Positions 1 through 64,000 of a stretch of DNA of 64,000 bases are shown in pieces. The notes beneath the pieces were generated by a model. The model saw only the letters and a program-made list of their open reading frames with translations. It ran no database searches and was not told where the DNA came from. Numbering within the stretch: the first letter of the stretch is position 1; each line of letters begins with the position of its first letter. The stretch comes from Kiritimatiellia bacterium (GTDB lineage: Bacteria > Verrucomicrobiota > Kiritimatiellia > RFP12 > UBA1067): assembly GCA_017652705.1 (NCBI GenBank), contig JAGCAM010000079.1, positions 11,475 through 75,474 on the forward strand, written 5' to 3'. The position numbers and the translations under genes were made by a program.

Positions 1-612
1 CCCTCCTCGCCGCAGTTCGCGTAGAAGTCCGCCACCTTGAAACCCTCGTGCGCGGCGATCGCCCTCACCGCGTCGACGTATTCCTTGAGATACACGCCGT
101 TTTTCGCATCGTACGAATGCGCCGGCAGATACTTGCCGAAACCGTACGACTTGCGCGGCGTGCAGAGTATTATCTTCGCCTTCGGATTCGCCGCGCGCAT
201 TTTGTCCACCAGCACCCTGTACCTGGCGTAGAAGGTCTTGTTGGTGGATCCGGCGAGATATTCGGACATGTCGCCCACCTTGGTGAGCTTGCCCCAGTCG
301 TTGATGCCGTGCTCGACGGTGTAGTAGTCGGCCCTCGGCACGTCGTGCGCGGCCTGCCCCACCACCGTGCCGCCGTTGATCGCCGGGTTCACGAACCCGT
401 CGAACTTGAGAACGTCCATCACCCGGCTCTGATAACCGCGGGAGAATCTGCCGCCGGACGCCTTGACGTTGTCGTTGTACCACGAGATGGACGTTCCCAG
501 ACTGCACCAGGTTCCGTTCATCTTGCGTTCCGCGAACGGATCGCGCCCGAATATCGCGCACCCTGCAATGAGCGCTGCACCCGCAGCCGCGGCGACTTGT
601 TCGAATTTCATC
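1..612 (-). CDS. SGNH/GDSL-type hydrolase lipoprotein (C-terminus lies beyond window start)
   Basis: Minus-strand frame starts at ATG (revcomp of 610-612) giving MKFEQVAAAAGAALIAGC..., a lipoprotein-type signal with Cys. SGNH-like motifs (GTSIS, GG..., DGIND-like HGINDW) follow. Uninterrupted to position 1. The ORF track shows only spurious plus-strand frames here. Confidence 0.55.
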
Positions 613-636
613 AGTTCTTGCTTTCCTTTCTGTCGT

Positions 637-2385
637 TCAGTTGAAATCAAGCTGCTCCGCGCCATCCGGCCGCAGCGCCGCCTTGACCGCCGCGACGGCT
701 TCGGCTGCCGGGGAGATCACGGTTTTCGTCTTGTCGTCGCGGCGGCGCTTGACCTCCACCCCGCCTTTGGCGAGACCCTTGGCGCCGACCACCACCCGCA
801 CCGGGAAACCGATTAGATCCGCGTCTTTGAACTTGACGCCGGGTCTTTCGGCGCGGTCGTCCACGATGACGTCGATCCCCTCCGCCTCGAGCGCCGCCTC
901 AAGATCGAACGCAGCTTTCGCGGCGCCGTCGTCGGACGGGTCGAGCAGACAGACGCACACCTGGAAAGGCGCCACCGACGGCGGCCAGATTATGCCGTCT
1001 TTATCGTGGCTCTGCTCGATCACCGCCTGCATTGTGCGGCTGACGCCGATTCCGTAGCAGCCCATCGCCATGACCTGGTCTTCGAGGTTGCCGTTCTTGT
1101 AAACCGCGTTGAACGCGGCGGTGTATTTGACGCCGAGTTTGAAAACGTGCCCGACTTCGATGCCGCGCTTCACCGCCAGCGGACGGCCGCACTTCGCGCA
1201 GGCGTCGCCGTCTCTCGCTATCGCCAGATCGGCGTAGTCCCCCACGGCGATCTTCGCGTCGCGGGCGAGATCGACGTTCTTCGTGTGATAACCGTCCCGG
1301 TTGGCGCCGACGATGCACCCGGACGCCCCTTTCAGATCGAAATCGGCGACGATGCGCAGCGAAGAATCGGTCGGCCGCACCGGGCCCACCGAACCGGCGT
1401 TGGCGCCGGTCACGCGCAGCACCGTGTCGAAATCGGCGAGTTCCACTTTTTTCGCGCCGAGAAAATGCCGCAGCTTCACCTCGTTGACGTCGCGGTCGCC
1501 GGGCAGGCAGACCATCACCGGCGTGCCGTCGGCGCTGTACACGAGCGACTTGACGAACGCCGACCCCGGCACCCCCATGAACTTCGACACCTGCTCGATC
1601 GTCTTCGCCCCCGGCGTGGGTATCGTTTCGGGCGCGCCGCACTCGGCGGCGGCCGCGGCCGCCGCCGCACGGCGTTCGGCCTTCTCGAGATTCGCCGCGT
1701 AACCGCACCCGTCGCAGAAGGCGATGCCGTCTTCGCCCGAATCCGCCAGCACGTGGAATTCGTGGGAGAATTTGCCGCCGATGTCGCCGGTGTCGGCCTC
1801 GACCGGATACGCCTTCAGACCGCACCGTTCAAACACCCGCCTGTACGCCCTGTACATCGCCGTGTAGCTCGCGTCCGCGGCCTCCAGCGAAGTGTCGAAG
1901 GAGTATGCGTCCTTCATCAGAAACTCCTTGGAACGCATCAGCCCGAATCGCGGCCGTATCTCGTCGCGGAACTTCCACTGAATCTGGTAGACGGTGAGCG
2001 GCAGCTGCCGGTATGAGCTGACCACCGATTTGACGACGTCGGTCACCATCTCCTCGGCAGTGGGTGAAAGCGCGTAGTCGTGGGCGGCGCGGTCCTTCAG
2101 CCGGAACATCCCCGGCCCCATCGACTCCCACCTGCCGGACGTCTTCCAAAGTTCGGCCGGCTGGAGAATCGGCATCACGATTTCCTGAGCGCCGGCGCGG
2201 TCCATCTCCTCGCGGATTATCCGCTGGATCTTGTTGAGCGAGCGCATGCCGAGGGGCAGATAGGTGTACAGCCCGCCGGCGACCTTCTTCATCAGCCCCG
2301 CGCGGACGAGCAGCTTGTGCGAGTCAATTTCCGCGTCGCCGGGATCTTCGCGAAGCGTCTGAATCAAAAACTTTGTCCATCTCAT
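637..2385 (-). CDS. proS: prolyl-tRNA synthetase (bacterial type with editing insertion)
   Basis: 582-aa ORF. N-terminus MRWTKF..REDPGDAEIDSHKLLVRAGLMKK and class II aaRS motifs typical of ProS. The length fits the INS-domain form. Confidence 0.9.
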   Translation of the reverse strand: MRWTKFLIQTLREDPGDAEIDSHKLLVRAGLMKKVAGGLYTYLPLGMRSLNKIQRIIREEMDRAGAQEIVMPILQPAELWKTSGRWESMGPGMFRLKDRAAHDYALSPTAEEMVTDVVKSVVSSYRQLPLTVYQIQWKFRDEIRPRFGLMRSKEFLMKDAYSFDTSLEAADASYTAMYRAYRRVFERCGLKAYPVEADTGDIGGKFSHEFHVLADSGEDGIAFCDGCGYAANLEKAERRAAAAAAAAECGAPETIPTPGAKTIEQVSKFMGVPGSAFVKSLVYSADGTPVMVCLPGDRDVNEVKLRHFLGAKKVELADFDTVLRVTGANAGSVGPVRPTDSSLRIVADFDLKGASGCIVGANRDGYHTKNVDLARDAKIAVGDYADLAIARDGDACAKCGRPLAVKRGIEVGHVFKLGVKYTAAFNAVYKNGNLEDQVMAMGCYGIGVSRTMQAVIEQSHDKDGIIWPPSVAPFQVCVCLLDPSDDGAAKAAFDLEAALEAEGIDVIVDDRAERPGVKFKDADLIGFPVRVVVGAKGLAKGGVEVKRRRDDKTKTVISPAAEAVAAVKAALRPDGAEQLDFN

Positions 2386-2394
2386 AGTTGAACA

Positions 2395-3351
2395 TTATAC
2401 CATATTTCGGCGCAGCCCGCCGCTCTCGTAGATGCGCTCGATCAGCGAAACCGATTTGCGCGCCTCCTCGCCTGGCACAGGATACGGCGCACCGCTGTCC
2501 AGCGAACCGGCGAACGCCTCGAAGCACCGGAGATGCCCTTCGTACTCCAGCTGGTCCGGACGCGACGCGCCGGTAACGGCGTCGGTCACCTCTAAAGTGC
2601 CGGCGGTGCCGGTGATTTCCAGCATTTTACCGCGCCCGGGGAACGACGCGGTCGTCGCATATACGCCGCCGAGCGCCCCGCCCTTGAAAAGAATCGCCGC
2701 CGAGACCGTGTCCTCGGCCTCCATGGGGTGCGCCAGCGTCGCCGCGAACGCCTTCACCTCCACGACTTCGGGCATGAGCGCCGTAAGCCAGTCGATCATG
2801 TGGATCGACTGGTTCATGAGCGCGCCGCCGCCGTCCACCGCCCAGGTGCCGTGCCACGACGACTTGGTGTAGTACTCGTCGCCCCGCCACCAGGGTATGC
2901 GCACCCCGGCGTAGGTGATGCGCCCTAGTTCGCCGTTCTCCACCTTGCGCTTCGCCTCGAGGAACTCGTCGGTCCAGCGCGTCTGGAAAATGCAGCCGAG
3001 CGGCGTCGACGTCGCTCGGCACGCGGCGATCAGCTCGTCGATGCGCGCGGTGGTTATCGACAGCGGCTTCTCCACCAGCACCGGAACGCGGTGCGCGGCG
3101 GCGGCCTTCACCGCCTCGTCGTGACCGCCCGAAGCGGTGGCCACGCTCACCATGCCCGCGCCGGACTCCTCCAGCGCCGCGTCGAGGCCGCCCCACGCGC
3201 CGCCGCCGAACTCCGCGGACGCCTTCCGTGCGCTCTCCGGCATGAACGTGTCGCAGAAACCCGCCAGCTCGAGGTTTCCGGACGCGTTCACCGCCCGCGC
3301 GTGGAACCTTGCGATCAGCCCGGATCCGACAATCAGTACTTTTTTACCCAC
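2395..3351 (-). CDS. Gfo/Idh/MocA family NAD(P)-dependent oxidoreductase (cytoplasmic)
   Basis: 318 aa. N-terminal Rossmann MGKKVLIVGSGLIARFHA and an EKP motif (VLVEKPLS). No signal peptide. Sits 10 nt upstream of proS. Confidence 0.8.
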   Translation of the reverse strand: MGKKVLIVGSGLIARFHARAVNASGNLELAGFCDTFMPESARKASAEFGGGAWGGLDAALEESGAGMVSVATASGGHDEAVKAAAAHRVPVLVEKPLSITTARIDELIAACRATSTPLGCIFQTRWTDEFLEAKRKVENGELGRITYAGVRIPWWRGDEYYTKSSWHGTWAVDGGGALMNQSIHMIDWLTALMPEVVEVKAFAATLAHPMEAEDTVSAAILFKGGALGGVYATTASFPGRGKMLEITGTAGTLEVTDAVTGASRPDQLEYEGHLRCFEAFAGSLDSGAPYPVPGEEARKSVSLIERIYESGGLRRNMV

Positions 3352-3360
3352 CGCGGAACC

Positions 3361-3894
3361 TCAGAAATTGTCCTGCTGCAGCTGGAAGTACGCCTTCGGA
3401 TGTGCGCAGACCGGACACTTTTCGGGCGCCTTCTCGCCCTCGACGATCGCGCCGCAGTTGCGGCACTGCCATTTGTTCACGCCGACGCGCACCCAGACTT
3501 CACCGGCTTCGATGTTCTTCGCAAGCTTGCGGTAGCGCTCCTCGTGGTGTTTTTCAACCTCGGCCACCTTTGAGAAGAGAAACGCCAGCTGGGTGAAGCC
3601 CTCTTCTTTCGCCTCCTCGGCGAATCGCTTGTACATGCCGGTCCACTCTTCATGTTCGCCGGCCGCCGCGGCAAGCAGATTCGCCGGCGTGTCGCCGATT
3701 CCGTCCAGCGCCTTGAACCAGAGTTTCGCGTGTTCCTTCTCGTTCAGCGCGGTTTCCTGAAAGATCGCCGCGATCTGCTCGTAGCCGTCCTTCTTCGCGC
3801 GGGAGGCGAAGTAGTCGTATTTGTTGCGGGCCTGCGATTCGCCGGCGAACGCGGTCTGCAGATTCTTTTCGGTTTTTGATCCTTTGAGTTCCAT
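3361..3894 (-). CDS. rbr: rubrerythrin
   Basis: 177 aa. Ferritin-like di-iron N-domain with a C-terminal rubredoxin-like CxxC...CxxC (WQCRNCGAI...KCPVCAHPK). RBS GGAGGG lies 5 nt before the ATG. Confidence 0.9.
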
Positions 3895-3932
3895 ATTCCC
3901 TCCTAAGTTTTTTTGCGTCAGGTTGATTTTGA

Positions 3933-3962
3933 ATTATACCACACCGCCGCGCAGACGGTCAA
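3933..3962 (-). promoter_or_regulatory. sigma70-like promoter for rubrerythrin
   Basis: On the minus strand: TTGACC (3957-3962), 18-nt spacer, TGgTATAAT (3933-3941), then a ~36-nt leader with GGAGGG RBS before the ATG at 3894. Confidence 0.45.
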
Positions 3963-4382
3963 CCGCGGCGCCATCGCCACGCCCAGCCCCGAAGTCAACT
4001 CCGATGGCCTGCAAAGAAGGCTCCGCTACCGCTGCGCCCGAAGCTTCGCGCTCCCTGGCCGCTCAGAGGTTCAGCAGGAAATGCCGTCAAAAATCGGGGT
4101 ATGCGTGGAGATATAGCCTGATTGACGGCAGTCGCTGGCTGGTGAACGCGAAGGGCGAATTTGTTGCGAGCGGGCAGAATAGAGGCGCGAGAACACTCGC
4201 ATGGCTTTAGCCGCTCGCGGGGGTACCCACTTTTCGATTTTGGGGTACCCCTTTGCCGCTATAGTTGCATAGGAACGTCCCCGTGCACTTGTGGATCACC
4301 TCCGCCACGCAGATTCCAACACGGCGCGGCAAAAATTGTATTTGCGGAACGCGGCGGCCGCCACGGGCTGCCGTACGTCTTG

Positions 4383-4421
4383 TGCCACCCTTATCCCGGA
4401 TTTTCCGGGATAAGGGTGGCA
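4383..4421. repeat. perfect 17-bp inverted repeat (tgccacccttatcccgg / ccgggataagggtggca) with a 5-nt loop
   Basis: Read directly from sequence. It lies ~60 nt downstream of the GT2 stop and ~490 nt upstream of the rubrerythrin start. No adjacent U-tract. A second imperfect hairpin (gccagaaag...ctttttggc) sits at 4424-4445. Confidence 0.8.
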
Positions 4422-4479
4422 TCGCCAGAAAGATTGCTTTTTGGCGTCGGAAAACAGTCGCAATGATTGCGGCAAGGGA

Positions 4480-5181
4480 TCACGGCCGGAAGGCGTAGAA
4501 AAACCAGCGGAGATAGTTGGGCAGCCACTTCCAAAGCTTGAAGTTGCTCTTGCCCGCCACCCGGTCGCGCCAGGTGGTGGGGACTTCGACGATCTTCCTG
4601 CCCGCGGCGCGCGCCTTTACCACCAGTTCGATGCCGAGCTCGAAACCGCCCGTCGACTCGATGGTCACCGTCTTCAGGAACGACTTGCGGTAGAGCTTGA
4701 AACTGTTGGTCGGGTCGTGCGTCGGCAGCCGCGCGAACCAGCAGAGCAGCAAGCCTGCCGTGCGCGAGAGAAGGCCCTTGAACTTCGGGCCGCCGTACTG
4801 CCTGCCGCCTTTCATGTAGCGCGAGGCGCAGACGATGTCGGCATTGTCGCGGTCGGCGGCGGCAACCATGTCGTTGATGACCCCGGGCGGATCGCACAAG
4901 TCCGCCATGGTGACCACCACCAACTCCCCCGGCGCTTCTTCGAGACCGGTCTTGATCGCATTGAGCGCGCCGCGTCCGTACTTGTTCTTCAGGAGCGTGA
5001 ACGGAAGCCTCGTTTTGCCTTCCAGCTCCCGCGCCGGCGCGAGCGTGGTGTCGTCGTCCCGGTCGTAGACGAGAGAAGTTTCGGCTTCAACAGCGACCTT
5101 GGCGTCGAGTTCCGCCAAGGTCGTGCGGATGTTGTCCCCTTCGTTGTAGACGGGGACGACGATGGAGACGCGCGCGCTCAA
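4480..5181 (-). CDS. family 2 glycosyltransferase (dolichyl-phosphate mannose synthase-like)
   Basis: 233 aa. SIVVPVYNE and a DxD-containing GT-A fold signature. Its start overlaps the upstream epimerase stop by 4 nt. Confidence 0.85.
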   Translation of the reverse strand: MSARVSIVVPVYNEGDNIRTTLAELDAKVAVEAETSLVYDRDDDTTLAPARELEGKTRLPFTLLKNKYGRGALNAIKTGLEEAPGELVVVTMADLCDPPGVINDMVAAADRDNADIVCASRYMKGGRQYGGPKFKGLLSRTAGLLLCWFARLPTHDPTNSFKLYRKSFLKTVTIESTGGFELGIELVVKARAAGRKIVEVPTTWRDRVAGKSNFKLWKWLPNYLRWFFYAFRP

Positions 5182-6200
5182 ATGCCGCCGATCCGGATCT
5201 GCTCCTCGATCCAGGGCATCACCTCGTCGAGAATCTGGTCGAGCGTCGTGTCCGCCGAGAAGCCGAGGAGCTTCTTGGCCTTGTCCACCGCCGGGACGCG
5301 CTTCTGGACGTCATACTTGAACGGCTCGTCCGAAACGTACTTGAACGGCTTCGCGCCCTTGTGGCGGCGGTTCCAGATGTTCTGAGCGAGTTCCAGCACC
5401 GTGGTCGAGACCGGCGTGGAGAGGTTGAAGTCCTCGTTAACCGCCTCCGGCTTCTCGATGCAGAGGCGGATGCCCCGCGCGAGGTCGCCGCCGTAGGTGT
5501 AGTGACGAACCTGGTTGCCGGCGCCGAGGATGTGGAGCGGATCCTGCCCCTTGAACACCTTCTGCACCAGGTCCGGCACGACATGGCTCATGGCGAGCTT
5601 GACGTTCCCGCTCTCGATCTCCGTATCGCACAAGGCGCGCTTCTCGCCGATGCCGACGCAGTTGAACGGGCGGATGACGGTGTAGGGAAGCTGGTACTGC
5701 TCCCAGGCGCCCTGCGCGAAGTACTCGCAGGCGAGTTTCTGAAAGCCGTAGGTCGAGGACGGAGGCGGACACTTGCGCGCCTCCGTCTCAGGCGTCGGGT
5801 AGATGGCGGTATTCTCGAAGACCATCGACGACGAGAGGACGTTGATCTTCTTGAGCTTCGCGTTCTTCTTCGCCCAGACGGCGGTGTCGAACGTCGCCGC
5901 GGCGATTCGCTCGTTCTCCGCGAGGAGGTCGTAGGCGAAGGTGTGGAAGTAGGATATGCCCCCGATCATCGCAGCCGCGCCGAGGATCTGGTCGCAGTCC
6001 TTGACCAGGTCCTTCATCAGGTCGAGGTCCTTGACGTCGCCGCGGGTGAAGTGGTAGTTGGGGTGGTTGTCGTAGCTCTTCTTGACGGGCCCGTACTTGG
6101 AGAAGTTGTCGATGCCGACGACTTCGTGTCCGTGGTTGAGCAGCTCTTCGACGAGATATCCGCAGATGAACCCGGCGGAACCGGTTACCAGTATTTTCAT
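5178..6200 (-). CDS. NAD-dependent epimerase/dehydratase (SDR extended family)
   Basis: 340 aa. MKILVTGSAGFICGYLVEEL glycine-rich NAD motif and a YxxxK-type region. RBS AAGAGG before the ATG. Confidence 0.85.
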   Translation of the reverse strand: MKILVTGSAGFICGYLVEELLNHGHEVVGIDNFSKYGPVKKSYDNHPNYHFTRGDVKDLDLMKDLVKDCDQILGAAAMIGGISYFHTFAYDLLAENERIAAATFDTAVWAKKNAKLKKINVLSSSMVFENTAIYPTPETEARKCPPPSSTYGFQKLACEYFAQGAWEQYQLPYTVIRPFNCVGIGEKRALCDTEIESGNVKLAMSHVVPDLVQKVFKGQDPLHILGAGNQVRHYTYGGDLARGIRLCIEKPEAVNEDFNLSTPVSTTVLELAQNIWNRRHKGAKPFKYVSDEPFKYDVQKRVPAVDKAKKLLGFSADTTLDQILDEVMPWIEEQIRIGGI

Positions 6201-6498
6201 GTCTTACCTCTTTTTTGTGATTAAAGGAATCTCCTTGCCGGAATCGGCATCGTATTCGAAGTCAGACCCGGCCTCCGCGACCAACTTGCCCGCACCGCGG
6301 CAAAATGCAACTTGACAGTCGTCAGTCGCATAGCTGCGACGGCAATAGCCGGGCGACAGGCGGATGCGTCTTCCCGCCCTGCCCGAAGGCTCTTTCTGAC
6401 TGCAGAGCCCGTACGACACGGAGAAAAGTTCTGACACCTCGGTCCATTCGGCATCATTGAGAGTCGAACCTGGTCGAACCGAACATGTCAGAACCGCG

Positions 6499-7683
6499 TC
6501 ACCCATTGCGCCAACATCCCCAGCAGTCAACGAAAGGCTTTCTTATCCGCAATTTCCTGTACGCCGAGTGGGGTACGCCGAGGATGATGCCGTCCGACTC
6601 CTTGACGAATGCCTTGAGCGGCGTCGTGCCGGGCACGAACTCGTCGGTGACGAGGACCTTCGCCATCTTCATCTCCAGGAGTTTCTTCACCTTGAACGAG
6701 AGCGATTCGCGGATGTCGTCGTTATCCGGCTTGAACGCCATGCCCATGATGCCGATCTTCTTACCCTTGAGCGAACCCATCTTCGCCTCCAACTGGGAGA
6801 CGAGGAAGTTGGGGAGCCCCTCGTTGACGAGCATCGCGGAGTGCCCGAGGAAGAACTCGTTGTTGTGGAAGGCCGAGAGCTGCATCGTGTCTTTGAAGAG
6901 ACACGGCCCAGCGGCCAGGCCGGCGCCGGCGAAGTGCTTCGCGCGCGGGTAGTCGTCTTTCATCGCCCGGAGGATGCGGTAGAAGTCAAGCCCCTGCTTC
7001 TCCACCATCATGTAGAACTGGTTGGCGATGGCGAATTCGAGGTAGCGCCAGGCGTTCGTCATCAGCTTGGCGAGCTCGGCCTCCTCCGGCTTGATGCGGA
7101 TGATCTTCGGCGCGATCGCTGAAAAGAGCGCGGCGGCGGCGTTTTCGGCCTTCTTGTTGACGCCCGAGACGAGCTGCGGCAGGTTGAATATCTCCTCGAT
7201 GCCCTTTCCCTGGACGATACGTTCGGGGCAGAACGCCAAATTGGCCGCGCCGAGCTTCGCCTTGAGCGCATCCTCGACGATGCGCGTCACGCCCGGAAAG
7301 ATCGTCGAGCGCAAGACCACCAACTGGCGCTTGTTGAGGTACGGCAGATAGGCGGCGAGCACCTTCATCACGTCGTGTATCTTGGGGTTCAAATGCTCGT
7401 CGACCGGCGTGCCCGTGACGAACACGACGACATCCTGCTTCTTCACCACTCCGGCGTCCGACGTCGCGCGCAGATTCCTGCCGACGTGCGCTTTCAAGAG
7501 CTCGGTCGCGCCGTCTTCCTTGAAAGGCAGGTGCGCCTTGTTGACATTCTCCACCGCCTTCGGATTGACGTCGAGGAGCGTCACATCGAAGTTTCTGCTC
7601 GCGAAGGCGAGACCAAGTGGCGTGCCGACATGGCCGCAGCCGCCGATGATGCAAATCTTCTTTGCCTTTAGAACTCTTTTCAT
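6499..7683 (-). CDS. nucleotide-sugar dehydrogenase (UDP-glucose/GDP-mannose dehydrogenase family)
   Basis: I chose the internal ATG (MKRVLKAKKICIIGGCGHVGTPLG...) as start. The ORF track extends upstream to 7941, but the Rossmann N-terminus begins here. Catalytic region GAGLAAGPCLFKD and C-terminal GMAFKPDNDDIRES match the family. Confidence 0.8.
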   Translation of the reverse strand: MKRVLKAKKICIIGGCGHVGTPLGLAFASRNFDVTLLDVNPKAVENVNKAHLPFKEDGATELLKAHVGRNLRATSDAGVVKKQDVVVFVTGTPVDEHLNPKIHDVMKVLAAYLPYLNKRQLVVLRSTIFPGVTRIVEDALKAKLGAANLAFCPERIVQGKGIEEIFNLPQLVSGVNKKAENAAAALFSAIAPKIIRIKPEEAELAKLMTNAWRYLEFAIANQFYMMVEKQGLDFYRILRAMKDDYPRAKHFAGAGLAAGPCLFKDTMQLSAFHNNEFFLGHSAMLVNEGLPNFLVSQLEAKMGSLKGKKIGIMGMAFKPDNDDIRESLSFKVKKLLEMKMAKVLVTDEFVPGTTPLKAFVKESDGIILGVPHSAYRKLRIRKPFVDCWGCWRNG

Positions 7684-7690
7684 GCCTGCA

Positions 7691-7699
7691 ATTATATCA
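7691..7699 (-). promoter_or_regulatory. extended -10 element TGaTATAAT, 7 nt upstream of the dehydrogenase ATG (leaderless-type)
   Basis: Minus-strand reading ...aaTaTGaTATAATtgcaggcATG. The spacing is what is expected when the TSS coincides with the start codon. Confidence 0.4.
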
Positions 7700-7991
7700 T
7701 ATTGCGGCGCTTCTTGGCGCTGATTTTGACGCCGCGGCTTTCCCCGGCCCGGCCGAAAGCGCCGAACGCAGCTCTCTGGCGGCGATTTCAAGGCGGCCGT
7801 TGAGACGGGCATAGGCTGCATCGCGGACCGCGTCGAAAGCGGTGCGCAGATTCTTTCGCCGAGCTTCGAAGGCGGCGAACCCCTCAGCCGGGCACCCCAT
7901 CGCGATTTCCGCGCGGCGAAACGTTCCCTCAGCGATTCCAACGCGCCGCTTGACGGATTTTTTCACCTGCGCATTCGCCCGCCGGCAGACG

Positions 7992-9929
7992 TCACTTCCC
8001 GGCTGCGGCCAATTCCAGCGCCTGGCGGTAGACGCGGATTTTCGCGACGATCTCGGGCCGCGTCCAATTGATTACGAACGACGGATAGTACTGCCCGGTC
8101 TTGGGCGGGAATATACGGTTGAATTCGGCAAGCGCGGCGTCAAGCCCGGCGGCCGCTTTTTCAAGATCGGCGATTGCCGCCGCAACCTTGCCGACGTCGC
8201 CGCTGGCGAGATATTCCGCCAGCGATTTCAGGCCGCGCTGGTGAAAGGTCATCGCGTCGAGATCGAGCGCCTCGAAACGCGCGCGCCCCGCCTCGGCTGC
8301 CGCCAGCCCGGCGCTCGCGGTTCCCGCGGCGGACGTCGCGAGCGCGTCTGCCGCTTCACGCATCCTCTTCGCGCCGAACCCGAAGTTGCCCACCAGTTCC
8401 GCGCCGCTCTCGCCGCCGCGTTCGGGCATGAACCGGTAGTCGAAATATATATCGTAGGGCAGATTGCAGAACTGCCACGCGCGCAGATACGCCGCGGCGT
8501 TCCCGCTCAGATAATCACGCCACGGGCCGGGATTCTCCGGATCGACCGCAGCGGCGAGACGGGCGGTCAGAGAATCCGGTGTGTGCCCGCCTTCCCACGC
8601 CAGCAGAGACATGGCGAGCATGTTCCAGTCCACCCCCTGCAGTTCGCCGCCTACATGCAGCGACATCCAGCAGGTGATGCCCCCGTCGATGTAGGCGTCG
8701 GCGTCGCCGATCAGCACCTGCGGCAGATAGGGGGTGTGCCCCCGGAAAAGTATCTTGTCGTTGTAGTACTCGAAAGTGTGCGCGTCGTCCACGCCTTCGA
8801 AGCGGCGCTGGTATTCCTTGAGCGCGCGGTGGTAGGTGCGGTTGTGTGCGCACGACGGATCGTTCAGCGCGTGGGCGTAGCAGCGCTCGCGCGGCGCGAA
8901 CAGAAGAAAGCACTCCTTCGCTGGCGCGAACAACTTCGACGGAAACATCGTGTCGTGATAGGCGATGACCGGCACGCGCAGCGACGAGCCGAGCTCCCGC
9001 ACCGCCTCCGCCTCGATATTCATCACCAGCGCGCTCTGGTCGGTGCCGGTGAAAGCGCGGCAGCGCGAACACATGCACCAGCCGCCGCCGGGCAAATCGT
9101 CAGCCCAGGCGTGTATCGCGTGGACCCCCCCGCCGACTGCCGGCTCGAGACGCTTCTTGAAATTGCGCTTCACTATGTCGCGCGTCTTCGGATTCGTCGC
9201 GCAGAAGTTCGAGTCCTTCATCCGCTTGCCGTTGAAATCCTCGGGCTGGAACATGCGGAAGAGTTCGGGTTCTTTGTCGAAAAGTTCTCGCGGCAGACAC
9301 GAGCTCATGCCGTGGCCGCCGGCCTCGGCCCTGAACCCGAGTTTTTTGAGCAGATCCATGCGCTCCGGAACGATGCGCGCGGAGTGCGCGCAGATCGAGT
9401 TGAACTTGAGCTTGGCGAGAAACGCGTACCACTCCTCGACCGTGTACGACACGCAGGCGCTCGACGCGAAAAGCCCGCGTCGTTCAAAACGCGGATTCAC
9501 CGTCTTCACCTCGTCTTTCACCGGCTTCATCCGCCGCGGCACCAGCTCCCCCTTTTCGCCCGGCGCGATAAAGGAGAAGCCGAGTTCTTCGGCGATGGTG
9601 TAGACGCCGTTGAGAACGCCTTTGCCGCACGCAGCGGCGACCGTCACACCGTCTTTGCAGGCACTCTTGACGAACCCGTCGTGGCGCACCGAGGAGACGT
9701 CGCATTGGCGCGGCGCCCCGAGCGACACGGATTCGCCTGCGCCGGCCGCCGTCCGCACCGACGCCTTGACCCCGGCGCGCCCGAGCAGCCGCGCGAGTTC
9801 GCCCGCGGCGTAGTTGGTGAGTTCGCCGCCGGTGGCGGTTATTTCGACCTTTTCAAGCGAGACGGCGTCAAAGGCAGACACCGCCCCCGCCGACAGGGCG
9901 GCGGCAAGGGCGACTGTGATTCTGTTCAT
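7992..9929 (-). CDS. secreted DUF4838-like (GH20-like, CxCxxC-containing) putative glycoside hydrolase
   Basis: 645 aa. Signal peptide MNRITVALAAALSAGAVSA. Core region FRM...FCATNP...WADDLPGGGWCMCSRCRAF is shared with three other proteins in this window. Confidence 0.55.
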   Translation of the reverse strand: MNRITVALAAALSAGAVSAFDAVSLEKVEITATGGELTNYAAGELARLLGRAGVKASVRTAAGAGESVSLGAPRQCDVSSVRHDGFVKSACKDGVTVAAACGKGVLNGVYTIAEELGFSFIAPGEKGELVPRRMKPVKDEVKTVNPRFERRGLFASSACVSYTVEEWYAFLAKLKFNSICAHSARIVPERMDLLKKLGFRAEAGGHGMSSCLPRELFDKEPELFRMFQPEDFNGKRMKDSNFCATNPKTRDIVKRNFKKRLEPAVGGGVHAIHAWADDLPGGGWCMCSRCRAFTGTDQSALVMNIEAEAVRELGSSLRVPVIAYHDTMFPSKLFAPAKECFLLFAPRERCYAHALNDPSCAHNRTYHRALKEYQRRFEGVDDAHTFEYYNDKILFRGHTPYLPQVLIGDADAYIDGGITCWMSLHVGGELQGVDWNMLAMSLLAWEGGHTPDSLTARLAAAVDPENPGPWRDYLSGNAAAYLRAWQFCNLPYDIYFDYRFMPERGGESGAELVGNFGFGAKRMREAADALATSAAGTASAGLAAAEAGRARFEALDLDAMTFHQRGLKSLAEYLASGDVGKVAAAIADLEKAAAGLDAALAEFNRIFPPKTGQYYPSFVINWTRPEIVAKIRVYRQALELAAAGK

Positions 9930-9951
9930 GTCTTATCTCCCTCAAACTGGT

Positions 9952-10575
9952 TCAGCGGCCGGAAACCCAGCCCGCGATGTCGGTCTCCGAAGCATCGGTG
10001 AGGTTTTTCGGGGTCTCGAAAGTCGCCCCCGGCGCCGACGGTTTCAGGTAATCCAGAGTTTTCCCGGCGCCGCTGCCGCCGCTCGTGAAGAACGGCACGA
10101 TTTTCTTTCCCTTCAAGTCGTGGGCCTCGAGAAAGGTGTTGACGACTGTCGGCGCGACGTACCACCATATCGGAAAACCGAGATAGACGACGTCGTAATC
10201 TGCGATGTCGGCGATTCTGGTTTTGACGGCCGGCCGCGACTTCTTGTCGTTCATCTCCACCGAAGATCGGCTCTGTTTGTTGTGCCAGTCGAGGTCTTCC
10301 CTGTTGTAGGGCTTCTCGGGGGTGATTTCGACAAGTCTGCCCCCGGTCGCTTTGGCGACGAGCGCGGCTTTTGCCTTGGTGGTGCCGGTGGCGGAAAAAT
10401 AGGCGACGAGTGTTTTCATTTTCTTTCCTTTCACTTCTTTGCCGGCGGCCGGAGCGCCTCCCGCCGCCGGCGGTTCTTTTTCAGCCCCGTTTACGTCGTT
10501 CCCGCCTGAACCGCCGCAGCCTGCCAGCGCCGCGGCCGACACCGCGAAAACAAATTCTTTTCTGCTTAGTTTCAT
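9952..10575 (-). CDS. flavodoxin-like lipoprotein
   Basis: 207 aa. Lipobox ALAGCGGSG followed by a Gly/Ala/Pro linker, then flavodoxin motifs (LVAYFSATGTTK; GFPIWW). RBS GGAGGAG. Confidence 0.75.
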   Translation of the reverse strand: MKLSRKEFVFAVSAAALAGCGGSGGNDVNGAEKEPPAAGGAPAAGKEVKGKKMKTLVAYFSATGTTKAKAALVAKATGGRLVEITPEKPYNREDLDWHNKQSRSSVEMNDKKSRPAVKTRIADIADYDVVYLGFPIWWYVAPTVVNTFLEAHDLKGKKIVPFFTSGGSGAGKTLDYLKPSAPGATFETPKNLTDASETDIAGWVSGR

Positions 10576-10604
10576 CTGACTTCTCCTCCGGTTTTACTGA
10601 GTGT

Positions 10605-10613
10605 ATTATATCA
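10605..10613 (-). promoter_or_regulatory. extended -10 element TGaTATAAT upstream of the flavodoxin gene (leadered, ~29 nt to ATG)
   Basis: Minus-strand caaTGaTATAATacactcagtaaaaccGGAGGAGaagtcagATG. Confidence 0.4.
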
Positions 10614-11081
10614 TTGTCTGCGGCCTGAAATCAACACCAGTCGGCTTTCGGCAAGGAAAAACCCGAGGATCACCGTCCAGTACACGGTAAGCCCGGTATA
10701 GGCGCAGACCTCGTCCCTCCGCTCCCCGACGAGGACGACGAGAAGCGGGTTCAGGACCTTGCGGATCGGCTCGATGAAGCCCCTGAACGCCTTCATCGCC
10801 TCCGCCCATGCCGAGCGCAAACAGCATCGTGACGCGCGAAGCCAGATGCTGCCAGAACGCGGGCTCCGGTCCGCGCAGGATATCAAGGCAGAAAAGCCGC
10901 CCCGCCGGATAGCTGTGGGGCCGGGGAAAGACCGACGGAACCACGCCCTGCCCCATTCCAGAAATCCGGCCCCCGGCCATGTCGCGGCTCCGGGCTTTCG
11001 ACATTTACCCGGTAGTTTTCTGCATGGTATTCCTTTTCGCTTGCAAACATTCCAGGTGTCATGCCGGTTTCCCGGAGCTGT
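10611..11081 (-). pseudogene. degenerate remnant of a membrane-protein gene (frameshifted)
   Basis: Hydrophobic protein-like stretches occur in two different minus-strand frames (..AFWQHLASRVTMLFALGMGGG.. then ..MKAFRGFIEPIRKVLNPLLVVLVGERRDEVCAYTGLTVYWTVILGFFLAE..). There is no intact ORF over 91 aa, and the region sits between the metallophosphoesterase stop and the flavodoxin promoter. Confidence 0.25.
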
Positions 11082-11834
11082 CTATGAACGTTTCTTCCCG
11101 CCGACGGCGGAAAGAAGCATTGCGGTCAGCCAGCCGGGCAGCGGGCGGTCGTGGTTCAGCATTTTTTCGATGTAATCCTTGAAATCGAACCGCAGCTCCC
11201 GGAAATCCAGCTCGCCGGCCCGGTCGTCGTAGATGCAGTATGTCGTCACCATGTCGTTGCGCGGGTAGCCGACCGAACCGAGATTCACCAGATACCGCCA
11301 CCCGTCGCGGATTTTGAACGATCGCGGCTTCCAGCGCTTGATCACCCCTTTGGGGCTGCGCAGAAAAATCTCTGCGTGGTGGAGATGCCCGACGAACAGC
11401 AGTCTTTCAGGGGTGGCGTTGAACGAAAGGGATGCATCGTAGAGATCCATGATGTAGTTAAAATCGGCGGGGCTGGTGAAGTCGCCGTGCGCACAGGCGA
11501 AATCTCCGTTGGACCAGCTGACCGGGCGTTTGCGCAGCCAGGCGACATCCGGGGCAGAAAGGAGCTTACGGTCGAGGCGGTCGATGTCGTAGTTGGGGTT
11601 GACGCGCATCTCCACGGTCTGGCTCCGGGCCACGCAAACTTCGTCGTGGTTGCCGAGCAGCGCCACCGAAGCGCACTTGCGCAGGGCCGCCACGCACGCC
11701 GGAGCGTCATAGCCGTAACCGGTCGCATCGCCGCAGAAAATCCACTTGTCCACGCCACGCGCGGATCCGTCGGCAAGCACGGTTTCAAGCGCCCGGAAAT
11801 TTCCGTGAACGTCTGAAATGACGCCGTATTTCAC
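11082..11834 (-). CDS. metallophosphoesterase (YfcE/MPP family)
   Basis: 250 aa. [23 protein letters not shown] and GHLH motifs. Start overlaps the clpC stop by 4 nt. Confidence 0.8.
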   Translation of the reverse strand: MKYGVISDVHGNFRALETVLADGSARGVDKWIFCGDATGYGYDAPACVAALRKCASVALLGNHDEVCVARSQTVEMRVNPNYDIDRLDRKLLSAPDVAWLRKRPVSWSNGDFACAHGDFTSPADFNYIMDLYDASLSFNATPERLLFVGHLHHAEIFLRSPKGVIKRWKPRSFKIRDGWRYLVNLGSVGYPRNDMVTTYCIYDDRAGELDFRELRFDFKDYIEKMLNHDRPLPGWLTAMLLSAVGGKKRS

Positions 11835-14302
11835 TTAGCCTTCCCCGCCCGGCGGAAAACCAGGGCGGCTCCGTCTTTGGCGAGTCTGGCGCGCATCCGC
11901 GCCCCGGCTTTGCCGGAGAGCACAAGATCGGCGAGAGGATCTTCCACGAAATCCTGAACCACCCTGCGCAGCGGGCGGGCGCCGAGCGCAGGATCGTAGC
12001 CTTTTTCAATCAGAAAATCCGCCGCCTTGTCGTCGAGAGTAAACGTGATGTGCGCGTTTTTAAGCCGCGCCTGGAGTCCGGCGAGTTCAAGTTCGAGTAT
12101 GCGCCGCAGATCGGCCTTTTCGAGTTTTTTGAAGACGACTGTCTCGTCGAACCGGTTGAGGAGCTCCGGTCGGAAAGCCCGCTTCGCCTCGCCGAGCATT
12201 TTTTCTTTCAGCACGTCGTAGCTCGTCTCGGCGGTGTCTTTGGCGAAACCGAGCGTGTGGCCTTCGCGGGCGAAATCGAACCCGAGGTTGGCGGTGCAGA
12301 TCACGATGGTGTTTCTGAAGTCGATCATCCGGCCCTGGCCGTCGGTGAGGCGGCCTTCGTCGAGAATCTGCAGCAGCATGTTGCAGACGTCGGAATTAGC
12401 CTTCTCGAATTCGTCGAACAGCACGACCGAATAGGGCCGGCGGCGCACTTTCTCGGTGAGCTGGCCGCCTTCGTCGTAGCCGACGTAACCCGGGGGGGCG
12501 CCGACGAGGCGCGAGGAGGAGTATTTTTCCTGGAATTCAGACATGTCCAGCGCGATCAGCGCCTTGGAGTCGCCGTAAACGCGTTCGGCGAGCATCTTGG
12601 CGAGATGGGTTTTGCCGACGCCGGTCGGTCCGAGAAAGAGAAATGATCCGATCGGGCGCTTCGGGTCGGACATCAGCGCGCGGCTGCGGCGGAGCGCCCT
12701 GGCGATGGCGTTAACCGCCGGTGTCTGCCCGACCACCACTTCACCGAGGGCTTTTTCCATGCCGAGCAGTTTTTCGGCGGTGGTGGCGCACATCTTCTCG
12801 ACGGGCACGCCGCTCATCGAAGAAACGGTTTCTGCGACGTCCTTCTCGCCGATCTCGATGACCTCTTCGGCGTGGGTCTCCTTCCATTTGGCGAGCGCCG
12901 CTTCGAATTCTTCGCAGGCGCTGCGGATGGCGTCGCGGTACTGCGCCGCGGAATCGAAGTCGCCTTTCGCGACGACCTGTTCCTTACGGCCGCGCAAGGT
13001 GTCGATGCGGGCCTGCATTTCGGTGAGTTTCTTCGGACGGGCGCTTGCGCCGGCTCGCAGTCTGGCGCCGGTTTCATCCACCGCGTCGATCGCCTTGTCG
13101 GGCAGCTGGCGCGCCGGCAGGTAGCGCGCGGTGAGCTCCACCGCCGCGCGGATCGCCTGCGGCGTGTAGGCGACGGAATGGTATTCGGAATACTTGGGGG
13201 CGATGCCTTCGATGATGCCGACGGCTTCGACGACGGTCGGTTCGTCGACCTGCACCGACTGGAACCGGCGTTCCAGCGCGGCGTCGCGCTCTATGGACTT
13301 GTGGTATTCTTTGAGGGTGGTGGCGCCGACGCACTGCAGTTCGCCGCGAGCGAGCGCGGGTTTGAGGATGTTCGCCGCGTCCATGGCGCCCTCGGCGCCG
13401 CCGGCGCCGACCATGGTGTGTATTTCGTCGAGGAAAAGGATGATGTTGGCGCTGCGCTTCGTTTCGTCGATTATCTTCTTGAGCCGCTCTTCGAACTGGC
13501 CGCGGTACTGGGTGCCGGCCACGACGCGGGCCATGTCGAGCGCCACCACGCGCTTGTTCTGCATCTTTTCGGGCACCTCGCCGCGATGCACCGCCTGGGC
13601 GAGACCCTCGACGACGGCGGTTTTGCCGACGCCGGCCTCGCCGATCAGCACGGCGTTGTTTTTGGTGCGGCGCGAGAGAATCTGAATTATGCGTCTGAGT
13701 TCTTTCTCCCTGCCGATCACGGGATCGAGTTTCCCCTGCCTGGCGAGTTCGGTGAGGTCGCGCCCGTAGGCGTTGACCGTCGGCGTTTTCTGGGCCTTGC
13801 CGTTCGCCCCGGGGCGGGCGTCGCGCACATCTTCATCGGCCTCGCGGCGCTCCGGCGTTTCGTCGCCGCGGCGGTCGCCGCCCTGGCTGCCGGCGGCGAT
13901 GAACTTGTCGGCGGTGACACCGGCGTTGAACAGCAGCTGCGCGGCGGCGTTGTCCCCTTCACGGAGCATCGCGAGCACGAGATGCGCGGTGCCCACCGGT
14001 CTGCCGTCGCCGGCGTCCAGCGCGGCCATGTCGAGTATTTTTCTCGTGCGCGCCGTGAGCGGCAGCTGCCCCCGCTGCAGAATGCCCTCGGCGCCGCCGG
14101 AAATCATCGACTTCGCCGACTCGGCGAGATCTTCGAGCGCCAGCCCCAGCGTCACCAGCCGTCGGCAGGCTTCGCACTGCGGTATCGCGATTATGGAAAG
14201 AAAGATGTGCTCCGCGCCGATATGGTCGTGGCCGAACTGACGGGCGCAGCTGGACGACGCGTTCAACGCGTCGACGGCGTGCTTTGTGAAAACCACCTTC
14301 AC
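11831..14302 (-). CDS. clpC: ATP-dependent Clp protease ATP-binding subunit ClpC (two AAA+ modules, Clp-N repeats, UVR linker)
   Basis: 823 aa. Two Walker A sites (GEAGVGKT; GPTGVGKT), an N-terminal double Clp_N repeat and a UVR-like linker ([16 protein letters not shown]). Confidence 0.9.
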
Positions 14303-15183
14303 AGGAACTTATCCTCCGCGCGCTCGTTCAGCACCACGTCTTCGAACCGGCGGTTCATCTCGTCGGCGCGCTCGGCGTCGATTTTATCCCGGTCTTCGGA
14401 TTCGAGTTTATCCTCCGAACCGCTCAGATCAACCGCTGCGAGCATCCTCTCGATTTCGTCGCCGGTGATGCCGTCGAGCATCTCTTCGGCGGCGGCGATT
14501 CTGAGCGGGGAGAGCAGATCGAAATATTCACCCGGCGACAGCAGCCGGCAGTTCTTCATGACCGCCAGCGCGCGGCAGAGCGAATCGCCCAGCACCCGCG
14601 GCATCTCCTCGAAAAGCCGCACCCGGGCGTTGCGTTCCTCCCGGAGCAGATCTTCGACGACGCGTTTCGCCCGGTCTTCCGGACCTGAATAGCGCAGCGA
14701 GAAAACGTGACCGGCGTCGTTCACCCCGTCGGCGTCTACCCCGGCGAGTTCCATCTTCAAAGCCCTCGCGGCGCGTTTTACCGCATCCAGCTCGCCGATG
14801 AGATGAAGCGCCTCGAGATGCAGCCGCCCGCCGATCAGGTACGCTGGATCCACCCCGGCTAGGGAATAGTCGCGGTATTCAGGCCTTTTCTCCTCTTTAG
14901 AAGCCCGCGCGGCCTTCTCCAGATCGGAAACCATGTCCTGAAAAGCGTTCATGATCGCTCCGATGATCTGGGGAGGCGCTTCACCCCCGTCCACCGGCGC
15001 CGAGATTTCGGTGACAGACATCGACACTTCACCGCCGGCACCCTTTACCTTTCTGGTGCGTTGGCTCTTCTTCTGCCGGCGCTGCCGCTCCGCCGCGGCG
15101 CAGGCGCGGCAGACGTAAAGCTCGTTGTCGTCGCTGCCAATCGCCGTCTCGGCGTCGGATTTATGACACAGTTCGCATTTCAT
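14299..15183 (-). CDS. hypothetical protein with N-terminal C4 zinc ribbon (CxxC-x16-CxxC), basic linker and acidic C-terminus; first gene of the clpC operon
   Basis: 294 aa. MKCELCHKSD...YVCRAC followed by RQRRQKKSQRTRKVK. Its stop overlaps the clpC ATG by 4 nt. I could assign no recognised catalytic family. Confidence 0.6.
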   Translation of the reverse strand: MKCELCHKSDAETAIGSDDNELYVCRACAAAERQRRQKKSQRTRKVKGAGGEVSMSVTEISAPVDGGEAPPQIIGAIMNAFQDMVSDLEKAARASKEEKRPEYRDYSLAGVDPAYLIGGRLHLEALHLIGELDAVKRAARALKMELAGVDADGVNDAGHVFSLRYSGPEDRAKRVVEDLLREERNARVRLFEEMPRVLGDSLCRALAVMKNCRLLSPGEYFDLLSPLRIAAAEEMLDGITGDEIERMLAAVDLSGSEDKLESEDRDKIDAERADEMNRRFEDVVLNERAEDKFL

Positions 15184-15192
15184 GGATGTGTA

Positions 15193-15201
15193 TTATATCA
15201 A
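15193..15201 (-). promoter_or_regulatory. extended -10 element TGaTATAAT, 9 nt upstream of the zinc-ribbon gene ATG
   Basis: Minus-strand ttTGaTATAATacacatccATG. Confidence 0.4.
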
Positions 15202-15235
15202 ATATTGCATCCGCTTGCCTTCCCGCGCCGCCACC

Positions 15236-16732
15236 TCACGCCATCGGGTCTGGCGAAAACTCACCCTGCATCATGTCAGGCTCGGGCTCAGACGATTTAA
15301 AGTTCTCCACCCCTTCGCCGCGGTCCGGCTCGCGGTCGAGAAACCTCACGTATTCGCGCAGAAAGGTCAATTTCACTTCGCCGGTTTCACCGTTTCTGTT
15401 CTTGGCGATGTCAACATACGCGAGGGTGGCGTCGCCGCATTCGGGATCGTTGGCGTTGCGCGCCGGGCGGCGGAGCAGAAAGACGACGTCGGCGTCCTGC
15501 TCGATCGCGCCGGAATCGCGCAGATCGGAGAGTTTGGGTTTTTCGAACTTGTCTCCGCGCTGCACGGTGGCTCGGGAAAGCTGCGAAAGCACGATCACCG
15601 GCACCTGCAGCTCCTTGGCCATCGCCTTGATCTGCTGCGAAATCATCGCGACCTCGATCTGCCGCCCCTGCCTCGCGCCTTCGCGGCAGCAGCACAGCTG
15701 CAGATAGTCGATGACGATTAGCTCGATGCCGAACCGTTTCTTCATCCGGCGGGCCCGTGCGCGCAGATCCATCACGTCAAGACCCGCGGCGTCATCCACG
15801 TAAATGGGCGACGACTTCAAAACGCCCAGCGCCCCCATGAGCTGTTCGGTCAGCCGCTGTTTCTCGCTCCGCGCCACCAGTTCGCGGTTCAACCGCCACA
15901 TGTTGATGCGCGCTCGCCCGGCCAGCATCCGCTTCGTGAGCTGCACCACGGGCATCTCCAGCGAAAAAACGGCCACCGGGTGTTTTTTGCCGCCGTCGTA
16001 CTTGACCGGCATGTCGTTCATCGCCATGCCCGTCGCGCAGCTCTCGGCGATGTTCATCGCCAGCGACGTCTTGCCCATCGACGGACGCGCCGCAATCACG
16101 ATCATTTCGCCGGGCTTCAACCCCTGAAGAACTTCGTCGAGATACTTGTAGCCGGTTGAAAGCCCTTCCATCAGTTTGCCGCCGGACTCGAACAGCCTGT
16201 CGATGCGGTTGAAACTTTCCTGCACCGCGTCCGGCCACGGCATGGTTTCACCGGCGGAACCGCCGATTTCGAGAAAGGACTTCTCCGCCTCGCCCAGCAC
16301 GACCTGCGGGTCGGGGTACTCGCCTTCGTCATAGCACTTTTTGACCACGTCGGTGGCCCGCTCGATCATCACGCGGCGCAGATATTTGGCCCGCAGTATG
16401 CCGATGTAATGCTCCGCGTGCGCCGTCGTCGGCACCTGGTCGATAAGCGACTGGATGTAACCGACCCCGCCGATCGCCTCGAGCCGGCCGTCTCCGCGCA
16501 ACTCTTCGATAAGCACAAGCGCGTCGATCGGCTTTGCTTCGACGCTCATCTTCAGAATGGCGGAATATATGGTCTGGTTCGCCGGATTGAAAAACGCTTC
16601 GGGCACTATCCCGCGCGTGCGGCATTCATCAAGCACGTGTTCATCGCCGTGGGTGGTGGCGTCAAGAAGGATGGACCCTAGAACCGCCCTTTCGGCGGCG
16701 GGGTTGTTCGGTGGTGCTTTCAAATCTTCCAT
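15236..16732 (-). CDS. dnaB: replicative DNA helicase DnaB
   Basis: Walker A GEMIVIAARPSMGKTS, helicase motifs and an N-terminal DnaB domain. Start chosen at MEDLKAPPNN. The ORF track extends 18 codons further to a non-canonical start. Confidence 0.85.
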   Translation of the reverse strand: MEDLKAPPNNPAAERAVLGSILLDATTHGDEHVLDECRTRGIVPEAFFNPANQTIYSAILKMSVEAKPIDALVLIEELRGDGRLEAIGGVGYIQSLIDQVPTTAHAEHYIGILRAKYLRRVMIERATDVVKKCYDEGEYPDPQVVLGEAEKSFLEIGGSAGETMPWPDAVQESFNRIDRLFESGGKLMEGLSTGYKYLDEVLQGLKPGEMIVIAARPSMGKTSLAMNIAESCATGMAMNDMPVKYDGGKKHPVAVFSLEMPVVQLTKRMLAGRARINMWRLNRELVARSEKQRLTEQLMGALGVLKSSPIYVDDAAGLDVMDLRARARRMKKRFGIELIVIDYLQLCCCREGARQGRQIEVAMISQQIKAMAKELQVPVIVLSQLSRATVQRGDKFEKPKLSDLRDSGAIEQDADVVFLLRRPARNANDPECGDATLAYVDIAKNRNGETGEVKLTFLREYVRFLDREPDRGEGVENFKSSEPEPDMMQGEFSPDPMA

Positions 16733-16887
16733 GCCGCAGATTATACCAGAAAAAAACCTTCTGCGCCGAATGCGTTGTCTACACATGTCTACCGCTGTAA
16801 ACAGCTTGTGAACAACCGGTCGCCGGGGAGGGAGCGGATGGCAATTGGCGGATTATTCACCACGCCGATTGTCTCGTCCCGGTGAAA

Positions 16888-17679
16888 TCAGTAGACGACC
16901 GTGCAACTGACGAGATCGTGGTCGCTCAAATCGCCGGCGGGCATGAAACGCGCGTCTTTAAAGTCCATGCCTTTAATCATGATGTTGTCCAGCGGAGATT
17001 TCGGATTGTTCGAGGGGTAAGTCGGCGTGGCGTCGCCGTTGACCAGTTTGTAGCCGGCTTTCATGAATACGTCGTATTCTTCCCAGAAGCCGATGTTGAA
17101 GTCGCCGGAGATTATCACCCGCGGCTCGTTGCGGAAATCGTCGATCAGTTTCTTCATCTGGAGTTTGCGGTCGTCTTCGTGGCCGGTCTTGAAGGTGGTC
17201 CAGTCAAGGTGCGTCTGCACCGCCCAGAACGGTTCGGCGCCGGACGGCTTGAGTTTAATCGCGAGGTAGTACACCCGCTGGTCGTGTTGCGGATACTCGA
17301 CGATTTTGGTCTCGGCGATTTCGAAACCGTTCAGGCAGAATGCGTTCCACTGATAATCATGGCCCGGCCCTTTGACGCATTTGCTGTAGCGGCCGAAAAC
17401 CGCCGCTTCGGACGAGATTCCGCCGCAGGTTGTGAACGCCTCGGAGAATTCGCAGACGCCGAGCACCTGCGCACCGACCTTGTCGAGGAAATCCCTGTAC
17501 GCCCGTCCGCGTTCGCCTGCCTGTTCCGGCGGAATGGTGGAGGCTCTGGATCGTCCCCATGCAAAATGGCCGATGTTCCAGCTCGCGTAGGTGAATTCAC
17601 CGGATTTCGGAACGCTCGAACAGCCAGCCGCCGCAAGGCACATGGCGGCGAAACCGATTTTGGCGAATGCAGGCTTCAT
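16888..17679 (-). CDS. endonuclease/exonuclease/phosphatase (EEP) family lipoprotein
   Basis: 263 aa. Lipobox LAAAGCSS. EEP signatures (SWNIGHF..., GDFN, SDHDLV at the C-terminus). Confidence 0.7.
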   Translation of the reverse strand: MKPAFAKIGFAAMCLAAAGCSSVPKSGEFTYASWNIGHFAWGRSRASTIPPEQAGERGRAYRDFLDKVGAQVLGVCEFSEAFTTCGGISSEAAVFGRYSKCVKGPGHDYQWNAFCLNGFEIAETKIVEYPQHDQRVYYLAIKLKPSGAEPFWAVQTHLDWTTFKTGHEDDRKLQMKKLIDDFRNEPRVIISGDFNIGFWEEYDVFMKAGYKLVNGDATPTYPSNNPKSPLDNIMIKGMDFKDARFMPAGDLSDHDLVSCTVVY

Positions 17680-18884
17680 TTCTTCACCTCCGCACGGGGC
17701 TCGGTCTCCAGCCAGGCGTCTCTGGACGGCAGAAACTCGTTGTTCTCCGCTATGACTTGCGACACTTTGCCGTCAAGCCCGAGAAAGCGTATCGGCTTGC
17801 CCGTGCGGTTGTCCATTTTGCAGTTGCGGACCGTAAGTCTGCGCACGGTCGCTTTGGGATCGACGCCGATCGTGTCCGCCGGCAACCGGGTTTCGTTGCG
17901 GTAAACGCGCTCCACGGTGAGATTGCCGATGTCGTTCGGCCCCTCCACCTCGATGATCGGCATCCTGCGCCGGTACCAGACGTCCATCGACGGCGGGCCG
18001 AACTCCTTGGAAGCGAACACGTCGGTAATCACGATGTCGTCCATGACTCCCCGTGGTTTCTGCGGAAAGTAATGGGTGAGCCCCACCGTGTAGCAGTAGA
18101 AGTTGCCGTGGACGTTTCTGATGGTCACGCGTTTAAGTTCGGCGCCGGCGGAGAGGAGACGCGCGGCGCTGTGGCAGTATTCGCAGTAAAGTCCGTCGAT
18201 GTCGACGTCGGTTATCGGGCCCTCTTCCGGCGAGCAGATGCCGTCGTTAGCGTTGAGCGCGACCATGTCGTCGAAACAGGTTCCACGCAGGTTGGTTATC
18301 CGGAAATGGTGGCAGAAGCCGTCGAGATGGACGCCGTCGAGGTTGAGCGGTATCGGATTCCATTTTTTATAGTCGAAGGTAACGTCGTCGACGGTGACGT
18401 ACGACGCCTTGGCGAATTCGATGCCGTACGTCACTGGATTGCGTATCGTCACGCCGCGCAGAGTCACATTCTCGACGTGGCAGAAACGCATACCGATGCC
18501 GATGAACCATTCGGGGTCGAATTTTTCCGGGATCTTCGCCCGCAACTCCGGCAGATGCATGAAGTTGCCGGTCTGACTGACGTTGTCGGCGTCCCAGATG
18601 CCGCCGGTGACGGCGACGAAACGGTTGGTGCCGCCGCCGCGGTAGCATTTGTTCTCGAGCATAGGGCAGTCCGAACCCGGCGCCAGGCGCACGACAGAGA
18701 AACGGTCGAGCCGCAATTCCGTGTTCGAACCGATGCGAAGGGTTTTGGAGATGCGGTAATGCGCGGCCGGCGGCGGCAGATACACGCACGCAGCCCCTGA
18801 ATCGAGACGTTCCTGTATCGCCGCGGTGTCATCCGCGATTCCGTCGCCGACTATCGCGGCGAGCGCCAACATCCACAATGTCAT
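17676..18884 (-). CDS. right-handed beta-helix protein of the pectate-lyase superfamily (GH28-like)
   Basis: 402 aa. N-terminal GDGIADDTAAIQ motif, repetitive beta-helix rungs. RBS AGGAGAT. Stop overlaps the EEP start by 4 nt. Confidence 0.65.
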   Translation of the reverse strand: MTLWMLALAAIVGDGIADDTAAIQERLDSGAACVYLPPPAAHYRISKTLRIGSNTELRLDRFSVVRLAPGSDCPMLENKCYRGGGTNRFVAVTGGIWDADNVSQTGNFMHLPELRAKIPEKFDPEWFIGIGMRFCHVENVTLRGVTIRNPVTYGIEFAKASYVTVDDVTFDYKKWNPIPLNLDGVHLDGFCHHFRITNLRGTCFDDMVALNANDGICSPEEGPITDVDIDGLYCEYCHSAARLLSAGAELKRVTIRNVHGNFYCYTVGLTHYFPQKPRGVMDDIVITDVFASKEFGPPSMDVWYRRRMPIIEVEGPNDIGNLTVERVYRNETRLPADTIGVDPKATVRRLTVRNCKMDNRTGKPIRFLGLDGKVSQVIAENNEFLPSRDAWLETEPRAEVKK

Positions 18885-18935
18885 GACTAATCTCCTTCGT
18901 CGCTTTTTTTCTTCATGTCAGCACAGAAACTTCAT

Positions 18936-19012
18936 TGGTGGGACCGCCGGGAATCGAACCCGGAACCTACGGTTTAGGAAACCGTCGCTCTGTCCAGTTG
19001 AGCTACGATCCC
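18936..19012 (-). tRNA. tRNA-Arg (anticodon CCT), CCA encoded
   Basis: Minus-strand GGGATCGTAGCTCAACTGGACAGAGCGACGGTTTCCTAAACCGTAGGTTCCGGGTTCGATTCCCGGCGGTCCCACCA. Folded by hand: 7-bp acceptor, D arm GCTC/GAGC, anticodon stem ACGGT/ACCGT with loop TTCCTAA, T arm CCGGG/CCCGG. Confidence 0.85.
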
Positions 19013-19130
19013 GCGTTTTTGTCAGAACTTTCTTCCGTCATTGCCAAACACTTGGAAAACGAAGCGGCGAGTAATCGTTAGTTCCGTGTATGATATCATT
19101 TCAAACCCGCGATTGTCAATGCGAAGGCGG

Positions 19131-22100
19131 TCATCGGCCTGCGATTTTAATCGTGCCCGGCTTCAGACCGGGTGCGGTTACAGTCAGCTCAGGGGCGTCG
19201 CCGGTGCCCCGGTAGCGCCTCACCGCCACCACCGCTTTGCCGAACCACAGCGAGTGCCCTTTCAGACTCTTGAAAGACACCATCGACCGGGGATCGCCGT
19301 TGCCTACCGCCGCGATTTCACCCGGGCCTTTCAACAAGACGTCGAACTTCGCGTCCGAGACCGGCGAACGGTTGCCTTTCGAGTCCACCGCGTCAATCTG
19401 CACGAAAACCAGATCGGAGCCTTCCGCCGAATACGGATCGCGCGTGAGCCTGATCGCCTTCGGCGCACCTGCCGTTTTCATCTTCGCTTCGCCGATTTTC
19501 TCCCCGCCGCGGTACGCCACAGCTTTCAGCTCACCAGGCCTGTACGGCACGTCGAACCAACGCAGTCTGTACTTCGCGCACACTTCATAATACCTGTTGG
19601 TGAGCGCAGGGTTGCGTTCCACCACCCCCTTGCGGCGGCGGCCGAGCGATCTGCCGTTGAGAAAAAGTTCCGCCTCGTCGCCTGATGTGTAGACGTAGAC
19701 AGGCACTTTGGTCCCTTTATGATCATTCCAGTTCCAGTGCGGAAGAATGTGCACAGTCTCCGCCTTTTTGTTCCAGTGCGAGCGGTAGAGATGCCAGCGG
19801 TCTTTTGGAATGGCGCAGATGTCGGCGGCGCCGAAGTAGGAACTGCGCGAAGTGTCGGCGACGGTGAAGCTGCGGCCGGCCGCCTTGACATAGTGGCTGC
19901 CAAACTCGCTGGCGCCGAGGAACCAGAGTGTGTAGGGGGTGGGCTCGCCAATGTAGTCGATGCCCGACCAGACAAATTCGCCGCAAACGTAGCGGTCGCG
20001 TTCCATCCGGTCGAATTCGACGTCGGCGATGTCGCCCCAGGTCGCGGCGATCTGGTCGTAGCCGTCGACTTTCCAGTTTTTGACGTCGGCGCGGAACCAT
20101 TCTCCGTGCTCGGTGTTGTTGGTGTTGGACCACCCCTCGCGTTCTTCGTTGCCGGCGAACGGAACCCGGTAGAAGCCGTAGTCGGAGAACGCGCTCGCGG
20201 ATTCCGAATAGAACAGCGGCATCGCCGGGTTGCGCGCGTGCATGTGGCGGTAGCTGCCGCCGTAGTTCCAGCCGTTGAGGTCGAGTCCGTCGAGATCGCC
20301 TTTTTCGACGGCCTTTACGTAGCAGCAGCCAATGCCGACCGGACGGGTGGAGTCTTCGGAGAGAACCGCCTTGCGGAAACGGTCGCAGCGTTCGCGGGAG
20401 GTGCCCTGGGAATATTCCTCGCAGTTGAAATAGATTTCATTGCCGAGCGACCAGGTGAACACGCAGGGATGGTTGCGGTCGCGGCGGACGAACGCCTTAA
20501 GATTGCGCTCGACGTATTCTTCGAGATTCTCCCCGGGGAGCCGCCCGGCGGTGCCGTCCCATTTGTCGAAACATTCATCCCAGACTAGGATGCCAAGTTC
20601 GTCGCAGAGATCGAGCAACTGCGGGGCGGGGCAGTTGTGCGAGGTGCGTACGGCGTTCACGCCCATGTCGCGCATGCAGAGAAGCTGGCGCTTCGCGGCG
20701 TCGCGGTCGAACGCCATGCCGAGCGGCCCCAGATCGGAATGGAGGTTGACGCCGTGAATCTGCAGGCGGCGTCCGTTGAGAAACAGTCCGTTGGTGGTTA
20801 CGGAAACGGAGCGCACCCCGTAGCGGAACTTTTCACCGGCGACGGCGTATTCGTAGAGATAAGGGTCGTCCACGTCCCAGAGACGTGGTTTGAGAATTTT
20901 GAACGAGGCGGACTTTGGACCCGAAAGTGTGCGCCAGCTGACGTTGACGGTCGCCTCGGCGGCGGATATTTTCGGAGTGGTGATCGCCACCGAGCCGGGG
21001 ATGGCGTGACCGTCGCCGCGGGTCACGAGGCGAACGCTGCGGTAAATGCCGCCGCCGGGGTACCAGCGCGATTTGTGGTCGGTCGTGTCGGCGGAGACTT
21101 CAAGACTGTTTTCACCGTTGACGACAAGAGCGGACACATCGAGGATGAAGGATGCGTAGCCGTAATCCCACCCGCCGGCGTCTTTGCCGTTGACCTTGAC
21201 TTTCGGGCGGGCCATCACTCCGTCGAATTCAAGGTAGACCCGCTCGCCCGGCTTGCCGGACTTGCGCCAGACGAAGCTGCGTCGGTAGTCGCCTTTGCCG
21301 CACCACGACAGCTTGCCGGTGGCGTAGTCGTTGGTGTGGTTGAACGGCCCCGCTATCGCCCAATCATGGGGAACCCGCACCTTTGACCAAGCGGAGGAGC
21401 CGCCGCGGCGGAATTCCCAGGCGTCACCGTCGAGAGAGATGGATCGGAACGCCGAGTCGACGTTTTCCCTGGCGAAAGCGGAGAGGTCGGGTTCACCCCA
21501 CAGCGGAACGTAATTGCGGTCTCCGAGAGTTACCGCGAAGGAGGATATCTCCTCGAAACCGAGGAGGCGGTAGTATTCCACGTCGGCGGCGACGACGTCC
21601 TTCGCCTGGCGGAAAAGTTTCACGGGAGATGTCCAGTGGGAGTACAGGGAATTGTCGAACCAGTATTCGAGAACGCGAGAACCGGCGGAGCCGAACTTTT
21701 CAATCAGGGCTTTAAGGGGCTTGGTCTCGCCGTTGTTCTGGTCGGCGAGGGGACGGCCGAGATCGCGTTTGATGGGGGCGTATTCAAGGAACACGCCTTT
21801 GACCGGTTTCACTTTCTCCGGCGGGTTGATGGCGTCGGCGTAGGCAAGGTAGCAGAGTTCGGCGTCGGGTATGAACTTGCGCAATTCGGTCACGATGGCG
21901 TTGGCGAAAATCAGCTGCTGGTCGCTGGCGGAGAATCCGCGGCATTTTTCGCATTTGCACACGCCGCCGTGCACGTCGTCAAGCCACAGACAGTAGCGGC
22001 GGTTGCCGCCGTAGAGGGCCTTGGCGAGTTCGACCGCGCGTTTCCCCGCAATGTTCATGGCTTCGGGGTTGGAGAAGCAGAAGTTCTTGTCCCTGCAGCG

Positions 22101-24380
22101 GGCGCCCTTCTCGTCCATGCGGAAATATTCGGGGTGAACGTCGAAAAGGTTGCGCGGCAGCAGCCAGCTGGCGGCGTGGATTTCATAGCCGATGTCGATG
22201 CCGAGGGCTTTGGCGCGGTCGATGAGGGCGCGGTAGCCGGGCTCTTTCAGTCTGGCGAGTGTTTTATCGAGCGCGACTTCGGCCTGGCCGCCGCCGCCGG
22301 GATGGATGGAAAGATTGTGGAGACCGAGATTCACCGCGCGGTCCACCCAGCGGTCGGAGAGTTCGTCGGTGCCGATTACGAGGGATGTTTTAAGCGCCCC
22401 GGCCGGCGGAGCGGCCGGCTTTTTTTCACGGAACCAGACCTGCATGTCGTTGCCGGGCTGGCGGTGGTCCCACGCGAAGTACGGTATCAGTTTCAGCCCG
22501 TTGGAAGCTTTGAGCGCGGGGAAGGTCTTGTCGCCGATCACGATGGTGTCGTCGGTGAAAGTGGCGTCTTCGGGAAGAACGGCGTCGTAGGCCGCGCCGC
22601 CGTTGTCGCAGCCTTCGGCGCAGTAGAGCATGGGGCCGCGTTCGACGGCGAGACGGCCGAGGTCGTCGACGACGGCGCGGTGGGCGCGGATACGCTTGAC
22701 CGGCATGGGGAAATTGACTTCGACTTTGTCGCCGGCCTTCCATTTTCTGTCGATGTCGATGTAGCCGTCTTTGCCCGGTGCGGGGTCAAGAGCGGCGCCG
22801 TTCACCGAGAGAGTGATTTCCTTGACGCTTGCGGGCACGGTCTGGGTGTACAGGTCGCCGGGCACCGGTTCACCTTTCGCCCAGCCGGGAACGCGGAGTT
22901 TTAGCGTGAACCGCTTTTCGGCGGCCGGGCTGACGGCCAGCGTTGCGCGGCCGTTCCACGGATATCCCGTGTCGCATTTGAACTTGACCCCTTCCACCTC
23001 GGCTTCGCCCTGCATGACGAGGTTCCAGAATATGTTCGCGCCGTCGGTCGCCCACGCGAAGGACGGTATCTGGGGGATGAAGCGGACGTCATTCACCGGG
23101 CAGCAGCTGCAGCCGAACCACTTCGAACGTCTGTAACCTCCTTTGCAGGCGAGCGGGTTGGGGTAGAAGTACTCGTCGCCGGTGAGTGACACGCCGGAGA
23201 GGAATCCGTTGTAGATGACCCGCTCGAGTATATCGACGTATTTGGATTCGCCGGAAAAGCGGAACATACGTTCGTTCCACAGGGCGTTGGCGATCGCGGC
23301 GCAGGTTTCCAGATAGGTCACGCGGTAGTCGTTGGGCAGCAGATAGTCGCGCTCGAACGCCTCGCCGCGGGGGGTTCCGCCGACGCCGCCGGTGAGGTGC
23401 AGCTTGCGACCAGAAACGTTGAGCCAGATGGCGGAAATCGCGTCGAGGTACGCCTTGTCGCCGGTGAGGGCGGCGACGTCGGCGACACCGCAGTACAGGT
23501 AGCCGGCGCGCACAGCGTGGCCGACCGCCTCGCGCTGGAGGACGACGGGCATGTGATCCTGGATGCCCGCGCCCGGGGCGACGATGGGGTCGACCGGTTC
23601 ACCGCCGGGGCCGACCGGCCGCCCGTCTTCGAGAGACCTGCCGCGGCCGCGCATTTCAATGAAGTGGCGCGCGAGGTTGAGATAACGCTTCCTGCCGGTC
23701 ACCCGGTAGAGCTTGGCGAGGGCGAGCTCGATTTCCTCATGGCCGGGCGCGTCTTTGAGCTGGGTCGGGTCGGGCCCGAACACGCGGCAGAAAAGATCGG
23801 CGGATTTTACGGCGACGTCGAGGAAATTGCGCTTGCCGGTGGCCCGGAACCACGCGCAGGCGGCTTCGATCATGTGCCCGTTGTTGTAAAGTTCGTGGCT
23901 GGAGCCGATGTTGGACCAGCGAACGGGGCCCATCATGCCGCTGCTGCCGCCGCCTTTGCTGAAGTGCCAGTGGCCGAGCGTTCTGGCGGTGTAGAGGTAG
24001 CCGTCTAATTCCTGCGCTTTGGCGAACTGACCGATAAGCCAGTCGCAGTATTTTTCAAGTTCGGGGTCGGGGTGGTTGGCGAGCACGTAGGCCGCCCCTT
24101 CCACCACCTTGAACACGTCGGAATCGTCGAAGGGAATTCCGCCGAACTTGCCGGCGCGGGCGGCGGCGTTGGTGAAGTTGGCGATGCGCGGCGTCTCGTT
24201 GCATTTGTCGAAACAGTTTTTGAGGGTGGAAAGACGGTTCGTCTCCAGCCGGTCGTACCAGAAGCCGCCGGTGACTCTGACCTTGGTCATGTCGGCGGAG
24301 CGGATCGGGTAGTCGTTGGCGGCGGCGGCCGCAGCGGCGGCAACGAACGCTGCGACGGCGACAGAGAGTTTCTTTTTCAT
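19131..24380 (-). CDS. 1749-aa secreted multi-domain glycoside hydrolase: GH127-like (beta-L-arabinofuranosidase fold) + DUF4838-like + GH2
   Basis: Signal peptide MKKKLSVAVAAFVAAAAAAAA. The N-terminal ~650 aa carry the GH127 ExC (YLETCAAI) and CC (FGCSCCPVN) zinc/catalytic motifs. Residues ~660-960 carry the DUF4838-like core (FRM...FCFSNP...WLDDVHGGVCKCEKCRGF). The C-terminal ~790 aa are GH2 (VRVPHDWAIAGPFN sugar-binding domain; TIM barrel NHPCVFTWSLGNE). Confidence 0.8.
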   Translation of the reverse strand: MKKKLSVAVAAFVAAAAAAAANDYPIRSADMTKVRVTGGFWYDRLETNRLSTLKNCFDKCNETPRIANFTNAAARAGKFGGIPFDDSDVFKVVEGAAYVLANHPDPELEKYCDWLIGQFAKAQELDGYLYTARTLGHWHFSKGGGSSGMMGPVRWSNIGSSHELYNNGHMIEAACAWFRATGKRNFLDVAVKSADLFCRVFGPDPTQLKDAPGHEEIELALAKLYRVTGRKRYLNLARHFIEMRGRGRSLEDGRPVGPGGEPVDPIVAPGAGIQDHMPVVLQREAVGHAVRAGYLYCGVADVAALTGDKAYLDAISAIWLNVSGRKLHLTGGVGGTPRGEAFERDYLLPNDYRVTYLETCAAIANALWNERMFRFSGESKYVDILERVIYNGFLSGVSLTGDEYFYPNPLACKGGYRRSKWFGCSCCPVNDVRFIPQIPSFAWATDGANIFWNLVMQGEAEVEGVKFKCDTGYPWNGRATLAVSPAAEKRFTLKLRVPGWAKGEPVPGDLYTQTVPASVKEITLSVNGAALDPAPGKDGYIDIDRKWKAGDKVEVNFPMPVKRIRAHRAVVDDLGRLAVERGPMLYCAEGCDNGGAAYDAVLPEDATFTDDTIVIGDKTFPALKASNGLKLIPYFAWDHRQPGNDMQVWFREKKPAAPPAGALKTSLVIGTDELSDRWVDRAVNLGLHNLSIHPGGGGQAEVALDKTLARLKEPGYRALIDRAKALGIDIGYEIHAASWLLPRNLFDVHPEYFRMDEKGARCRDKNFCFSNPEAMNIAGKRAVELAKALYGGNRRYCLWLDDVHGGVCKCEKCRGFSASDQQLIFANAIVTELRKFIPDAELCYLAYADAINPPEKVKPVKGVFLEYAPIKRDLGRPLADQNNGETKPLKALIEKFGSAGSRVLEYWFDNSLYSHWTSPVKLFRQAKDVVAADVEYYRLLGFEEISSFAVTLGDRNYVPLWGEPDLSAFARENVDSAFRSISLDGDAWEFRRGGSSAWSKVRVPHDWAIAGPFNHTNDYATGKLSWCGKGDYRRSFVWRKSGKPGERVYLEFDGVMARPKVKVNGKDAGGWDYGYASFILDVSALVVNGENSLEVSADTTDHKSRWYPGGGIYRSVRLVTRGDGHAIPGSVAITTPKISAAEATVNVSWRTLSGPKSASFKILKPRLWDVDDPYLYEYAVAGEKFRYGVRSVSVTTNGLFLNGRRLQIHGVNLHSDLGPLGMAFDRDAAKRQLLCMRDMGVNAVRTSHNCPAPQLLDLCDELGILVWDECFDKWDGTAGRLPGENLEEYVERNLKAFVRRDRNHPCVFTWSLGNEIYFNCEEYSQGTSRERCDRFRKAVLSEDSTRPVGIGCCYVKAVEKGDLDGLDLNGWNYGGSYRHMHARNPAMPLFYSESASAFSDYGFYRVPFAGNEEREGWSNTNNTEHGEWFRADVKNWKVDGYDQIAATWGDIADVEFDRMERDRYVCGEFVWSGIDYIGEPTPYTLWFLGASEFGSHYVKAAGRSFTVADTSRSSYFGAADICAIPKDRWHLYRSHWNKKAETVHILPHWNWNDHKGTKVPVYVYTSGDEAELFLNGRSLGRRRKGVVERNPALTNRYYEVCAKYRLRWFDVPYRPGELKAVAYRGGEKIGEAKMKTAGAPKAIRLTRDPYSAEGSDLVFVQIDAVDSKGNRSPVSDAKFDVLLKGPGEIAAVGNGDPRSMVSFKSLKGHSLWFGKAVVAVRRYRGTGDAPELTVTAPGLKPGTIKIAGR

Positions 24381-24410
24381 TTCAGCGGTCTCCTTTTAAG
24401 GGTGAAGCTT

Positions 24411-24902
24411 TCACAGATGTTTGATGTTGATTTTGCCTGTGGCGAGTCCCGGGGCCGATGCCGTCAGGGTGGCGGGGCCTTTGCCGGTGCGCCGAAGGAT
24501 TACCAGGGCCTTGCCGTGGAAAAGACGGTTGCCGGCGACGTCCTTGACCGAGTCGTAATCGCGTGGGTCGCCGTTGCCTACCGCTTCTATGACGGCGTCG
24601 CCGCGGACCGCGAAACCGACTCGGTCGCCGGCGTCGGGAACGCGCGTACCGGCTGCGTCCGCTTTCGCGGCGGTTTTCACGCTGGCCACGCCGATCTTCC
24701 TGCCCCTGAGATAGCGGACCGCCCTGAGTTCGCCCGGTTCCCACCGCACGTCAAACCAGCGCAAACGGTAGCGGCCCATAATCTTGTAATACGGGTTGTC
24801 GCGGCCTTTCCCGTTGAACTTGGCGACGTCGCCGCAGTCGCTGTGCAGCGGATAGTCGAGGCGGAGCTTCCGTTTCATTGGCCTTATTTTGTTTTGTCGC
24901 AC
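24411..24902 (-). pseudogene. stand-alone remnant of a GH2 C-terminal domain
   Basis: 163-aa ORF. ...YYKIMGRYRLRWFDVRWEPGELRAVRY...AVGNGDPRDYDSV...ASAPGLATGKINI aligns with the last ~165 aa of the GH2 part of the giant protein (YYEVCAKYRLRWFDVPYRPGELKAVAY...AVGNGDPRSMVSF...TAPGLKPGTIKI). No catalytic domain precedes it. Confidence 0.5.
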
Positions 24903-24912
24903 TGAATGGCGG

Positions 24913-27669
24913 TCATTGCTCGACGAATTTCAGTACGCCGAAGGCGTTGAGATCGCTGTTGAAATTGCCGAACCTGTTGTAAAGCCGCGAAAGTTCCCAC
25001 ACCGAACCGGGGGTGCGCTTCGACTTGTCTTTGAGCCAGGCGTCGGCGATTCTCAGCCGCGCGATGTTGCCGTTCCAGTGGATGCCGCCCTGCGTGGTCG
25101 GTATTTTCGCGTCGGCGAAGAAACCGAGGTCGCTGTACGGTATGTAGATTTCGACCGACCAGGAGTCTTTGTTGATTTTCGCCCCGCTCTTCAGCCCCTT
25201 CGGTTCCCACTTCTTGGTCTGAACCCGCAACTGGTTGACGGCGTCGATCCAGAGTTTGAAATAGACGCCTTCAAGCTCGCCGGTGGGGTCGACGAAAATT
25301 TCAAGACAGTCGTTGCCCCACCAGTCGCCGGCCGGGTGCGAAGTCTGCAGGCGGTCGGGGGTCTTCTCCATGCAGGTGATGCCGAACACCACGCCTTGCG
25401 AAGTCCATACCGCCTGCACGTAAGTCGGATATTTCGCCACGGTGTTGGTGCGGCTGCCGCTGCCGTCGATACCCGCGAGCGCGCAGGAGAGCGGCTCGGC
25501 GAGCTTCCAGCACGGGTCGGAGAGGTCGCCGTCGATTTTCGGAAGTTCGGCGGCCTTGCGCATGTGCAGGTCGGGGAAGGCCTTGTTGTTGGCGTACTCC
25601 CAGCTTTCCCTGAAAAACCGCTCGAAGGGTTTGGCGTAGTAGGCGAGACGGTTCGAGGCGGCCGCATCGTCGGCGAGAGCCCTGAACGACTCTTTGATTA
25701 TGCGTTCCATCTCCTCCACCTCGGCGCGCGGGTAGCTGATGCCGAAAACGTTTTTGCTGGTGACGCTCGGCCGCTTCCACTGCCGTGCCCACCCTTTCTC
25801 CTGCATGTCGATAAGTTTGCGCATCGGCGCGGCGGCCTTGCCGAACATCCGACTGGCGAATTCGTCGTAGACGTCTTTCGCCTCGAAGCCGGGGTTCCAC
25901 ATCGCCCGCACCCAGACGTAGGCGGAGAGCCCGAGCCGGTCGACCGGATACCCCCCGTTCAGGAAAGATCCGCAGATCACGCCCTTCATCCTGCGGTAGA
26001 ATTCAACAGCGGTGCCGCCGAAAACGTAAGGGGCGCAAGTCCGGTCGGCCGGCCAGCAGATGTAGTGCCAGTTCTGCACGGGGTTGCCGGTCGCCTTCGC
26101 CCATTGGCGCATGAGCTCCTCCTCGTGTCTGCGGGCTGATTCCTGGGCGAGCAGCGCGAGGCCCGGCATGGTGCACAGAAACGCGTCCACGTTGCCTTCG
26201 GCCGTGAGATCGAGACCTTTGGGCACGTCGCAGGTGTTGATGTAGGGAAGTATGGAAATGCGCCAGTCGGGATATTTCCGCTTCATCCATTTGGCGAGTT
26301 CCTTGGTGAAATACCCCCAGATTATCGGCGAAGCGTCGCCCGTGGGCGCGGCTGACTTGTCCACGAGTTTTTTGCAGAAATCGCAGTGGCAGACGACGGC
26401 GGCGTCGTACTGCGAAACGGTTACGGTTTTGCGCTGCACGTCGACGGGGTCGCCCATAAAGCCGCGGCGTTTGCCCTCGACCGTCAGGTTGATGTGCTCC
26501 TTGTAGGTCTGCAGCGTGCGGGGGTTGCCGTAACAGAGCATGGCGGTGCGGGCGCGTTCGCCGTTTTCGGACAGGGCGAAGATTTCCGGTCGCCCCGTCC
26601 AGCGGCTCGGCTTGTAACCGAGATTGGGGTCGACGTGCCAGTAGCTCGGGGTGTGGACCCGGTGCGATGACTGGTGGGCGTCGCCGAATTTCCAGCCGCG
26701 GTGACCCGCTGCGAATTCGGTGCGGAATTCATAGACCGGTTTGTCCGACCAGTTGAACCGTGGCAGGGCGAGACCTTCCGTTTTGATAACGAGTTCGCCG
26801 ATCTTGCGGTCGGGGTAGTACTGGCGTACGCCGAGTATCCGTTCGGCGAAGTCGTAGACGGCGTAGCCGGAGGCGGTCGCATGCGCGCCGATGAGGAAAA
26901 CGTCCCCTCCTTTGGTGAGACAGCGGAAGGCGTGTGCGCCGACGCCCCACCGGGTGTCGGGGGTGCCGGGGCGGGTGACGCCGGCTTCGCGGGCGGCGAG
27001 GGTGTCGCCGATGTAGATCGCGCCGCCGCCGGTGTAGGCGGTGTTGGTGCCGAGATGGAGAACCGGCGGCTTGGCGCCGGTCATCTTTTCGATTATTTCA
27101 GCGAGCCACACCGCTTCGCCGCGCGCTTCGGCCGCCACGATCGGCATGCGGGCGACGCCGTCGGCGACGACCACGACCGGTTCCCCGCGAGGGGCCGAGA
27201 ACGCGGTGAGCGGGGTCAGGTCTTTGGCGCGCGGATTGCCGGGCGCGAGCTGCGCTCTGGATCCGTCCTCCGCGGTGACGAAACTCCCTTTCCGTTCCGC
27301 GGCGGCGGCCGAAGTCTTGGTGAAGTAGTTGGTGGCGAGCGCGGTACGCGACGTCCGGCGGTACGCCTCGAAGAGAACTGAATACTCACCGGCCGGCAGA
27401 TCTTCGACATGCAGCGAAAGCGCATTGCGCCCGACCCGCAAGGGAACCGACTGCGTGCGGAGCATCCTGCCGGACGCGTCGCGCAGCGTCATTTTCACGC
27501 TGTCGGCGGTGCAGACCGGAACCTTTGCCTCGAAGGCGACGTAGACGTCGTCCTTGCCGAGCGTCTGCCGGTCGCCCGAGGCGCCGGTAAATCCGACGGC
27601 CGGCGCCGCGGCGGCGGCGGCGGAAAGGATTGCCGCGGCGGCGAAAAGAACCTGTGCTGTCTTTGTCAT
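24913..27669 (-). CDS. secreted DUF4838-like (GH20-like) putative glycoside hydrolase with C-terminal CBM9-like domain
   Basis: 918 aa, signal peptide. Core motifs GNPRTLQTYKE, CHCDFCK, NWHYICWP. C-terminal KIDGDLSDPCWKLAEP...DCLEIFVDP...WSVEIYIPY matches the CBM9/DOMON-like fold. Confidence 0.6.
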   Translation of the reverse strand: MTKTAQVLFAAAAILSAAAAAAPAVGFTGASGDRQTLGKDDVYVAFEAKVPVCTADSVKMTLRDASGRMLRTQSVPLRVGRNALSLHVEDLPAGEYSVLFEAYRRTSRTALATNYFTKTSAAAAERKGSFVTAEDGSRAQLAPGNPRAKDLTPLTAFSAPRGEPVVVVADGVARMPIVAAEARGEAVWLAEIIEKMTGAKPPVLHLGTNTAYTGGGAIYIGDTLAAREAGVTRPGTPDTRWGVGAHAFRCLTKGGDVFLIGAHATASGYAVYDFAERILGVRQYYPDRKIGELVIKTEGLALPRFNWSDKPVYEFRTEFAAGHRGWKFGDAHQSSHRVHTPSYWHVDPNLGYKPSRWTGRPEIFALSENGERARTAMLCYGNPRTLQTYKEHINLTVEGKRRGFMGDPVDVQRKTVTVSQYDAAVVCHCDFCKKLVDKSAAPTGDASPIIWGYFTKELAKWMKRKYPDWRISILPYINTCDVPKGLDLTAEGNVDAFLCTMPGLALLAQESARRHEEELMRQWAKATGNPVQNWHYICWPADRTCAPYVFGGTAVEFYRRMKGVICGSFLNGGYPVDRLGLSAYVWVRAMWNPGFEAKDVYDEFASRMFGKAAAPMRKLIDMQEKGWARQWKRPSVTSKNVFGISYPRAEVEEMERIIKESFRALADDAAASNRLAYYAKPFERFFRESWEYANNKAFPDLHMRKAAELPKIDGDLSDPCWKLAEPLSCALAGIDGSGSRTNTVAKYPTYVQAVWTSQGVVFGITCMEKTPDRLQTSHPAGDWWGNDCLEIFVDPTGELEGVYFKLWIDAVNQLRVQTKKWEPKGLKSGAKINKDSWSVEIYIPYSDLGFFADAKIPTTQGGIHWNGNIARLRIADAWLKDKSKRTPGSVWELSRLYNRFGNFNSDLNAFGVLKFVEQ

Positions 27670-27683
27670 TTTTCCGCGCCATT

Positions 27684-29771
27684 TCAGAACTTCACGGAAG
27701 TCGAGAGCGTATCGACGAAACCGGGCTGTCCGCCGCCGACGTAAACCGCGGTTTCACCCGAGGGCACCGTCGCTTTGCCGTCTTCGCCGAAAACCGCGAA
27801 CTGCTCGTTCAGCAGCGTGAAGGTGACGTTCCGCGACGCACCGGGGGCGATGCGAACGCGCGTGAACCCCTCAAGATGGTGCAGACGGCGGTCGCCGGCC
27901 GCGGCGGGGGCTTTCAGATAGAGCTGCACGACTTCGTCGCCGGCGAGCTTGCCGGTGTTTTTCACGTTGACGGTGATCTCTGCGCCGGACGCCGTCTTTT
28001 TGGCCCGGATGTCGGAGTAGGCGAAAGTCGTATAGGAAAGTCCGTAACCGAACGGATACGCCGGCTTTTTCGTGGCGTAGCGGTAGGTGCGCCCGACGAG
28101 GGTGTAGTCGGCGAACGCGGGAAGGTCGTCGTAGGATTTCGGGTAGGTGATGGGGAGCCTCCCGGCCGGGTTGTTTTTGCCGAATATCGTGCGGGCGACT
28201 GCGCGCCCCCCCTGTTCACCGGGATACCATGCGAGAATGACCGCGTCGGAATTTCTGACGACCGGCTCGAGATCGAACGGGCTGCCGCCGAAGATGACCG
28301 AGACTACGCACTTGCAGCTCTTGCGGTAGCCCTCAAGCAGTTTCAACTGGTTCTGGGGCAGCGAATAGGAGGTGCGGTCGCCGCCGGAATTGTTGACGCT
28401 GCACCCCTCCTCGCCTTCGTCTTCGGCGGTGATGCCGAGACAGACTATCGCGATGTCGCTGCCGTGGGCGCCTTCGGGCACGCCGATTACGCGAACCCCC
28501 GGGCCTGCCTCTTCGACCACCCCGGAGAAGACTGTTGACGGACGCGCAGCGTAGCCGCAGTAGTTGCCGATAAGAGCCACTTCGTCCATCGCGCGCGGAC
28601 CGACCACGCCCACGCAGACGGCTTTCTTGGGGTCGAACGGCAGTGCGCCGTTGTTGGAAATCAGCACGAGAGATTTCTCGGCGGCCTCAAGCGCGAGATC
28701 GCGGTTGGCCTCGGTCGCGACGTCCTTTTCGCCGAGGTGATCCCACGGCGTGGAACCGTTTCTGTCGAACTGGCCGAGCAGAACGCGGGTGTTGAGAAGC
28801 TGCACCAGCGGTCGCTTGAGCTCGTCGCCGGTGACCTTGCCCTCTTTAATGGCGTCGCGGAGGCAGGCGTAGGTGCCTTCCGAACAAAGGTCGAGACCGG
28901 CCGCGATCGCCGCTTTGCACGCCGCCACCCTGTCGGCGGTGAAATGATGTCCGGTGTGGATGTCGGCGACCGCGCCGACATCGCTGACGATATGGCCTTT
29001 GAAGCCCCATTCGCCGCGGAGGATGTCCGTGAGCAGTTCGCGGTTGGCGCAGCACGGCACGCCGTTGAGGGCGCTGTAGGCGCCCATGAACGCCTCGACT
29101 TTCGCGTGCATCGCCAACGTGCGGAACGCCGGCAGATAGTATTCGCGGAGATCCCGCGCCGAAACCTTGGCGTTGAACCCGTGGCGCAGACGCTCGGGCC
29201 CCGAATGCACCGCGAAGTGTTTGGCGCACGCCGCGGTTTTCAGATACTTTTTGTCGTACCCCTGCAGCCCGCGGACGTACGCTCCGCCCATTACGCCGGA
29301 GAGGTAGGGGTCTTCGCCGAACGTCTCCTGGCCGCGCCCCCAGCGCGGATCGCGGAACATGTTGACGTTGGGGCTCCACAGGGTAAGCCCTTTGTAGATT
29401 TCACGCTGGTCGCGTTCGCGGAAGAGGTTGTACTTGGCGCGCGTCTCGGTCGAGACGACGTCGCCGACGCGCTCCTGCAAGCCGGAGTCGAACGAGGCGG
29501 CCATGCCCATCGACTGCGGGAACACCGTGGCGAGACCGGCGCGGGCGATGCCGTGCAGCGCCTCGTTCCACCAGTGGTAGCGGGGAATCCCGAGCCTGTC
29601 GACGGCGGGGGAGTCCATCATCAGCAGATCGACGCGTTCCTCTGGGGAGAGTTGCTCGACCATCGTCCGCGCGCGCAGCTCGCATTCGGAACGGCGGTAG
29701 TCGGAAGGTATGGCTGCGGCGGATGCCGCGGCGAACGCGGCGATGGAACCAGCGGCTATTTTCATGTTCAT
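27684..29771 (-). CDS. GH3 beta-glucosidase/beta-xylosidase (BglX-like)
   Basis: 695 aa. GH3 N-domain (GFKGHIVSDVGAV with catalytic Asp region), C-terminal alpha/beta and FnIII-like domains. Signal peptide. Confidence 0.85.
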   Translation of the reverse strand: MNMKIAAGSIAAFAAASAAAIPSDYRRSECELRARTMVEQLSPEERVDLLMMDSPAVDRLGIPRYHWWNEALHGIARAGLATVFPQSMGMAASFDSGLQERVGDVVSTETRAKYNLFRERDQREIYKGLTLWSPNVNMFRDPRWGRGQETFGEDPYLSGVMGGAYVRGLQGYDKKYLKTAACAKHFAVHSGPERLRHGFNAKVSARDLREYYLPAFRTLAMHAKVEAFMGAYSALNGVPCCANRELLTDILRGEWGFKGHIVSDVGAVADIHTGHHFTADRVAACKAAIAAGLDLCSEGTYACLRDAIKEGKVTGDELKRPLVQLLNTRVLLGQFDRNGSTPWDHLGEKDVATEANRDLALEAAEKSLVLISNNGALPFDPKKAVCVGVVGPRAMDEVALIGNYCGYAARPSTVFSGVVEEAGPGVRVIGVPEGAHGSDIAIVCLGITAEDEGEEGCSVNNSGGDRTSYSLPQNQLKLLEGYRKSCKCVVSVIFGGSPFDLEPVVRNSDAVILAWYPGEQGGRAVARTIFGKNNPAGRLPITYPKSYDDLPAFADYTLVGRTYRYATKKPAYPFGYGLSYTTFAYSDIRAKKTASGAEITVNVKNTGKLAGDEVVQLYLKAPAAAGDRRLHHLEGFTRVRIAPGASRNVTFTLLNEQFAVFGEDGKATVPSGETAVYVGGGQPGFVDTLSTSVKF

Positions 29772-30397
29772 TTGACTTCTCCGTGTGGGATTTTAACCTT
29801 TGCGGGTTGAAAAATCATTTGAAGGCCACTTTCGCCGGCGCAAGGCCGTCGGAACTCGCGGTCAGTTCGGCAGCCCCTTCCGCACTCGATGCCCGCCCCC
29901 GGGTACCAGCGCGAAGCGTGGTTGTAGGTCGAACACGCGACGACGACGTGGTTCGACTTTGCCGCCAGCAGCCCGGTGACGTCCATCCGGAAACTCATGT
30001 AGCCGTAGTCCCAGCCGCCGGCCAGCCGCCAGTTGACGTAGCCTTTCGCGTCGGCCATGACGCCGTCGAATTCAAGGTAGGCTTTGTCGCCGTTCTCGAG
30101 CAGCGCCCAGTCCGCCGCCGGAATGTCGTCCACCCACCTGCGGTACATGTAGGCCCCCTTCCACGGCAGCTTGCCGGTGACCGGCCCGGCCAGGGGGTTG
30201 AACGGGCCTTCGATCGCGGCGTCGTGAGGCACTTCGACCTTTCGCCATCCTTCGGTCGGATCCGCCGCCTGGATGTTGCGCAGGTGGTCGCCGTTCAAGT
30301 CGCGGATGTACAGCCATCCGCCGTCGAGCGGAACCGTGCCCGCACCGGCGGCGAAGACGCCGCCGAGAACGGCGAGCGGAAAAATGATCTTTCGCAT
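29768..30397 (-). CDS. stand-alone GH2 N-terminal sugar-binding domain protein (secreted); possibly a gene remnant
   Basis: 209 aa. Signal peptide, then VEVPHDAAIEGPFNP...YLEFDGVMADAKGYVNWRLAGGWDYGYMSF...RWYPGAGI, a close paralogue of the GH2 N-domain in the giant protein. The frame ends 30 codons after RWYPGAGI with non-GH2 sequence. The stop TGA overlaps the GH3 ATG (ATGA). Confidence 0.55.
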   Translation of the reverse strand: MRKIIFPLAVLGGVFAAGAGTVPLDGGWLYIRDLNGDHLRNIQAADPTEGWRKVEVPHDAAIEGPFNPLAGPVTGKLPWKGAYMYRRWVDDIPAADWALLENGDKAYLEFDGVMADAKGYVNWRLAGGWDYGYMSFRMDVTGLLAAKSNHVVVACSTYNHASRWYPGAGIECGRGCRTDREFRRPCAGESGLQMIFQPAKVKIPHGEVK

Positions 30398-30400
30398 GCC

Positions 30401-33400
30401 TCAGTTCTCGCGGAAGATGAACTTTGAAAAAGCTCCCGGATCGCTGTTGTAGCCGTTGCCGCGCGTATGCAGGCGGGACATCTCGGTGGTGTGCGGGGTT
30501 CGCTTGTTGAGCGGACGGATCGTCTTGTCGCCGCGGCGGAGGCGGATGAAGTTCCCCGTCCAGGACATGCCCCCTGAAGTCGTCGGGTGCACCGCGTCTT
30601 TGTAGAGCGCGATCATCGGCTTGTACGGCACGTAAAGTTCGATGCTCCACGACTTCTCGTTCTTCGCGATCGCGCAGCGGACGCCTTCCGGCCCCTGGGC
30701 CTTCTTGAAGCCGTCGTACCACTCGAACTTGCCGCTCGCGTTGATAATCACGCGGCCGAAAGCGCCGTAGTCGCCGCCGAGGTCGATCAGCGCTTCGACG
30801 CAGTCGTTGACCCAGTAGTTGCCGGTGGGGCCGTCGTTGCAGAGGTTCGCCATGTCGCTTTCGCGGCAGTCCATGCCGAACGTGACTGCGGTCGGCGTCC
30901 ACACCGCGCGTATCGACGTGCCCTCTTTCGGCGTCGTGCCCTCCTTGCGCGCGCCGGTGAACTCCTGCGCTTCGGCCAGCTTCCAGCAAGCGTCGTCGAG
31001 CTTGCCGTCGATCACGGGGTCCTGCGACACTTTCTGCATCATGAGCGGCGCAAAGGCGCTGCCGGCGGCGTATTCGGCCGATTCCTTGAAAAACTGCGTG
31101 AAGCCGCCTTTGTAGTAGGCGATGCGCTTCATGAGCAGCTCGTCGCCGGCGCAGAGCTGCTCTGCCTCGGCGAAGAGCCCCTCCATCCTCAGAACTTCCG
31201 CCCGCGGATAGGAAATCGTGTAGATGTTCCGGTTGTTGACGCGGGAGACCTTCCACTGCCGCTCCCAGCCTGTCTCCTGCAGGCGGACGATCTCGCGCAG
31301 CTGTTTCGCCGCGGGCCCGAACATGCGGTCGGCGAAGGTGTCGTAGACGGAGTCGATGTTCAGCTCGGGGTTCCACAGCAGGCGCATCCAGCAGTAGGCC
31401 GAAAGCACCAGCCGGTCTACCGGGTAACGACCGTTGAGAAAGCTGCCCGCTGTGATTTCGCGCGTGTCGCGGTAGTGGCGCTGGGCCGTCTTGGCGAAGA
31501 TAAACGGCGCCTGGCAGGTCTCCGCCGGCCAGCAGATGTAGTGCCAGTTCTGCACCGGCCGACCCGTCACCCGCGCCCAGTCGCGGATGAGTTGCTCCTG
31601 GAACTCCTTCACCGGCTTCTCCTTCAGCATGGCGAGACCGGGCATCGTGCAGAGAAACGCCTCGACGTTGCCCTCTTCGACGAAGTCCACCCCGTCGGGT
31701 ATGTCGGTCGTGTTGTGGTACGGCAGAATGACTATTTTCCAGCCGGGCAGTTCCTTCTTCGCCCACTTGGCGAGTTCTTTCGTGAAGTAGCCCCAGAGCA
31801 CGTTCGAAAAGCTCACGCGGCTTTCGGCGATGTTCTCCTGCGGGTGTCTGGCGAGTATCGCCTTGCAGTATTTGCAGTTGCAGAAAACGGCGATGTCCCA
31901 CTGCGAAACGGTGATGCACTTCGCCAGCGGTGCGGTGATGTCGCCGCGTGGCGAACCGCTGGCGATTTCGGCGAGGATGCGCTCCTTGTACGTTTCGAGG
32001 GTGCGGGGGTTGCCGTAGCAGAGCAGCGGCATCGTCGCCCGTTTGCCGTCGTCGGTCAGCGCGAAGATTTCCGGCCGCGTGAACATGAAGTTGAGGTTGG
32101 TGTTCCTGTTCCACGCCCCGGGCGCATGCACGTGGTGCTCTCCGCAGTGGCTGTCGCCGTTTTTCCACACCCGGCACCATTCGTTGCCTTCGTACGGCCA
32201 GAGGTCGCGCTTGGCGAAAACCGGCTTGTCGGAGTAACTGAACGCCGGCAGCGAAAGCCCGTATGTTTTCACCACAGTGCGGCCGCCGTTCTTGACGTCC
32301 CAGTATTCGCGCACGGCGAGGGCGCGCTCCGCGAAGTCGGTCGCCGCGTAATCGCACCGCGCGCCGCAAAGGTAGACCGACCCGTCTTTCACGCACACCT
32401 TGAACCCGTGCGCGTCGACGCCCCAGCGCTCGCGCTGGTAGGTGGCGAGCCCCGCGCGGCGCGTCGCCGCTACATCGCCTATGTAGATCGCCGGGGCGTT
32501 GGTGACCGGTCTGCCGCCGCACTCGCGCACGATCCTGAGCCTGGCGCCGGTCATGTCCTCGATCACCGAGGCGATGAACTGCGCGGCGAACTGCCCGTCA
32601 CGCGAATCTTCGCAGACGATGTCCATCGCCGGTATCGAGCCGAGAGCGACGGTCGCGCCGGCGCCGCCCAGCCAGCGGAAATCTTTCACCGGCGTCAGAT
32701 CGCGCGCGTTCACGTTCATCGGGGCGCGCTGCGCATGATAAACCCTGCGGCGGACGTCGTCGACGCGCACCACCGCCCCGCCGCGCTTGCCCGATTCCTC
32801 CGCGGCGGCCATGAGCGCGAAGATCTCGTCGGTTTCCTCGGAAGGGAAAGGCTTCACCCCGGTTTTGAAAAACTTGAGTATCTCCTCGAGCATCGGCGCG
32901 TAACCCTCGTATCCCCCGAGATCGACCACCCCCTTGTCGGCGGTGAACGCCTGGCCGGAGTAATTCCACATCCCGGGCCCGCGCATCATGCGCAGACCGC
33001 CGAATCTGCCGTCGCGCCATCTGACGGCCACGAAATCGTTGCTTTCGTTCGAAAAGCAGCTGACCGATTCGGCACCGACCCCCATCACCGCCACGAGCGG
33101 CTCGAAACCGTGGATGCCGTACCAGGTGAACCGCGAGTGGGTGCGCTCAAGCGGCGAGGGAGCAGCGTAGTTGACGCCGCGCACCACGCCCAGCTCCCCT
33201 TTGCGCGCCGCCTGCACCTTCGAAGTCCACCGCAGCGCGGAACAGCTGAAGAAATTGGCGTTGACCCGGCGCGCCTCGTCGAATATCCGGGTGGCGGACT
33301 GGTAGTCGCTGGCGAGGGGCTTGTCGATGAACACCCGCTTGCCGCTCGCGAAAACCTCCCGCGCCTGGGCCAGATGCTCGCGGCCGTCCTGCGTTTCAAG

Positions 33401-33721
33401 CAGCACCACGTCGCACTTCGCCAGCACGTCTTTGACGCTCGGCTCCATTTCAACGCCCATCTCCTTCATCTGCCCGATGTATTTCGGGTAGTTGTTCGTC
33501 ACCGCGGGTATCGTGCGCGAGCCGTACTTGTACGCGGCCACGACCCGGAAATCTTTGAATATCTCGCGGTCGCGCTTGACGTTGATGTGCCTGGTGAACT
33601 CGGTGGCGTGCGACGTGTCGACGCCGATGACGCCGATCTTGATTTCGCCGGCCGTCGGGGCGGCCGCGGCCGCCGCCGCCGCGAGAAGTGCGATTGAGCG
33701 AAGTGGTCTGTCCATTTTCAT
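30401..33721 (-). CDS. fusion protein: Gfo/Idh/MocA oxidoreductase domain + DUF4838-like domain + CBM9-like domain (secreted)
   Basis: Start chosen at the ATG of MKMDRPLRSIALLAAAAAAAAPTAG (signal peptide; GGAG RBS). Residues ~30-340 carry Rossmann IGVIGVDTSHA and VFIDKPLA (EKP-type) motifs. The rest parallels the 24913..27669 protein (CNCKYCK, NWHYICWP, C-terminal VIDGKLDDACWKLAEA). Confidence 0.7.
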   Translation of the reverse strand: MKMDRPLRSIALLAAAAAAAAPTAGEIKIGVIGVDTSHATEFTRHINVKRDREIFKDFRVVAAYKYGSRTIPAVTNNYPKYIGQMKEMGVEMEPSVKDVLAKCDVVLLETQDGREHLAQAREVFASGKRVFIDKPLASDYQSATRIFDEARRVNANFFSCSALRWTSKVQAARKGELGVVRGVNYAAPSPLERTHSRFTWYGIHGFEPLVAVMGVGAESVSCFSNESNDFVAVRWRDGRFGGLRMMRGPGMWNYSGQAFTADKGVVDLGGYEGYAPMLEEILKFFKTGVKPFPSEETDEIFALMAAAEESGKRGGAVVRVDDVRRRVYHAQRAPMNVNARDLTPVKDFRWLGGAGATVALGSIPAMDIVCEDSRDGQFAAQFIASVIEDMTGARLRIVRECGGRPVTNAPAIYIGDVAATRRAGLATYQRERWGVDAHGFKVCVKDGSVYLCGARCDYAATDFAERALAVREYWDVKNGGRTVVKTYGLSLPAFSYSDKPVFAKRDLWPYEGNEWCRVWKNGDSHCGEHHVHAPGAWNRNTNLNFMFTRPEIFALTDDGKRATMPLLCYGNPRTLETYKERILAEIASGSPRGDITAPLAKCITVSQWDIAVFCNCKYCKAILARHPQENIAESRVSFSNVLWGYFTKELAKWAKKELPGWKIVILPYHNTTDIPDGVDFVEEGNVEAFLCTMPGLAMLKEKPVKEFQEQLIRDWARVTGRPVQNWHYICWPAETCQAPFIFAKTAQRHYRDTREITAGSFLNGRYPVDRLVLSAYCWMRLLWNPELNIDSVYDTFADRMFGPAAKQLREIVRLQETGWERQWKVSRVNNRNIYTISYPRAEVLRMEGLFAEAEQLCAGDELLMKRIAYYKGGFTQFFKESAEYAAGSAFAPLMMQKVSQDPVIDGKLDDACWKLAEAQEFTGARKEGTTPKEGTSIRAVWTPTAVTFGMDCRESDMANLCNDGPTGNYWVNDCVEALIDLGGDYGAFGRVIINASGKFEWYDGFKKAQGPEGVRCAIAKNEKSWSIELYVPYKPMIALYKDAVHPTTSGGMSWTGNFIRLRRGDKTIRPLNKRTPHTTEMSRLHTRGNGYNSDPGAFSKFIFREN

Positions 33722-33876
33722 GACTCCGGTTAGTGGTTGTGGCTGTTCGATTCTCAAAGTCCAGAGCTGCAGACTCTGCCGTTCTGAAAGATATTTGTCG
33801 CGGAAACCGCGGGTGTGAAGCCAGCCTTCGGCGATGTTGGGCTTTTCAACATACCGCTCTCATCGCCGCACCGCCG

Positions 33877-35232
33877 TCAGCCGCGGAACCGCACCGGCGG
33901 CTCCCAGCCTTTCGCGTATTCGTCGCGGCACCACAGCTTCGCGGCAGCCCCTTTGTTCTGCAGCGCACCCGTCTTCGCGTCGAGCCGGATGGTTTCGCCG
34001 GTCGACCACGCCAAATTGGCGGTGTGCGCCATCTGCGTCGTCGCGAGCGACTTGTCCGGACCAGCGAAGCATAGTTTCGGATCCTTCGCGCGGATCGCGT
34101 CCACCCAGTTGCTGACGTGGTCGGTGTCCATGTAGCTCGCGCCGGTCGTGGACTGTATCCACTCGAACGCGCTCTGATCAAGCCACTTGCCGACGAGTTT
34201 GCTCTTGTTGTCGTACTGGAAAACCCCGTCCTGCGGGTGGAAAAGCACCGAACCGCCGGGGCCGAAGAACATGCACCCCGTGCCGATGTCGTGCGGCGCC
34301 TTCACGTTCGTCGACGAGAGGCATTCGAAAGTGATGATGCGCCCGTCGGCGAACTGGTAGCTCGCGTGCTGGGTGTCGGGCCATTCCCAGTCGTCGCCGG
34401 AGTGGAAGCACCTCGCGCCGAGCGAAACCGTCTTCACCGGGTAGTCCACGCCCATGCCCCAGCGGGCGATGTCGAGAAAGTGCGGCGAGTTGTTGCCCAT
34501 CTCGCCGGTGCCCCAGCGGCGGAACCAGTGCCAGTTGTAATGCACGTAATTGTCGTGGAAGTCCGTGCGCGGCGCCGGCCCCTGCCACATTTCCCAGTCC
34601 AGCCACTTCGGCGGGGCGACCTTCTTGCCGACGCCGATCGTCCCGCGGCGGGAGGTGTACCAGCAGCGTGCGTACTTTACATCGCCGATGAGCTCCTTGA
34701 GCCGCGGTATCATCTCGCGGTACACGCGCGAAGCGCGGCGCTGGCAGCCGATCTGCAGCACCTGGCCTGTCTTCTTCCACGTGTCGAGCAGAATCTGCCC
34801 CTCCTCGCCGTTGTAGCTGCACGGCTTCTCGACGTACACCGCCTTGCCCGCGAGCATGGCCATCCACGCCAGCGGCGCGTGCCAGTGGTCGGGCGTCTCG
34901 CAGATGATCCCGTCGATGTCTTTCATCTCGAGGATCTTGCGGATGTCCGTCGTCTGATAGGGCTTCTTGCCGGTGCGCTTCTCGACTTCCGCCACCGCCG
35001 CCGGCATCCCCTCCGGCCGCGTGTCGACGTCGCAGATCGCCGCCACTTCGACGCCGGGCGTCACCGACGCCGCGCGCATCACCCAAATGCCGCGGCACGC
35101 GCCGCGGCAGCCCATGACCGCCACCCGGACCCGGTTCGACGGAGCGCCCGCCCCGATGACGTTCTTCGCCGACGCGATGAAAAACGCGCCCGCCCCGCCT
35201 TTGATGAAGTTCCTTCTGTCCGTCTTGCTCAT
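33877..35232 (-). CDS. TAT-exported Gfo/Idh/MocA oxidoreductase (GH109-like / glycoside 3-dehydrogenase-like)
   Basis: 451 aa. Twin-arginine signal MSKTDRRNFIKGGAGAFF. Rossmann domain, EKP (VYVEKPCS) and a long C-terminal substrate domain as in GH109. Confidence 0.75.
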   Translation of the reverse strand: MSKTDRRNFIKGGAGAFFIASAKNVIGAGAPSNRVRVAVMGCRGACRGIWVMRAASVTPGVEVAAICDVDTRPEGMPAAVAEVEKRTGKKPYQTTDIRKILEMKDIDGIICETPDHWHAPLAWMAMLAGKAVYVEKPCSYNGEEGQILLDTWKKTGQVLQIGCQRRASRVYREMIPRLKELIGDVKYARCWYTSRRGTIGVGKKVAPPKWLDWEMWQGPAPRTDFHDNYVHYNWHWFRRWGTGEMGNNSPHFLDIARWGMGVDYPVKTVSLGARCFHSGDDWEWPDTQHASYQFADGRIITFECLSSTNVKAPHDIGTGCMFFGPGGSVLFHPQDGVFQYDNKSKLVGKWLDQSAFEWIQSTTGASYMDTDHVSNWVDAIRAKDPKLCFAGPDKSLATTQMAHTANLAWSTGETIRLDAKTGALQNKGAAAKLWCRDEYAKGWEPPVRFRG

Positions 35233-35287
35233 TCGATTGCCTCGTTTCCCATGTTGGTTTATGTGATTGAACGCTCCCGTCGCCGCC

Positions 35288-36685
35288 TCACGGCTTCGGC
35301 CAGTACTTGTCGGTGTATTTGGTGGGTATGCCCACTTCGCCCCGCTCGAAATTGTTCGCCAGTATACGCCAGCCGAGGTCCAGCGCGTCGATGAGGTCGA
35401 TGTTCACCGAGAGATCCATCATCTCGCGCTCGAATTCCACGCCGTACTTCAGCAGCTTTTCGTCCCATTCCGACATTTTGAAGCCCATCGACTGCTTTTC
35501 GACCGTTTCCTTGTACTGGGCGTAAAGCTTGATCATCGCGTCCATGATCGTGCGGTGGTCTTCGCGCGTGCAGTTGTTCGCGCGGAACCAATCCTTCTCT
35601 TTCGCCGAATTCTCCCCGGCTTCGGCCTGACCGAGCACCGACCGCTGCAGCGTCGAATACGACTTGCCCTTGTTTACCTGCTGCTTCAGGCGCGACAGCG
35701 AGCCGAAAGGCTCGATGCGCCCGTTTTTGAGGTAGAACTGGCCTTCCGTGATGTAGCCGGTGTTGTCCGGCACCGGGTGGGTCACGTCGTCGCCCGGCAT
35801 CGTCGTCACCGCGAGAATCGTTATCGAGCCCGCGCCTTCGAAATCCACCGCCTTCTCGTAGCGGGCGGCGAGCTGGGAATAGAGATCGCCCGGATACCCG
35901 CGGTTGGAAGGTATCTGCTCCATCGTGATCGCGATTTCCTTCAGCGCGTCGGCGAAGGACGTCATGTCGGTCAGCAGCACCAGCGCGTCTTTGCCGTCGA
36001 GCGCGAACTTCTCCGCCACCGCCAGCGATATGTCGGGCACCAGCACGCACTCCACGGTCGGATCCGCCGCGGTGTGCACGAACATCACCGTCTTCGCGAG
36101 CGCGCCCGATTTGTCGAGGGTGTCGCGGAACTTCAGGTACTCGTCGTGTTTGAGCCCCATGCCGCCGATGACGATCACGTCAGAGTCGGCCTGCAGCGCG
36201 ATGCGCGCGAGCAGCTCGTTGTAGGGCTCGCCGGCGCGCGAGAAAATCGGCAGCTTCTGCGATTTCACCAGCGAGTTGAACAGGTCGATCATCGGTATGT
36301 TCGTGCGCACCATCTCGTGCGGCATCACCCGTTTCGCCGGGTTCACCGACGGCTGGCCGATCGGCGATGGATTCTCGGTTATCTCCGGCCCGCCGTCGCG
36401 CGGCGCCCCCGAACCCGTGAACGCCCGGCCGAGCAGATCGTAGGAAAAGGGAACTTTCATCGTCTCGCCGAGAAACCGCACGCTCGCCGCGGTGTCGACA
36501 CCGCGCGCCCCCGCGAAAATCTGAATCGTCACGTTCGGCCCGTCCAGCTTGATGACCTGCGCAAGCGACGTTCCAGCCCGCGAGACCACCTCCGCTATCT
36601 CGTGGTACTTGACACCCTCCGCGCGGAGCGTCGCCACCGAACCGGCCAGATCGTCTATTTTGTGATAAACAGTGTTGTTGAACAT
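35288..36685 (-). CDS. divergent V-type ATPase subunit B homologue (orphan; no other V/A-ATPase subunit genes adjacent)
   Basis: 465 aa. B-subunit hallmarks with a degenerate P-loop ([16 protein letters not shown] vs canonical GQKLP[VI]FSGSGLPHNE), [10 protein letters not shown] and [22 protein letters not shown] ~35-aa insertion lies near residues 330-365. Flanked by tsaE (upstream) and a GH109-like gene (downstream). Confidence 0.7.
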
Positions 36686-36691
36686 AGCTTA

Positions 36692-36700
36692 ATTATATCA
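36692..36700 (-). promoter_or_regulatory. extended -10 element TGaTATAAT, 6 nt upstream of the ATG of the V-ATPase-B-like gene (leaderless-type)
   Basis: Minus-strand ttTGaTATAATtaagctATG. Weak -35 TACACA 17 nt upstream. Confidence 0.45.
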
Positions 36701-36866
36701 AAAATCTCCCGCCTTGTGTATCGCGCCGGCGCATGTCGCGGATGTCCGCAACTCGCCCGCGACACATTCTTCGCGTCTTTGCGCACGGAAAAAACGGGGA
36801 ACCTCCAAGGGAGCGCCTGTCCCGGCGGCCCCGGCAAAAGCAGGCGCGGCGATGGCGGCAAACCGG

Positions 36867-37286
36867 TCAGGCGAAGGTGATGCGGCGGCTGTCGCCGAAG
36901 ATGCCGAACGCGACGCGGCGGGCGGAGGAGGGTATGAGAGACCCCGCCCGGTCCGGCCATTCCACCGCCAGAACCGCACCAGCGGCGAGATAATCCTCCC
37001 AGCCGACGGCGAGAACGTCTTCTTCGCCCCCGAGACGGTATAGGTCCATGTGAACGAGCGTAAGACCGTCTTCCGCCGGCGGGTGTTCCTGCACGATGCA
37101 GAACGTCGGGGAAGTTACGCGGCCGCGCACGCGCATCGCCGCCGCCAGCCCCTGTACGAAGGTGGTTTTGCCGGCGCCGAGGTCGCCTTCAAGGCAGACG
37201 ACGTCGCCGGGGCGCAGCCCCGCGGCGAACCGCCGCGCCAGTGCCCAGGTCGCTTCGGGCGACGCGGTCTCAAAGACACCCGTCAA
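36867..37286 (-). CDS. tsaE: tRNA threonylcarbamoyladenosine biosynthesis protein TsaE
   Basis: 139 aa. P-loop GDLGAGKTTFVQG and the TSPTF motif. Confidence 0.85.
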   Translation of the reverse strand: MTGVFETASPEATWALARRFAAGLRPGDVVCLEGDLGAGKTTFVQGLAAAMRVRGRVTSPTFCIVQEHPPAEDGLTLVHMDLYRLGGEEDVLAVGWEDYLAAGAVLAVEWPDRAGSLIPSSARRVAFGIFGDSRRITFA

Positions 37287-38199
37287 CGGAAAGCTCCCTG
37301 AAACAGTATTCGAGGTACCGCGGCGAAAACGCCGAAGAGTGCGGAGTTGTGATGCAGTTGTCGAGCGCGGCGAGTTCGGCGGCGTTGGAACCGAACACCG
37401 GCAGCGTGACCGTGTGCTCGTTTTTTCTGACGTCGAGATACGCCCCGGCGATGCGGCGCGATTTCAGCGCGGCGTACAGCGCTTTTTCGTCGACGGAATT
37501 GCCGCGGCCGACGTTGATCACCACGGCGCGCCGGGGCAGCAGTCTCAGTTTCGCGGCGTCGAGATAATCATCGGTGCCGGTCGTGGACGGCAGCGCCATA
37601 ACCAGCCAGTCGGCGGCGGCGAACGATTTTTCAAGCGCCGCGCCGCGCACGCGGCGCCCGCCGCGGAAGACTCCGTGCGAGGTCACGCCGGTGACGTCCA
37701 CCCCGAGCGCCCCGAGTTTGGCGCCGATCGCCCTGCCGACGTTGCCGTAGCCCACGACAACCGCGCGGGTGCCGGCGACCTCCCGGCATTTGTCGGAGAG
37801 CTCCACCCTCGGCCACGGTTTACGGAGTTCGGGACGGAAAAAACCGTGCGCCCAGGCGAGAACGAACGCGGCGACCGATTCAGCCATGATCGCGCCATGG
37901 AAATGGCCGAAATGCATTTTCACGCGGTCGGGAGCCGATGACGGCAGCAGTTCGCGGCCGGCTGCCGGCGTGGCGAGCAGCACGAGACGCGGCGCGAGCC
38001 CGAACCATTCTTCCCGGAAGTTCCAGACGATCGCGTGGGTCGCTTCGGGCAGACGGCGCAGGAATTCGCGTTCGCCCCTCACCCTGACCACGCGCCCGCG
38101 TCCGCCGACGAGAGACTGCAGAACCGCGAGCGAAGCCGCATTGACGCGGAAGCATTTCTCCGGCCATTCCAGCCACACGAGATAGACGTTATTCGTCAA
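37270..38199 (-). CDS. D-isomer-specific 2-hydroxyacid dehydrogenase family protein
   Basis: 309 aa. NAD-binding GYGNVGRAIGAKLGALG, the catalytic region and a C-terminal TPHSSAFS. Confidence 0.75.
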   Translation of the reverse strand: MTNNVYLVWLEWPEKCFRVNAASLAVLQSLVGGRGRVVRVRGEREFLRRLPEATHAIVWNFREEWFGLAPRLVLLATPAAGRELLPSSAPDRVKMHFGHFHGAIMAESVAAFVLAWAHGFFRPELRKPWPRVELSDKCREVAGTRAVVVGYGNVGRAIGAKLGALGVDVTGVTSHGVFRGGRRVRGAALEKSFAAADWLVMALPSTTGTDDYLDAAKLRLLPRRAVVINVGRGNSVDEKALYAALKSRRIAGAYLDVRKNEHTVTLPVFGSNAAELAALDNCITTPHSSAFSPRYLEYCFRELSVDGCL

Positions 38200-39874
38200 G
38201 CTGTCCCTTGTAAAAGACGCGCTTCACCTTGCCGATCGAGGTGCGGACGAGCGGCTCCTTCGAAACCACGACCTTTCTCACGCGCTTGTAGTCGGCGAGT
38301 TCGGCGCATTTCTCCTGCGCGCGTTTGACCGCGGTCTTTTCTATCTCCTCCCAGGGCGGCAGAACGCCGCCGTTCCGGCGCTTGAACCACTCTTCGTCCG
38401 GGTAGATTACCGCGCCCACTTTTTCGCCCGGATCGCCGCCATGTGTGTATCCGACCACGACGACATCCTGCACGGCGGGTTCCTTGGCGATCATGATTTC
38501 GACTTCTTCAGGGTAGATGTTCTTGCCTTCTCGGTTGACGATAAGCGCCTTTTTGCGCCCGCGGATGGTGATGAAACCGTCTTCGTCCATGGAAGCGAGA
38601 TCTCCGGTGCGCAGCCAGCGGCCGCCCGCTCCGTCGTCGTCGAAAGCTTCGGCGGAGGCTTCGGGATTGTGGAAGTAGCCCTTCATCACGATCGGGCCTT
38701 TGATCTGCAGTTCGCCCACGCCCTGATCGTTCTTGTCGGCGAGCCGCACTTCTATGCCCTTCACCGGCAGACCGATGGTGCCTACCTTGGGCAGCTCGGG
38801 CGGGCAGACCGAGACCACCGGCGAACATTCAGTAAGGCCGTACCCTTCGAGGAACCGCACGTGGATGCGGTTGAAACATTCAATGACATGCCGCGGACAC
38901 GGTGCGCCGCCGGTGATTATGAACCTCAGCCTGCCGCCGAGCTTAAGTTTCACCATGTGCATCACCGGCCCGCGCAGACCGATGCGCATCAGGAATCTGG
39001 CGAGTTTCGATTTGGCGAGGCCGTCCTCGATTTTGTCGTGCAGCTTCTCGGCGAGCAGCGGCACGGCGAGCAGAACGGTCGGTTTCAAGTCGTGGATGTC
39101 GCGGCCGACGGTGCGCAGCGACTGGTTGAAGTACATTTTCGCGCCGCAGTAAACCGGCACGACGAAATTGGTGGTGAACGAAAAGGCGTGGAAAAGCGGC
39201 AGCACCACGAAAAAAGAGTCGCCGCTGGAAAGCGGGGCCCCGAACCGGGCGACGGAGCCGACGACGTCCTGAACGAAATTGTCATTGGTCAGCATCGCCC
39301 CTTTTGGCCTGCCGGTGGTTCCGGATGTGTAAATGATCGAGGCCACGTCGGCGGGAGCCGACACGTTGGCGTCGTACCAGGCGCCGCCCCCGGCGACCTT
39401 CAGCCTGGCGTATTCGACGACGTCGACGCGGCCGAGTATGCGCTGGCCTTCGCGCACCAGCCCGTCGACGATGACAACGCCGCGTAGATCGGGCAGATTG
39501 CCGGCGATCGTCATGATCATGCGCAGATGGGCGGTGTCGGTGGTGACCACCCTCACGCGGGCGTCGCGCAGAATGTAGGCGACTTCGTCGTTGTGGAGCT
39601 TGGGGTCGATCGGCACCACGGCCACCCCCGCGCCGCTCTGCGCGAGATACGACTCAAGCCAGATCGGACCGTTCGGCAGAATGATCGCGGCGTTGTCTTC
39701 GCGCGGGACGAGCGAGAAGCGGGTTCCGTAGCCCTCGGCAACCTCGCGCACACCCCGCAGCATGTCGCCGTAGCCGATGGTTTTCCACACGCCGCCTTCG
39801 CAGTGTTTGACCGCCACGTTTTCCGGCGACGCCGCAGCCCATTTCTCAAGCAAACTTCTGATTGTCATAGTCAT
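38189..39874 (-). CDS. AMP-dependent acyl-CoA ligase (long-chain-fatty-acid--CoA ligase-like)
   Basis: AMP-binding motif IYTSGTTGRPKGAML and a C-terminal GRKKALIVNREGKNIYPEEVE. Start chosen at the ATG of MTMTIRSLLEKW. An alternative TTG start at 39925 would overlap the upstream stop. Confidence 0.8.
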   Translation of the reverse strand: MTMTIRSLLEKWAAASPENVAVKHCEGGVWKTIGYGDMLRGVREVAEGYGTRFSLVPREDNAAIILPNGPIWLESYLAQSGAGVAVVPIDPKLHNDEVAYILRDARVRVVTTDTAHLRMIMTIAGNLPDLRGVVIVDGLVREGQRILGRVDVVEYARLKVAGGGAWYDANVSAPADVASIIYTSGTTGRPKGAMLTNDNFVQDVVGSVARFGAPLSSGDSFFVVLPLFHAFSFTTNFVVPVYCGAKMYFNQSLRTVGRDIHDLKPTVLLAVPLLAEKLHDKIEDGLAKSKLARFLMRIGLRGPVMHMVKLKLGGRLRFIITGGAPCPRHVIECFNRIHVRFLEGYGLTECSPVVSVCPPELPKVGTIGLPVKGIEVRLADKNDQGVGELQIKGPIVMKGYFHNPEASAEAFDDDGAGGRWLRTGDLASMDEDGFITIRGRKKALIVNREGKNIYPEEVEIMIAKEPAVQDVVVVGYTHGGDPGEKVGAVIYPDEEWFKRRNGGVLPPWEEIEKTAVKRAQEKCAELADYKRVRKVVVSKEPLVRTSIGKVKRVFYKGQLDE

Positions 39875-39921
39875 AACTGATGAGATTATTCTACCATTTT
39901 TAAGCTTGGTTGTCCAACCGT

Positions 39922-40455
39922 TCAACGGGCCGGATTCTCGAATTCCCTGACGACGTCAAGCAGCTGCTCGGCGAGATCGGGGTCTGCCTCGAAGAGGTTG
40001 ACGTTTTCGGAATAAGTGTAACTGGAAAGGTTCGCCTTGGCGGCGATGAACCGGTCGGTGACCTCTTTGCCGGCCGACTTGCCGGTTTTTTCACGGTCGA
40101 GCAGGCCGAAATTCACGAGATTCTGGAAAATATCGTTGGCGGCTTCGGGGGTGATCTGCAGACGATGGGATTTAATGTCGCTCCAGACGTCGCTATTATA
40201 GCGCTTCGCGAAATCGTTCGAGACGAGCTCGCTGGAGCCCTTTTTAACCTCCACGAGTCCGTTGCCGTAAATCATGACGGAGACTCTGCGCGCGGGTTCG
40301 CGGCGGAGATTGTAGTAATGTACGGCCACCCAGTTGAGGGAGCTTTGAGACACCGTTATGTAGGGGTCGACCCAGAACGGGCCGCAACCCTGCGGCAGAA
40401 CGGCGGCCGAGACGGCCAAGGCCAGCAATACGGCGGTCAGCGGCGGTTGGCGCAT
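39922..40455 (-). CDS. hypothetical lipoprotein
   Basis: Start chosen at MRQPPLTAVLLALAVSAAVLPQGCG (lipobox). No recognisable domain. Overlaps the 3' end of coaX. Confidence 0.5.
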   Translation of the reverse strand: MRQPPLTAVLLALAVSAAVLPQGCGPFWVDPYITVSQSSLNWVAVHYYNLRREPARRVSVMIYGNGLVEVKKGSSELVSNDFAKRYNSDVWSDIKSHRLQITPEAANDIFQNLVNFGLLDREKTGKSAGKEVTDRFIAAKANLSSYTYSENVNLFEADPDLAEQLLDVVREFENPAR

Positions 40456-41189
40456 ATCAGGCCGGCTCCGTGGAGAGTGAGGGTGGGATCGATCGTGAAC
40501 GGCAGATCGAGGTCTTTCAGCACCCAGCCGGCGAAACCTCCGGTGGCGACGAGCTTGAAGTCGCATCTGAAATTGCGGCGGAGCTGGGCCGCGATTTCAC
40601 GCACCATGCCGCGGTAGCCGACAAGGGCGCCGAAACGCATCGCGCCGGCGGTGGAACGGCCGATTTTCGGCGCCCGGCCGGCGCCGATTTTCATGCGCGG
40701 CAGTTTCGCCGCGCGTTCGAAAAGATAGTCGCGCATCAGAGGAAAGCCCGGCGCGATCACCCCGCCGCGCCAAACCCGGTCGCCGGTGACTACCGCCGCG
40801 GTAAGGGCGGTGCCGAAGTCCATCACCAGCACCGGGGCGCCGTAGCGCGAAACTGCGCCGGCGGCGTCGGCGAGACGGTCGGCGCCGATCGTAGCGGGGT
40901 TCGGGTAGTCGAGAACTATCGAAGCGCCGCCGACGCGCCTTGTGAAATCCCGGTGCGACACCGGTTTGAAGTCGAAACCTGCCCGGGCCGAAAACTCGGC
41001 CCAGGCGCGGTCCGCCGCGGGCACGACCGAGACGTAGGCGAAGCGCTCGGCTTTCGGCGCGAGGCGCGACGCGGCGGCGATCGCCGCGTCACCAGCTCCG
41101 TCGAAGTGCTTCACGCAGCTCACACGGCCGTCGGACCACAGTCCAACGGCCGTCGAGGTGTTGCCCACGTCTGCGACGAGAACCCTCAC
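40437..41189 (-). CDS. coaX: type III pantothenate kinase
   Basis: GTG start giving (M)RVLVADVGNTSTAVG. Bvg-accessory-factor/CoaX fold motifs (MDFGTALT, VATGGFAG). The GTG overlaps the upstream TGA (GTGA). Confidence 0.8.
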   Translation of the reverse strand: MRVLVADVGNTSTAVGLWSDGRVSCVKHFDGAGDAAIAAASRLAPKAERFAYVSVVPAADRAWAEFSARAGFDFKPVSHRDFTRRVGGASIVLDYPNPATIGADRLADAAGAVSRYGAPVLVMDFGTALTAAVVTGDRVWRGGVIAPGFPLMRDYLFERAAKLPRMKIGAGRAPKIGRSTAGAMRFGALVGYRGMVREIAAQLRRNFRCDFKLVATGGFAGWVLKDLDLPFTIDPTLTLHGAGLICANRR

Positions 41190-42688
41190 AGCGCCTTGAT
41201 GAAGATGTTGCGCCACTCGGTCGGATCGCCGTGGCACTGCAGCTCGATCTGCTCGCTCGCCGGCACCGGTTTGTCCCGCTGCCACAGGTTTTCAAGCACG
41301 GTGTTGTCGACGACGAGTTCGCCGTTCAGCCAAACCGACACCTTGTCACCGCGCATGATCACGTGGAAACGATTCCAGTCGCCCACCTGCCGGTCGGCGA
41401 TTTTAAGTGCCTTCGAGAGATTGCCGGTCTTGGCCGTGTTGTTGTTGTAAAGGCCGCCGGAACCGATGTGCCACTGGTTGTGGGCGTCCCAGATCTGCAC
41501 CTGGGGCACACCGCGGAGGTAAAGCCCCGAGTCGCCGGTGATGGACATGATGCGCCAGTCGCACCACATTTCGAAATCGCCGTAATTGCGCTTGGTGGCG
41601 AGGGAATATCCGCCGCGGTAGCCGTCGAAGAAGAGGTTGCCGTTCCTGACATGCCAGTGCTCGTCGCGGCCCTTGTCGGCGATTTTCTGCATTTCGGCGT
41701 TCTTTTCGGCGGTGGCGGCCGCGCGCGTCGCGGGCTTGTCGAAACCGCCTTCGGTCGTGACGCCCTTCCACATCTTAGCGATCTGGCCGGGGCAGCCGTC
41801 GAAGTAGGTCTCGAAACCGGCGGGCGCGGCCATCTTCTGACGCGGACAGACTTCGCCCATCTTCGCGTCGTCGGGAAGCGGCTTGATGCGGATGTTCTTC
41901 CATTTCACGTTGCTGCCGTGGCCGAGCCAGCCGATGCGGCCGCGCCGGTTGTGGAGACCGGGGTGTTTGCAGTGGTCGGGAGTGTCGCCGTCGCCCTTGA
42001 ATTTCGAGAGGTCGGCCTTGGTGATCAGATAGCCGTTGAGATAAACCTCGATCTCGCTGCCGATGACCTTGACTTCCTCGAAATTCCACATGCCGGGTTT
42101 GCGCACGTAGCTGCCGCCGCCGGTGAAGTTTTTCTCCTTGCCCCAGATCTGCTTGTCGACGTTGTCGCGCAAAGACGGCACTACGCCGTAGACCGAACCG
42201 GTGTACTGGTAGGGCTTAAGCTTGTCGACCTTGTTCGAAGCGTCGTAGTAACTCGAACCGCCGTCGTCGAGCAGCTGCAGCTCGCACATCGCGTGGTACG
42301 CCGCGTCCTTGTCGGGGTCGGAGATGCGTATGCCGAGACCGTTGTTGCCGTTCGGCGGCATGGCGAACTCGAAGCGGAGTATGAAATTGCCGAACTCCTT
42401 CGCGGTGACGAGATCGCCGCGCTGACCCGGGGGCAGTTTGCGGTCGGGGAAGCACTGCAGCACCCCCGGTTCCTTCGGATCTACCCCGTACATGGCGGTG
42501 GCGCCCTGCCACCCCTCGAGGTCGTAGCCGTTGAAGAGCGACACGAAACCTTCGTTCACCGAATCGGGATAGACCCGTCCGCACTCGCAGGAAGGCGCAC
42601 ACGCGCCCTTCTCCGCGCTGTTCAAACCGCAGCAACCCGCGGTCGCCAGAACCGCGGCGCCCGCCGCGGCGATAGTTTTGATTTTCAT
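41186..42688 (-). CDS. lipoprotein with two tandem DUF1080 (3-keto-disaccharide hydrolase-like) domains
   Basis: Start chosen at MKIKTIAAAGAAVLATAGCCG (ATG overlaps the nadC stop as ATGA; GGAGG RBS). Domain 1: FNGYDLEGWQG...NGLGIRISD...WNFEEVKVIGSEIEVYLNG. Domain 2: HWHVRNGNLFFDGY...DSGLYLRG...WNRFHVIMRGDKVSVWLNG. Confidence 0.75.
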   Translation of the reverse strand: MKIKTIAAAGAAVLATAGCCGLNSAEKGACAPSCECGRVYPDSVNEGFVSLFNGYDLEGWQGATAMYGVDPKEPGVLQCFPDRKLPPGQRGDLVTAKEFGNFILRFEFAMPPNGNNGLGIRISDPDKDAAYHAMCELQLLDDGGSSYYDASNKVDKLKPYQYTGSVYGVVPSLRDNVDKQIWGKEKNFTGGGSYVRKPGMWNFEEVKVIGSEIEVYLNGYLITKADLSKFKGDGDTPDHCKHPGLHNRRGRIGWLGHGSNVKWKNIRIKPLPDDAKMGEVCPRQKMAAPAGFETYFDGCPGQIAKMWKGVTTEGGFDKPATRAAATAEKNAEMQKIADKGRDEHWHVRNGNLFFDGYRGGYSLATKRNYGDFEMWCDWRIMSITGDSGLYLRGVPQVQIWDAHNQWHIGSGGLYNNNTAKTGNLSKALKIADRQVGDWNRFHVIMRGDKVSVWLNGELVVDNTVLENLWQRDKPVPASEQIELQCHGDPTEWRNIFIKAL

Positions 42689-43590
42689 TTTGTCCTCCAT
42701 TCCAATGTTAAATCTATGGAACCCGCCGAGTGGGTGAGGCAGCCGAGGGATATGGCCGTCACGCCGGTCGCGGCGACTTTGCGGGCGGTCGCCAGGGTGA
42801 TGCCGCCGGACGCCTCGGTCTTAACTCTGCCGCGGCACATGGCGACGCAGCGCTTCATGTCCGCGCACGACATGTTGTCGAGCATGATCCATTCCGGCAG
42901 CGCCTTGAGGGCGCTCGCGCACTCGCGCGGCGTTTCAACCTCCACCTCCACCGCGAGCCGCGGAAACTTCTTTCTGGCGGCGGCGACGGCGAGGTCAAGC
43001 GCGTCGGGATCGCCGCCGCGCCAGAGCCGGCGGTGGTTGTCTTTGATCAGCACCCGGTCGAACATGCCGAACCGGTGGTTCGAACCTCCGCCGCACAGAA
43101 CGGCGTATTTGTCGAACATCCTGAGCCCGGGGGTGGTCTTGCGGGTGTCGAGTATGACCGTGCCGTAGTGCGCCGTGGCGTCGACGAACTTCTTCGTGAG
43201 CGTGGCCGTCGCGCACATCCGCTGCATGAAATTGAGCGCGGTCCGCTCCGCCGCGAGAATCGATCTCGCTCTGCCGCGGAAGACGAGAATCGGCTCGCCG
43301 CCGCGCACCGTTGAGCCGTCCTTTTTGAGTATCCGCACTTTCACGGCATGATCCACCGCCTTGAAAACCGCAGCGGCCACGGTCGCGCCGGCGACGACGC
43401 AGCCGGCCCCTCGCGCGTATATCTCGCCGTCGGCGAAGACGTTCTCCGGCACCAGCGCCTCCGAAGTCGCGTCAATGCGCCGCCGGGACGCCGAACCGCG
43501 GCCTCCGGGCACGAGGTCTTCGTCCAGCGCGCGCAGGACGGCCTCTTTGGCCGGCGCGGAGCGCATAACGTCCTTCATCTTCGCGGCCAT
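42685..43590 (-). CDS. nadC: nicotinate-nucleotide pyrophosphorylase (quinolinate phosphoribosyltransferase)
   Basis: 301 aa. ...ERTALNFMQRMCATAT...ILDTRKTTPGLR...VLIKDNH motifs. Confidence 0.85.
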   Translation of the reverse strand: MAAKMKDVMRSAPAKEAVLRALDEDLVPGGRGSASRRRIDATSEALVPENVFADGEIYARGAGCVVAGATVAAAVFKAVDHAVKVRILKKDGSTVRGGEPILVFRGRARSILAAERTALNFMQRMCATATLTKKFVDATAHYGTVILDTRKTTPGLRMFDKYAVLCGGGSNHRFGMFDRVLIKDNHRRLWRGGDPDALDLAVAAARKKFPRLAVEVEVETPRECASALKALPEWIMLDNMSCADMKRCVAMCRGRVKTEASGGITLATARKVAATGVTAISLGCLTHSAGSIDLTLEWRTK

Positions 43591-43591
43591 C

Positions 43592-43807
43592 TCAGGCGGG
43601 CATCAGAAATTCCCAATGCTGCCAGAGAATGTAAGTCAGAATGCCGGCTGCGGCGAGGGCGATCAGCCCCGCGACGCCGGCGCAGGCCGCCGCCTTGCCG
43701 CCCCCTGACTTGCGCACGGTCGCGGGGTCGACGGGGTCGAGCCGCAGACGGTCCGCGATTGACACCCCGCCGGGCGCCTTGACCTTCATCGTCTTTTTTA
43801 TTTTCAT
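43592..43807 (-). CDS. small (71-aa) single-pass membrane protein, first gene of the nadC-containing operon
   Basis: MKIKKTMKVKAPGG...AAACAGVAGLIALAAAGILTYILW. Its stop is 1 nt from the nadC start. A perfectly spaced leaderless promoter lies immediately upstream. Confidence 0.45.
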   Translation of the reverse strand: MKIKKTMKVKAPGGVSIADRLRLDPVDPATVRKSGGGKAAACAGVAGLIALAAAGILTYILWQHWEFLMPA

Positions 43808-43813
43808 GTCTTC

Positions 43814-43822
43814 ATTATACCA
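43814..43822 (-). promoter_or_regulatory. extended -10 element TGgTATAAT, 6 nt upstream of the small-ORF ATG, with -35 TTGATT (18-nt spacer)
   Basis: Minus-strand gggTTGATTtccggcggcgattagTGgTATAATgaagacATG. Confidence 0.5.
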
Positions 43823-43827
43823 CTAAT

Positions 43828-43853
43828 CGCCGCCGGAAATCAACCCGGCGGCG
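43828..43853. repeat. 9-bp perfect inverted repeat (cgccgccgg-N8-ccggcggcg) overlapping the -35 element
   Basis: Read from sequence. Lies 23 nt downstream of the TIM-barrel gene stop and over the -35 of the nadC-operon promoter. Candidate terminator hairpin or operator. Confidence 0.7.
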
Positions 43854-43875
43854 ATCGTGGTTTGCGGAATCACGC

Positions 43876-44868
43876 TCAGCGGAACCCCTTGTTCCGCAGG
43901 AATTGGTAGCTCGGCAGCACCGCCGAGAGGTCTTCGAAGTGGCGTTCGCACTCGACCACGTACCACTTGACCCCGTCGGCTTCTGTCGCCACGATGAGCC
44001 CGTCCCAGTCGACCGGGACTGCCCCGGGCCTGCCGGGCTGGCCGAGAATGGCGTCGAACTCTTTGACGTCCTTGCCCATGCCGTTCTCCTTAGCGTGGAT
44101 CGTGGGCGAGCGGTGCGGGTATTTGCGGAACTGCTCCTTGGGGTCGACGCCCGCGCAGGTGGACCAGCCGACATCCTGCTCCATGCAGACGTTCTGGCTG
44201 GTGTTGGAGAAGAAATAATCCCAGAACGAAGTGCCGTCGGTCATCTTGATGCCGTGTTCCCACGTGTGGTTGTGCAGGCCGATGCGGCAGCCGTACTTCG
44301 CCGCGACTTCGGCGCCCTTGTTGTAGAGTTCGACGAGACGCTTGGTGAATTCGTCGATCTCCTTCGTCGGCTGGCAGGTTTCGCCGCCCTGGCCGGTGGA
44401 CCATTTCGCGCCCGGGGGAATGTTGCCGCCGCCGGGGCAGATGATGAGGTTGTTGCCGTAGGCGAGGTTGAAATCGCACGTCGCCTTCATCACGTCGGGG
44501 TTGAACGACCATTCTGCGGTGTTGAAACCGAATTCGCCGTTGCCGACGTGGGTTCCGCAGGCGACGAGCCCGCTGTCGGCGAGCATCTTGCGCAGCGCGA
44601 TCGCGTCGTTGCCGTAGTAGCCGGCGAATTCCACGCCGGTGTAGCCGATCGCCGCGACGTCGTCGAGCGCCTTGGCGAGACCGGCGGCGGGAACAGTTTC
44701 CTTGCCGTCCTTGTCTTTTCTGCCGCCGATGTAGGCGTGGATGGAGTAGAGCTGCAGCGCGAGCCGCGCCTGAAGGGATCTGCCGCTAGAGCAGATGCAG
44801 CCCGGCAGCGCGACCGCGGCTCCGCCGGCGCCGATCGCCGACAGAAACTGTCTTCTTGATACGTTCAT
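43876..44868 (-). CDS. TAT-exported sugar phosphate isomerase/epimerase-like (xylose isomerase-like TIM barrel) protein
   Basis: 330 aa. Twin-arginine signal MNVSRRQFLSAIGAGGAAVALPG. TIM-barrel AP-endonuclease-2/xylose-isomerase-like fold motifs. Confidence 0.75.
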   Translation of the reverse strand: MNVSRRQFLSAIGAGGAAVALPGCICSSGRSLQARLALQLYSIHAYIGGRKDKDGKETVPAAGLAKALDDVAAIGYTGVEFAGYYGNDAIALRKMLADSGLVACGTHVGNGEFGFNTAEWSFNPDVMKATCDFNLAYGNNLIICPGGGNIPPGAKWSTGQGGETCQPTKEIDEFTKRLVELYNKGAEVAAKYGCRIGLHNHTWEHGIKMTDGTSFWDYFFSNTSQNVCMEQDVGWSTCAGVDPKEQFRKYPHRSPTIHAKENGMGKDVKEFDAILGQPGRPGAVPVDWDGLIVATEADGVKWYVVECERHFEDLSAVLPSYQFLRNKGFR

Positions 44869-44917
44869 CTTTATTTTCCTTTCTTTTATTTTGGGTGAAT
44901 CTGGTCAAATCCTGTTG

Positions 44918-46315
44918 TCACCAGCCGGAGAGACGCGGCAGATTGAGCCGCCCGTTGGCCGGGGTCGATCCGTCGAACCTGCCGGCGGAGGCGTTCCAGA
45001 CAAGCTTTTTGCCCGAGTCGAAGAGCGCCGCGACGCCGAGCAGCGAACACTGCGTCATCGCGCCGGCGTACACGAAATCGCTGCCGACTTTCGGCCCGCC
45101 CGCGACAGCCCTCACGAACTCGATGTACGGCTTGTCGTCGGGTGCGTCGCCCGGTATGCGCTCGTACTTGCGCGGGGGCAGCGCGTTGTCGGCGCGCATC
45201 TTTTCAAGAGTGCGGTCCGGCAGCAGCCGCAGGAAGTTCGCCCCGTGGTGGCCGTACTCGATCACCCCCTTCGTGCCGTAGACGAACGCGCCGTTGCACA
45301 TCCAGTTGCGGCCGGCGCGGGCCTCCTTGCTGTTGTACGGCGGAAAGTACTTCATGTCGTCAAGATACTGCGAAGGCTTCGGCACGTCTTTGCACGCGAC
45401 GCCGTCGTACCATACGAGCTTGAACGGTTTGCCGTCCGGCTTCGTGTAGCAAAACGTCGTCTTCACCCCTTTGGGGAACGTGTCACCGTGAACTTCGGGC
45501 CGCCAAGAACCAACCACGTCGGCCTGCACGCTCAAAGGCAGACCGAAGCCGAACGTCCAGAAAATCGGATCCATCAGATGGCAGCTCCAGTCGCCCAGCG
45601 TGTTGCAGCCGTACATCGTCCAGCACCGCCACGTTCCCGGACAGTACTTCGGGTAGTACGGCCGGTGCGGAACCGGCCCCTGCCACTGGTTCCAGTCGAG
45701 CGTGGATGGAACCTCCCACTTCTTTTTGAGCTCGGCGAGGTCGTCCATGTACGAATACACGGCCGGGCACCAGATGTGCGCCTCGGTGACTTCCCCGATG
45801 AGCCCGGCTTCAATCCATTCGCGGAAGTCGCGGATGGTGTCGAAGGCGTGGCCCTGGTTCATCGCCTGGGTGACGAGTTTCGGATTCTCCTTCGCCGCCT
45901 TGAGCATCGACTCCATTTCACTGAAGCTCTGGCAAAGCGGCTTTTCGCACTGCACGTGCTTGCCCCGCTTCAGGCATTCGACCGCCATGGTGGCGTGCCA
46001 GTGGTCGGGCGTGCCGATCAGCACCGCGTCGATGTCGCGGTCCATTTTGTCGAGCATGGTGCGGTAGTGGGAAAAGAACGGCACGGCGGAGTGGGCCTTG
46101 CGCATCGCCTCGCTGCGCTTGAGGTCGACGTCGCAGAGCGCCACGAACTTCGCGCCGGCTTTTTCCAGCCCGCGCATGTCGTCGGCAGGTCGGCCCCCGC
46201 AGCCGATCGCCGCCATCTGCACCGTCTCATTGGCGCGGTAGGCAGTCGCACAGCCAGAAAATATCATCGGGAACCCGAACGCCGAAGCGCCCCGTATGAA
46301 TTCACGTCTGTTCAT
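44918..46315 (-). CDS. TAT-exported Gfo/Idh/MocA oxidoreductase (glycoside 3-dehydrogenase-like / GH109-like)
   Basis: 465 aa. MNRREFIRGASAFGFP twin-arginine signal. Rossmann AAIGCGGR and EKP (VQCEKPLC). Confidence 0.75.
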   Translation of the reverse strand: MNRREFIRGASAFGFPMIFSGCATAYRANETVQMAAIGCGGRPADDMRGLEKAGAKFVALCDVDLKRSEAMRKAHSAVPFFSHYRTMLDKMDRDIDAVLIGTPDHWHATMAVECLKRGKHVQCEKPLCQSFSEMESMLKAAKENPKLVTQAMNQGHAFDTIRDFREWIEAGLIGEVTEAHIWCPAVYSYMDDLAELKKKWEVPSTLDWNQWQGPVPHRPYYPKYCPGTWRCWTMYGCNTLGDWSCHLMDPIFWTFGFGLPLSVQADVVGSWRPEVHGDTFPKGVKTTFCYTKPDGKPFKLVWYDGVACKDVPKPSQYLDDMKYFPPYNSKEARAGRNWMCNGAFVYGTKGVIEYGHHGANFLRLLPDRTLEKMRADNALPPRKYERIPGDAPDDKPYIEFVRAVAGGPKVGSDFVYAGAMTQCSLLGVAALFDSGKKLVWNASAGRFDGSTPANGRLNLPRLSGW

Positions 46316-46360
46316 GTTGTTTTATCTCCTTTACCGGTTATGAAATCGACGACATCGGCG

Positions 46361-49300
46361 TCACTTCACCGTGACGGTCTTCTCGGACGAGACTCCGGTC
46401 ATCACGTCGGTTACGACGATCTTCCAGCGGTCGACGCTTTCGTTGAACGCCACGCGGAAGTCGCACGACGCCCTGCCCCCCTTCGCGTCCACCAGCTTGA
46501 ACTTGACGGGCGCGAGGCGCTCGAAGCTTTCGCCCTCCGGCGGCAGCATTTCGAAGCGCAGCACGTGGGTGACGGGCTTCGCCCCCGCGTCGCCGGCGAC
46601 GACCGCCGCCTCCACGTGCAGGTCGGAACCCTTCGCCGCCGAATCCGGCGCGTTCACCTCCACCGCCTTCACCTCGTAGGGCAGCAGCGCGTAGAAGCAC
46701 TCGTCGAGCCCGTTGAACACCACCGGTATCGCGTCGGTGCGGCCGACGGGTCTGCCCGCGCGGATGTCGTAGACCCAGTTCGTCGAGGCGAGTTTGACCT
46801 CCGCCTTCATCGGGAAGCGCTCGCAGCTGCGGCCCGACTTCTCCACTCCGAGGCACACCGCGCCGTCGCGCGTGAAGCGCGTGAATTCGGCCGGCACCGT
46901 CACTCCGTCGGCCACCGCCCGCGCGAACGGCCGGTGCCCGCAGGCCGCGAAAACGCGGCGGAACGCCTCGTTCGCCGCGCCGAGTTCGCCGCGCCCGTCC
47001 AGAAACGGTATCGCAGCCATGTTGATGTTGAACAGCACCGCCCTGCCCTTGCCGAATTCGCGGACGAAAAACGCCTCCGCGCCGGACGCCGCCCGGGCAT
47101 GCGCCTTCGCGCCGGACGCCCGCAGCGACGCGTCGACCAGAACCCCCTTGATCTCCACCGGCGCGGCGGCGAGCCCCTCCACGCGCAGCGTCGCGTGCTC
47201 GACCTTCGCCTCCGGCGAGAGCCGCTTCACGCCGAAGAGTTCGTCCAACGGAGGCTTCGCGTGGCGGACACCGTCCACCCCGTGCGTCGCGATGCGCGCG
47301 TCGGCGATGACGCTGCCGCCGTTCCTGACGAACGAAATTATCTCCTCGATCTCCTTGTCGCTCAGGATCTGCGTGTAGCCGAGCACCAGCGTCTTGACGC
47401 CTTTCCTGAGGTCGCCCTTCTCGATCATTTCGCTCGAAATGCCGTCCCACTGGAAACCGTGCGCGACCACCAGCCCTTCAAGCGTGCCGCGGGCCTGGCC
47501 GTGGGTGCTCATCTCTTTCACGAGCGGGCTGAGATGGCCGGAGTTGCGGCTCACCAGCACGCGGATGCCGTCGTTCTCGCGCTTGGAACGGGTGGTGAGC
47601 GCCACCGGCCCGCGCATGATTTCGCGGTACGTCGCGAACATCCACCCCGCGCGGCCGGGGTTCACCGACCCGTCGCCTTCGACCATGTAGCTGCCCAGCC
47701 AGAACCAGCTGAAATTGCACCCGTCGAGAAGGCCGTGCCATACCTGCCGTTCGCGAATCGGCCTCTTTACCTTCTTGCCGCCGTACACGCCGATGCACTC
47801 GCCGATGTAGCGGTGCGGAACTGCCCGCGCGAGCTGGATGTCTTCGCTGCCGGCGTAGGGGCAGACCGTGTTGAGGTGCTTGAGCACGTCGTACTTGATG
47901 TTGCCGAGCGTCGACGCGCCGAACCCGAAGCCGATCGACCGGTCGCGCGAACAGACCCCGCGCGCGATCGCCGCCGCCTGGTCGACGAACGCGTCCTCGA
48001 GGTACGTCTGCCGGTCGATCGCCGGCGCAAACACGCCGTCCTTCTGCCGTTCCTCTATCAGCTTCTGCTCGATTTCGAGAAAATCCTTCACCGACGTCTT
48101 CCACACGGCGTTGAGCTTGTCGACCGTGCCGTACTTCTTCTTCAGCCAGAAGAGGAAGTTCACGTACTGCGGCGACTCGGCGGGTTTCGCCGCCTTCACC
48201 GCCTCGAGCGTGACGTCTTTCCAGTCGGCGAACTTCGTGTTCAGATGCGCGTTCATCACTTCCACCCTGTCGTACGCGTCGCGCATCGCCGCGACGACCG
48301 TCGGCAGTTCGTTCGGCGTCAGGTTCTCGACCATCTTCGCCACCGAATCGCGGTCGGTTCCGAACAGCCGGAAGTCCTTCACCCCCTGCCTGCGCAGGTT
48401 CTCGGCCTTGCGCTCGCGGTACGCCGGCACCCAGTCGGGTATGGTGTTCTGAATTACGCTCGGTGCACCCGAGTCGTCGCCGAGCGAAATGAAGCGCCCG
48501 TTGATTTTCCGACACTGCTCGGCGTGTTCCGCGTAGCGGCGTTCGAGATGCTTCAGCCACCAGCGGCTTGAAATCGAGCAGCCCCTGTCGGAGGTGCTGC
48601 CGGGTATGCGGTCGCGGATGACCGGGTCGCCGCCGCGAAAGCACGATCTGACGTCGCTGGTCTCCCACAGATCAATGCCGCAGTACTGGAAGTATGCAAG
48701 GCGAAGCTCAGCGAATTCGCCGCTGCCGCACGGGTCGGTGGTGAAAATGCGGTAGTCCGCGCCAGCGTCGCCGCGGTGGAGAAAACAGGTCAGCCGCCTG
48801 ACGTCGAAAACCCGGTCGCCTTCAAGGTAGACGTCGATGAAGTTGCAGCTCCAGTCGAGAAACTTCTGGTCGAAGACGATTTCGACCGAATCCGCCGAGG
48901 CGTCGACCGCCGCCTCCACCCGCGAAATGACGCGGTTGCGCACGTCGCGCAGATCGCCGCGCACTTTGAGCCCGCCCGCCGACGCGCCGTTCACCGCCGC
49001 CCTGACCGCGATCTTCTCGCCCGGGTTGAACGTGCCGCGCCCGGCCGAGAACCGAACTTCGCCGAACTCCGGCGGCGCGATCTCCGCGCGGCAGTAGGCG
49101 CCGCCGCAGCCGCACTTGACCGGCTTGCCTGGCTTGATCACCAGTTCGCCTGAAGCGAAATCGAGCAGCTTGCCGCCCGCCTCGAGCCGCGCGTCGACCG
49201 TGTAGCGGCCCGCGCCGAGCCGCGGCGCCGCGAGCGTCACGTGGTTGGTGCCCGCCGGCAGATCCACCGCGGGGCGGTCCGGGCCCGCCAGAAGCCTGCC

Positions 49301-51379
49301 GAACGTGTCGCGTACCCGCCAGACGACTTCGCCCTTCCACGCCGGGCCCGCGGTGGTCAGCGTCGCCGCCGCACCGGTGCCGCCGTCCTGCACCGGAGCG
49401 CCTACTTCGAGGCAGCGGCGTTTGCCGCGCATGCCCAGCCCCGTCATCACCGCGCGGGCCGCCGCGGCGAGGCAGTATTCGTCTTCGTAGGCGATGTCCG
49501 GCGTGAGCGTCCAGCCGGGCGTGATCAGCGTCGTCAGGCACCACCCGGCCGCCCTGCCCGGATTGTAGCAGGCGAACGAACCCTTGCCGAACGCCGCGGT
49601 CGCGACGCCGGGCAGCCGGCAGTCGATCGACTTTTCAAGATCGAACCTCCCGCCGCCTTCCGGACGCACGAGTTTCACCATCCCCTTCGGGTTGCCCCGC
49701 GCGAGTTCTTTTTCGTGCTCGACTTCGCGGCCGAACACGTTGTTGCCGTTCACCACCACCACCTTCGCCCCTTCGAGCATCCGCCCGTAAAGCCAGCACT
49801 GCAGCTCCATCGGCCACGCATCGATCGACGTGCCGAGAAAGACGAACTGTTCGTACGGCGTCTCCTTGAGCATCCGCTCGAGCATCTTGCGCTTCTCCGG
49901 CGCGAGCATCAGGCCTTCGTAGAAATAGTCGCTCGTCTTGCCGAGACCGCGGTCGAAACACTGAAAAACGTCCGCGTCGACGTCAAGCCGGTTCATCAGC
50001 GCCCACGCCTCCCACGCGCCGTGCTGGTGGGCGCAGACGAGCGTCTTGCCGGACGCCCGCTCCGCGAGGTTCTTCGCCCACGGGAACAGCGTCGGTTCGC
50101 TGTTCCGGCGTTCCCACGGCTTCGGCGTTCGCTCCGGCTCCTCGGCGAATTTGTCCGGCGCGTCGGCCGGCGGGTTGATCTTCACCGGCACGCGCACTTT
50201 CTTCTCCGTGCGCATCAGGTTGCGCACGCACTCCCAGTAGGCGTTTTCGAACGCGGCGTCCCACGCTTTGTTCTTGCGTTCCAGCTCCGAAACCGCCGCG
50301 ATGTCCAGCTTCGCCGCGGCAAGCACGTTCGACCTGGCCGTCTCGTATTCGCCCCGCTGGCTGGATATCCGCCTGAGGACGTCGCCGAAGAACCCCTTTC
50401 TCGGCGGCTCGGTTATTGATGCTACGAAATCGTCGAGACGCTTGAGTTTCGCCCCGCAGCCGGCTATGCACTCCTTGCCCTTGGCGAGATAGCTGAGCCG
50501 CGACTCGCGGCCGTGGTCGACCACCACGTATTCCGAATCGGTCTGCACGTAGATCGTGCGCCGGTCGAGATCAGGATACGCCAGCCGCAGCCCGTCAACC
50601 GGGTTCTTCGGCGTCTTCTCCACCAGCACGCACTTGCCGTAGAGCTCGGCGTTGTGGTGGGTCTGCCCCTGGGTCGACCAGCCCAGCACCGCCATCGCTT
50701 CGCGCGTCGAGTCGGGCGGCAGTCCGGAACCAGGTTTCGGATACCACGTCTTCCAGAGCCTGATACGCGCGGGCTCCATGCCGAAAATGTAGCCGACTTT
50801 CGCTTTCATCTCCAAGTGCGTCAGCGCGAAGCGCGCCTCCACCTGCCAGTAGTCCTTGCCGATCGTGTACGCCTTGTCCCAGTCGGAGTTGAGCCCGTAG
50901 TTGCTGTCGGCGAGAATGCCCCAGCCGAAGTCGTAGTACCAGATGATCTCCTTCTCGTCGGTCGGGTTCAGCCAGATCTGGAACTTCGTGTGGCGGTCGT
51001 TGTTGCCGTCGAGGTGCAGTTCGACGTTGTCCCGCCAGATGAAGTTCCGCCGGCGGTCGTTGCGCGCGTCGTTGAACCGCTTCATGTTCTCCGGGGTGTC
51101 CTCCCAGCAGGTGGCCAGCACGTAAAAGTACTTGTCGTCCCAGAGACACCTGAATTCGGTGCGCGGCGTCTTCCACCGCGTGTCGATGGAGACCGTCGTG
51201 CAGCCGAATTCCGTCAGCGGCACGGCGCGTTTCCAGTCGGCCTCGTCCATCTTGCCGTCGATGACGACGGGGGCGGTCGCCTTCTCGACGAAGTGCAGTT
51301 TGAAACTGTCGGTCGTCTTGTCGGCCGCCTGCGCGGCCGCCGCGATCGAAACCGCTGCCAGTATGGTCGTCTTTTTCAT
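46361..51379 (-). CDS. 1672-aa secreted protein with N-terminal CBM9-like domain and GH42-like (beta-galactosidase-like TIM barrel and trimerisation-like) region
   Basis: Signal peptide MKKTTILAAVSIAAAAQA. VIDGKMDEADWKRAVPLTEF (CBM9/DOMON-like). Central ...RYIGECIGVYGG... and ...KTLVLGYTQILSDKEIEEIISFVRNGGSVIADARIA (GH42 A4-domain-like). GGGGGAG RBS. Confidence 0.55.
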   Translation of the reverse strand: MKKTTILAAVSIAAAAQAADKTTDSFKLHFVEKATAPVVIDGKMDEADWKRAVPLTEFGCTTVSIDTRWKTPRTEFRCLWDDKYFYVLATCWEDTPENMKRFNDARNDRRRNFIWRDNVELHLDGNNDRHTKFQIWLNPTDEKEIIWYYDFGWGILADSNYGLNSDWDKAYTIGKDYWQVEARFALTHLEMKAKVGYIFGMEPARIRLWKTWYPKPGSGLPPDSTREAMAVLGWSTQGQTHHNAELYGKCVLVEKTPKNPVDGLRLAYPDLDRRTIYVQTDSEYVVVDHGRESRLSYLAKGKECIAGCGAKLKRLDDFVASITEPPRKGFFGDVLRRISSQRGEYETARSNVLAAAKLDIAAVSELERKNKAWDAAFENAYWECVRNLMRTEKKVRVPVKINPPADAPDKFAEEPERTPKPWERRNSEPTLFPWAKNLAERASGKTLVCAHQHGAWEAWALMNRLDVDADVFQCFDRGLGKTSDYFYEGLMLAPEKRKMLERMLKETPYEQFVFLGTSIDAWPMELQCWLYGRMLEGAKVVVVNGNNVFGREVEHEKELARGNPKGMVKLVRPEGGGRFDLEKSIDCRLPGVATAAFGKGSFACYNPGRAAGWCLTTLITPGWTLTPDIAYEDEYCLAAAARAVMTGLGMRGKRRCLEVGAPVQDGGTGAAATLTTAGPAWKGEVVWRVRDTFGRLLAGPDRPAVDLPAGTNHVTLAAPRLGAGRYTVDARLEAGGKLLDFASGELVIKPGKPVKCGCGGAYCRAEIAPPEFGEVRFSAGRGTFNPGEKIAVRAAVNGASAGGLKVRGDLRDVRNRVISRVEAAVDASADSVEIVFDQKFLDWSCNFIDVYLEGDRVFDVRRLTCFLHRGDAGADYRIFTTDPCGSGEFAELRLAYFQYCGIDLWETSDVRSCFRGGDPVIRDRIPGSTSDRGCSISSRWWLKHLERRYAEHAEQCRKINGRFISLGDDSGAPSVIQNTIPDWVPAYRERKAENLRRQGVKDFRLFGTDRDSVAKMVENLTPNELPTVVAAMRDAYDRVEVMNAHLNTKFADWKDVTLEAVKAAKPAESPQYVNFLFWLKKKYGTVDKLNAVWKTSVKDFLEIEQKLIEERQKDGVFAPAIDRQTYLEDAFVDQAAAIARGVCSRDRSIGFGFGASTLGNIKYDVLKHLNTVCPYAGSEDIQLARAVPHRYIGECIGVYGGKKVKRPIRERQVWHGLLDGCNFSWFWLGSYMVEGDGSVNPGRAGWMFATYREIMRGPVALTTRSKRENDGIRVLVSRNSGHLSPLVKEMSTHGQARGTLEGLVVAHGFQWDGISSEMIEKGDLRKGVKTLVLGYTQILSDKEIEEIISFVRNGGSVIADARIATHGVDGVRHAKPPLDELFGVKRLSPEAKVEHATLRVEGLAAAPVEIKGVLVDASLRASGAKAHARAASGAEAFFVREFGKGRAVLFNINMAAIPFLDGRGELGAANEAFRRVFAACGHRPFARAVADGVTVPAEFTRFTRDGAVCLGVEKSGRSCERFPMKAEVKLASTNWVYDIRAGRPVGRTDAIPVVFNGLDECFYALLPYEVKAVEVNAPDSAAKGSDLHVEAAVVAGDAGAKPVTHVLRFEMLPPEGESFERLAPVKFKLVDAKGGRASCDFRVAFNESVDRWKIVVTDVMTGVSSEKTVTVK

Positions 51380-51419
51380 TCGCTTTTCTCCCCCGCGCCG
51401 CGGAATCTTTCCGCAACGC

Positions 51420-54400
51420 TCATTTCACCGGTGCCGCGAGCGTCACCGCCGCCGCGCTTTCAAGCCCGGTCGCCATGTCGCGCAGCACAACTTTGTAACG
51501 TCCGGGCGCGTCGGAATACGGGAACTGGAAGTCCACCTTCGTCTTGCGGTCCGCGCAGAACAGCGTTTCGCGGTTCGCGATGCGCGCGCCTGCGGGCGAC
51601 TCAGTCTCCAGCCGGTATACCGAGCCTTTGCGCAAAACCGCCGTGTCCAGCGAAATCTCGTCGCCGGGCGCGATTTCCGTCTTCGTCAGCCTGACTTCGG
51701 GCGGCCGCTGCTCGGTCTTGAACGCCGCGTAGAGCGCATGCGGTTTCTCGAGACGCGCGATCGTTATGCGGTCGGACCGGCCGATGAAACCGACATCGGA
51801 TTCATACACCCACTTCTCCTCGCCGAGCTCGATTTCCGCCCGCTTGCCGAGATTGTAGGTGCTGGTGACGAACCCGAGCAGCGTCATGTCGCCGAGTTCG
51901 CGGATCCGGAACTTGACACCGTCCGTCGAAATCCCGGAAAGCTTCTCCTTCACCGTTATCCCGCTCTCGGCGAGCAGCGCGGTTATCCGGTCGTCTTTCC
52001 AGCCGCGCTTGAGCTCCTTCCATAGACCGGAGAGCGGCGGTTTTTCGCGGCGCGCGAGGTATCCGTCGAGAACGCCCGGTTCGCAGTCGGAATATATCTT
52101 GCCGCCGCGTTTCGCGAACTTGGCGAGCGCGGCGGTTTCGCCGTCGTCGAGGGCGACCGCGCCGGAGAGAAACAACGCCTTCATCTCGTCCAGCCTGCAC
52201 AGCGACCGCCGGGTGACGATCGCCGTGTCCATGCCGTTGCGGTAGCAGTAGTCGATGAACGCGCCGTTGCCCTCGCGGGCGGACGGAAAATCGTCCGAAA
52301 GCGTCGACGCGTGGTTGGAGGCGTGGGAATAGTAGATCGCGAAGGCGCTTTTCCGCATCGGCACCCGGCACAGCAGCGCGCCGATCCCGCGCGACAGCGG
52401 CCTCCACGTGGGCAGCATGCGCTTCACGTACGGTGCCGGCTGAAAATCGCTCGACATTCCGGACTCCGCGCTCGCGGGGTCCATCTGGAACCAGAGGTCG
52501 GCGTTGAGGGTTCCGCACAGCACGTACCCCCACTGCTCCGCGGCGAAACCGTCGCGCGGCGAGCGTTGGTAGCCGCCCCACCAGATGCCGCGCAGGCAGC
52601 GCGGCGCGATGTTGCGCACCAGTTCGTCGTCGACCTTGTTGCCGTACGGCCCCCAGAACTCCAGTTTCGAAAGCGTGTATTCGATGTCGGCGCCGGGCGA
52701 CCCCTCCGCGCCGCAGCGCGCTTTCGGGTCGCGCTTCTTGATTATCGCCGTCAGTTCGTGGAATGTGTCGGCGTAGAGGTGCTCCGCGTACTGCACCTGG
52801 TCGTACCACGTCACCCAGTCGTTCGCCGCCCTGGACGCTTTCACGCGCACGTGCGGCGCCTCCGCGAAGTCCGCTATGTTGGTGCCGTGCGCCCGGTTGT
52901 ACGCCGCAAGCGTGCCGTAACGCTTCTTCAGATAATCGCGGTAGTACCCTTCGCTCTCGGCGTCGCCGAAGCCGATGTCGGACGAATACCCGCACTCGTC
53001 GCCGAAACTCCAGGCGAGCGGTCCGTACGGCAGCGTTGCGTCGATTCTCTTGTTGTAGAAACGCGCGAGCCGCTCGCGGACCGCCGGCCGGTGCACGTTG
53101 AGGTCGTGCCCGTTCGCGTCCCACCACTGCTTGATTTCGGGATCGCCGCGCGACGATTTCGGTATCGGGCATTGCGTCGTCCACACCGTGCCGCTGGGAC
53201 CGGCGGCGAGGCACACGCGCGTCGAATACGGCAACGCCCGACCGTTGAATATCGCGCTCAGCGAGCCGGACGACAGATGGTTGTTGTAGCCGATTTCATC
53301 CATCAGCGGGGGCGCGAAGAGTTCCGCGAGATTGCCTGGGCCGATGCCGTCCCAGCAGATCATCGCGTAGTCTTCGAAACGGTGCGTCGGGAAGAACACC
53401 AGTTTCTTCACCTTCGCCGCCGCGCCCCCGTCGGCCTTCCTCAACGTCACGTCGACGCACCCCGCCTTCGTCGGGAACGGCTTCGCGGCGATCTGATACC
53501 TCACGCTCCGCGCGCCGCCGCCCACCGGAATCTTGCACCTGGCCCGCACCTGGCGGTAGGGCATGTCGCGCAGCAGCACATCGACCGTCCACTTCTCCCC
53601 ACGAGGCACGGGCTTCTCCCACGCGATCACCGTGTCGAACCGGCAGCCCTCCGCTACCACCATCCTGTTCGTGCCGTTGACGGTCATCGCCCCGACCGGG
53701 CTCTGCACCGTAAACTTCCTCACCGACGCGAAATCGTCGCAGCCGCCGCTCCCCGGCACCACGTCGACGTAGTAGTCGCCCCCGGAGTAACCGGATATGT
53801 CGACCGCGAACACGTTGCGCCCGGCCTTGACCGGCGCCGTCTCGTCGACCAGCAGTTCGTTGTCAGACGATCTCACCCGGTACTTCACCGAATCGCACGC
53901 GCCGCGGGGCGCGGCTTCCACGGTGAACGGATACAGCTCGGTGCCGAGCGGCAGCGGCTCGGCCACGCCGGCGGCCTGCGCGAATTTAACCGTCGACGCC
54001 GGGTTGCGCCCCGCCGCGTAACGCGCCGCGTTCATGAAATACGTCGACCGCGTCTCGTAGTTGGCCCTCCACGCGAAGTTCCAGAATTCAGGCACCGGCA
54101 CGTCGATGCACACCACGCGCCCCCTGCCGTAGCGGTACGCCCTCACCGCCTTCGGCGACAGCCCCGCCGCCGACAGTATCCGCCGGCCTTCCTCGTCGGG
54201 CTCGAGGTACTTCTCGTCGGGCACCAGATCGCGCCCAACCCTGGAACCCCGCAGCACCAGCCCCACCCCCTCGTCATGCACCCGCCTGACGATCTCGCAG
54301 CGGTACACCGCCGGTATGCCGGACGGATAGGTGTAGTGAAGCACGATCACTTCGGGGTTTTTCGCCAGCATCGTTTCAAACTGACGGTAGCGCGGCAGCG

Positions 54401-55667
54401 GCAGCCCCCCGGTCACGAGATCGGCGAAGATCGACGAATATCCGAACGGCATCGGGAAAACATCCACCTTGAAATCGCAGCGCTGGCAGACCTCAACCGC
54501 ATCGCGGACCCACGGCCCGGTTCCGGTTATGCACAGCACCTTCGCCGCGCCGCCGAGCGATTTTTCGCACCATTTCAGATGCGGCGTCACGTACGCCGTC
54601 TGACTCGGATTCCACCTGAACCAGCCGTTGTGGCCGTCGTACTCCTTCGGCGGGTTGAGGTCGTATGTGCCGGCGAGCCGCAGCTTCTTCGGCGGCAGCG
54701 GCTTCTCCATCGTCGCCATCCTGACTATGTTGGTGAGCGCGGCGTCCGTCTCCGCCTTGTCCGCCGCGGCGATTTCGTCGAGCGTCTCCTGTATCGTCTT
54801 CGATATCTCGCGCGTGCCGTCTTCGTCGTGCAGGTAGCTCTTGCCGCCGATGCCGACCGCCCAGTACCCTGGCACGCGCTTCTCGATCATCTTAAGTATC
54901 GTCGCCGCGGCTGGCTTCGCCCCGTCGGAAAACTGCAGATACCCGAACCTGTTCGCCGAGAAAAAGCTCGCCATCACCGCCGAAGCGCCGAAATCGCCCC
55001 AGCCGCGCTCGGTGAAACGGAACCGCGAATGGTTGAACCGCCACACTTCGCCCGGCCTGACCTTCGCCCGCCCGTGCAGCGCCGCCCACGGTATGAAAAG
55101 CTCGAATTCCCAGCGGTCGCTGAATATCTTCGCCGCGCTCTTGATGCCGTCGGGCTTCCACGCCGGCTGCGGATTGTTCGGATCCATTCTCCAGAGCGTG
55201 GAACAGACGCCGAGCGAATTGACCATGAACTTGTAGAACCCGACCGCGTCGCCGACCGGATCAAGGTAAATCTCGCCGATGTCGTCGGTCTCGATCGCAT
55301 TGTCGCCGCTCTTGCGGGCCCGTTGCCGCAGATTGCCGGGCTGCGACTCGGGGTTGCACACCCCGACGTACAACCCCGCGTCGTCGTACATGATCGCCGC
55401 GCTCGTGCCCTCGAACTTGTGCTTCGGCCGCGGTTTTATGTATTCGTAGTAGACCGTGTGCGGCATGGCGTCTTTCCAGCACGCATCGTCGAGCGCCCCG
55501 TCGATTTTCGGCGGCGTCTTCGCCGGCATCGCCACGTCAAATGAGATTTCCGCCACGTCCACCGCCTGCACCGCCGCCGCGAACACTGCCGCAACGCCGC
55601 ATACCGCGGCCCTCAATGCCGTCAAGCGGCCGGTATGTCGGTCGACAAAAGATTTTTCAGTTTTCAT
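51420..55667 (-). CDS. ~1415-aa secreted paralogue of the preceding protein (CBM9-like + GH42-like)
   Basis: Start chosen at MKTEKSFVDRHTGRLTALRAAVCGVAAVFAAAVQA. N-terminal KIDGALDDACWKDAMP CBM9-like domain. GH42-like region ...WSFGDECGYS... and ...KALFLSGAVALDDGETAALAKFAKRGGKIYSD. Confidence 0.55.
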   Translation of the reverse strand: MKTEKSFVDRHTGRLTALRAAVCGVAAVFAAAVQAVDVAEISFDVAMPAKTPPKIDGALDDACWKDAMPHTVYYEYIKPRPKHKFEGTSAAIMYDDAGLYVGVCNPESQPGNLRQRARKSGDNAIETDDIGEIYLDPVGDAVGFYKFMVNSLGVCSTLWRMDPNNPQPAWKPDGIKSAAKIFSDRWEFELFIPWAALHGRAKVRPGEVWRFNHSRFRFTERGWGDFGASAVMASFFSANRFGYLQFSDGAKPAAATILKMIEKRVPGYWAVGIGGKSYLHDEDGTREISKTIQETLDEIAAADKAETDAALTNIVRMATMEKPLPPKKLRLAGTYDLNPPKEYDGHNGWFRWNPSQTAYVTPHLKWCEKSLGGAAKVLCITGTGPWVRDAVEVCQRCDFKVDVFPMPFGYSSIFADLVTGGLPLPRYRQFETMLAKNPEVIVLHYTYPSGIPAVYRCEIVRRVHDEGVGLVLRGSRVGRDLVPDEKYLEPDEEGRRILSAAGLSPKAVRAYRYGRGRVVCIDVPVPEFWNFAWRANYETRSTYFMNAARYAAGRNPASTVKFAQAAGVAEPLPLGTELYPFTVEAAPRGACDSVKYRVRSSDNELLVDETAPVKAGRNVFAVDISGYSGGDYYVDVVPGSGGCDDFASVRKFTVQSPVGAMTVNGTNRMVVAEGCRFDTVIAWEKPVPRGEKWTVDVLLRDMPYRQVRARCKIPVGGGARSVRYQIAAKPFPTKAGCVDVTLRKADGGAAAKVKKLVFFPTHRFEDYAMICWDGIGPGNLAELFAPPLMDEIGYNNHLSSGSLSAIFNGRALPYSTRVCLAAGPSGTVWTTQCPIPKSSRGDPEIKQWWDANGHDLNVHRPAVRERLARFYNKRIDATLPYGPLAWSFGDECGYSSDIGFGDAESEGYYRDYLKKRYGTLAAYNRAHGTNIADFAEAPHVRVKASRAANDWVTWYDQVQYAEHLYADTFHELTAIIKKRDPKARCGAEGSPGADIEYTLSKLEFWGPYGNKVDDELVRNIAPRCLRGIWWGGYQRSPRDGFAAEQWGYVLCGTLNADLWFQMDPASAESGMSSDFQPAPYVKRMLPTWRPLSRGIGALLCRVPMRKSAFAIYYSHASNHASTLSDDFPSAREGNGAFIDYCYRNGMDTAIVTRRSLCRLDEMKALFLSGAVALDDGETAALAKFAKRGGKIYSDCEPGVLDGYLARREKPPLSGLWKELKRGWKDDRITALLAESGITVKEKLSGISTDGVKFRIRELGDMTLLGFVTSTYNLGKRAEIELGEEKWVYESDVGFIGRSDRITIARLEKPHALYAAFKTEQRPPEVRLTKTEIAPGDEISLDTAVLRKGSVYRLETESPAGARIANRETLFCADRKTKVDFQFPYSDAPGRYKVVLRDMATGLESAAAVTLAAPVK

Positions 55668-55674
55668 GAAGTTA

Positions 55675-55683
55675 ATTCTACCA
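55675..55683 (-). promoter_or_regulatory. extended -10-like element TGgTAGAAT, 7 nt upstream of the ATG at 55667
   Basis: Minus-strand tTTGgTAGAATtaacttcATG. Confidence 0.35.
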
Positions 55684-55740
55684 AAATACGCCGCCAAGGG
55701 CAATAGCACGCGCCGGACGCGGTACGTCGGCGGCTGTCAC

Positions 55741-57267
55741 TCACTTGCGGGGGACGGACTGCCCGCCGGCGCAGCTGCACGGCAGAAACCGCACGCGTAC
55801 CATCTCCGCGTCCGAAAGCCGGACGTCGTCAGGCAGCGGACCGGGCTTCTCCGCCGAAACGAAAGCGTTCGGCCGCGGCTCCTGGACGGGCACGACGATC
55901 CATTCCGACCCGTCGGCCTTCCGCTCGACGCGCCCGCCTTCCGCCGCAACGACCTGGCGGACGAGTTTTTCGCTGACGGCCTTGAGTTTGTCCCAGTCGT
56001 AGTCGGTGAATTCCCACTTTCTGCCGCGGTCGAGCTTTTCCAGAAACCCGCCCCGGATGCGGCTCGCGCCGAGCGAGGCTCCGAGCACTCCGCAGGCGGA
56101 GGCCGGGTTGCAGTCCGAATCGCATCCGCACCCGGTGGCGATCCTCGCGGTTTTCTCCATGTCGCCATCGCCCCACAGGTATCCGATCAGCACGTAAGCG
56201 CCGTTCAGCCTGACGTCGATGCCGGCAAAGGAGACGAATCTGCAGTTCTGGGGCGTGAAGTATTTGCGCGTAAGCGCCTCCCACGCAGTCCGCCAGTTCG
56301 ACGGGTCGCGCCCGTACGCCGCGAGCGTGTCGCGCACCATCTCCGCGTAGCGCGACTCCGCCGGAATGTGCCTGAGCGCCGAGCGCACGACCGAGGGGCG
56401 GTCCTGCGTGAAATACGCCTCGGCGTACATCGCCCCTACGAACTGCCCCGCGTAGAGCCCGTCGCCGTAGTTCATCACCGCGCCGAACCGGTTGCCCAGC
56501 CTGACCGCGCGGTTGGGCAGCCCCGGCGATATTATGCCGCTGAAGTCGGCCTCGATCTGATAGTCTATGTCGTACGGGGTCGGATGAAAGTTCGGGTGCC
56601 CGCAGCTGGGCGCCGCAATCCCGCGGCGCAGATTGTTCCGGGCGTTGTGGTTCGCGCACCACAGCCGGTACTTAGAATTGGCGAAGGCGATGCCGGCCTC
56701 GCGCGCGTCAACGTCGACTCCGCACCTGTCGAGCACGTCGAGAAACGTCATCTCCACGTAGAGATCGTCCTGGCAGAAGGTGCCGTTGATGATCTCGGCC
56801 TTGTATTCAGGCATGAGGTCGTCAGGCACGGGCTTGCCTACGCATTTGAATTCCGTCGGCGCGCCGTAGGCGACGCCGATGGACTGCCCGAGCCACGCGC
56901 CGGACATCCTGTCGCGGAATTGATCCATGGCGAGACTTCTCTCCGGCGCAGCCCTCTTCGCCCCTGTCTTCGGAACGGCTTTCTCTTTCGGCGCGGCGCC
57001 GACCCCTTCAATCGAATTCTTCTCCGCAACTTCGCCCTTTTCCGCACTTTTGACGGCGGCCCTCTCTTCGGGCAGATCGACTATCGTGCCGGGAAGCAGT
57101 TTCCTGCCCCCTATTACATTGCCGCCTTCTATAACCTCGACCGGCACGTCGCGCTTAAGCCGGTAGCTTCTGATCTTTCGGACGTCGTTTTGCTTCTCCT
57201 GCCCGAATGCCGCAAAAATCGCCAGCGCCATCGCGCAGACGGCCGTCATCGCTACGTGTTTCTTCAT
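55741..57267 (-). CDS. secreted ADP-ribosylglycohydrolase-family protein with ~130-aa N-terminal extension
   Basis: 508 aa. Signal peptide MKKHVAMTAVCAMALAIFA and a Lys/Glu/Ala-rich linker. ARH-fold motifs SGAWLGQSIGVAYGAPTEF, ...GDGLYAGQF..., GCGCDSDCNPASACGVLGA. Confidence 0.6.
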   Translation of the reverse strand: MKKHVAMTAVCAMALAIFAAFGQEKQNDVRKIRSYRLKRDVPVEVIEGGNVIGGRKLLPGTIVDLPEERAAVKSAEKGEVAEKNSIEGVGAAPKEKAVPKTGAKRAAPERSLAMDQFRDRMSGAWLGQSIGVAYGAPTEFKCVGKPVPDDLMPEYKAEIINGTFCQDDLYVEMTFLDVLDRCGVDVDAREAGIAFANSKYRLWCANHNARNNLRRGIAAPSCGHPNFHPTPYDIDYQIEADFSGIISPGLPNRAVRLGNRFGAVMNYGDGLYAGQFVGAMYAEAYFTQDRPSVVRSALRHIPAESRYAEMVRDTLAAYGRDPSNWRTAWEALTRKYFTPQNCRFVSFAGIDVRLNGAYVLIGYLWGDGDMEKTARIATGCGCDSDCNPASACGVLGASLGASRIRGGFLEKLDRGRKWEFTDYDWDKLKAVSEKLVRQVVAAEGGRVERKADGSEWIVVPVQEPRPNAFVSAEKPGPLPDDVRLSDAEMVRVRFLPCSCAGGQSVPRK

Positions 57268-57361
57268 GCGTTCCCTTTCATTTTCGTTTTACATCTTTCT
57301 TGCTTGCGGTCGAATCCCTTTCACTGAGGCAATCGGTGCAAAGGCCATCTCGCAAATATCA

Positions 57362-57814
57362 TCACCCCCAGGCCAACCTGACATTCTCGACACCCCATGT
57401 CCACGCGCTTCCGGAAAAGCCGTGGATCCCCGTCAATGTCCCGACCGGCACACTCCTCCCGAGATTGACCCCTGCGTCAACGCATGGCGTTCCCTGCGCT
57501 AAAAAGCAATCCTGCATGAAAAGCGGATCGGAATAGATAAGAATTCCGTTTTTGTAGTATCGCTGGGCGGTCGGCGTTATTACCGCGGTGATGACATTCG
57601 TAACGCCGGGCGATACCGCAATGGCGGTGTCACAGTCAGGGTTGCCGTTGCCGGATATATCTTTCCATGTGGTTGCGGCAGAATCATGCACGCCTGCACC
57701 GGCGTCGTCGATGCCGTCGAAATGTACAACGAGACCTCCTTGTATGTAGGCGCTCGCGGGCATGCCGTCTGCCGTCATCAACATAATCGCAAGTACAACC
57801 GGAAAATATTTCAT
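57362..57814 (-). CDS. small secreted hypothetical protein (beta-rich, LamG/jellyroll-like)
   Basis: 150 aa, signal peptide MKYFPVVLAIMLMTADG. No catalytic motifs recognised. Confidence 0.4.
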   Translation of the reverse strand: MKYFPVVLAIMLMTADGMPASAYIQGGLVVHFDGIDDAGAGVHDSAATTWKDISGNGNPDCDTAIAVSPGVTNVITAVITPTAQRYYKNGILIYSDPLFMQDCFLAQGTPCVDAGVNLGRSVPVGTLTGIHGFSGSAWTWGVENVRLAWG

Positions 57815-57944
57815 CCCGACAACTCCTTATTTTGCGCGCGCCGCTCAACTCCGCAAGCGACGCACCGATTGATTGTGCAACAATACTACCAAATTCAACG
57901 TTTCCGCGCAAGGGCGTTGAACAGCCTTGGGGCGCGCGGCGGGG

Positions 57945-57974
57945 TTGACGGGAAACGGCTGAATTTGATATACT
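57945..57974 (+). promoter_or_regulatory. promoter of tRNA-Tyr: TTGACG, 18-nt spacer, TGaTATACT
   Basis: Plus-strand ggggTTGACGggaaacggctgaattTGaTATACTacgcgc. The -10 ends 20 nt before the tRNA 5' end. Confidence 0.5.
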
Positions 57975-57994
57975 ACGCGCTGTTTACGACACAT

Positions 57995-58080
57995 GGTGGG
58001 ATACTCAAGTGGTCAACGAGGGCAGACTGTAAATCTGCTGGCTTGCGCCTTCCAAGGTTCGAATCCTTGCCCCACCACCA
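57995..58080 (+). tRNA. tRNA-Tyr (anticodon GTA), type II with long variable arm, CCA encoded
   Basis: GGTGGGATACTCAAGTGGTCAACGAGGGCAGACTGTAAATCTGCTGGCTTGCGCCTTCCAAGGTTCGAATCCTTGCCCCACCACCA. Anticodon stem GCAGA/TCTGC with loop CTGTAAA. Architecture closely parallels E. coli tRNA-Tyr. Confidence 0.85.
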
Positions 58081-58117
58081 TCCATGAAAAGACAATTCCC
58101 CGCAAGGAACCGGTCAT

Positions 58118-58552
58118 GGACATGCTCCCAGTCGGGGCGCATCCCGGCGACATGGAATATTCGCTGGGCGGCACCCTTTTAAATACAAAAACTTGAGCAC
58201 AAGATATTCATCGCCCTGACCACGAGCGGCAACACCGGCTCGAACGTGCTGACCGACGTCAAGTTGATCGGCGAAACCCGAGAAAGGGAAATGCTGGAAG
58301 CGGCGAAGACCTACGACGCCGAAGTGCGCTTTCTGCGGAACGACGACGAGCGCCTGCTCGACACCAACGAAACCCGCACTCAGGTTCTATACGGCATGCG
58401 CCGGGCGAACACCGACGTGACTTTCACCCACGCGCCGAACGACGAAAGCCCCGACCACTGGATGACCTCCCGCAGTACGGCTGCATGTACGCGGAATGTT
58501 TCACCGCGTACAGAATGGCCGGCTACATGCCGGATTTCAGACTGCTGCCCTG
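58118..58552 (+). pseudogene. PIG-L/LmbE-family deacetylase pseudogene (at least two frame disruptions)
   Basis: MDMLPVGAHPGDMEYSLGGTLL (AHPDDE-like zinc motif) then a stop. Family sequence resumes in another frame (IFIALTTSGNTG...ESPDHW), then a second frameshift (..LPQYGCMYAECFTAYRMAGYMPDFRLLP*). Total ~145 aa versus ~230-290 expected. Confidence 0.55.
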
Positions 58553-58557
58553 AGCCT

Positions 58558-59799
58558 TCAGCCGAGCCTGTCCACCGTCATAACGGGCAGATTCTTTCCG
58601 GAAGGCTCTTTCATCGGCTTCATGCCGGAGGGGTCGAATGCGTAGCCGTTCGAGCCGAGCGGCCAGACGGCCGGGGCGGTGTTGAGCACGGTTGCGCGAA
58701 AGCCCTGCATCGTCGCGCCGAGATTGCCGGTGTGGGAGCTGTTACAACCCTCGTTCTCGATCACGAACGGATTGCTGTATCCTTTCACCATGAGCGTCTC
58801 GAGGAACTTCGTCCAGTCGCAGGAATCGCTGCCGCCGAAACCGGGCAGGCGCGGCTCGTAATTGAGACGGTCCCACTCGTTGGCGGGCAGCGGCACACCG
58901 GCCTTCTTCGCGAGGACGGGGTCGACGCTCTGCATGGGGAACAGGCGTCCCCAGTGTACGGCTTCGGTTTCTCCGGGGAAGTTCCTCGTGCCCTTGATGT
59001 GGACGCGGCGCAGCTTTTTGAAATCCATCGCCTCGATAACCGCCGAAGGGTCGATGTGCTGCCAGATGTCGTGCGACGGATCGTACGTCTCTTGCAGCGC
59101 TGAGTCGTCGTCAAGCACGGCGTACATCAGTTTGCGCGCAGCGAGACACCCCGGCAGGTTGCAGTAGCAGTCGGTCGAAGACAGCGGCCGCCACCCCTCC
59201 ATCGGGCAGTTTTCGACGCAGAGCGTGACTCCGAGGTCCTTGGCGTATTTGAGAATCGGGGTGAAGACCTTTTTGAACTTCATGAGGTTCTTCTCGAAGC
59301 CGTTCTCCTCGTTGGAGAGGGCGACGTCGTACCCGACGAACGTTCCGCAGACGACGTCGTTCGCGTCGCCGCCGAGCAGCGCGGCGATGCGGACGAGTTT
59401 GAGGATGTGGTTCTGGTTGACGATCTGGAGTTCGGGTTTGCCGCCGATAAGGTTGTCGTAGGCGCCGACCGACATGCGCACGCCTTCGCGGTTGCAGATG
59501 TCGATCACCCGTCTGGCGTCGTCGATCGAGAAATTCTCGTAGTCGAGATGCGTGGCGACGTGATCCTGGCGGTCGGTGTCGCGGCGGAACACGCAGAGCT
59601 CGAGGCCCTGGGCTCCGACGCTTTTGGCGCGGGCGACGACGGTTTCGAAATTGCGGTCGGCGGCGAGCGCGCTCGACATCAGCCAGATCTGGTTGTTGCG
59701 CGGTTTCGGCTTCGCCTGCCGGGCTAACGCCGAACCGGGGGTGAACGCACCCGCCGCGGCTAGCGCGGCGGCGCTTTTGAAGAAGTCCCTCCTGTTCAT
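58558..59799 (-). CDS. TAT-exported sugar phosphate isomerase/epimerase-like (xylose isomerase-like TIM barrel) protein
   Basis: Start chosen at MNRRDFFKSAAALAAAGAFTPG (twin-arginine signal). TIM-barrel family motifs. Confidence 0.7.
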   Translation of the reverse strand: MNRRDFFKSAAALAAAGAFTPGSALARQAKPKPRNNQIWLMSSALAADRNFETVVARAKSVGAQGLELCVFRRDTDRQDHVATHLDYENFSIDDARRVIDICNREGVRMSVGAYDNLIGGKPELQIVNQNHILKLVRIAALLGGDANDVVCGTFVGYDVALSNEENGFEKNLMKFKKVFTPILKYAKDLGVTLCVENCPMEGWRPLSSTDCYCNLPGCLAARKLMYAVLDDDSALQETYDPSHDIWQHIDPSAVIEAMDFKKLRRVHIKGTRNFPGETEAVHWGRLFPMQSVDPVLAKKAGVPLPANEWDRLNYEPRLPGFGGSDSCDWTKFLETLMVKGYSNPFVIENEGCNSSHTGNLGATMQGFRATVLNTAPAVWPLGSNGYAFDPSGMKPMKEPSGKNLPVMTVDRLG

Positions 59800-59813
59800 G
59801 ACCGGCCCTTCCG

Positions 59814-61373
59814 TCAGACCACGATCTTCCAGTTGTCGCGGTAGCACGGGCGCTTCAGCCAGTCCGGATCGCCGGTGCCGTTGGCGAAGGTCATGTTCGG
59901 CCCGTCCCAGTCGAAACCGGTGTCGTAGATGTAGCTCAAGTTGCAGAGCTGGCAGAGAATCGCGCCGCGGGCGCCTATTTCAGCTGTGGAGACGGTGGGC
60001 TTGCGCGTTTCGATGCACTCGCAGAAATTGGCCACCTGGTTGGTACTCTTGTAGAGCTGCACCGGGGCGCCGGCGAGATTGAACTTCTCGATCAGGGTCT
60101 GCACCGCTCTGCCGAGGCGGTCGTCTTTCTTGACCATCGAATCGGTGCCGTAATCTTTGCCGACGGATGCGGCGACGATCTTGTCCTTCATGAACTCGCA
60201 CGTCTCGATCTGCTTGCGGATCTCGAGGTCGGGCTTGACGAGGCCGGTGCCCTTCCAGACGGCGACCTTGCCGCGGTTGACGGCGACGATGCCGTCGGTT
60301 CCGTAGAAGACCGTTCCCCACACGCCGAAAGGCCCGTGGTAGAGCTCGATGTCGCCGCTCTTGCCCTTGAAAAGCATCTTCATGCCGTACTGGCGGCGGC
60401 CGCCGTGGTAGAGGTCGGTCGAGTAGGGCTCGTCGGAGCGGATGATCTTGTATGGGCCGGACTTGTCCATGTCCATGCCCCACTGGGCGATGTCGAGGTG
60501 GTGAGCGCCCCAGTCGCCGCAGTAGCCTGTGCCGATGTCGTCGTCGAAGCGCCAGAACATCGGGTAGAACTTGTTCACGCCCTTCGGCGCGAGAAGGTTG
60601 GAGTAGGGACGCCATTTGGCGGGGCCGAGCCAGCGGTTCCAGCCCCATTCGCCGAGTTCGGCGTAGCCATCGCTCTCGGCCGCGGCGTTCCGGGGGTCGT
60701 CGAAGAACCTGAGGGGATGCGACGGGCCGCCGAGTTTCTTGCCGCCGATGCCGTAGTTGGCGTCGACGTACTTAAGCTCGCCGATGCCGCCGTTGCGGAC
60801 GATCATGCACGCGGCGCGGAATTCGCTGACCTTGGCCCAGCTGCGCTGCATCGAGCCGGTCTGGAACACCCGGCCGTACTTCTTCTGGGCCGCGATCACC
60901 TGTTTCGCCTCCTCGGGCGAGAAGGTGAGGGGCTTTTCGCAGTACACGTCTTTGCCGTGCTTCATCGCCTCGACGCACATGTAGGCGTGCCAGTGGTCGG
61001 GGGTGGCGATGCACACCGCGTCGATCGACGGGTCTTTGATGATTTCGAGGAAGTCCAGCACGACGCGGCAGCCTGAGTCGCCGTAGAGCCGGTTGACTAT
61101 TTCAGCCGCCGCCTTGGCGCGGGTCCCGTCGCAGTCGCAGACGGCTGCGATTTTCACCGTGTCGCGCAGGTGTTTGGTGAGTTCCGAATCGCCGGCGAAC
61201 TGCGGGATGAGCGCACTGCGCATCTGGATGCCGCAGCCGATCATGCCGATCTGGCGTTTTTCGCCGGGCTTGAGCGGATGCAGGCCGATTTTGCCGTCCG
61301 CGCGGCCGGCGAGGGCCGCCGCCGCGGCGGATCCGAAGATGAAGTTTCTGCGGTCGAGTTTCATGTTGTGCAT
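59814..61373 (-). CDS. TAT-exported Gfo/Idh/MocA oxidoreductase (glycoside 3-dehydrogenase-like / GH109-like)
   Basis: 519 aa. MKLDRRNFIFGSAAAAALAG twin-arginine signal. Rossmann IGMIGCGIQ and EKP (VYCEKPLT). Confidence 0.75.
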   Translation of the reverse strand: MHNMKLDRRNFIFGSAAAAALAGRADGKIGLHPLKPGEKRQIGMIGCGIQMRSALIPQFAGDSELTKHLRDTVKIAAVCDCDGTRAKAAAEIVNRLYGDSGCRVVLDFLEIIKDPSIDAVCIATPDHWHAYMCVEAMKHGKDVYCEKPLTFSPEEAKQVIAAQKKYGRVFQTGSMQRSWAKVSEFRAACMIVRNGGIGELKYVDANYGIGGKKLGGPSHPLRFFDDPRNAAAESDGYAELGEWGWNRWLGPAKWRPYSNLLAPKGVNKFYPMFWRFDDDIGTGYCGDWGAHHLDIAQWGMDMDKSGPYKIIRSDEPYSTDLYHGGRRQYGMKMLFKGKSGDIELYHGPFGVWGTVFYGTDGIVAVNRGKVAVWKGTGLVKPDLEIRKQIETCEFMKDKIVAASVGKDYGTDSMVKKDDRLGRAVQTLIEKFNLAGAPVQLYKSTNQVANFCECIETRKPTVSTAEIGARGAILCQLCNLSYIYDTGFDWDGPNMTFANGTGDPDWLKRPCYRDNWKIVV

Positions 61374-61432
61374 TTCCTTTTCAGTGTTTTCAATCGTGTT
61401 GTTTCATCCGTTGACGGTTGAGCCGCCGGCGG

Positions 61433-62482
61433 TCAGATCGCCGGACGGAGAATCATGTTTTTGAAGTCGGCGTCGGAGTGGTCGCCCTGCAGGTAGATGG
61501 GGCCTTTCGCGTCGACATCGGCGTCGATGGCGCCGCCGGTCACGCCGGTGACCTCGGCGTTTTCGATGATGGTGACGCCGTTGAGGACGACGGTCAGACG
61601 GCGCTTGTAGATCGTGACGCTCACGTGCTGCCATTCGCCGGGCGCCTTTTCGGCGGCGGTGATCGGCGTGACGCGGCCGTAGTAGGCGGCCATGTTGTGG
61701 CGGTTGACCGGCTTCTTGTAGCTGTCGATCACCTGGCACTCGAAACGCCCGCGCAGATAAACGCCGGAGTTCGACCCCTCTGGCACGCGCACGTCGTATT
61801 CAAGGTTGAAGTCGCCGAAGTCGTCGCGCCTGGTGACGAGATTCACCCCGCCGCCCTTCCACTTGCCGTCGGGCTTGCGGCCGAGCGCGTTGGAGAGGAC
61901 GCCGTCCTTGAACTTCCAGCCGAAGACGCCGCCCTTGCTCATCGCCTTCCAGCCGTCGAGACCGTCCTTGAGCAGATCGACGGGTTCTCCGAACTTCGCG
62001 TTCTTCACGTTGGCGAGCTGGCAGACCGGTGCGATGCGCCAGCCGGAGAACGGCTTGTAATCGCCGTTCGCCTTGCCGTCCTTGTCGCAGGGGGCGATCT
62101 CGCCCTCGAGTTTGCAGCCTTTGACCTTGCCGCGCATCAACACGCCGTACGGGTGGCGGAACGAGAAGGAGTCCCCCTCGACCTTCACGTCAAGGCACCA
62201 CTCCGGAGAGCCCCAGCGGTAGAGGACGAAAGCTTTCGGCTCGCCTTCTTCGGTACGGGAGAAAATGAGGCTCGAAGCGTACATCGAATCGTACGGCAGC
62301 TTCGCGCCCCAGTTGCCTATCACGGGGTCGATCGACGTCTGGTCGCAGATTTTCGGCGCGCACGGCGTGCAGGGCCGGCCGGGCCGGCAGCAGGTCTCTC
62401 CGGCGGTCTGGCATTCGGCGAAGGCCGCCGCGGCGGACACAGCCGCGACTGATGCGAGGATGGCGGATTTTTTCATTTTCAT
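61433..62482 (-). CDS. secreted DUF1080 (3-keto-disaccharide hydrolase-like) protein with Cys-rich N-terminal region
   Basis: 349 aa, signal peptide. N-terminal CQTAGETCCRPGRPCTPCAPKIC. DUF1080 core GWKAMSKGG...NSGVYLRG...WQHVSVTIYKRRLTVVLNG. Confidence 0.7.
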   Translation of the reverse strand: MKMKKSAILASVAAVSAAAAFAECQTAGETCCRPGRPCTPCAPKICDQTSIDPVIGNWGAKLPYDSMYASSLIFSRTEEGEPKAFVLYRWGSPEWCLDVKVEGDSFSFRHPYGVLMRGKVKGCKLEGEIAPCDKDGKANGDYKPFSGWRIAPVCQLANVKNAKFGEPVDLLKDGLDGWKAMSKGGVFGWKFKDGVLSNALGRKPDGKWKGGGVNLVTRRDDFGDFNLEYDVRVPEGSNSGVYLRGRFECQVIDSYKKPVNRHNMAAYYGRVTPITAAEKAPGEWQHVSVTIYKRRLTVVLNGVTIIENAEVTGVTGGAIDADVDAKGPIYLQGDHSDADFKNMILRPAI

Positions 62483-63837
62483 TTGCTCCTTAGATATGCG
62501 CTGTATGCGCGGTAGGTTTCATAACAGTCGTTTTTGGAAACGATTTCCCACGGGGCGTGCATGTTCCACATGGGCGTGCCCATGTCGAGAACCTTCATGC
62601 CGAATCTAGCCATGTACTGCGAGATGGTTCCGCCGCCGCCCTTCTCCATCTTGCCGAGTTCGGCCATCTGCCACGCGACGCCTTCTTCGGCCATGATGCG
62701 CCTGATTTCGGCGATGAATTCGGGCGAGCAGTCGCTGGCACCGCCCTTGGTGGCGCCGCCGGTGTACTTCGAAGCCGCCACCCCCTTGTGGAGACGCGCC
62801 TCGTTGCCGGTCGAATCGACGTCTGGAAAGTGCGGATCGGCCGCAGCCGTGACGTCTGCCGAAAGCATCGTCGATTTTTCGAGCGCGCGGCGCACCGCGA
62901 TGTCTTTCGCGCCGCGCTCCTGAAGCTCGATCATCTCGGCGACGGTGTTCTCGAAGAATGAACTCTGCATCCCGGTCGACCCCATCGACCCGATCTCCTC
63001 CTTGTCGCACATCAGAATCGAGGCGGTGACGGACGGCGTTTCGCCGGCGGCGTCGAGAAGCGCCCGGAGCCCGGCGAAGGAGCATACCCGGTCGTCGTGG
63101 CCGTAACCGGTTATGAGCGCACGGTCGAGGCCGACGTATCGCGGCATTCCGGCCGGCACCATTTCGAGCTCGGCGCTTAGCAGGTCTTCATCGTCGATCT
63201 TGTAAGTCTTCTTCAGGTACGCGACGAGCTTCGAGCGCGGCGATCCGCGGTCGTCCGGTTTCGCGTCGGCGTCGCCGGTCGTCCAGCAGACGGGGTCGAG
63301 ATCCTCCGCCGGGAAAAACTCGTCGCGCTTTTTCGCGGCCTGGTCTTTGCCGAGATGGGGCAGAATGTCGGATATGACGAAAACCGGATCGTCAGCCCCG
63401 TCGCCGACCGCCACCTGCACTTTGGAACCGTCTTTGCGCACGACCGTGCCGTAGAGGGCGAGCGGCAGCGTGAGCCACTGGTATTTCTTGATGCCGCCGT
63501 AGACGTGGCAGTCGAAGTAGACGCAACCGCCCTTCTGATAGAGCGGTTTGGGCTTAAGGTCGAGCCGGGGGGCGTCGGTGTGGCCGCCGACGACTTTGAG
63601 GCCGGCTTCGGAGATGCGACGGCGGCCGATGACGGCAGCCATGACCGTGCGGTCTTCGCAGCCGCGGAACACTTTATCCCCCGCTTTGAGGGATCTGAAG
63701 GAGGAAATCTCCCTGAAACCCTTCGCCTTCAACTGGCGCACGCTTTCGGCGTAACTTCTGCGCTCGGTCTTGGCGATGCCGAGATAGCGAATATATTCGT
63801 CGCAGTATTTGTCTGGCGACATGTACTTCTTTTTCAT
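62479..63837 (-). CDS. M18-family (aspartyl) aminopeptidase
   Basis: 452 aa. GGHTDAPRL, ...GYGHDDRVCS..., ...DMGTPMWNMH motifs typical of M18/M42 aminopeptidases. Stop overlaps the DUF1080 ATG (ATGA). Confidence 0.75.
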   Translation of the reverse strand: MKKKYMSPDKYCDEYIRYLGIAKTERRSYAESVRQLKAKGFREISSFRSLKAGDKVFRGCEDRTVMAAVIGRRRISEAGLKVVGGHTDAPRLDLKPKPLYQKGGCVYFDCHVYGGIKKYQWLTLPLALYGTVVRKDGSKVQVAVGDGADDPVFVISDILPHLGKDQAAKKRDEFFPAEDLDPVCWTTGDADAKPDDRGSPRSKLVAYLKKTYKIDDEDLLSAELEMVPAGMPRYVGLDRALITGYGHDDRVCSFAGLRALLDAAGETPSVTASILMCDKEEIGSMGSTGMQSSFFENTVAEMIELQERGAKDIAVRRALEKSTMLSADVTAAADPHFPDVDSTGNEARLHKGVAASKYTGGATKGGASDCSPEFIAEIRRIMAEEGVAWQMAELGKMEKGGGGTISQYMARFGMKVLDMGTPMWNMHAPWEIVSKNDCYETYRAYSAYLRSK

Positions 63838-63844
63838 GAGGTAA

Positions 63845-63853
63845 AGTATATCA
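63845..63853 (-). promoter_or_regulatory. extended -10 element TGaTATACT, 7 nt upstream of the M18 peptidase ATG (leaderless-type)
   Basis: Minus-strand ttTGaTATACTttacctcATG. Confidence 0.4.
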
Positions 63854-64000
63854 AATTAGCGCTCCGCTGTACACCCGGGCGGCGCTTTCCGGAAATTCCA
63901 AATCACCTTACCGTCACTGCCGCCAAGGGCTATTGCCGCGGCAAAAGGCGTGGCGCGACACCGGTGGACAAGGTTTTGAAATCTCCGTTCCATTCAACGA

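What the first reader, a model, noticed from the sequence alone, without database searches (positions are those of the whole stretch)
19131..24380. 1749-aa triple-catalytic fusion GH127-like + DUF4838-like + GH2
Three potentially catalytic modules sit in one secreted polypeptide. The beta-L-arabinofuranosidase-type GH127 domain has intact ExC/CC zinc-site motifs. A DUF4838-like domain follows. A full GH2 (sugar-binding, Ig-like, TIM barrel with NHPCVFTWSLGNE, C-terminal domains) ends the protein. Such an architecture suggests sequential attack on one complex substrate, for example arabinogalactan or extensin-type beta-L-Araf plus beta-Gal decorations. It is unusual enough to be a useful hook for assigning DUF4838 a substrate.
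Basis: partly seen in the sequence, partly recalled or inferred. Interest (0 to 1): 0.6.

Follow-up and report, generated by a model that had tools for sequence, protein, structure and literature searches.

The report
Three-enzyme sugar-cutting fusion protein
A gut bacterium from a ruminant encodes one exported protein that joins three intact sugar-cleaving enzymes; this is a real but fairly ordinary kind of gene fusion, and its main value is as a clue to the unknown job of the middle enzyme.

Summary
Window 19131-24380 (-) is one uninterrupted 1749-aa ORF with a ribosome-binding site and a signal-peptide-like N-terminus. It encodes GH127 (aa 23-651), a 310-aa DUF4838-type TIM barrel (aa 663-972) and a GH2 (aa 984-1749). 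All known or family-invariant catalytic residues are present.

The fusion is not an assembly artefact. Three assemblies give the same protein, and both 11-aa linkers replace exactly a stop codon, spacer and signal peptide. A separate metagenome holds a 1101-aa DUF4838-GH2 protein that is 70% identical and colinear across the second junction. The GH127 junction is known only from this organism, a Kiritimatiellae MAG from a ruminant gut.

The interpretation needs correcting. DUF4838 is no longer an orphan: it is the catalytic domain of CAZy GH163 and GH185. The module here belongs instead to a distinct, uncharacterised short family of about 307 aa. That family is only remotely related to canonical DUF4838. 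Elsewhere it is fused to GH106, GH43, a GH42-like domain, CBM9 and aldose 1-epimerase.

GH127 fused to other glycosidases is common, so the architecture is a new combination rather than a new principle. The substrate is inferred, not shown: most likely decorated plant arabinogalactan or pectin.

The parts
24390..24395 (-). Shine-Dalgarno-like AAGGAG, 9 nt upstream of the ATG
   Evidence: Read from the sequence.
24315..24380 (-). Signal-peptide-like N-terminus, aa 1-22 (MKKKLSVAVAAFVAAAAAAAAN): three Lys, a 17-residue hydrophobic run, then an Ala-rich end
   Evidence: Translation. Judged by inspection; no signal-peptide predictor was available.
22428..24314 (-). GH127 module (aa 23-651): catalytic (alpha/alpha)6, middle and C-terminal beta domains. 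Glu340 is the acid/base. Glu358, Cys360, Cys426 and Cys427 are the Zn site, and Cys426 is the nucleophile.
   Evidence: Pfam. PDB 6ex6 matches at E 6e-164 over aa 23-650. The alignment to HypBA1 (3wre) places E340, E358, C360, C426 and C427 on E322, E338, C340, C417 and C418.
22395..22427 (-). Linker 1 (aa 652-662, EKKPAAPPAGA). It is encoded by GAA AAA AAG followed by a 7-bp all-GC hairpin.
   Evidence: GH127 ends at its natural C-terminus (VWFRE; compare the ends of 6ex6 and 4qjy). The next module starts where the mature homologues start (LKTSL...).
21465..22394 (-). Short DUF4838-type (beta/alpha)8 barrel (aa 663-972). Conserved motifs: HPGGG at 693, WLDD at 799 (Asp801, Asp802), CKCEKC at 808-813, LEYAP at 865, EYWFDNS at 905.
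   Evidence: Pfam PF16126. There are 583 homologues, mostly stand-alone proteins of 305-340 aa that cover 92-97% of the module. Every invariant column is retained. The AF2 model has pLDDT 88 and is an 8-stranded barrel. Foldseek matches GH20, GH42, GH156 and GH84.
21432..21464 (-). Linker 2 (aa 973-983, NVDSAFRSISL)
   Evidence: Stand-alone short DUF4838 proteins end just after PD(V/L)SAF. The stand-alone GH2 P0242 starts, after its signal peptide, at LSLDGPWEF. The junction is conserved in P0241.
19131..21431 (-). GH2 module (aa 984-1749, plus stop): sugar-binding domain, shortened Ig-like domain, TIM barrel (Glu1315 acid/base in WSLGNE, Glu1468 nucleophile in GEFVWSG), DUF4982 and the C5 domain
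   Evidence: Pfam. PDB 5t98 (E 1e-132), 9bey and 4ypj, with both catalytic motifs aligned. NCBIfam GalB scores 623 bits, below the equivalog cutoff of 900.
24411..24878 (-). Context: 155-aa remnant of another GH2 gene (end of DUF4982 plus the C5 domain, with an internal deletion), 30 nt upstream of the fusion gene
   Evidence: Pfam. It is called as a gene. It is only 41% identical to the C-terminus of the fusion's GH2.
24913..27669 (-). Context: canonical long DUF4838 protein (918 aa). Its orthologue lies next to a stand-alone short DUF4838 gene in locus L009.
   Evidence: Pfam. It is 68% identical over its full length to the 929-aa protein of L009.
17676..18884 (-). Context: 402-aa beta-helix protein with weak pectate-lyase-fold and GH28 matches, directly downstream on the same strand
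   Evidence: Pfam (both hits below cutoff). No PDB relative by sequence.

Best explanation
This is a genuine exported multi-catalytic glycoside hydrolase of a ruminant-gut Kiritimatiellae bacterium. Three independent active sites are tethered by two linkers of about 11 aa.

- Module 1 (GH127) is a cysteine glycosidase. A Zn-bound Cys426 acts as nucleophile and Glu340 as acid/base. It is expected to remove terminal beta-L-arabinofuranose.
- Module 3 (GH2, the DUF4982-bearing type) uses Glu1315 and Glu1468. It most resembles exo-beta-galactosidases.
- Module 2 is a complete 310-aa TIM barrel of an uncharacterised 'short DUF4838' family. I infer that it is a retaining exo-glycosidase. Its catalytic acid(s) would be Asp801/Asp802 at the end of strand 4, beside a CxCxxC metal knuckle, with a conserved acidic residue (Glu905) at the end of strand 7. 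Its specificity is unknown.

The gene was probably built in two steps: a short DUF4838-GH2 fusion first, as still seen in P0241, and then GH127 added at the N-terminus. Each step deleted a stop codon, an intergenic spacer and the downstream signal peptide.

The likely benefit is that exo-enzymes trimming different caps from the same heavily decorated plant glycan (arabinogalactan-protein or pectic side chains) are exported together and kept close together.

Shown: the ORF, the domains, the catalytic residues, the reproducibility of the sequence, and the existence of the di-fusion. Inferred: activity of module 2, the substrates, the order of the fusion steps and the synergy.
For: ORF and domains.

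Catalytic residues.

Completeness and conservation of the middle module:
- Homologues of 305-340 aa cover 92-97% of the module.
- All invariant columns are kept.
- The barrel model is confident (pLDDT 88) and its closest folds are glycosidases.

Reality of the fusion:
- The identical protein is found in an NCBI MAG contig, an ENA scaffold and a Logan contig. The DNA is identical except for one synonymous SNP.
- GC3 is uniform across the modules and the neighbouring genes.
- P0241, from a different metagenome, is 70% identical and colinear over aa 663-1749, including junction 2.
- A stand-alone GH2 (P0242) and stand-alone short DUF4838 proteins bracket the linkers exactly.

Carbohydrate context:
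- The neighbours are a GH3, two long DUF4838 proteins and a GH28-like protein, all on the same strand.
- The short module is fused elsewhere to GH106, GH43+CBM9, a GH42-like domain, CBM9, aldose 1-epimerase and a pectate-lyase-fold domain.
- The closest characterised GH127, BT3674, acts on arabinogalactan (PMC10850190).

Habitat: the XIEF21-1 sample series corresponds to the ruminant gut RGIG MAG set.
Against: - No activity was measured for any module.
- Junction 1 (GH127 to DUF4838) is known only from this organism, and probably from one sample series. It contains an A7 run.
- The characterised relatives of DUF4838 (GH163, GH185) act on GlcNAc glycans rather than plant glycans. That favours a rival substrate.
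- In Clostridia the stand-alone short proteins lack signal peptides and have no conserved carbohydrate-gene neighbours. Half of them also hit the xylose-isomerase-like TIM family weakly. A glycosidase role for module 2 is therefore not certain.
- GH2 specificity cannot be read from the sequence; the GalB equivalog cutoff is not reached.
Confidence: 0.8

Rival explanations
1. The enzyme targets GlcNAc-containing glycans such as LacNAc-type antennae of N- or O-glycans. GH2 would remove beta-Gal, and module 2 would act as a GH20/GH84-like substrate-assisted beta-N-acetylhexosaminidase using the Asp801-Asp802 pair. GH127 would be a later add-on for a different cap.
For: - Both characterised DUF4838 families are beta-GlcNAc-ases with substrate-assisted catalysis and share the CxCxxC motif after strand 4 (PMC10570127 and PMC11776370).
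- The top Foldseek hits are GH20 (9fyn, StrH) and GH84 O-GlcNAcases.
- An invariant DD pair sits at the end of strand 4, as in GH84 (from my own knowledge).
- The DUF4838-GH2 pair is the older, conserved fusion.
Against: - The short family is only remotely related to canonical DUF4838 (108 columns, probability 85%).
- Its other fusion partners (GH106 rhamnosidase, GH43, CBM9, a pectate-lyase fold, GH127) point to plant glycans.
- GH42, which uses a classical Glu/Glu mechanism, matches the fold about as well.
Confidence: 0.2
2. The middle module is not a glycosidase. It could be a xylose-isomerase-like TIM-barrel enzyme (isomerase, epimerase or deglycosidase-like), or a structural or binding spacer between GH127 and GH2.
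For: - Eleven of 22 family members give sub-threshold hits to AP_endonuc_2.
- C-glycoside deglycosidase structures appear among the Foldseek hits at E about 4e-5.
- The family is fused to aldose 1-epimerase and to a metallo-beta-lactamase domain.
- Cytoplasmic Clostridia members sit in housekeeping contexts and are sometimes fused to GIY-YIG.
Against: - All members pass the PF16126 threshold.
- The best fold matches are glycosidases.
- Conserved acidic residues sit at the ends of strands 4 and 7, the canonical glycosidase positions.
- Strict conservation of about 50 residues argues against a mere spacer.
Confidence: 0.12
3. The GH127 junction is an artefact. A one-base indel error in the A7 run, or a chimeric join, would have merged a separate GH127 gene with the DUF4838-GH2 gene.
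For: - The tri-fusion is a singleton cluster.
- No junction-spanning hit appears among the best 150 of 1.84 billion representatives, nor in the JGI scan.
- An A7 homopolymer lies exactly in linker 1.
Against: - Three assemblies, including an independent Logan assembly, agree base for base at the junction. The window differs from the other two by a SNP elsewhere, so there are at least two distinct consensus sequences.
- With a shifted frame, the downstream module would have no start codon and no signal peptide. The zero frame, by contrast, joins the natural GH127 C-terminus to the mature N-terminus of the next module.
- Composition is uniform across the modules.
Confidence: 0.05
4. The gene makes two products by dnaX-like programmed -1 frameshifting at the in-phase A AAA AAG in linker 1: the full tri-enzyme, and a free GH127 ending 10 codons later.
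For: - The heptamer is in the correct phase and sits exactly at the domain boundary.
- A 7-bp all-GC hairpin lies directly downstream.
- The -1 frame reaches TAA after 10 codons.
Against: - The hairpin starts 0 nt after the heptamer, whereas the canonical spacer is 5-9 nt.
- There is no SD-like element upstream.
- AAAAAAG occurs at the chance frequency in the window (7 found, 6.9 expected).
- Local folding is not unusual (z = 0.36).
- The site has no counterpart elsewhere, because the junction is unique.
Confidence: 0.04

Closest known systems
BT3674-type GH127 beta-L-arabinofuranosidase (PDB 6ex6; the link between this entry and BT3674 is from my memory) and HypBA1 of Bifidobacterium longum (3wkw, 3wre)
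   Same: Full three-domain GH127 with all catalytic and Zn-binding residues. E is 6e-164 to 6ex6 and 9e-97 to HypBA1. BT3674 works together with exo-galactanases on larch arabinogalactan (PMC10850190).
   Different: Those enzymes are single-module proteins. Here GH127 is the N-terminal third of a 1749-aa chain.
GH2-GH127 two-enzyme proteins of Planctomycetes and relatives (P0023, P0025, P0029, P0051, about 1536 aa; P0032, P0050, P0052, about 1820-1875 aa)
   Same: GH127 and GH2 are on one polypeptide.
   Different: The order is reversed, with GH2 at the N-terminus. Their GH2 is only 27-33% identical to this one, and they have no DUF4838 module. They are independent fusion events.
P0241, a 1101-aa signal peptide-short DUF4838-GH2 protein from metagenome ERZ27247116
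   Same: 70% identical and colinear with aa 663-1749. It has the same linker 2 and the same shortened Ig-like domain.
   Different: It lacks GH127. A signal peptide sits where linker 1 is here, and the upstream gene is a metallophosphoesterase.
BT0996-type beta-D-glucuronidase/beta-L-arabinofuranosidase (NCBIfam NF049877). That it is a GH2 plus GH137 enzyme of rhamnogalacturonan-II breakdown is from my own knowledge (Ndeh et al. 2017).
   Same: A GH2 and a beta-L-arabinofuranosidase are fused to attack one complex plant glycan. The GH2 part of the query hits this model weakly (75 bits).
   Different: The arabinofuranosidase family differs (GH137, not GH127), there is no DUF4838, and the score is far below the equivalog cutoff of 1800.
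CAZy GH163 (BT1035) and GH185 (Sp_0475), the characterised DUF4838 enzymes
   Same: PF16126 signature, TIM barrel distantly related to GH20, and a CxCxxC motif after strand 4.
   Different: Those are much larger proteins in which the domain has further parts: an F5/8 module in BT1035, and residues out to R633 in Sp_0475. The module here is a 310-aa barrel that matches only profile positions 55-224. It has a DD pair where a canonical long DUF4838 protein has YD. It aligns to that long DUF4838 protein over only 108 columns.

Membership tests
GH127 (clan GH-P cysteine glycosidases) | GH127 catalytic (alpha/alpha)6 domain plus the middle and C-terminal beta domains | tested here: met
   PF07944 330 bits, PF20736 74 bits, PF20737 73 bits, all above cutoff. 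6ex6 aligns over aa 23-650.
GH127 (clan GH-P cysteine glycosidases) | Zn site Glu-x-Cys plus Cys-Cys, with a Cys nucleophile and a Glu acid/base (HypBA1 E338, C340, C417, C418, E322) | tested here: met
   E358, C360, C426, C427 and E340 align to these residues in 3wre. The residue roles come from the literature (PMC10850190) and from my own knowledge.
GH127 (clan GH-P cysteine glycosidases) | beta-L-arabinofuranosidase activity (some members hydrolyse aceric acid instead) | not testable with these tools
   The NCBIfam aceric-acid-hydrolase model scores 377 bits against a cutoff of 950, so the protein is not that equivalog. Its specificity has not been measured.
GH2 | Sugar-binding domain, Ig-like domain and TIM barrel in that order, with further C-terminal domains in this subtype | tested here: met
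   PF02837, PF02836, PF16355 and PF18565 are above cutoff. The Ig-like domain (PF00703) scores only 19 bits against a cutoff of 23 and is about 40 aa shorter than in 5t98. The same is true of homologues P0241 and P0242.
GH2 | Acid/base Glu in the NE motif after strand 4, and a nucleophile Glu after strand 7 | tested here: met
   WSLGNE (E1315) aligns to WSIGNE of 5t98, and GEFVWSG (E1468) aligns to GEFIWTG.
GH2 | Equivalog of a named beta-galactosidase (NCBIfam GalB or GalA) | tested here: not met
   GalB scores 623 bits and GalA 454 bits, both below the cutoff of 900. The protein is beta-galactosidase-like, and its specificity is unproven.
Pfam DUF4838 (PF16126) | Score above the gathering threshold | tested here: met
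   54.7-58.5 bits against a cutoff of 26.6, but only profile positions 55-225 of 325 are matched.
CAZy GH163 (BT1035 type) | Full-length N-terminal DUF4838 catalytic domain followed by an F5/8-type module, and sequence similarity to BT1035 | tested here: not met
   There is no F5/8 domain, and only the central third of the profile is matched. The relation to a canonical long DUF4838 protein is remote. No direct comparison was possible because the BT1035 sequence could not be fetched.
CAZy GH185 (Sp_0475 type) | Active-site set Q174, H227, D309, Y436 and the sulfate-binding R633; CxCxxC after strand 4; no signal peptide | tested here: inconclusive
   CxCxxC is present (C808, C810, C813), as are an Asp after strand 4 and conserved His and Tyr residues. 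However, the module has only 310 residues, so it cannot hold a region equivalent to R633.
'Short DUF4838' family (about 307 aa, uncharacterised; defined here) | End-to-end alignment and retention of the invariant residues (HPxGG, YExHA, WxDD, CxCxxC, LEYAP, (E/D)YWxDNS) | tested here: met
   45-61% identity over 92-97% of the module. All 48 invariant columns of the 22-sequence alignment are kept.
dnaX-type programmed -1 frameshift site | In-phase X XXY YYZ heptamer, a stimulatory structure 5-9 nt downstream, and an upstream SD-like element | tested here: not met
   The heptamer A AAA AAG is in phase, but the hairpin spacer is 0 nt and there is no SD-like element. The local fold is not unusual (z = 0.36).

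The most novel reading that the evidence does not exclude
The middle module represents a new glycoside hydrolase family. It would be the 'short DUF4838' 310-aa barrel with a DD pair and a CxCxxC knuckle, distinct from GH163 and GH185. Its specificity would be for a cap on plant arabinogalactan or pectin side chains rather than for GlcNAc. This tri-fusion, the DUF4838-GH2 di-fusion, and the fusions to GH106, GH43, CBM9 and aldose 1-epimerase together act as Rosetta stones that narrow the candidate substrates enough to test directly.
Probability: 0.4. Interest if true: 0.55.

Novelty: new variant of a known kind. Interest (0 to 1): 0.35.

Why it matters
Multi-catalytic glycosidases are common in PVC-group bacteria, so the fusion itself teaches little that is new.

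Its value is practical. It ties an uncharacterised TIM-barrel family to a small set of plant-glycan exo-enzymes. That family has at least 583 relatives in the word-based search and is frequent in ruminant and other gut Clostridia MAGs. The partner enzymes act on beta-L-Araf, beta-Gal, alpha-L-Rha and GH43-type substrates.

This gives a short, testable list of substrates for a possible new CAZy family. It also corrects the belief that DUF4838 as a whole is unassigned.

Tried and rejected
- **Conserved neighbours.** I looked for conserved neighbours of the stand-alone short DUF4838 genes in 80 GTDB loci, mostly Clostridia. No gene cluster recurs beside them. The only apparent clusters are antisense ORF artefacts.
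- **Sequence search of solved structures.** Searches with the module and with the family profile found nothing significant.
- **Junction-spanning searches.** A query of aa 561-1120 against 1.84 billion cluster representatives gave no hit covering two modules. This is weak negative evidence, because fused proteins can be hidden under single-domain representatives; neither the query protein nor P0241 was listed. The JGI metagenome scan with a junction-spanning query found only five loci, all with the short module alone.
- **GH2 remnant as a recent duplicate.** Rejected. It is 41% identical to the C-terminus of the fusion's GH2.
- **Fusion elsewhere to the downstream neighbour.** I tested whether P0363 (short DUF4838 plus a pectate-lyase-fold domain) is fused to a homologue of the downstream 402-aa gene. 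Only a generic N-terminal motif is shared (E 0.028).
- **Foreign origin of a module.** Rejected on composition. GC3 is 0.77-0.83 in all modules and in the housekeeping neighbours.
- **Literature.** Searches for BuGH2A and for GH127/GH2 fusion papers added nothing.
Full report

Yes. Window 19131-24380 on the minus strand is a single ORF of 1749 codons starting at ATG. An AAGGAG lies 9 nt upstream of the start. The N-terminus, MKKKLSVAVAAFVAAAAAAAAN, looks like a signal peptide. I judged this by inspection, since no predictor was available.

Pfam places these domains, all above their gathering scores:
- GH127 catalytic, middle and C-terminal domains at aa 33-651.
- DUF4838 (PF16126) at aa 727-895.
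- GH2 N-terminal domain (998-1120), TIM barrel (1192-1348), DUF4982 (1556-1629) and C-terminal domain 5 (1646-1745).

The GH2 Ig-like domain is detected only below threshold.

**2. Are the three modules intact?**

*GH127.* The closest solved structure is 6ex6 (E 6e-164, aligned over aa 23-650). In the alignment to HypBA1 (3wre, native numbering), query E340, E358, C360, C426 and C427 fall on E322 (acid/base), E338, C340, C417 (nucleophile) and C418. The Zn-dependent cysteine-nucleophile chemistry of clan GH-P is described in PMC10850190.

*GH2.* The best structures are 5t98, 9bey and 4ypj (E 1e-132 to 1e-107). WSLGNE (E1315) and GEFVWSG (E1468) align to the acid/base and nucleophile motifs. 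About 40 residues of Ig-like domain 2 of 5t98 have no counterpart here. The same short domain occurs in the 70%-identical P0241 and in the 59%-identical stand-alone GH2 P0242, so it is a trait of the clade. NCBIfam calls the module GalB- or GalA-like but below the equivalog cutoff (623 and 454 bits against 900). 'Beta-galactosidase-like' is as far as sequence can go.

*Middle module.* The Pfam hit covers only profile positions 55-224 of 325, which could have meant a truncated relic. It does not. A search with aa 653-980 found 583 relatives. The best 120 are almost all proteins of 305-340 aa that align over 92-97% of the query at 45-61% identity. In a 22-sequence alignment every invariant column is retained in the fusion:
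- HPxGG (aa 693)
- YExHA
- WxDD (D801, D802)
- CxCxxC (C808, C810, C813)
- LEYAP (aa 865)
- (E/D)YWxDNS (aa 905)

An AlphaFold2 model built on that alignment is a confident eight-stranded barrel (mean pLDDT 88, pTM 0.84). The DD pair sits at the end of strand 4, and the conserved acidic residue of (E/D)YW sits at the end of strand 7.

Foldseek against the PDB returns glycosidase barrels first: GH20 (lacto-N-biosidase 9fyn, StrH), GH42, GH156 and GH84 O-GlcNAcases. TM-scores are 0.42-0.51. Sequence searches of the PDB find nothing.

**3. What DUF4838 is now known to be**

PF16126 is the catalytic domain of two CAZy families (PMC10570127):
- GH163, founded by BT1035, an endo-beta-N-acetylglucosaminidase acting on complex N-glycans.
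- GH185, founded by Sp_0475, an exo 6-sulfo-beta-GlcNAcase with a substrate-assisted mechanism.

A CxCxxC motif after strand 4 is shared by these families and resembles the Zn cluster of GH42 (PMC11776370).

The module here is not a canonical DUF4838, however. Profile-profile comparison with the neighbouring 918-aa canonical DUF4838 protein aligns only 108 columns around strands 3-5 (probability 85%). The canonical protein has YD where the short family has DD. I treat the short proteins as a separate, uncharacterised family.

**4. Is the fusion real?**

The exact protein is P0001, which NCBI names 'MAG: DUF4838 domain-containing protein [Kiritimatiellae bacterium]'. It is a singleton cluster.

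It is encoded on three assemblies: the NCBI MAG contig (101 kb), an ENA scaffold (XIEF21-1_SAMN15830161, 54.6 kb) and an independent Logan assembly of SRR12529136 (7.1 kb). Both fetched loci match the window base for base except for one synonymous SNP at 19683. All three give an identical protein.

GC3 is 0.77-0.83 in all modules and in the housekeeping neighbours.

The junctions are clean:
- GH127 runs to its natural end (VWFRE; compare the ends of 6ex6 and 4qjy). Eleven residues follow (EKKPAAPPAGA). Then the chain continues at LKTSL, exactly where the mature homologues begin after their signal peptides.
- The short module ends at PDLSAF, as the stand-alone proteins do. Eleven residues follow. 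Then comes SLDGDAWEF, the first mature residues of the stand-alone GH2 P0242.

P0241 comes from a different metagenome and assembler (ERZ27247116). It is a 1101-aa signal peptide-short DUF4838-GH2 protein, 70% identical and colinear with aa 663-1749. Junction 2 is therefore confirmed independently.

Junction 1 is not confirmed independently. No other protein joining GH127 to this module appeared:
- among the best 120 hits to the whole protein;
- in an exhaustive search of 1.84 billion cluster representatives with a junction-spanning query, which is weak evidence because neither the query nor P0241 was itself listed;
- in a JGI metagenome scan.

Linker 1 contains an A7 run, the one place where an indel error could create a false junction. 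Against that, the three assemblies agree. A shifted frame would also leave the downstream modules with no start codon and no signal peptide. I put the artefact at about 5%.

**5. Evolutionary context**

Locus L009 comes from a related organism. It carries an orthologue of the neighbouring 918-aa DUF4838 protein (68% identity over the full length). That gene is followed by a GH30 gene and then by a stand-alone short DUF4838 gene (P0121, 61% identical to the module).

In the window, the place of the GH30 is taken by a 155-aa remnant of another GH2. That is a sign of local deletions.

Together with P0241, this suggests a two-step history: short DUF4838 fused to GH2 first, then GH127 added. This order is an inference. 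Loss of modules in the other lineages is not excluded.

GH127 is a frequent fusion partner in general. In one search it is joined to GH2, GH51, GH43/32, GH95-like, GH5, sulfatase, aldose epimerase or a second GH127. The other GH127-GH2 proteins have the reverse order and a GH2 only 27-33% identical to this one, so they arose independently.

**6. What does it do?**

*Shown:* three modules, each with a complete catalytic apparatus, on one exported chain.

The plant-glycan reading rests on several points:
- The closest characterised GH127 is BT3674, which acts with galactanases on larch arabinogalactan. The link between 6ex6 and BT3674 is from my memory.
- The same-strand neighbours are a GH3, two long DUF4838 proteins and a GH28-like beta-helix protein.
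- The habitat is a ruminant gut. The XIEF21-1 sample names correspond to the RGIG ruminant MAG set.
- The short module's other fusion partners, found among longer hits of the exhaustive search, are GH106 alpha-L-rhamnosidase, GH43 plus CBM9, a GH42-like domain, CBM9 alone, aldose 1-epimerase and a pectate-lyase-fold domain.

The main rival is a LacNAc-type substrate, with GH2 removing Gal and the barrel removing GlcNAc. It draws on the GlcNAc-ase activity of GH163 and GH185 and on the GH20 and GH84 fold matches.

A smaller rival is that the barrel is not a glycosidase at all. Half of its relatives give sub-threshold hits to the xylose-isomerase-like TIM family. The cytoplasmic Clostridia members have no conserved carbohydrate-gene neighbours.

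**7. Verdict**

The finding is real and the fusion is biological. Its kind, a multi-catalytic glycosidase in a PVC-group bacterium, is well known. The gene is already deposited, with a generic name.

What is new is the particular triple combination. More usefully, its middle part belongs to an uncharacterised short TIM-barrel family with a set of informative fusions. Interest is modest (0.35). Interest would rise to about 0.55 if the module proves to found a new glycoside hydrolase family acting on plant glycans.

Noticed in passing
window 22395-22427 (- strand): Linker 1 is encoded by GAA AAA AAG. This is an in-phase dnaX-type A AAA AAG heptamer. It is followed at once by a 7-bp all-GC hairpin, which the scan lists as a plus-strand terminator-like site with a T7 tail. 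The -1 frame stops after 10 codons, which would give a free GH127. The spacer is too short, the heptamer is not enriched in the window, and the fold is not unusual, so frameshifting is unlikely.
   Followed up: partly
window 24411-24878 (- strand): A 155-aa ORF that is the C-terminal remnant of a different GH2: the end of DUF4982 plus the C5 domain, with an internal deletion. It is 41% identical to the fusion's GH2. It sits between the 918-aa DUF4838 gene and the fusion gene and is probably a pseudogene fragment left by a deletion.
   Followed up: partly
window 30401-33757 (- strand): A protein of 1104-1118 aa that fuses a GFO/IDH/MocA NAD-binding oxidoreductase domain to a full canonical DUF4838 domain. 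This is another unusual pairing: an oxidoreductase with a GH163/GH185-type barrel.
   Followed up: no
window 7992-9929, 24913-27669, 30401-33757 and 21465-22394 (all - strand): Four DUF4838-type domains lie within 64 kb, three canonical and one short. The family is expanded in this genome.
   Followed up: no
window 2395-3351, 33877-35232, 41186-42700, 43876-44868, 59814-61373, 61433-62482: There are several GFO/IDH/MocA oxidoreductases, two proteins with 3-keto-disaccharide hydrolase domains, and a TAT-signal xylose-isomerase-like TIM protein. Together they suggest oxidative (3-keto) glycoside cleavage pathways scattered through the region.
   Followed up: no
window 46361-51379 and 51420-55709 (- strand): Two very large adjacent ORFs of 1672 and 1429 aa. 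The first has only a weak N-terminal CBM9-like hit and the second has no Pfam hit at all.
   Followed up: no
loci L007 and L008 (genes at 6666-6944 and 7001-7927); proteins P0163, P0195, P0214, P0235, P0240: In gut Clostridia the stand-alone short DUF4838 gene is sometimes fused to, or directly preceded by, a small GIY-YIG domain gene. I have no explanation for this.
   Followed up: no
proteins P0122, P0125, P0127 (C-terminal ~190 aa); locus L003 10001-11518: The closest secreted relatives of the middle module carry a C-terminal extension. In related family members (P0383, P0395, P0442) the corresponding extra domain scores as CBM9-like. L003 comes from a close relative of the window's organism (ProRS 87% identical).
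   Followed up: partly

Follow-up and report, generated by a model that had tools for sequence, protein, structure and literature searches.

A gut Kiritimatiellae protein carries a DUF4838 hydrolase and a CBM9 domain joined to a dehydrogenase-like module, and the fusion is real. It is encoded in a stretch of 64,000 nucleotides (the window). Judged from its sequence, the N-terminal module, denoted as DTSH, is a non-canonical NAD(P) dehydrogenase-like module in which the usual NAD-binding signature is missing. The DTSH part is not the dehydrogenase itself; its probable role is that of a partner that works without NAD in the oxidative processing of amino-sugar glycosides. The remainder, a DUF4838 barrel with CxCxxC(+C) cysteines followed by a CBM9-fold domain, is a conventional, GH163/GH185-related unit that also exists alone. 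The explanation as a whole, which we put forward tentatively, is that an NAD-independent DTSH partner of the adjacent dehydrogenase has been fused to a HexNAc-directed DUF4838-CBM9 hydrolase and that both act on the same glycan.

The fusion was read from the window sequence as one unbroken ORF on the minus strand (30401..33757) that opens at TTG. From the ATG start at 33721 the product has 1106 aa, in agreement with the single polypeptide of ~1100 aa in the original prediction, and the GC3 of 0.86 is what coding regions of this window usually show. P0001, a database entry for the identical protein, is titled 'MAG: DUF4838 domain-containing protein [Kiritimatiellae bacterium]'. The Pfam architecture of the query recurs in four more clusters (P0002-P0005), which are 71, 55, 55 and 54% identical to it across 99% of its length. 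Since they repeat the architecture on independent metagenome contigs, the fusion is no frameshift or assembly artefact and, as had been asked, it does occur in other genomes. The predicted order of a Gfo-like module, DUF4838 and CBM9 was likewise seen in the Pfam matches and the homologues. Secretion, also predicted, is supported by a Sec-type N-terminal signal, and fusion orthologues carry leaders of the classic Sec type, for instance MKKLIFTVVALAGAVGLAGE. In the AlphaFold model, residues 1-22 had pLDDT <50, while the pTM of the whole protein was 0.87 and the interdomain arrangement was modelled confidently.

Table. Features of the fusion gene and related genes in the window (aa, residues of the 1106-aa product)
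Feature	Coordinates	Strand	Basis
451-aa Gfo/Idh/MocA oxidoreductase with TAT signal DRRNFIK, directly upstream of the fusion	33877..35232	-	Pfam
Sec-type signal peptide, aa 1-25, MKMDRPLRSIALLAAAAAAAAPTAG	33647..33721	-	read from sequence; twin arginine absent
DTSH module, aa 26-337; Gfo/Idh/MocA two-domain fold with remodelled cofactor cleft	32711..33646	-	
G33-V-D35-T-S-H38, family hallmark in place of the GxGxxG loop	33608..33625	-	sequence and profile alignments
D133-K134-P135, EKP counterpart, invariant in the DTSH family	33317..33325	-	
Alpha/beta domain at the N-terminal end of the DUF4838 unit, aa 346-487	32261..32686	-	conserved in stand-alone homologues
DUF4838 (PF16126) TIM-barrel glycoside-hydrolase domain, aa 488-812	31286..32260	-	Pfam
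CxCxxC, C614-N-C616-K-Y-C619	31865..31882	-	read from sequence; CxCxxC in all four DUF4838 proteins of the window
Helical bundle joining barrel to C-terminal domain, aa 813-886	31064..31285	-	model
CBM9-fold beta-sandwich, aa 887-1106, and stop codon	30401..31063	-	
Other DUF4838 proteins of the window	7992-9929, 19131-24380, 24913-27669		Pfam and CxCxxC

The PF16126 match to aa 488-812 had an E-value of 2e-25 (90.1 bits; gathering score 26.6) and covered profile positions 14-324 of 325. In the model, aa 346-487 formed beta-alpha elements of high pLDDT, although a Pfam search gave this region no match of its own, and the predicted secondary structure included helices H789-819 through H875-886. 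DUF4838 had been described as uncharacterised, which is wrong: PF16126 includes GH163 (BT1035, which acts on complex N-glycans as an endo-beta-GlcNAc-ase) and GH185 (Sp_0475, a 6-sulfo-beta-GlcNAc-ase), both retaining, substrate-assisted beta-HexNAc-ases with no NAD requirement, within a sequence-similarity network that is very diverse (PMC10570127). The query shares with these enzymes secretion and a PF16126 TIM barrel well above the gathering score, and a carbohydrate-binding-type C-terminal domain is found in BT1035 (F5/F8) as in the query (CBM9). In contrast, a CxCxxC+C cluster marks the query's clade, and descriptions of the characterised enzymes mention no Gfo-like module; given the diversity of the network, the specificity of the query may differ from that of BT1035 and Sp_0475. 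The conserved active-site residues of Sp_0475 are Q174, H227, D309 and Y436 (PMC10570127), and H532/D609/Y728 of the query resemble H227/D309/Y436 in order and spacing, a comparison of spacing and not of aligned positions. These three residues and C691 are among the near-invariant positions of the clade, 85 of 89 of which are kept in the query, and C614, C616 and C619 together with invariant C691 probably form a predicted Cys4 metal site. The three other DUF4838 proteins of the window also carry CxCxxC, as had been noticed. The window is rich in multidomain shuffling, with a GH127-DUF4838-GH2 protein and remnants of GH2 among the cases. For assignment to GH163 or GH185, a PDB sequence search returned no relative.

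At the C-terminus, PF06452 (CBM9) matched aa 881-1106 with an E-value of 0.0024 and 18.2 bits, under the gathering score of 23.4, whereas homologues P0122-P0126 (44-45% identical) reached 25-34 bits at the equivalent place. The domain has the CBM9 beta-sandwich fold and invariant W913, W941 and W1054, and the CBM9-like assignment holds, with the query only 12-18% identical to 1I82 (Thermotoga maritima Xyn10A CBM9-2) and 7NWO (Caldicellulosiruptor). DUF4838 and CBM9 are found together, as a conserved unit of 761 aa, in about 90 stand-alone clusters at 35-49% identity, one of them a paralogue in this window. Because all of these are Gfo-free, the unit does not depend on an oxidation step in cis, contrary to what had been suggested.

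The original prediction of a complete Gfo/Idh/MocA Rossmann/EKP module stood only in part. Pfam GFO_IDH_MocA exceeded its gathering score at aa 27-155 of the query (E 1e-8), and the module has the two-domain fold of an N-terminal Rossmann domain and a C-terminal alpha/beta sheet, but it carries DKP rather than EKP and GxGxxG is absent. The family consensus of the replacing loop is G-L-D-T-S-H, and 119 of the 145 best representatives contain GxxGxD(T/S)xH. When profiles are aligned, 3EZY and the TAT dehydrogenases have 3 more residues in this loop, and the DTSH Asp sits where GxGxxG has the second Gly. At the end of beta2, canonical members contact the adenosine ribose through an acidic residue (for NAD) or Ser/Arg (for NADP). 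The beta2 acid is also absent from DTSH, with hhalign placing 'VVAAY' opposite the dehydrogenase 'ICDVD' before a gap, a profile-only alignment of moderate residue-level certainty. Considering the GxDTSH loop, the lost beta2 acid and the Sec rather than TAT signal, the module is assigned as non-canonical.

When compared with 3EZY (TM0414), 2GLX/4KOA (1,5-anhydro-D-fructose reductase), 3Q2K (WlbA), 6NOR (GenD2) and inositol dehydrogenases, DTSH is 12-19% identical. Canonical Gfo/Idh/MocA proteins and DTSH have in common the two-domain fold, the Lys of (E/D)KP, the Arg after beta6 and a His of the C-terminal domain, whereas the N-terminal ~60 residues show no significant sequence alignment and the Gly-rich loop, beta2 acid and catalytic Asp are all replaced. 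The closest PDB sequence match to the DTSH profile (E 4.5e-10) begins only at about profile position 63. Of the canonical Asp-x3-His/Tyr dyad, the catalytic His aligns with His204 and the catalytic Asp position is occupied by an invariant Trp, while the Arg is kept. Among the NAD-dependent Gfo-fold glycosidases (8QC2 and others), GH109 (2IXB, 6T2B), the NAD+-dependent alpha-N-acetylgalactosaminidases, have a Gly-rich loop and tightly bound NAD; DTSH differs in its GxDTSH loop, in the missing beta2 acid and in its frequent Sec export. Searches of the query detected no PF21252 (GH109 C-terminal domain) and no NCBIfam model at a meaningful score.

Within its own family the query is readily placed, scoring 483 bits against DTSH profile A1, where canonical Gfo proteins scored 21 bits or less. 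The invariant family motifs are DTSH, GSxDIxSSxxR, LLETNDGRPH, FIDKP, SxLR and THPDxxWYGIHGxE, and the core motifs GxIGxD(T/S)SH, LLETNDGRxH, FIDKP, SxLR and WYGIHGxE are all present in the query. It departs, however, at S73A, S74V, R77N and N111Q, polar positions with a family-wide conservation of 90% or more, and these four substitutions may have altered or relaxed its own DTSH site.

A softened form of the original view is that DTSH is a true NAD(P) oxidoreductase with an atypical loop, such as a reductase of keto-sugars or an epimerase-like enzyme, which oxidises or reduces the glycan or the product of the DUF4838 domain. The absence of GxGxxG is no proof against NAD(P), since 1,5-anhydro-D-fructose reductase, among the closest structures to DTSH, binds NADP via a non-canonical loop. 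The fold is complete, all close structural neighbours are NAD(P)-binding proteins, and DTSH still has the DKP Lys and the catalytic His. Its companion in type-B operons is a DegT-like aminotransferase with a TAT signal, an enzyme that would make a keto-sugar in need of reduction. Among stand-alone Bacteroidota copies, 41 of 50 have TAT signals, and these count against NAD loss because they are expected for export with a bound cofactor. The altered loop and missing beta2 acid speak the other way, as do the Sec signals on the query, its orthologues and nearly all PVC copies (16 of 17 stand-alone proteins), with Sec leaders also in all multidomain fusions inspected. The periplasm is known to lack an NAD(P) pool. 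RRxF TAT signals occur on three canonical Gfo proteins of the window where the fusion has Sec, and the characterised DUF4838 enzymes work without a redox step. Taken together, we consider an oxidoreductase role rather unlikely.

The DTSH family comprises about 884 cluster representatives at E<=1e-30, occurs in more than 589 species genomes and has ~100 alignment columns that are at least 90% conserved. Mostly it is a stand-alone exported protein, but it is also fused, at either terminus, to WD40 propellers, DUF1080, GH28, BNR, peptidases, esterases, GDPD, ceramidase-like, SSF transporter and GH109-like domains. Natural fusions with GH109-like dehydrogenases form 14 clusters and those with DUF1080 at least 8, and the GH109-like, DUF1080, SSF and ceramidase-like fusions mirror the operon neighbours of DTSH. 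With a module this promiscuous, fused to many unrelated domains, the Rosetta-stone argument that had been drawn for DUF4838 in particular is weak. The proposed survey of gene adjacency gave a negative outcome, with no DUF4838 gene near stand-alone DTSH at 80 loci.

Such promiscuity, extending to a membrane transporter, would also suit a non-catalytic pseudo-enzyme that serves for docking or oligomerisation (the Gfo dimer interface recruiting a TAT 3-dehydrogenase) or sugar binding, and gathers hydrolases, DUF1080 lyases, transporters and propellers in one complex. The loss of the NAD motifs and the position of DTSH beside, or fused with, dehydrogenases agree with this, and the high pTM may indicate rigid packing of the module on its partner domains. 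However, the most conserved polar and charged residues (DTSH, ETNDGRPH, DKP, SLR and GIHGxE) map to the former cofactor/substrate cleft and not to the beta-sheet dimer face, a pattern typical of a ligand or catalytic site, and stand-alone DTSH sits in operons like enzymes do. A pseudo-enzyme seems unlikely.

The neighbouring dehydrogenase gene supports the reading of DTSH as an NAD-independent partner. Besides Pfam GFO_IDH_MocA and C-terminal domains, its top NCBIfam model was BT_2158_fam 'glycoside 3-dehydrogenase' (110 bits, far under the cut-off of 750) and its top PDB matches were 8TDF (AL3; E 8e-18) and 8TDH (E about 1e-17). It is a distant relative of the BT2158/AL3 glycoside 3-dehydrogenases and the likely functional partner of the DTSH module. 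In L082 and L087, homologues of it (54 and 48% identity, respectively) are the genes immediately upstream of the fusion, so that, with the window, 3 of 6 DTSH-DUF4838 fusion loci have this arrangement. Among 68 loci of stand-alone DTSH, a BT2158-like gene was at ±1 in 28 and within two genes in 32, and a nag gene was within five genes in 28, the amino-sugar genes being nagP, nagA, nagX and SSF.

The BT2156-2160/AL1-AL5 route consists of a TAT-exported NAD-bound 3-dehydrogenase, a TIM-barrel lyase and a DUF1080 lyase/hydratase (bioRxiv 10.1101/2024.03.25.586180; PMC8121099), and periplasmic AL3 as characterised has tightly bound NAD and a TAT signal. Relative to this route, the window holds a TAT-signal relative of BT2158/AL3 next to the fusion and two further dehydrogenase, TIM-barrel and DUF1080 sets. 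The TAT-signal Gfo/Idh/MocA and DUF1080 genes are as predicted; TAT-signal xylose-isomerase-like TIM barrels are also present. Each of the other two TAT-Gfo genes is paired with a TIM-barrel lyase homologue, and the upstream gene is paired with the DTSH fusion instead. Elsewhere DTSH adjoins such dehydrogenases and is fused to DUF1080, yet it equals no described component of the route: the BT_2158 and BT_2159 NCBIfam models gave no match, AL4 is cytosolic whereas DTSH is exported, and DTSH operons have nag genes without the TIM-barrel lyase and DUF1080.

The joining itself could be functionally incidental, a lineage-restricted merger of neighbouring genes with no mechanistic coupling and a drifting DTSH module. 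DTSH-DUF4838 fusions are rare (5 clusters and 1 alternative architecture among 5.8 billion sequences), stand-alone loci show no adjacency of the two, the loss of four conserved polar residues is specific to the query, and shuffling is rampant in the window. Nevertheless, orthologues down to 54% identity keep 84-90 of 100 family-conserved DTSH positions, and the alternative architecture, P0008 (DUF4838-DTSH-Melibiase), is independent and is also preceded by a dehydrogenase like that of the window. The confidently modelled domain arrangement likewise argues for a coupled protein, and we consider an incidental merger very unlikely.

According to the preferred explanation, the host would be a ruminant-gut-type Kiritimatiellae bacterium and the fusion a Sec-exported three-part glycan degrader. 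The DUF4838-CBM9 unit, by analogy with GH163 and GH185, would cleave beta-HexNAc-type linkages by a substrate-assisted (Koshland-type) mechanism in which a redox cofactor is unneeded. DTSH appears from its sequence to have given up NAD(P) binding while retaining the sugar-site Lys, Arg and His, and may have gained a conserved Asp/His/Glu-rich cleft; it could be a lyase/hydratase-like or other keto-sugar enzyme on intermediates from the adjacent dehydrogenase. The fusion may have arisen when a stand-alone DTSH gene 3' of the dehydrogenase became joined to the DUF4838-CBM9 gene that came next, and would tether the hydrolase to the oxidative module, both on the same HexNAc-containing glycan. Several points weigh against this proposal: the dehydrogenase is upstream at only half of the fusion loci, the query has lost the four polar residues, two distantly related, characterised enzymes are the source from which HexNAc specificity is extrapolated to the clade, and in Planctomycetes most DTSH fusions are to WD40 propellers with the dehydrogenase not nearby.

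DTSH is a distinct and widespread family, a large branch of the Gfo/Idh/MocA superfamily that is apparently unstudied. Because DTSH is genomically coupled to TAT-exported BT2158/AL3-like dehydrogenases, DUF1080 and GH109-like domains, it is plausible that the DUF4838 hydrolase is tied to the oxidative route through a partner module and not a cis dehydrogenase. A bolder possibility, which we regard as somewhat unlikely, is that DTSH proteins are new NAD-independent, possibly metal-dependent Gfo-fold enzymes for the missing non-redox step (elimination and/or hydration, or another conversion) on a 3-keto intermediate. They would form a two-component periplasmic HexNAc/amino-sugar route with BT2158/GH109-like TAT dehydrogenases, feeding NagP/SSF and NagA, and the fusion would couple this route to a GH163/185-like Koshland-type hydrolase.

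The gene of the fusion protein is an uninterrupted ORF on the minus strand, which holds all called genes of the window, running from position 33757 (TTG) or 33721 (ATG) to a stop codon at 30401-30403, with the ATG start giving 1106 residues. Its third-position GC content is 0.86, as in all other window genes. Public databases already hold an identical protein, encoded on a 101-kb contig and bearing the generic name 'MAG: DUF4838 domain-containing protein [Kiritimatiellae bacterium]'. Four more 90%-identity clusters of orthologues (P0002-P0005) are 71, 55, 55 and 54% identical over 99% of the length with unchanged Pfam architecture. Because these clusters keep the architecture on separate metagenome contigs with differing neighbours, the fusion is real and conserved; a frameshift or assembly artefact was ruled out by the continuous ORF and by the same architecture in four orthologue clusters on independent contigs. 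The ORF, Pfam and the orthologue clusters thus bear out the original prediction of a three-part fusion on one polypeptide, which is rare and lineage-restricted. Promoter and terminator motifs were no more frequent than in shuffled sequence, which made that scan uninformative.

Pfam assigned the middle region to DUF4838, as had been proposed. For the supposed CBM9-like domain, the query itself scored 18.2 bits, below the Pfam CBM9_1 threshold of 23.4, whereas homologues of 44-45% identity pass it over the equivalent region. In the AlphaFold2 model from a 77-sequence composite alignment (mean pLDDT 92.3, pTM 0.87), disorder was limited to the first 22 residues and one loop, and the high pTM for a chain of 1106 residues suggests a fixed interdomain arrangement. 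Residues 346-1106 form one unit, in which an alpha/beta domain is followed by the DUF4838 barrel, then a helical bundle and finally CBM9. The unit is autonomous, occurring alone as proteins of 730-830 residues in about 90 clusters (35-49% identity, 96-100% coverage) and as a window paralogue, and it is intact in the query, where 85 of the 89 near-invariant residues of the stand-alone DUF4838 clade are kept. The CxCxxC motif is indeed present in all four DUF4838 proteins of the window; in the clade of the fusion protein, C691 is a fourth invariant cysteine beside C614, C616 and C619, and the four may constitute a Cys4 metal site. A PDB sequence search with the DUF4838 and CBM9 unit gave no match. 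DUF4838 had been regarded as uncharacterised, which is wrong, since BT1035 (GH163), an endo-beta-GlcNAc-ase on complex N-glycans, and Sp_0475 (GH185), a 6-sulfo-beta-GlcNAc-ase, have been described as retaining, cofactor-free enzymes using substrate-assisted catalysis with the key residues Q174, H227, D309 and Y436 (PMC10570127). Nothing points to the suggested need for an oxidation step in cis, considering that the unit is autonomous and its characterised relatives are cofactor-free. The hydrolase part of the fusion is ordinary; like the CBM part, it belongs to an already known kind. We infer that the DUF4838-CBM9 unit carries out ordinary substrate-assisted hydrolysis of a HexNAc-containing glycan; its glycan context genes include GH20, GH29, GH3, GH127 and Laminin_G proteins.

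Positions of the fusion protein domains, window genes and operon loci discussed in the text
Feature	Position	Strand	Length (aa)	Content
Fusion gene	30401-33721	minus	1106	DTSH module, DUF4838, CBM9
GFO_IDH_MocA (Pfam)	aa 27-155 of fusion protein			
DUF4838 (Pfam)	aa 488-812 of fusion protein			
Upstream dehydrogenase gene	33877-35232	minus	451	TAT-signal Gfo/Idh/MocA, BT2158/AL3-like
DUF4838-CBM9 paralogue	24913-27669	minus		stand-alone copy of the unit, 44% identical
3-keto-pathway-like set	58558-62482	minus		
3-keto-pathway-like set	41186-46315	minus		
GH127/GH2 gene	19131-24380	minus	1749	GH127 beta-L-arabinofuranosidase (three domains), partial DUF4838 with CxCxxC, complete GH2
Short ORF	29768-30397	minus	209	GH2_N and signal peptide; looks like N-terminal GH2 remnant
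Short ORF	24411-24902	minus	163	DUF4982 and GH2_C5; looks like C-terminal GH2 remnant
Very large exported protein	51420-55709	minus	1429	no Pfam match at E<=1e-3
Very large exported protein	46361-51379	minus	1672	only Pfam match is an N-terminal CBM9_1
ADP-ribosylglycohydrolase-family gene	55741-57267	minus	508	
Second-type DTSH operons (Bacteroidota)	loci L021, L028, L045, L049, L050, L053, L054, L071, L074			

The N-terminal module belongs to a family of its own, denoted as DTSH. In a whole-protein search, more than 100 proteins resembled the query in the first ~310 residues alone (40-55% identity). About 100 columns of the DTSH alignment are at least 90% conserved, and the motif G-x-I-G-x-D-T-S-H stands where GxGxxG is expected. 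Further hallmarks are AAYPxGSxDIxSSxxR after beta2, LLETNDGRPH in place of 'TPxxxH', FIDKP, FSSSxLR, and THPDxxWYGIHGxE, in which the catalytic Asp position is Trp and the His is retained. When the DTSH profile was compared with solved Gfo/Idh/MocA structures, it aligned only from position ~63 on (best E 4.5e-10), and its Gly loop aligned with a 3-residue deletion. Profile-profile comparison with the neighbouring dehydrogenase family was significant over the full length (probability 99.1%), with the loop equally shortened and the 'ICDVD' beta2 acid missing. The claim of a Gfo/Idh/MocA Rossmann/EKP module holds for the Pfam match but not for its motifs, as EKP reads DKP and GxGxxG is absent. 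DTSH has the fold of Gfo/Idh/MocA proteins and has lost the dinucleotide loop and the beta2 acid; classing it with the NAD(P) oxidoreductases would call for experimental proof. NCBIfam has no model describing the family. The published operon has a second oxidoreductase, BT2159/AL4, but DTSH is not its counterpart, since DTSH has no BT_2159_fam match and AL4 is cytosolic.

Among 1.84 billion cluster representatives, the profile matched 884 DTSH proteins at E<=1e-30, many of which are stand-alone proteins of 300-350 residues, and at least 589 loci in GTDB species genomes encode DTSH. The best 80 of these loci come from Kiritimatiellae, Lentisphaerae, Verrucomicrobia, Planctomycetes and many Bacteroidota. 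The fusion gene is the sole member in the window, scoring 483 bits compared with at most 21 bits for canonical Gfo genes. The query module deviates at four otherwise conserved polar residues (S73A, S74V, R77N and N111Q), so it may be a modified version. That DTSH is a non-catalytic docking module or pseudo-enzyme appears rather unlikely.

Regarding NAD(P) binding, the Asp at the second-glycine position of GxGxxG counts against it, along with the shortened loop and the missing beta2 acid. Furthermore, the fusion protein and its orthologues have Sec-type leaders, as do 16 of 17 stand-alone copies from PVC phyla, and a protein exported by Sec folds where no NAD(P) pool exists, whereas the three canonical Gfo proteins of the window bear RRxF twin-arginine leaders and the characterised periplasmic AL3 combines a TAT signal with tightly bound NAD. 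On the other hand, TAT signals on 41 of 50 stand-alone Bacteroidota copies count for NAD(P), as do the structural neighbours of the module, all of which are nucleotide-binding enzymes, and anhydrofructose reductase, which binds NADP with a non-canonical loop. Among the alternative readings of the protein, a genuine NAD(P) oxidoreductase whose loop is unusual is unlikely. Near-homologous DTSH proteins thus differ in export by phylum (41 TAT and 9 Sec in Bacteroidota; 1 TAT and 16 Sec in PVC), as classed by a simple regex for stand-alone genes in loci L002-L081. Since most Bacteroidota copies carry TAT signals and anhydrofructose reductase binds NADP despite its atypical loop, the rule that no GxGxxG certainly means no NAD was softened, and we lean only modestly towards an NAD-independent module. 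Speculatively, the conserved His/Asp/Glu-rich cleft, together with TAT export in a single phylum, would also be compatible with a metal that is loaded in the cytoplasm.

A TAT-signal Gfo/Idh/MocA gene of ~450 residues adjoins DTSH in 28 of 68 stand-alone loci and lies at most two genes away in 32 of 68, its best NCBIfam match being BT_2158_fam 'glycoside 3-dehydrogenase' with a sub-equivalog score. The dehydrogenase gene upstream of the fusion is of the same type and matches the AL3 structure 8TDF (E 8e-18). NagP-like, NagA-like and NagX-like genes, LacI regulators, SSF transporters and sulfatases also recur, so that DTSH is coupled in genomes to both TAT 3-dehydrogenase homologues and amino-sugar genes. 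The typical Bacteroidota operon reads LacI>DTSH>dehydrogenase>NagP/SSF>NagA and, in contrast with the published 3-keto pathway, is without TIM-barrel lyase and DUF1080. A second operon type, LacI>DTSH>TAT-signal DegT-like aminotransferase>neutral-ceramidase-like amidase, implies a putative periplasmic PLP enzyme on amino sugars or N-acyl compounds; the ceramidase-like+DTSH fusion P0106 mirrors this type. The open-access literature searched yielded nothing relevant on a periplasmic GlcNAc 3-dehydrogenase system or this Gfo subfamily, an S. maltophilia 'NagX' paper being about a GH20 enzyme, and no description of DTSH or the DTSH-dehydrogenase-nag operon was found there or in the curated models consulted.

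The DTSH module is placed at either terminus of widely differing partners. WD40/PD40 propellers from Planctomycetes are the partner in the majority of fusions, and others are DUF1080 (at least 8 clusters), GH109-like dehydrogenases with a TAT signal (14 clusters), GH28, BNR/sialidase-like, GDPD, ceramidase-like, SSF transporter and PF16490 proteins, and M14 and S9 peptidase-like or esterase-like domains. The protein P0008 presents a second DUF4838 arrangement, DUF4838-DTSH module-Melibiase. With SSF+DTSH and ceramidase-like+DTSH fusions among them, the fusion partners echo the operon neighbours. The dehydrogenase half of the fusion P0063 is not of the operon-neighbour subfamily but GH109-like, with only 34% identity over 137 residues to the upstream dehydrogenase. 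In P0013-P0118, mostly from Planctomycetes, the typical fusion has ~690 residues and begins with a WD40/PD40 beta-propeller, the DTSH module being C-terminal; three such loci (L052, L056 and L063) have no dehydrogenase nearby. The glycoside-pathway model does not explain these WD40/PD40-DTSH proteins.

The stand-alone proteins nearest to the query module, at 52-56% identity, are from Kiritimatiellae, Lentisphaeraceae and one Verrucomicrobia MAG, and DTSH and dehydrogenase genes are paired in either order in four of their loci (L003-L005 and L009) but not in L002. In the window, the dehydrogenase precedes the fusion gene by 119-155 nt. Homologues of this dehydrogenase also precede the orthologue P0003 (in L082, dehydrogenase 54% identical) and the independent architecture P0008 (in L087, dehydrogenase 48% identical), but not the fusion in L001, L083 and L084. 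A survey of DTSH loci with a DUF4838-unit HMM (called proteins of at least 90 residues) found no conserved DTSH-DUF4838 adjacency outside the fusion clade. Since all 80 stand-alone DTSH loci are without a DUF4838 gene nearby, the DTSH-DUF4838 link is specific to these fusions. A functionally incidental fusion seems quite improbable.

The TAT Gfo/Idh/MocA and DUF1080 genes reported for the window do include two canonical 3-keto-pathway-like sets. In each, the gene next after the TAT-signal Gfo/Idh/MocA gene encodes a xylose-isomerase-like TIM barrel, also with a TAT signal, and DUF1080 proteins are encoded nearby, one of which has two DUF1080 repeats. The third TAT-Gfo gene is followed by the DTSH fusion rather than by a TIM barrel. 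DTSH would be the partner of the adjacent dehydrogenase, filling the slot held by the TIM-barrel lyase beside the other two TAT-Gfo genes, and most probably would act NAD-free on keto-sugar intermediates. The fusion may have originated when a DTSH gene merged with the hydrolase gene that followed it, so that the hydrolytic step became tethered to the oxidative one. Overall, the observation of the original prediction is confirmed, and its interpretation partly supported.

Elsewhere in the window, the two short ORFs resembling GH2 remnants are 49% (N-terminal) and 41% (C-terminal) identical to the matching GH2 parts of the GH127/GH2 gene and now flank a GH3 gene and the DUF4838 paralogue; a single gene could have been split or disrupted here, or the arrangement could reflect an insertion or an error in joining the MAG. 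The ADP-ribosylglycohydrolase-family protein lies among glycan-degradation genes, and its N-terminus reads as a signal-peptide-like leader. In L087, a GH127 gene comes after the DUF4838-DTSH-Melibiase protein. L086 contains P0165, a stand-alone homologue of the DUF4838 unit, with two GH29 fucosidase genes and a Laminin_G_3 protein on either side of it. Two genes upstream of P0165 is another kind of TAT-signal Gfo/Idh/MocA gene, which shares 25% identity with the upstream dehydrogenase of the window. A Laminin_G_3 and GH20 pair downstream of the fusion in L082 resembles these surroundings.

The fusion protein itself is of modest practical value, as one more multidomain CAZyme of a glycan-degrading gut Kiritimatiellae bacterium, and offers a convenient single polypeptide for testing whether the DTSH module modifies a GH163/185-type enzyme. 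For the family, an annotation trap is corrected, namely the label 'Gfo/Idh/MocA family oxidoreductase' on DTSH proteins without the dinucleotide-binding signature. The oxidative (3-keto) route was only recently described, with a dehydrogenase, a TIM-barrel lyase and DUF1080 as its known parts (bioRxiv 10.1101/2024.03.25.586180; PMC8121099). Because DTSH is absent from the curated models and papers searched, has such dehydrogenases as neighbours within nag-type operons and forms fusions with DUF1080, GH109-like domains, transporters and hydrolases, this family of hundreds of Bacteroidota and PVC species is a concrete candidate for an undescribed component of the pathway, and possibly points to an amino-sugar version of it.

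Follow-up and report, generated by a model that had tools for sequence, protein, structure and literature searches.

Three exported proteins of oxidative (3-keto) glycoside-cleavage families in a Kiritimatiellae bacterium, probable members of a dispersed toolkit

Three neighbouring genes on one strand encode what we judge, on balance, to be exported enzymes of oxidative (3-keto) glycoside cleavage, drawn from a dispersed toolkit rather than from a conserved dedicated operon. The trio adds new members to an already known pathway, of which it is an ordinary example; because relatives do not keep the three together, it is a new example of that pathway and not a fixed module. On this reading, gut and rumen Kiritimatiellae hold a large mix-and-match toolkit of this kind, and in the present genome three of its parts happen to have come to lie next to each other.

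The window (the whole stretch of DNA analysed, 64,000 nucleotides) comes from a Kiritimatiellae bacterium of gut or rumen. Glycoside hydrolases are plentiful in it. The original prediction placed a Gfo/Idh/MocA protein, a TIM barrel and a double-DUF1080 lipoprotein on one strand at 41186-46315; the coordinates are exact, from the Gfo gene start at 46315 to the DUF1080 gene stop at 41186, with all five genes (GFO_A, TIM_A, a 71-aa ORF, nadC and the DUF1080 lipoprotein) on the minus strand (Table 1). In Pfam the PF01408, PF01261 and PF06439 assignments of the trio all pass.

Table 1. Features of the locus, its flanks and the second cluster
Feature	Coordinates	Strand	Evidence
GFO_A, exported Gfo/Idh/MocA oxidoreductase, 465 aa, AL3/BT2158-like	44918-46315	-	Pfam, NCBIfam, PDB, Foldseek
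TIM_A, twin-arginine xylose-isomerase-like TIM barrel, 330 aa, AL1/BT2156-like	43876-44868	-	Pfam, PDB, AF2/Foldseek
Sigma-70-like promoter match TTGATT-18-TATAAT, extended TG	43814-43843	-	consensus match only
Small ORF, 71 aa (65 aa from 43789), C-terminal hydrophobic helix	43592-43807	-	ORF/gene calls
nadC, quinolinate phosphoribosyltransferase, housekeeping	42685-43590	-	TIGR00078 256 bits (cut-off 198); QRPTase_N, QRPTase_C
DUF1080x2, lipoprotein with two tandem DUF1080 (PF06439), 504 aa	41186-42700	-	Pfam, PDB
coaX, type III pantothenate kinase	40437-41189	-	PF03309; L001 gene calls
Giant secreted protein, 1672 aa	46361-51379	-	weak N-terminal CBM9-like match
Giant secreted protein, 1429 aa ORF (1415 aa as called)	51420-55709	-	no family match
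Second, tighter cluster (58558-62482): TIM_B, TAT-exported	58558-59847	-	Pfam
Second cluster: GFO_B	59814-61373	-	Pfam
Second cluster: DUF1080_B	61433-62482	-	Pfam

The dehydrogenase and the TIM barrel

GFO_A is, from its sequence, a putative glycoside C3 dehydrogenase. It carries PF01408 (74 bits) and PF19051 (GFO_IDH_MocA_C2), and its top NCBIfam model, matched over nearly its full length, is the glycoside 3-dehydrogenase BT_2158_fam at 221 bits; the window's other Gfo genes score 110, 83 and 0 bits with this model. An inositol- or glucose-fructose-type enzyme, which the original prediction had named as the finding that would tell against it, is not what we see; iolG scores 54 bits. The 221 bits fall below the BT_2158_fam cut-off of 750, so GFO_A is no equivalog; a true member (L133) reaches 876 bits. 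Its closest solved relative in a PDB sequence search is AL3 (8tdf; E 4e-45, runner-up 1e-12), and AL3 (8tdf/8tdh) also comes first in Foldseek, with TM 0.77-0.79 against about 0.5 for the others. The NAD-contact and catalytic residues are conserved, and AL3 Q161, D248 and H252 are matched by Q154, D242 and H246. Three of the six listed active-site/sugar-pocket residues differ, AL3 R192, W195 and Y349 being replaced by A185, Y189 and H357, and this altered pocket predicts that the substrate would be something other than simple glucosides.

TIM_A matches PF01261 at 38.5 bits (cut-off 31.1). Its top PDB sequence matches are 8tcd, 8tcs and 8tct (about 1e-11), and Foldseek with its AlphaFold2 model (pLDDT 85.8) is led by 8tct and 8tcd; by sequence and by fold, the leaders are the 3-keto-beta-glucopyranoside 1,2-lyases BT1/AL1. 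AL1 residues H103, H178, H180, D211, W214 and H237 correspond to H107, H199, H201, D232, W235 and H258 of TIM_A, and these six, all the active-site positions that could be checked, do not vary across 31 orthologs. We read TIM_A as a putative metal-dependent 3-keto-glycoside 1,2-lyase.

Twin-arginine export had been predicted for both proteins, and conservation bears this out: the motifs NRREF of GFO_A and SRRQF of TIM_A are invariant or nearly so in 32 and 31 orthologs, respectively, with R3, R4 and F6 of GFO_A invariant, and TIM_A also has a Pfam TAT_signal match. TIM_A is possibly lipidated too.

The known pathway breaks sugars apart by oxidation and elimination rather than by hydrolysis; its chemistry consists of oxidation, 1,2-elimination, hydration and re-reduction, and its enzymes are interchangeable between organisms and form no obligate complexes (10.1101/2024.03.25.586180). 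If the activities and substrate of GFO_A, TIM_A and DUF1080x2 follow this scheme and the three cooperate, GFO_A would fold with NAD bound in the cytoplasm, be exported by the Tat route and oxidise the C3 hydroxyl of the non-reducing-end sugar. The metal-dependent TIM_A would then perform 1,2-elimination on the 3-keto-glycoside, releasing the aglycone or the next sugar, and reduction of the 3-keto sugar by a Gfo enzyme would regenerate NAD+.

The tandem-DUF1080 lipoprotein

The third protein, which the L001 gene calls give in a 500-aa version (41186-42688), was correctly foreseen as a lipoprotein with two tandem DUF1080 domains: PF06439 matches it in two stretches (225 bits), and a lipobox-type ...AGC signal is present in it and in its orthologs. 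We assign it, with low certainty, as a putative 3-keto-glycoside lyase / 2-hydroxy-3-keto-glycal hydratase. The 3-keto-disaccharide hydrolysis that had been ascribed to DUF1080 has to be given up, the enzymes being lyase/hydratases (10.1101/2024.03.25.586180). The top PDB match is 4jqt, a two-domain protein, and BT2157 (8tda) is distant at 1.6e-6; of eight BT2157 signature residues, five are kept in domain 1 and four in domain 2.

This incomplete signature in both domains is one reason to consider that GFO_A and TIM_A alone form an oxidation-elimination pair, DUF1080x2 being unrelated to it: a glycan-binding protein, a hydrolytic (GH16-like) one, or an envelope protein cotranscribed with nadC and coaX. 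The DUF1080 family includes a reported endo-xanthanase/lichenase (PMC9007349), so that a lyase/hydratase role for DUF1080x2 is not assured, and is over-represented in Planctomycetes (PMC9007349, PMC5673643). Gene context points the same way. A 77% ortholog (L177) shares with the window the order DUF1080x2-coaX-AMP-binding-2HADH-TsaE, a downstream synteny seen in this one close ortholog, and upstream of it Gfo and TIM genes are absent; a further ortholog (L176) has neither a Gfo nor a TIM gene within 10 kb. A promoter-like site precedes the small ORF and nadC, and DUF1080x2 is probably part of the nadC/coaX transcription unit. However, domain 1 retains the core residues N134, E164, Q166, Y190 and H275, and a PF01261 TIM barrel, of a different subfamily from TIM_A, is fused to 19 of the top 120 DUF1080x2 homologs; in L178-180 a C2-type Gfo gene comes next, its start overlapping the end of the fusion gene by 4 bp. 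We hold an unrelated DUF1080x2 to be unlikely, and keep it among the three enzymes of the toolkit.

Gene neighbourhoods in the window and in relatives

The linkage of Gfo, TIM and DUF1080 genes is real at the level of families. The window holds five Gfo, two TIM and two DUF1080 genes among about 38; when gene order was permuted, one trio arose in 12% of permutations, a frequency owed to how common the three families are here, and two trios, as are present here, in 0.35%.

The original prediction spoke of a complete module, and as far as the presence of all three families goes this stands, but the particular trio is not kept in relatives. No TIM or DUF1080 gene adjoins any of the 35 GFO_A orthologs (253 kb of flanking sequence), and this includes the two closest (80% and 77% identity). 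What lies beside these orthologs varies: a Fic protein and a UvrD-type helicase occur, and glycoside hydrolases or secreted proteins of very large size are frequent; GFO_A itself floats free of fixed partners. The synteny check likewise fails to support a conserved module for TIM_A. By tblastn, the conserved neighbours of its orthologs are orthologs of GFO_B and TIM_B: a Gfo gene lies directly downstream in 17 of 49, of the GFO_B type, and a GFO_A-type gene in 0 of 49. In evolutionary terms TIM_A is partnered with the GFO_B/TIM_B cluster, at a distance of 14 kb in the window. In one relative (L047), four consecutive genes are DUF1080x2-TIM_C, Gfo, TIM_B and TIM_A.

These counts weigh against the view that the trio is a dedicated, co-regulated complete module that attacks a single complex polysaccharide together with the giant carbohydrate-binding proteins encoded upstream. 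Such a module might be suggested by the presence of all three families, by the neighbours of GFO_A orthologs just described, by a window rich in glycoside hydrolases, and by the shared direction and close spacing of the genes: gaps of 45 bp (giant protein to GFO_A) and 49 bp (GFO_A to TIM_A), and overlapping neighbours from nadC through coaX, which opens the coaX...tsaE array and shares 4 bp with the stop end of DUF1080x2. Almost all genes of the window point the same way, however, so gene direction says little about co-regulation.

The array is moreover broken by housekeeping genes, nadC and coaX, and by a promoter-like element. The insertion of nadC and a small ORF between the parts of the trio was rightly predicted (nadC by TIGR00078, the 71-aa ORF with its C-terminal hydrophobic stretch); the small ORF has no Pfam or NCBIfam match, its tblastn matches are confined to contigs of its own genome, and it may or may not be a real gene. 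The promoter-like site falls within the 68 bp that separate TIM_A from the small ORF, upstream of nadC; 7 kb contain two such sigma-70-like matches where shuffled sequence gives 1.0 +/- 1.0, so that the site is suggestive, not significant. The giant CBM9-bearing neighbours of the original prediction shrink to one of two, the 1672-aa protein, with a weak partial PF06452 match (28.5 bits, residues 40-134), one marginal PDB match and a Sec-type signal peptide; the 1429-aa protein, about 24% identical to it over about 315 aa, has no Pfam match. We consider a dedicated module improbable.

Least probable is that the Gfo/TIM pair, like other pairs of a Gfo enzyme and a TIM barrel, acts on non-glycoside or special substrates such as inositols (IolG/IolE), anhydrosugars including levoglucosan (LgdA/LgdB) or C-glycosides (DgpA/DgpBC), or that GFO_A works by itself as an NAD-dependent glycosidase of the GH109 type: the sugar pocket unlike AL3's and weak matches to iolG, iolE, levoglucosan dehydrogenase, GH109 and DgpA would fit, but these stand at 54 and 52 bits against 221 and at PDB E values of 1e-10 to 5e-6 against 4e-45, AL3 and BT1/AL1 lead the fold searches by wide margins, and the twin-arginine signals of both GFO_A and TIM_A do not suit the inositol and levoglucosan pathways, which operate in the cytoplasm.

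Comparison with known systems

The original prediction located the pathway in Bacteroides and Agrobacterium, and the Bacteroides part, the BT2156-2159 families, holds. The oxidative glycoside-cleavage clusters BT2156-BT2160 of Bacteroides thetaiotaomicron and AL1-AL5 of Alistipes (Liu et al. 2021, PMC8121099; Nasseri et al., 10.1101/2024.03.25.586180; PDB 8tcd/8tct, 8tda, 8tdf) comprise the same three families, all with export signals; the dehydrogenase has a Tat signal and the DUF1080 protein, as in AL2, a lipoprotein signal. They provide the closest solved relatives of GFO_A and TIM_A by sequence and fold, and the window proteins keep the residues for catalysis, NAD contact and metal. The window differs in a dehydrogenase below the BT_2158_fam equivalog cut-off, with A, Y and H at the pocket positions R192, W195 and Y349 of AL3; in a two-domain DUF1080 protein with a partial BT2157 signature in each domain; in having neither a SusR-type regulator nor another, cytosolic Gfo gene adjacent; and in its interposed nadC and small ORF, an arrangement not kept in relatives.

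The Agrobacterium part needs correction. The route of Agrobacterium tumefaciens uses an FAD-type glycoside 3-dehydrogenase (of another family), the beta-eliminase AtOGE, the hydratase AtHYD and a Gfo reductase, without a DUF1080 protein (PMC10628242; PDB 8bvk, 8ro4). Its logic of C3 oxidation, beta-elimination, hydration and reduction is the same, and its eliminase and hydratase, both xylose-isomerase-like TIM barrels (PMC10628242), are among the TIM_A fold matches at ranks 8 and 28; BT1/AL1 match better than AtOGE does (Foldseek 1e-17 versus 2.5e-13; AtOGE by sequence 1.2e-4).

The Gram-positive glucuronide-cleaving cluster P2B11 has two Gfo oxidoreductases and two TIM-barrel 'isomerases' and no DUF1080 (10.1101/2024.03.25.586180; PDB 8tdi). 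In sequence, 8tdi is only distantly similar (E 3e-11), and in the window TIM_A is separated from the GFO_B/TIM_B cluster, but the setting in which Kiritimatiellae conserve TIM_A orthologs, Gfo-TIM_A-GFO_B-TIM_B without DUF1080 (L014, L065), is alike. GFO_A matches DgpA and GH109 weakly (1e-10 and 5e-6), and no DgpB/C-type lyase was seen; DgpA/DgpBC and GH109 share with the route proposed for the window the initiation by a Gfo/Idh/MocA enzyme through sugar C3 oxidation, and DgpA is the best solved match (2.6e-19) of GFO_B in the second cluster.

Layout of the interval and the families it encodes

The flagged interval has exact limits, with a start codon at 46315 and a stop codon at 41186 on the minus strand, and G+C content is ~63% across the window. 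An ENA metagenome scaffold carries this locus too. Its genes are transcribed in the order GFO_A (a Gfo/Idh/MocA oxidoreductase), TIM_A (a xylose-isomerase-like TIM barrel), a 71-aa ORF, nadC and DUF1080x2 (a tandem-DUF1080 lipoprotein); these are tabulated with the other window genes that we discuss. All three enzyme families of the original prediction were upheld by Pfam, and the proposed export signals stand as well: twin-arginine motifs are invariant among orthologs, and lipobox-type signals are found on DUF1080x2 and its orthologs.

Genes of the flagged interval and other features of the window
Feature	Coordinates	Strand	Remarks
DUF4838 protein	7992-9929		
GH28-like protein	17676-18884		
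1749-aa protein	19131-24380	minus	GH127 (beta-L-arabinofuranosidase-like), DUF4838 and GH2 fused
DUF4838 protein	24913-27669		
GH3	27684-29771		
1118-aa protein	30401-33757	minus	N-terminal Gfo/Idh/MocA Rossmann domain and DUF4838
V/A-type ATPase B-like subunit	35288-36685	minus	ATP-synt_ab and ATP-synt_VA_C; between tsaE and a Gfo gene
DUF1080x2	41186-42700	minus	504-aa ORF (500 aa, 41186-42688, by the gene call in L001); PF06439
nadC	42685-43590	minus	above its equivalog cut-off
71-aa ORF	43592-43807	minus	third in transcription order
TIM_A	43876-44868	minus	330 aa; PF01261 and TAT_signal (Pfam)
GFO_A	44918-46315	minus	465 aa; PF01408 and PF19051 (Pfam)
Giant secreted protein	46361-51379	minus	1672 aa; almost no Pfam/PDB similarity
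Giant secreted protein	51420-55709	minus	~1415 aa; almost no Pfam/PDB similarity
ADP-ribosylglycohydrolase-family protein	55741-57267	minus	508 aa; directly upstream of the giants
TIM_B	58558-59847	minus	Tat-exported; no PDB sequence match
GFO_B	59814-61373	minus	best PDB match the C-glycoside 3-oxidase DgpA
DUF1080_B	61433-62482	minus	
M18 peptidase	62479-63837	minus	

The 68-bp gap past TIM_A contains a strong sigma-70-like promoter match (TTGATT-18-TATAAT with an extended TG), a match to consensus only, ending 7 nt ahead of the ATG of the small ORF; it hints at a separate transcription unit. A 7-bp inverted repeat (CCGCCGG...CCGGCGG) overlaps this match, both lying within 43814-43880 on the minus strand. 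No convincing minus-strand intrinsic terminator was found between the interval genes, terminator-like matches not rising above those in shuffled sequence.

Elsewhere in the window, the 1118-aa protein is an unusual oxidoreductase-glycosidase-like fusion. The ATPase B-like subunit stands alone, with no further ATPase subunits among the window ORFs scanned.

Relation to the characterised enzymes

The best NCBIfam model for GFO_A is BT_2158_fam (NF058561), which it matches near full length (residues 3-447) with 221 bits; iolG and the other NCBIfam models give at most 54 bits. This score is far under the curated 750-bit equivalog cut-off of NF058561, so that GFO_A is not called as an equivalog; as a positive control, the 495-aa Gfo protein of the environmental locus L133 passes at 876 bits. 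In a PDB sequence search the nearest solved relative is the Alistipes enzyme AL3 (8tdf; E 4e-45, runner-up 1e-12). An AlphaFold2 model (pLDDT 87), combining a Rossmann N-domain (PF01408) with a C2-type C-terminal domain (PF19051), matches AL3 by Foldseek at 7.5e-30 with TM 0.77-0.79, the runners-up among all other Gfo structures reaching 1e-16 and TM ~0.5. The alternative raised with the original prediction, an oxidoreductase of inositol or glucose-fructose type, was rejected: inositol-, levoglucosan- and GFOR-type assignments have scores at least 4-fold under those to BT_2158_fam/AL3. The N-terminus (MNRREFIRG...) has R3, R4 and F6 invariant in 32 orthologs, from which we infer Tat export, possibly to act in the periplasm with pre-bound NAD.

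The NAD contact Gln161 and the active-site residues Asp248 and His252 of AL3 correspond to Q154, D242 and H246 of GFO_A, all invariant in orthologs. The glucose-binding residues Arg192, Trp195 and Tyr349 are replaced by A185, Y189 and H357, in a mapping that was routed through L133 and has a 2-residue indel close to Y349. Among GFO_A orthologs the Arg192 position is Ala in most, the Trp195 position varies, with Phe and Tyr predominating, and the Tyr349 position is His in all. Because its pocket is altered in this way, GFO_A is predicted to act on substrates other than plain glucosides.

TIM_A scores 38.5 bits with PF01261, above the cut-off of 31.1. By sequence, the top three matches in the PDB (~1e-11) are the BT1/AL1 lyases 8tcd, 8tcs and 8tct, and Foldseek with its model (pLDDT 85.8) places BT1/AL1 lyases (8tct, 8tcd, 8tcr) at ranks 1-4. 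In the HMMER alignment to 8tcd (offset 23), the AL1 metal ligands His178, Asp211 and His237 are H199, D232 and H258 of TIM_A, and the substrate contacts His103, His180 and Trp214 are H107, H201 and W235; these six mappable active-site residues are thus all present, and they are invariant in 31 orthologs. The alignment stops before the AL1 catalytic Glu272, which lies above C2; the invariant E306 and E308, located where the last predicted strand of TIM_A ends, are putative counterparts.

DUF1080x2 matches PF06439 in two stretches (225 bits). Its best PDB match is the two-domain protein 4jqt, with the Bacteroides enzyme BT2157 (8tda) reaching only 1.6e-6, and by these matches it is more distant from the known enzymes than GFO_A or TIM_A. 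We compared it at the BT2157 channel residues E103, N134, E164, Q166, Y190, K245, Q273 and H275, using a BT2157 sequence reconstructed from HMMER output whose numbering was checked against these eight published residues. Five of them (N, E, Q, Y and H) are retained in domain 1, where Q273 has become L and where E103 and K245 fall in loops that align poorly. In domain 2 four remain (Q166, Y190, Q273 and H275), N being replaced by D and E by Q.

In the characterised systems, the tightly bound NAD of BT2158/AL3, a Gfo-type enzyme exported through Tat, serves to oxidise C3; the 3-keto-beta-glucoside 1,2-lyase BT2156/AL1 is a TIM barrel that depends on Co2+; and the DUF1080 protein BT2157/AL2 is a 3-keto-alpha-glucoside lyase and 2-hydroxy-3-keto-glucal hydratase (PMC8121099; 10.1101/2024.03.25.586180). 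BT2157/AL2 is not a hydrolase, which corrects the 3-keto-disaccharide hydrolysis listed in the original prediction (10.1101/2024.03.25.586180). By analogy, GFO_A would oxidise glycosides to 3-keto intermediates, TIM_A would perform elimination on these, and DUF1080x2 would perform elimination or hydration. It is plausible that the region encodes periplasmic enzymes for glycoside cleavage through 3-keto intermediates.

Gene neighbourhoods in the window and in relatives

The interval was originally described as holding a complete module. Besides the flagged trio, the window has another, more compact one (58558-62482) and three further Gfo genes, and gene-order permutations with the window's own family counts gave one trio in 12% and two trios in 0.35%. 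Because of these two frequencies, we take the clustering of the families as real, and the flagged trio by itself as not compelling.

First, we examined GFO_A. No TIM or DUF1080 neighbour is found beside its orthologs on three long contigs (67%, 55% and 51% identity), beside any of 35 orthologs on metagenome contigs (253 kb of flanking DNA), or beside the two closest orthologs (80% and 77% identity), and a conserved GFO_A-TIM_A operon was rejected on these grounds. Pfam shows that seven large proteins flanking GFO_A orthologs are heterogeneous (giants with no Pfam match, F5/8C, M12 peptidase, NPCBM, UvrD helicase) and include no common partner.

Second, we examined TIM_A, in an ortholog set of 53 species-level genome loci. 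A gene of the GFO_B type, with 55% identity or more, lies directly downstream of the TIM_A ortholog in 17 of 49 cases and TIM_B directly upstream in 16 of 49; a GFO_A-type neighbour occurs in none of the 49, and any DUF1080 match at only three of the 53 loci. Two relatives (L014 and L065) have the order M18 peptidase, Gfo, TIM_A, GFO_B, TIM_B, whereas in the window the M18 peptidase is followed by DUF1080_B, GFO_B and TIM_B; TIM_A therefore appears to have split off from, or moved out of, its usual cluster in this genome. The clustering is not conserved across related genomes, and with the trio not kept together in relatives the claim of a complete module is sustained only in part.

Third, downstream of DUF1080x2 come coaX, a small ORF, genes for an AMP-binding enzyme and a 2-hydroxyacid dehydrogenase, and then tsaE. 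The same coaX...tsaE array lies downstream of its 77% ortholog, which is without upstream nadC, TIM and Gfo genes, and another ortholog has neither a Gfo nor a TIM gene within 10 kb. Among its 120 closest homologs, 19 are fused to a C-terminal PF01261 barrel, giving proteins of ~765 aa; fused orthologs (P0269, P0315, P0352 and others) are 70-76% identical to DUF1080x2. A C2-type Gfo gene follows the fusion with a 4-bp overlap in L178-L180 (10001-13650), and in L047 (4916-10831) the fusion, a Gfo gene, TIM_B and TIM_A stand in one row. The fused barrel belongs to a third PF01261 subfamily (closest PDB entry 3tva) that is absent from the window; its assignment to the TIM_A type was rejected, BLASTP being insignificant against both TIM_A and TIM_B. 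As judged from these homologs, the fusion connects the orthogroup of DUF1080x2 with TIM barrels and Gfo proteins as families, and not with TIM_A and GFO_A specifically. We found no description of this natural lyase/hydratase-TIM fusion in the literature searched. A reading in which Gfo and TIM form a pair to which the DUF1080 lipoprotein is unrelated is, in our estimate, unlikely; in its favour, one DUF1080 member has been reported as an endo-xanthanase/lichenase (PMC9007349).

Another reading makes the trio a dedicated module acting with the adjacent giants on one complex polysaccharide. The giants, said in the original prediction to bear CBM9, share ~24% identity across ~315 residues; one of the two does have a partial 28.5-bit CBM9 match, but the other matches no family. 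Sequence searches of Pfam and the PDB yielded essentially nothing as to their identity, and tblastn found no homology between them and the large proteins flanking GFO_A orthologs. The giants may be functionally related to the trio, adjacency being the sole link, and we consider the dedicated module distinctly improbable. Unrelated giants without Pfam matches adjoin GFO_A orthologs elsewhere (L003, L121). Non-glycoside substrates or GH109-like chemistry we regard as very improbable.

A proposed dispersed toolkit and its known counterparts

On our best reading, the trio comes from an expanded toolkit whose dispersed and shuffled state is typical of Kiritimatiellae from gut and rumen; the trio is not a conserved operon. 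In these bacteria, all three families occur in many divergent copies that are exported, with catalytic residues kept and the sugar pocket altered. GFO_A, TIM_A and DUF1080x2 may still cooperate, since the characterised enzymes form no obligate complexes and are swappable between systems (10.1101/2024.03.25.586180). A more specific proposal, which we hold to be quite a long shot, is that the GFO_A type is a Kiritimatiellae-specific glycoside 3-dehydrogenase branch with a remodelled pocket, placed beside giants and glycoside hydrolases rather than lyases, that would prime unusual end residues (for example, substituted or non-glucose) of complex host or plant glycans in trans, leaving the cleavage to be finished by TIM-barrel and DUF1080 lyases, in some cases fused to one another, from a common pool in the periplasm. 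If true, this phylum would possess a modular alternative to classical glycosidases on a genome-wide scale.

The oxidation-elimination-hydration route was only recently resolved, in human-gut Bacteroidota, and it can cut linkages that resist ordinary glycosidases; with this locus, the route probably extends to an uncultured group that has been little studied. No paper linking Kiritimatiellae with Gfo/Idh/MocA proteins or these enzymes was found in the literature searched. Ours is a case of a known pathway with fresh members, and the most useful additions are the DUF1080x2-TIM fusion of relatives and the demonstration of how poorly adjacency predicts partnership in this lineage. Because its parts are dispersed and reordered here, and fused in some cases, gene adjacency alone is insufficient for calling complete modules, and assigning partners requires comparative synteny or experiments.

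The closest known system to the flagged region is BT2156-2159/AL1-4. The BT2156-2160 locus is a contiguous TIM-DUF1080-Gfo-Gfo operon with its own regulator, whereas the flagged region, with its order Gfo, TIM, small ORF, nadC, DUF1080x2, is not contiguous in this sense and has no second Gfo gene or regulator adjoining the trio; in synteny the region differs from BT2156-2160-type loci, in arrangement as in conservation among relatives. A canonical cluster, Gfo(528)-Gfo(495)-DUF1080(264)-TIM(328), does occur on the environmental contig of L133 (3427-8619). The conserved context of TIM_A resembles the cluster of P2B11, a Gram-positive fosmid with two Gfo genes, two TIM barrels and no DUF1080. 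The Agrobacterium route has the chemistry in common, but its dehydrogenase is of the FAD type, and it uses two TIM barrels (AtOGE and AtHYD) and a Gfo reductase.
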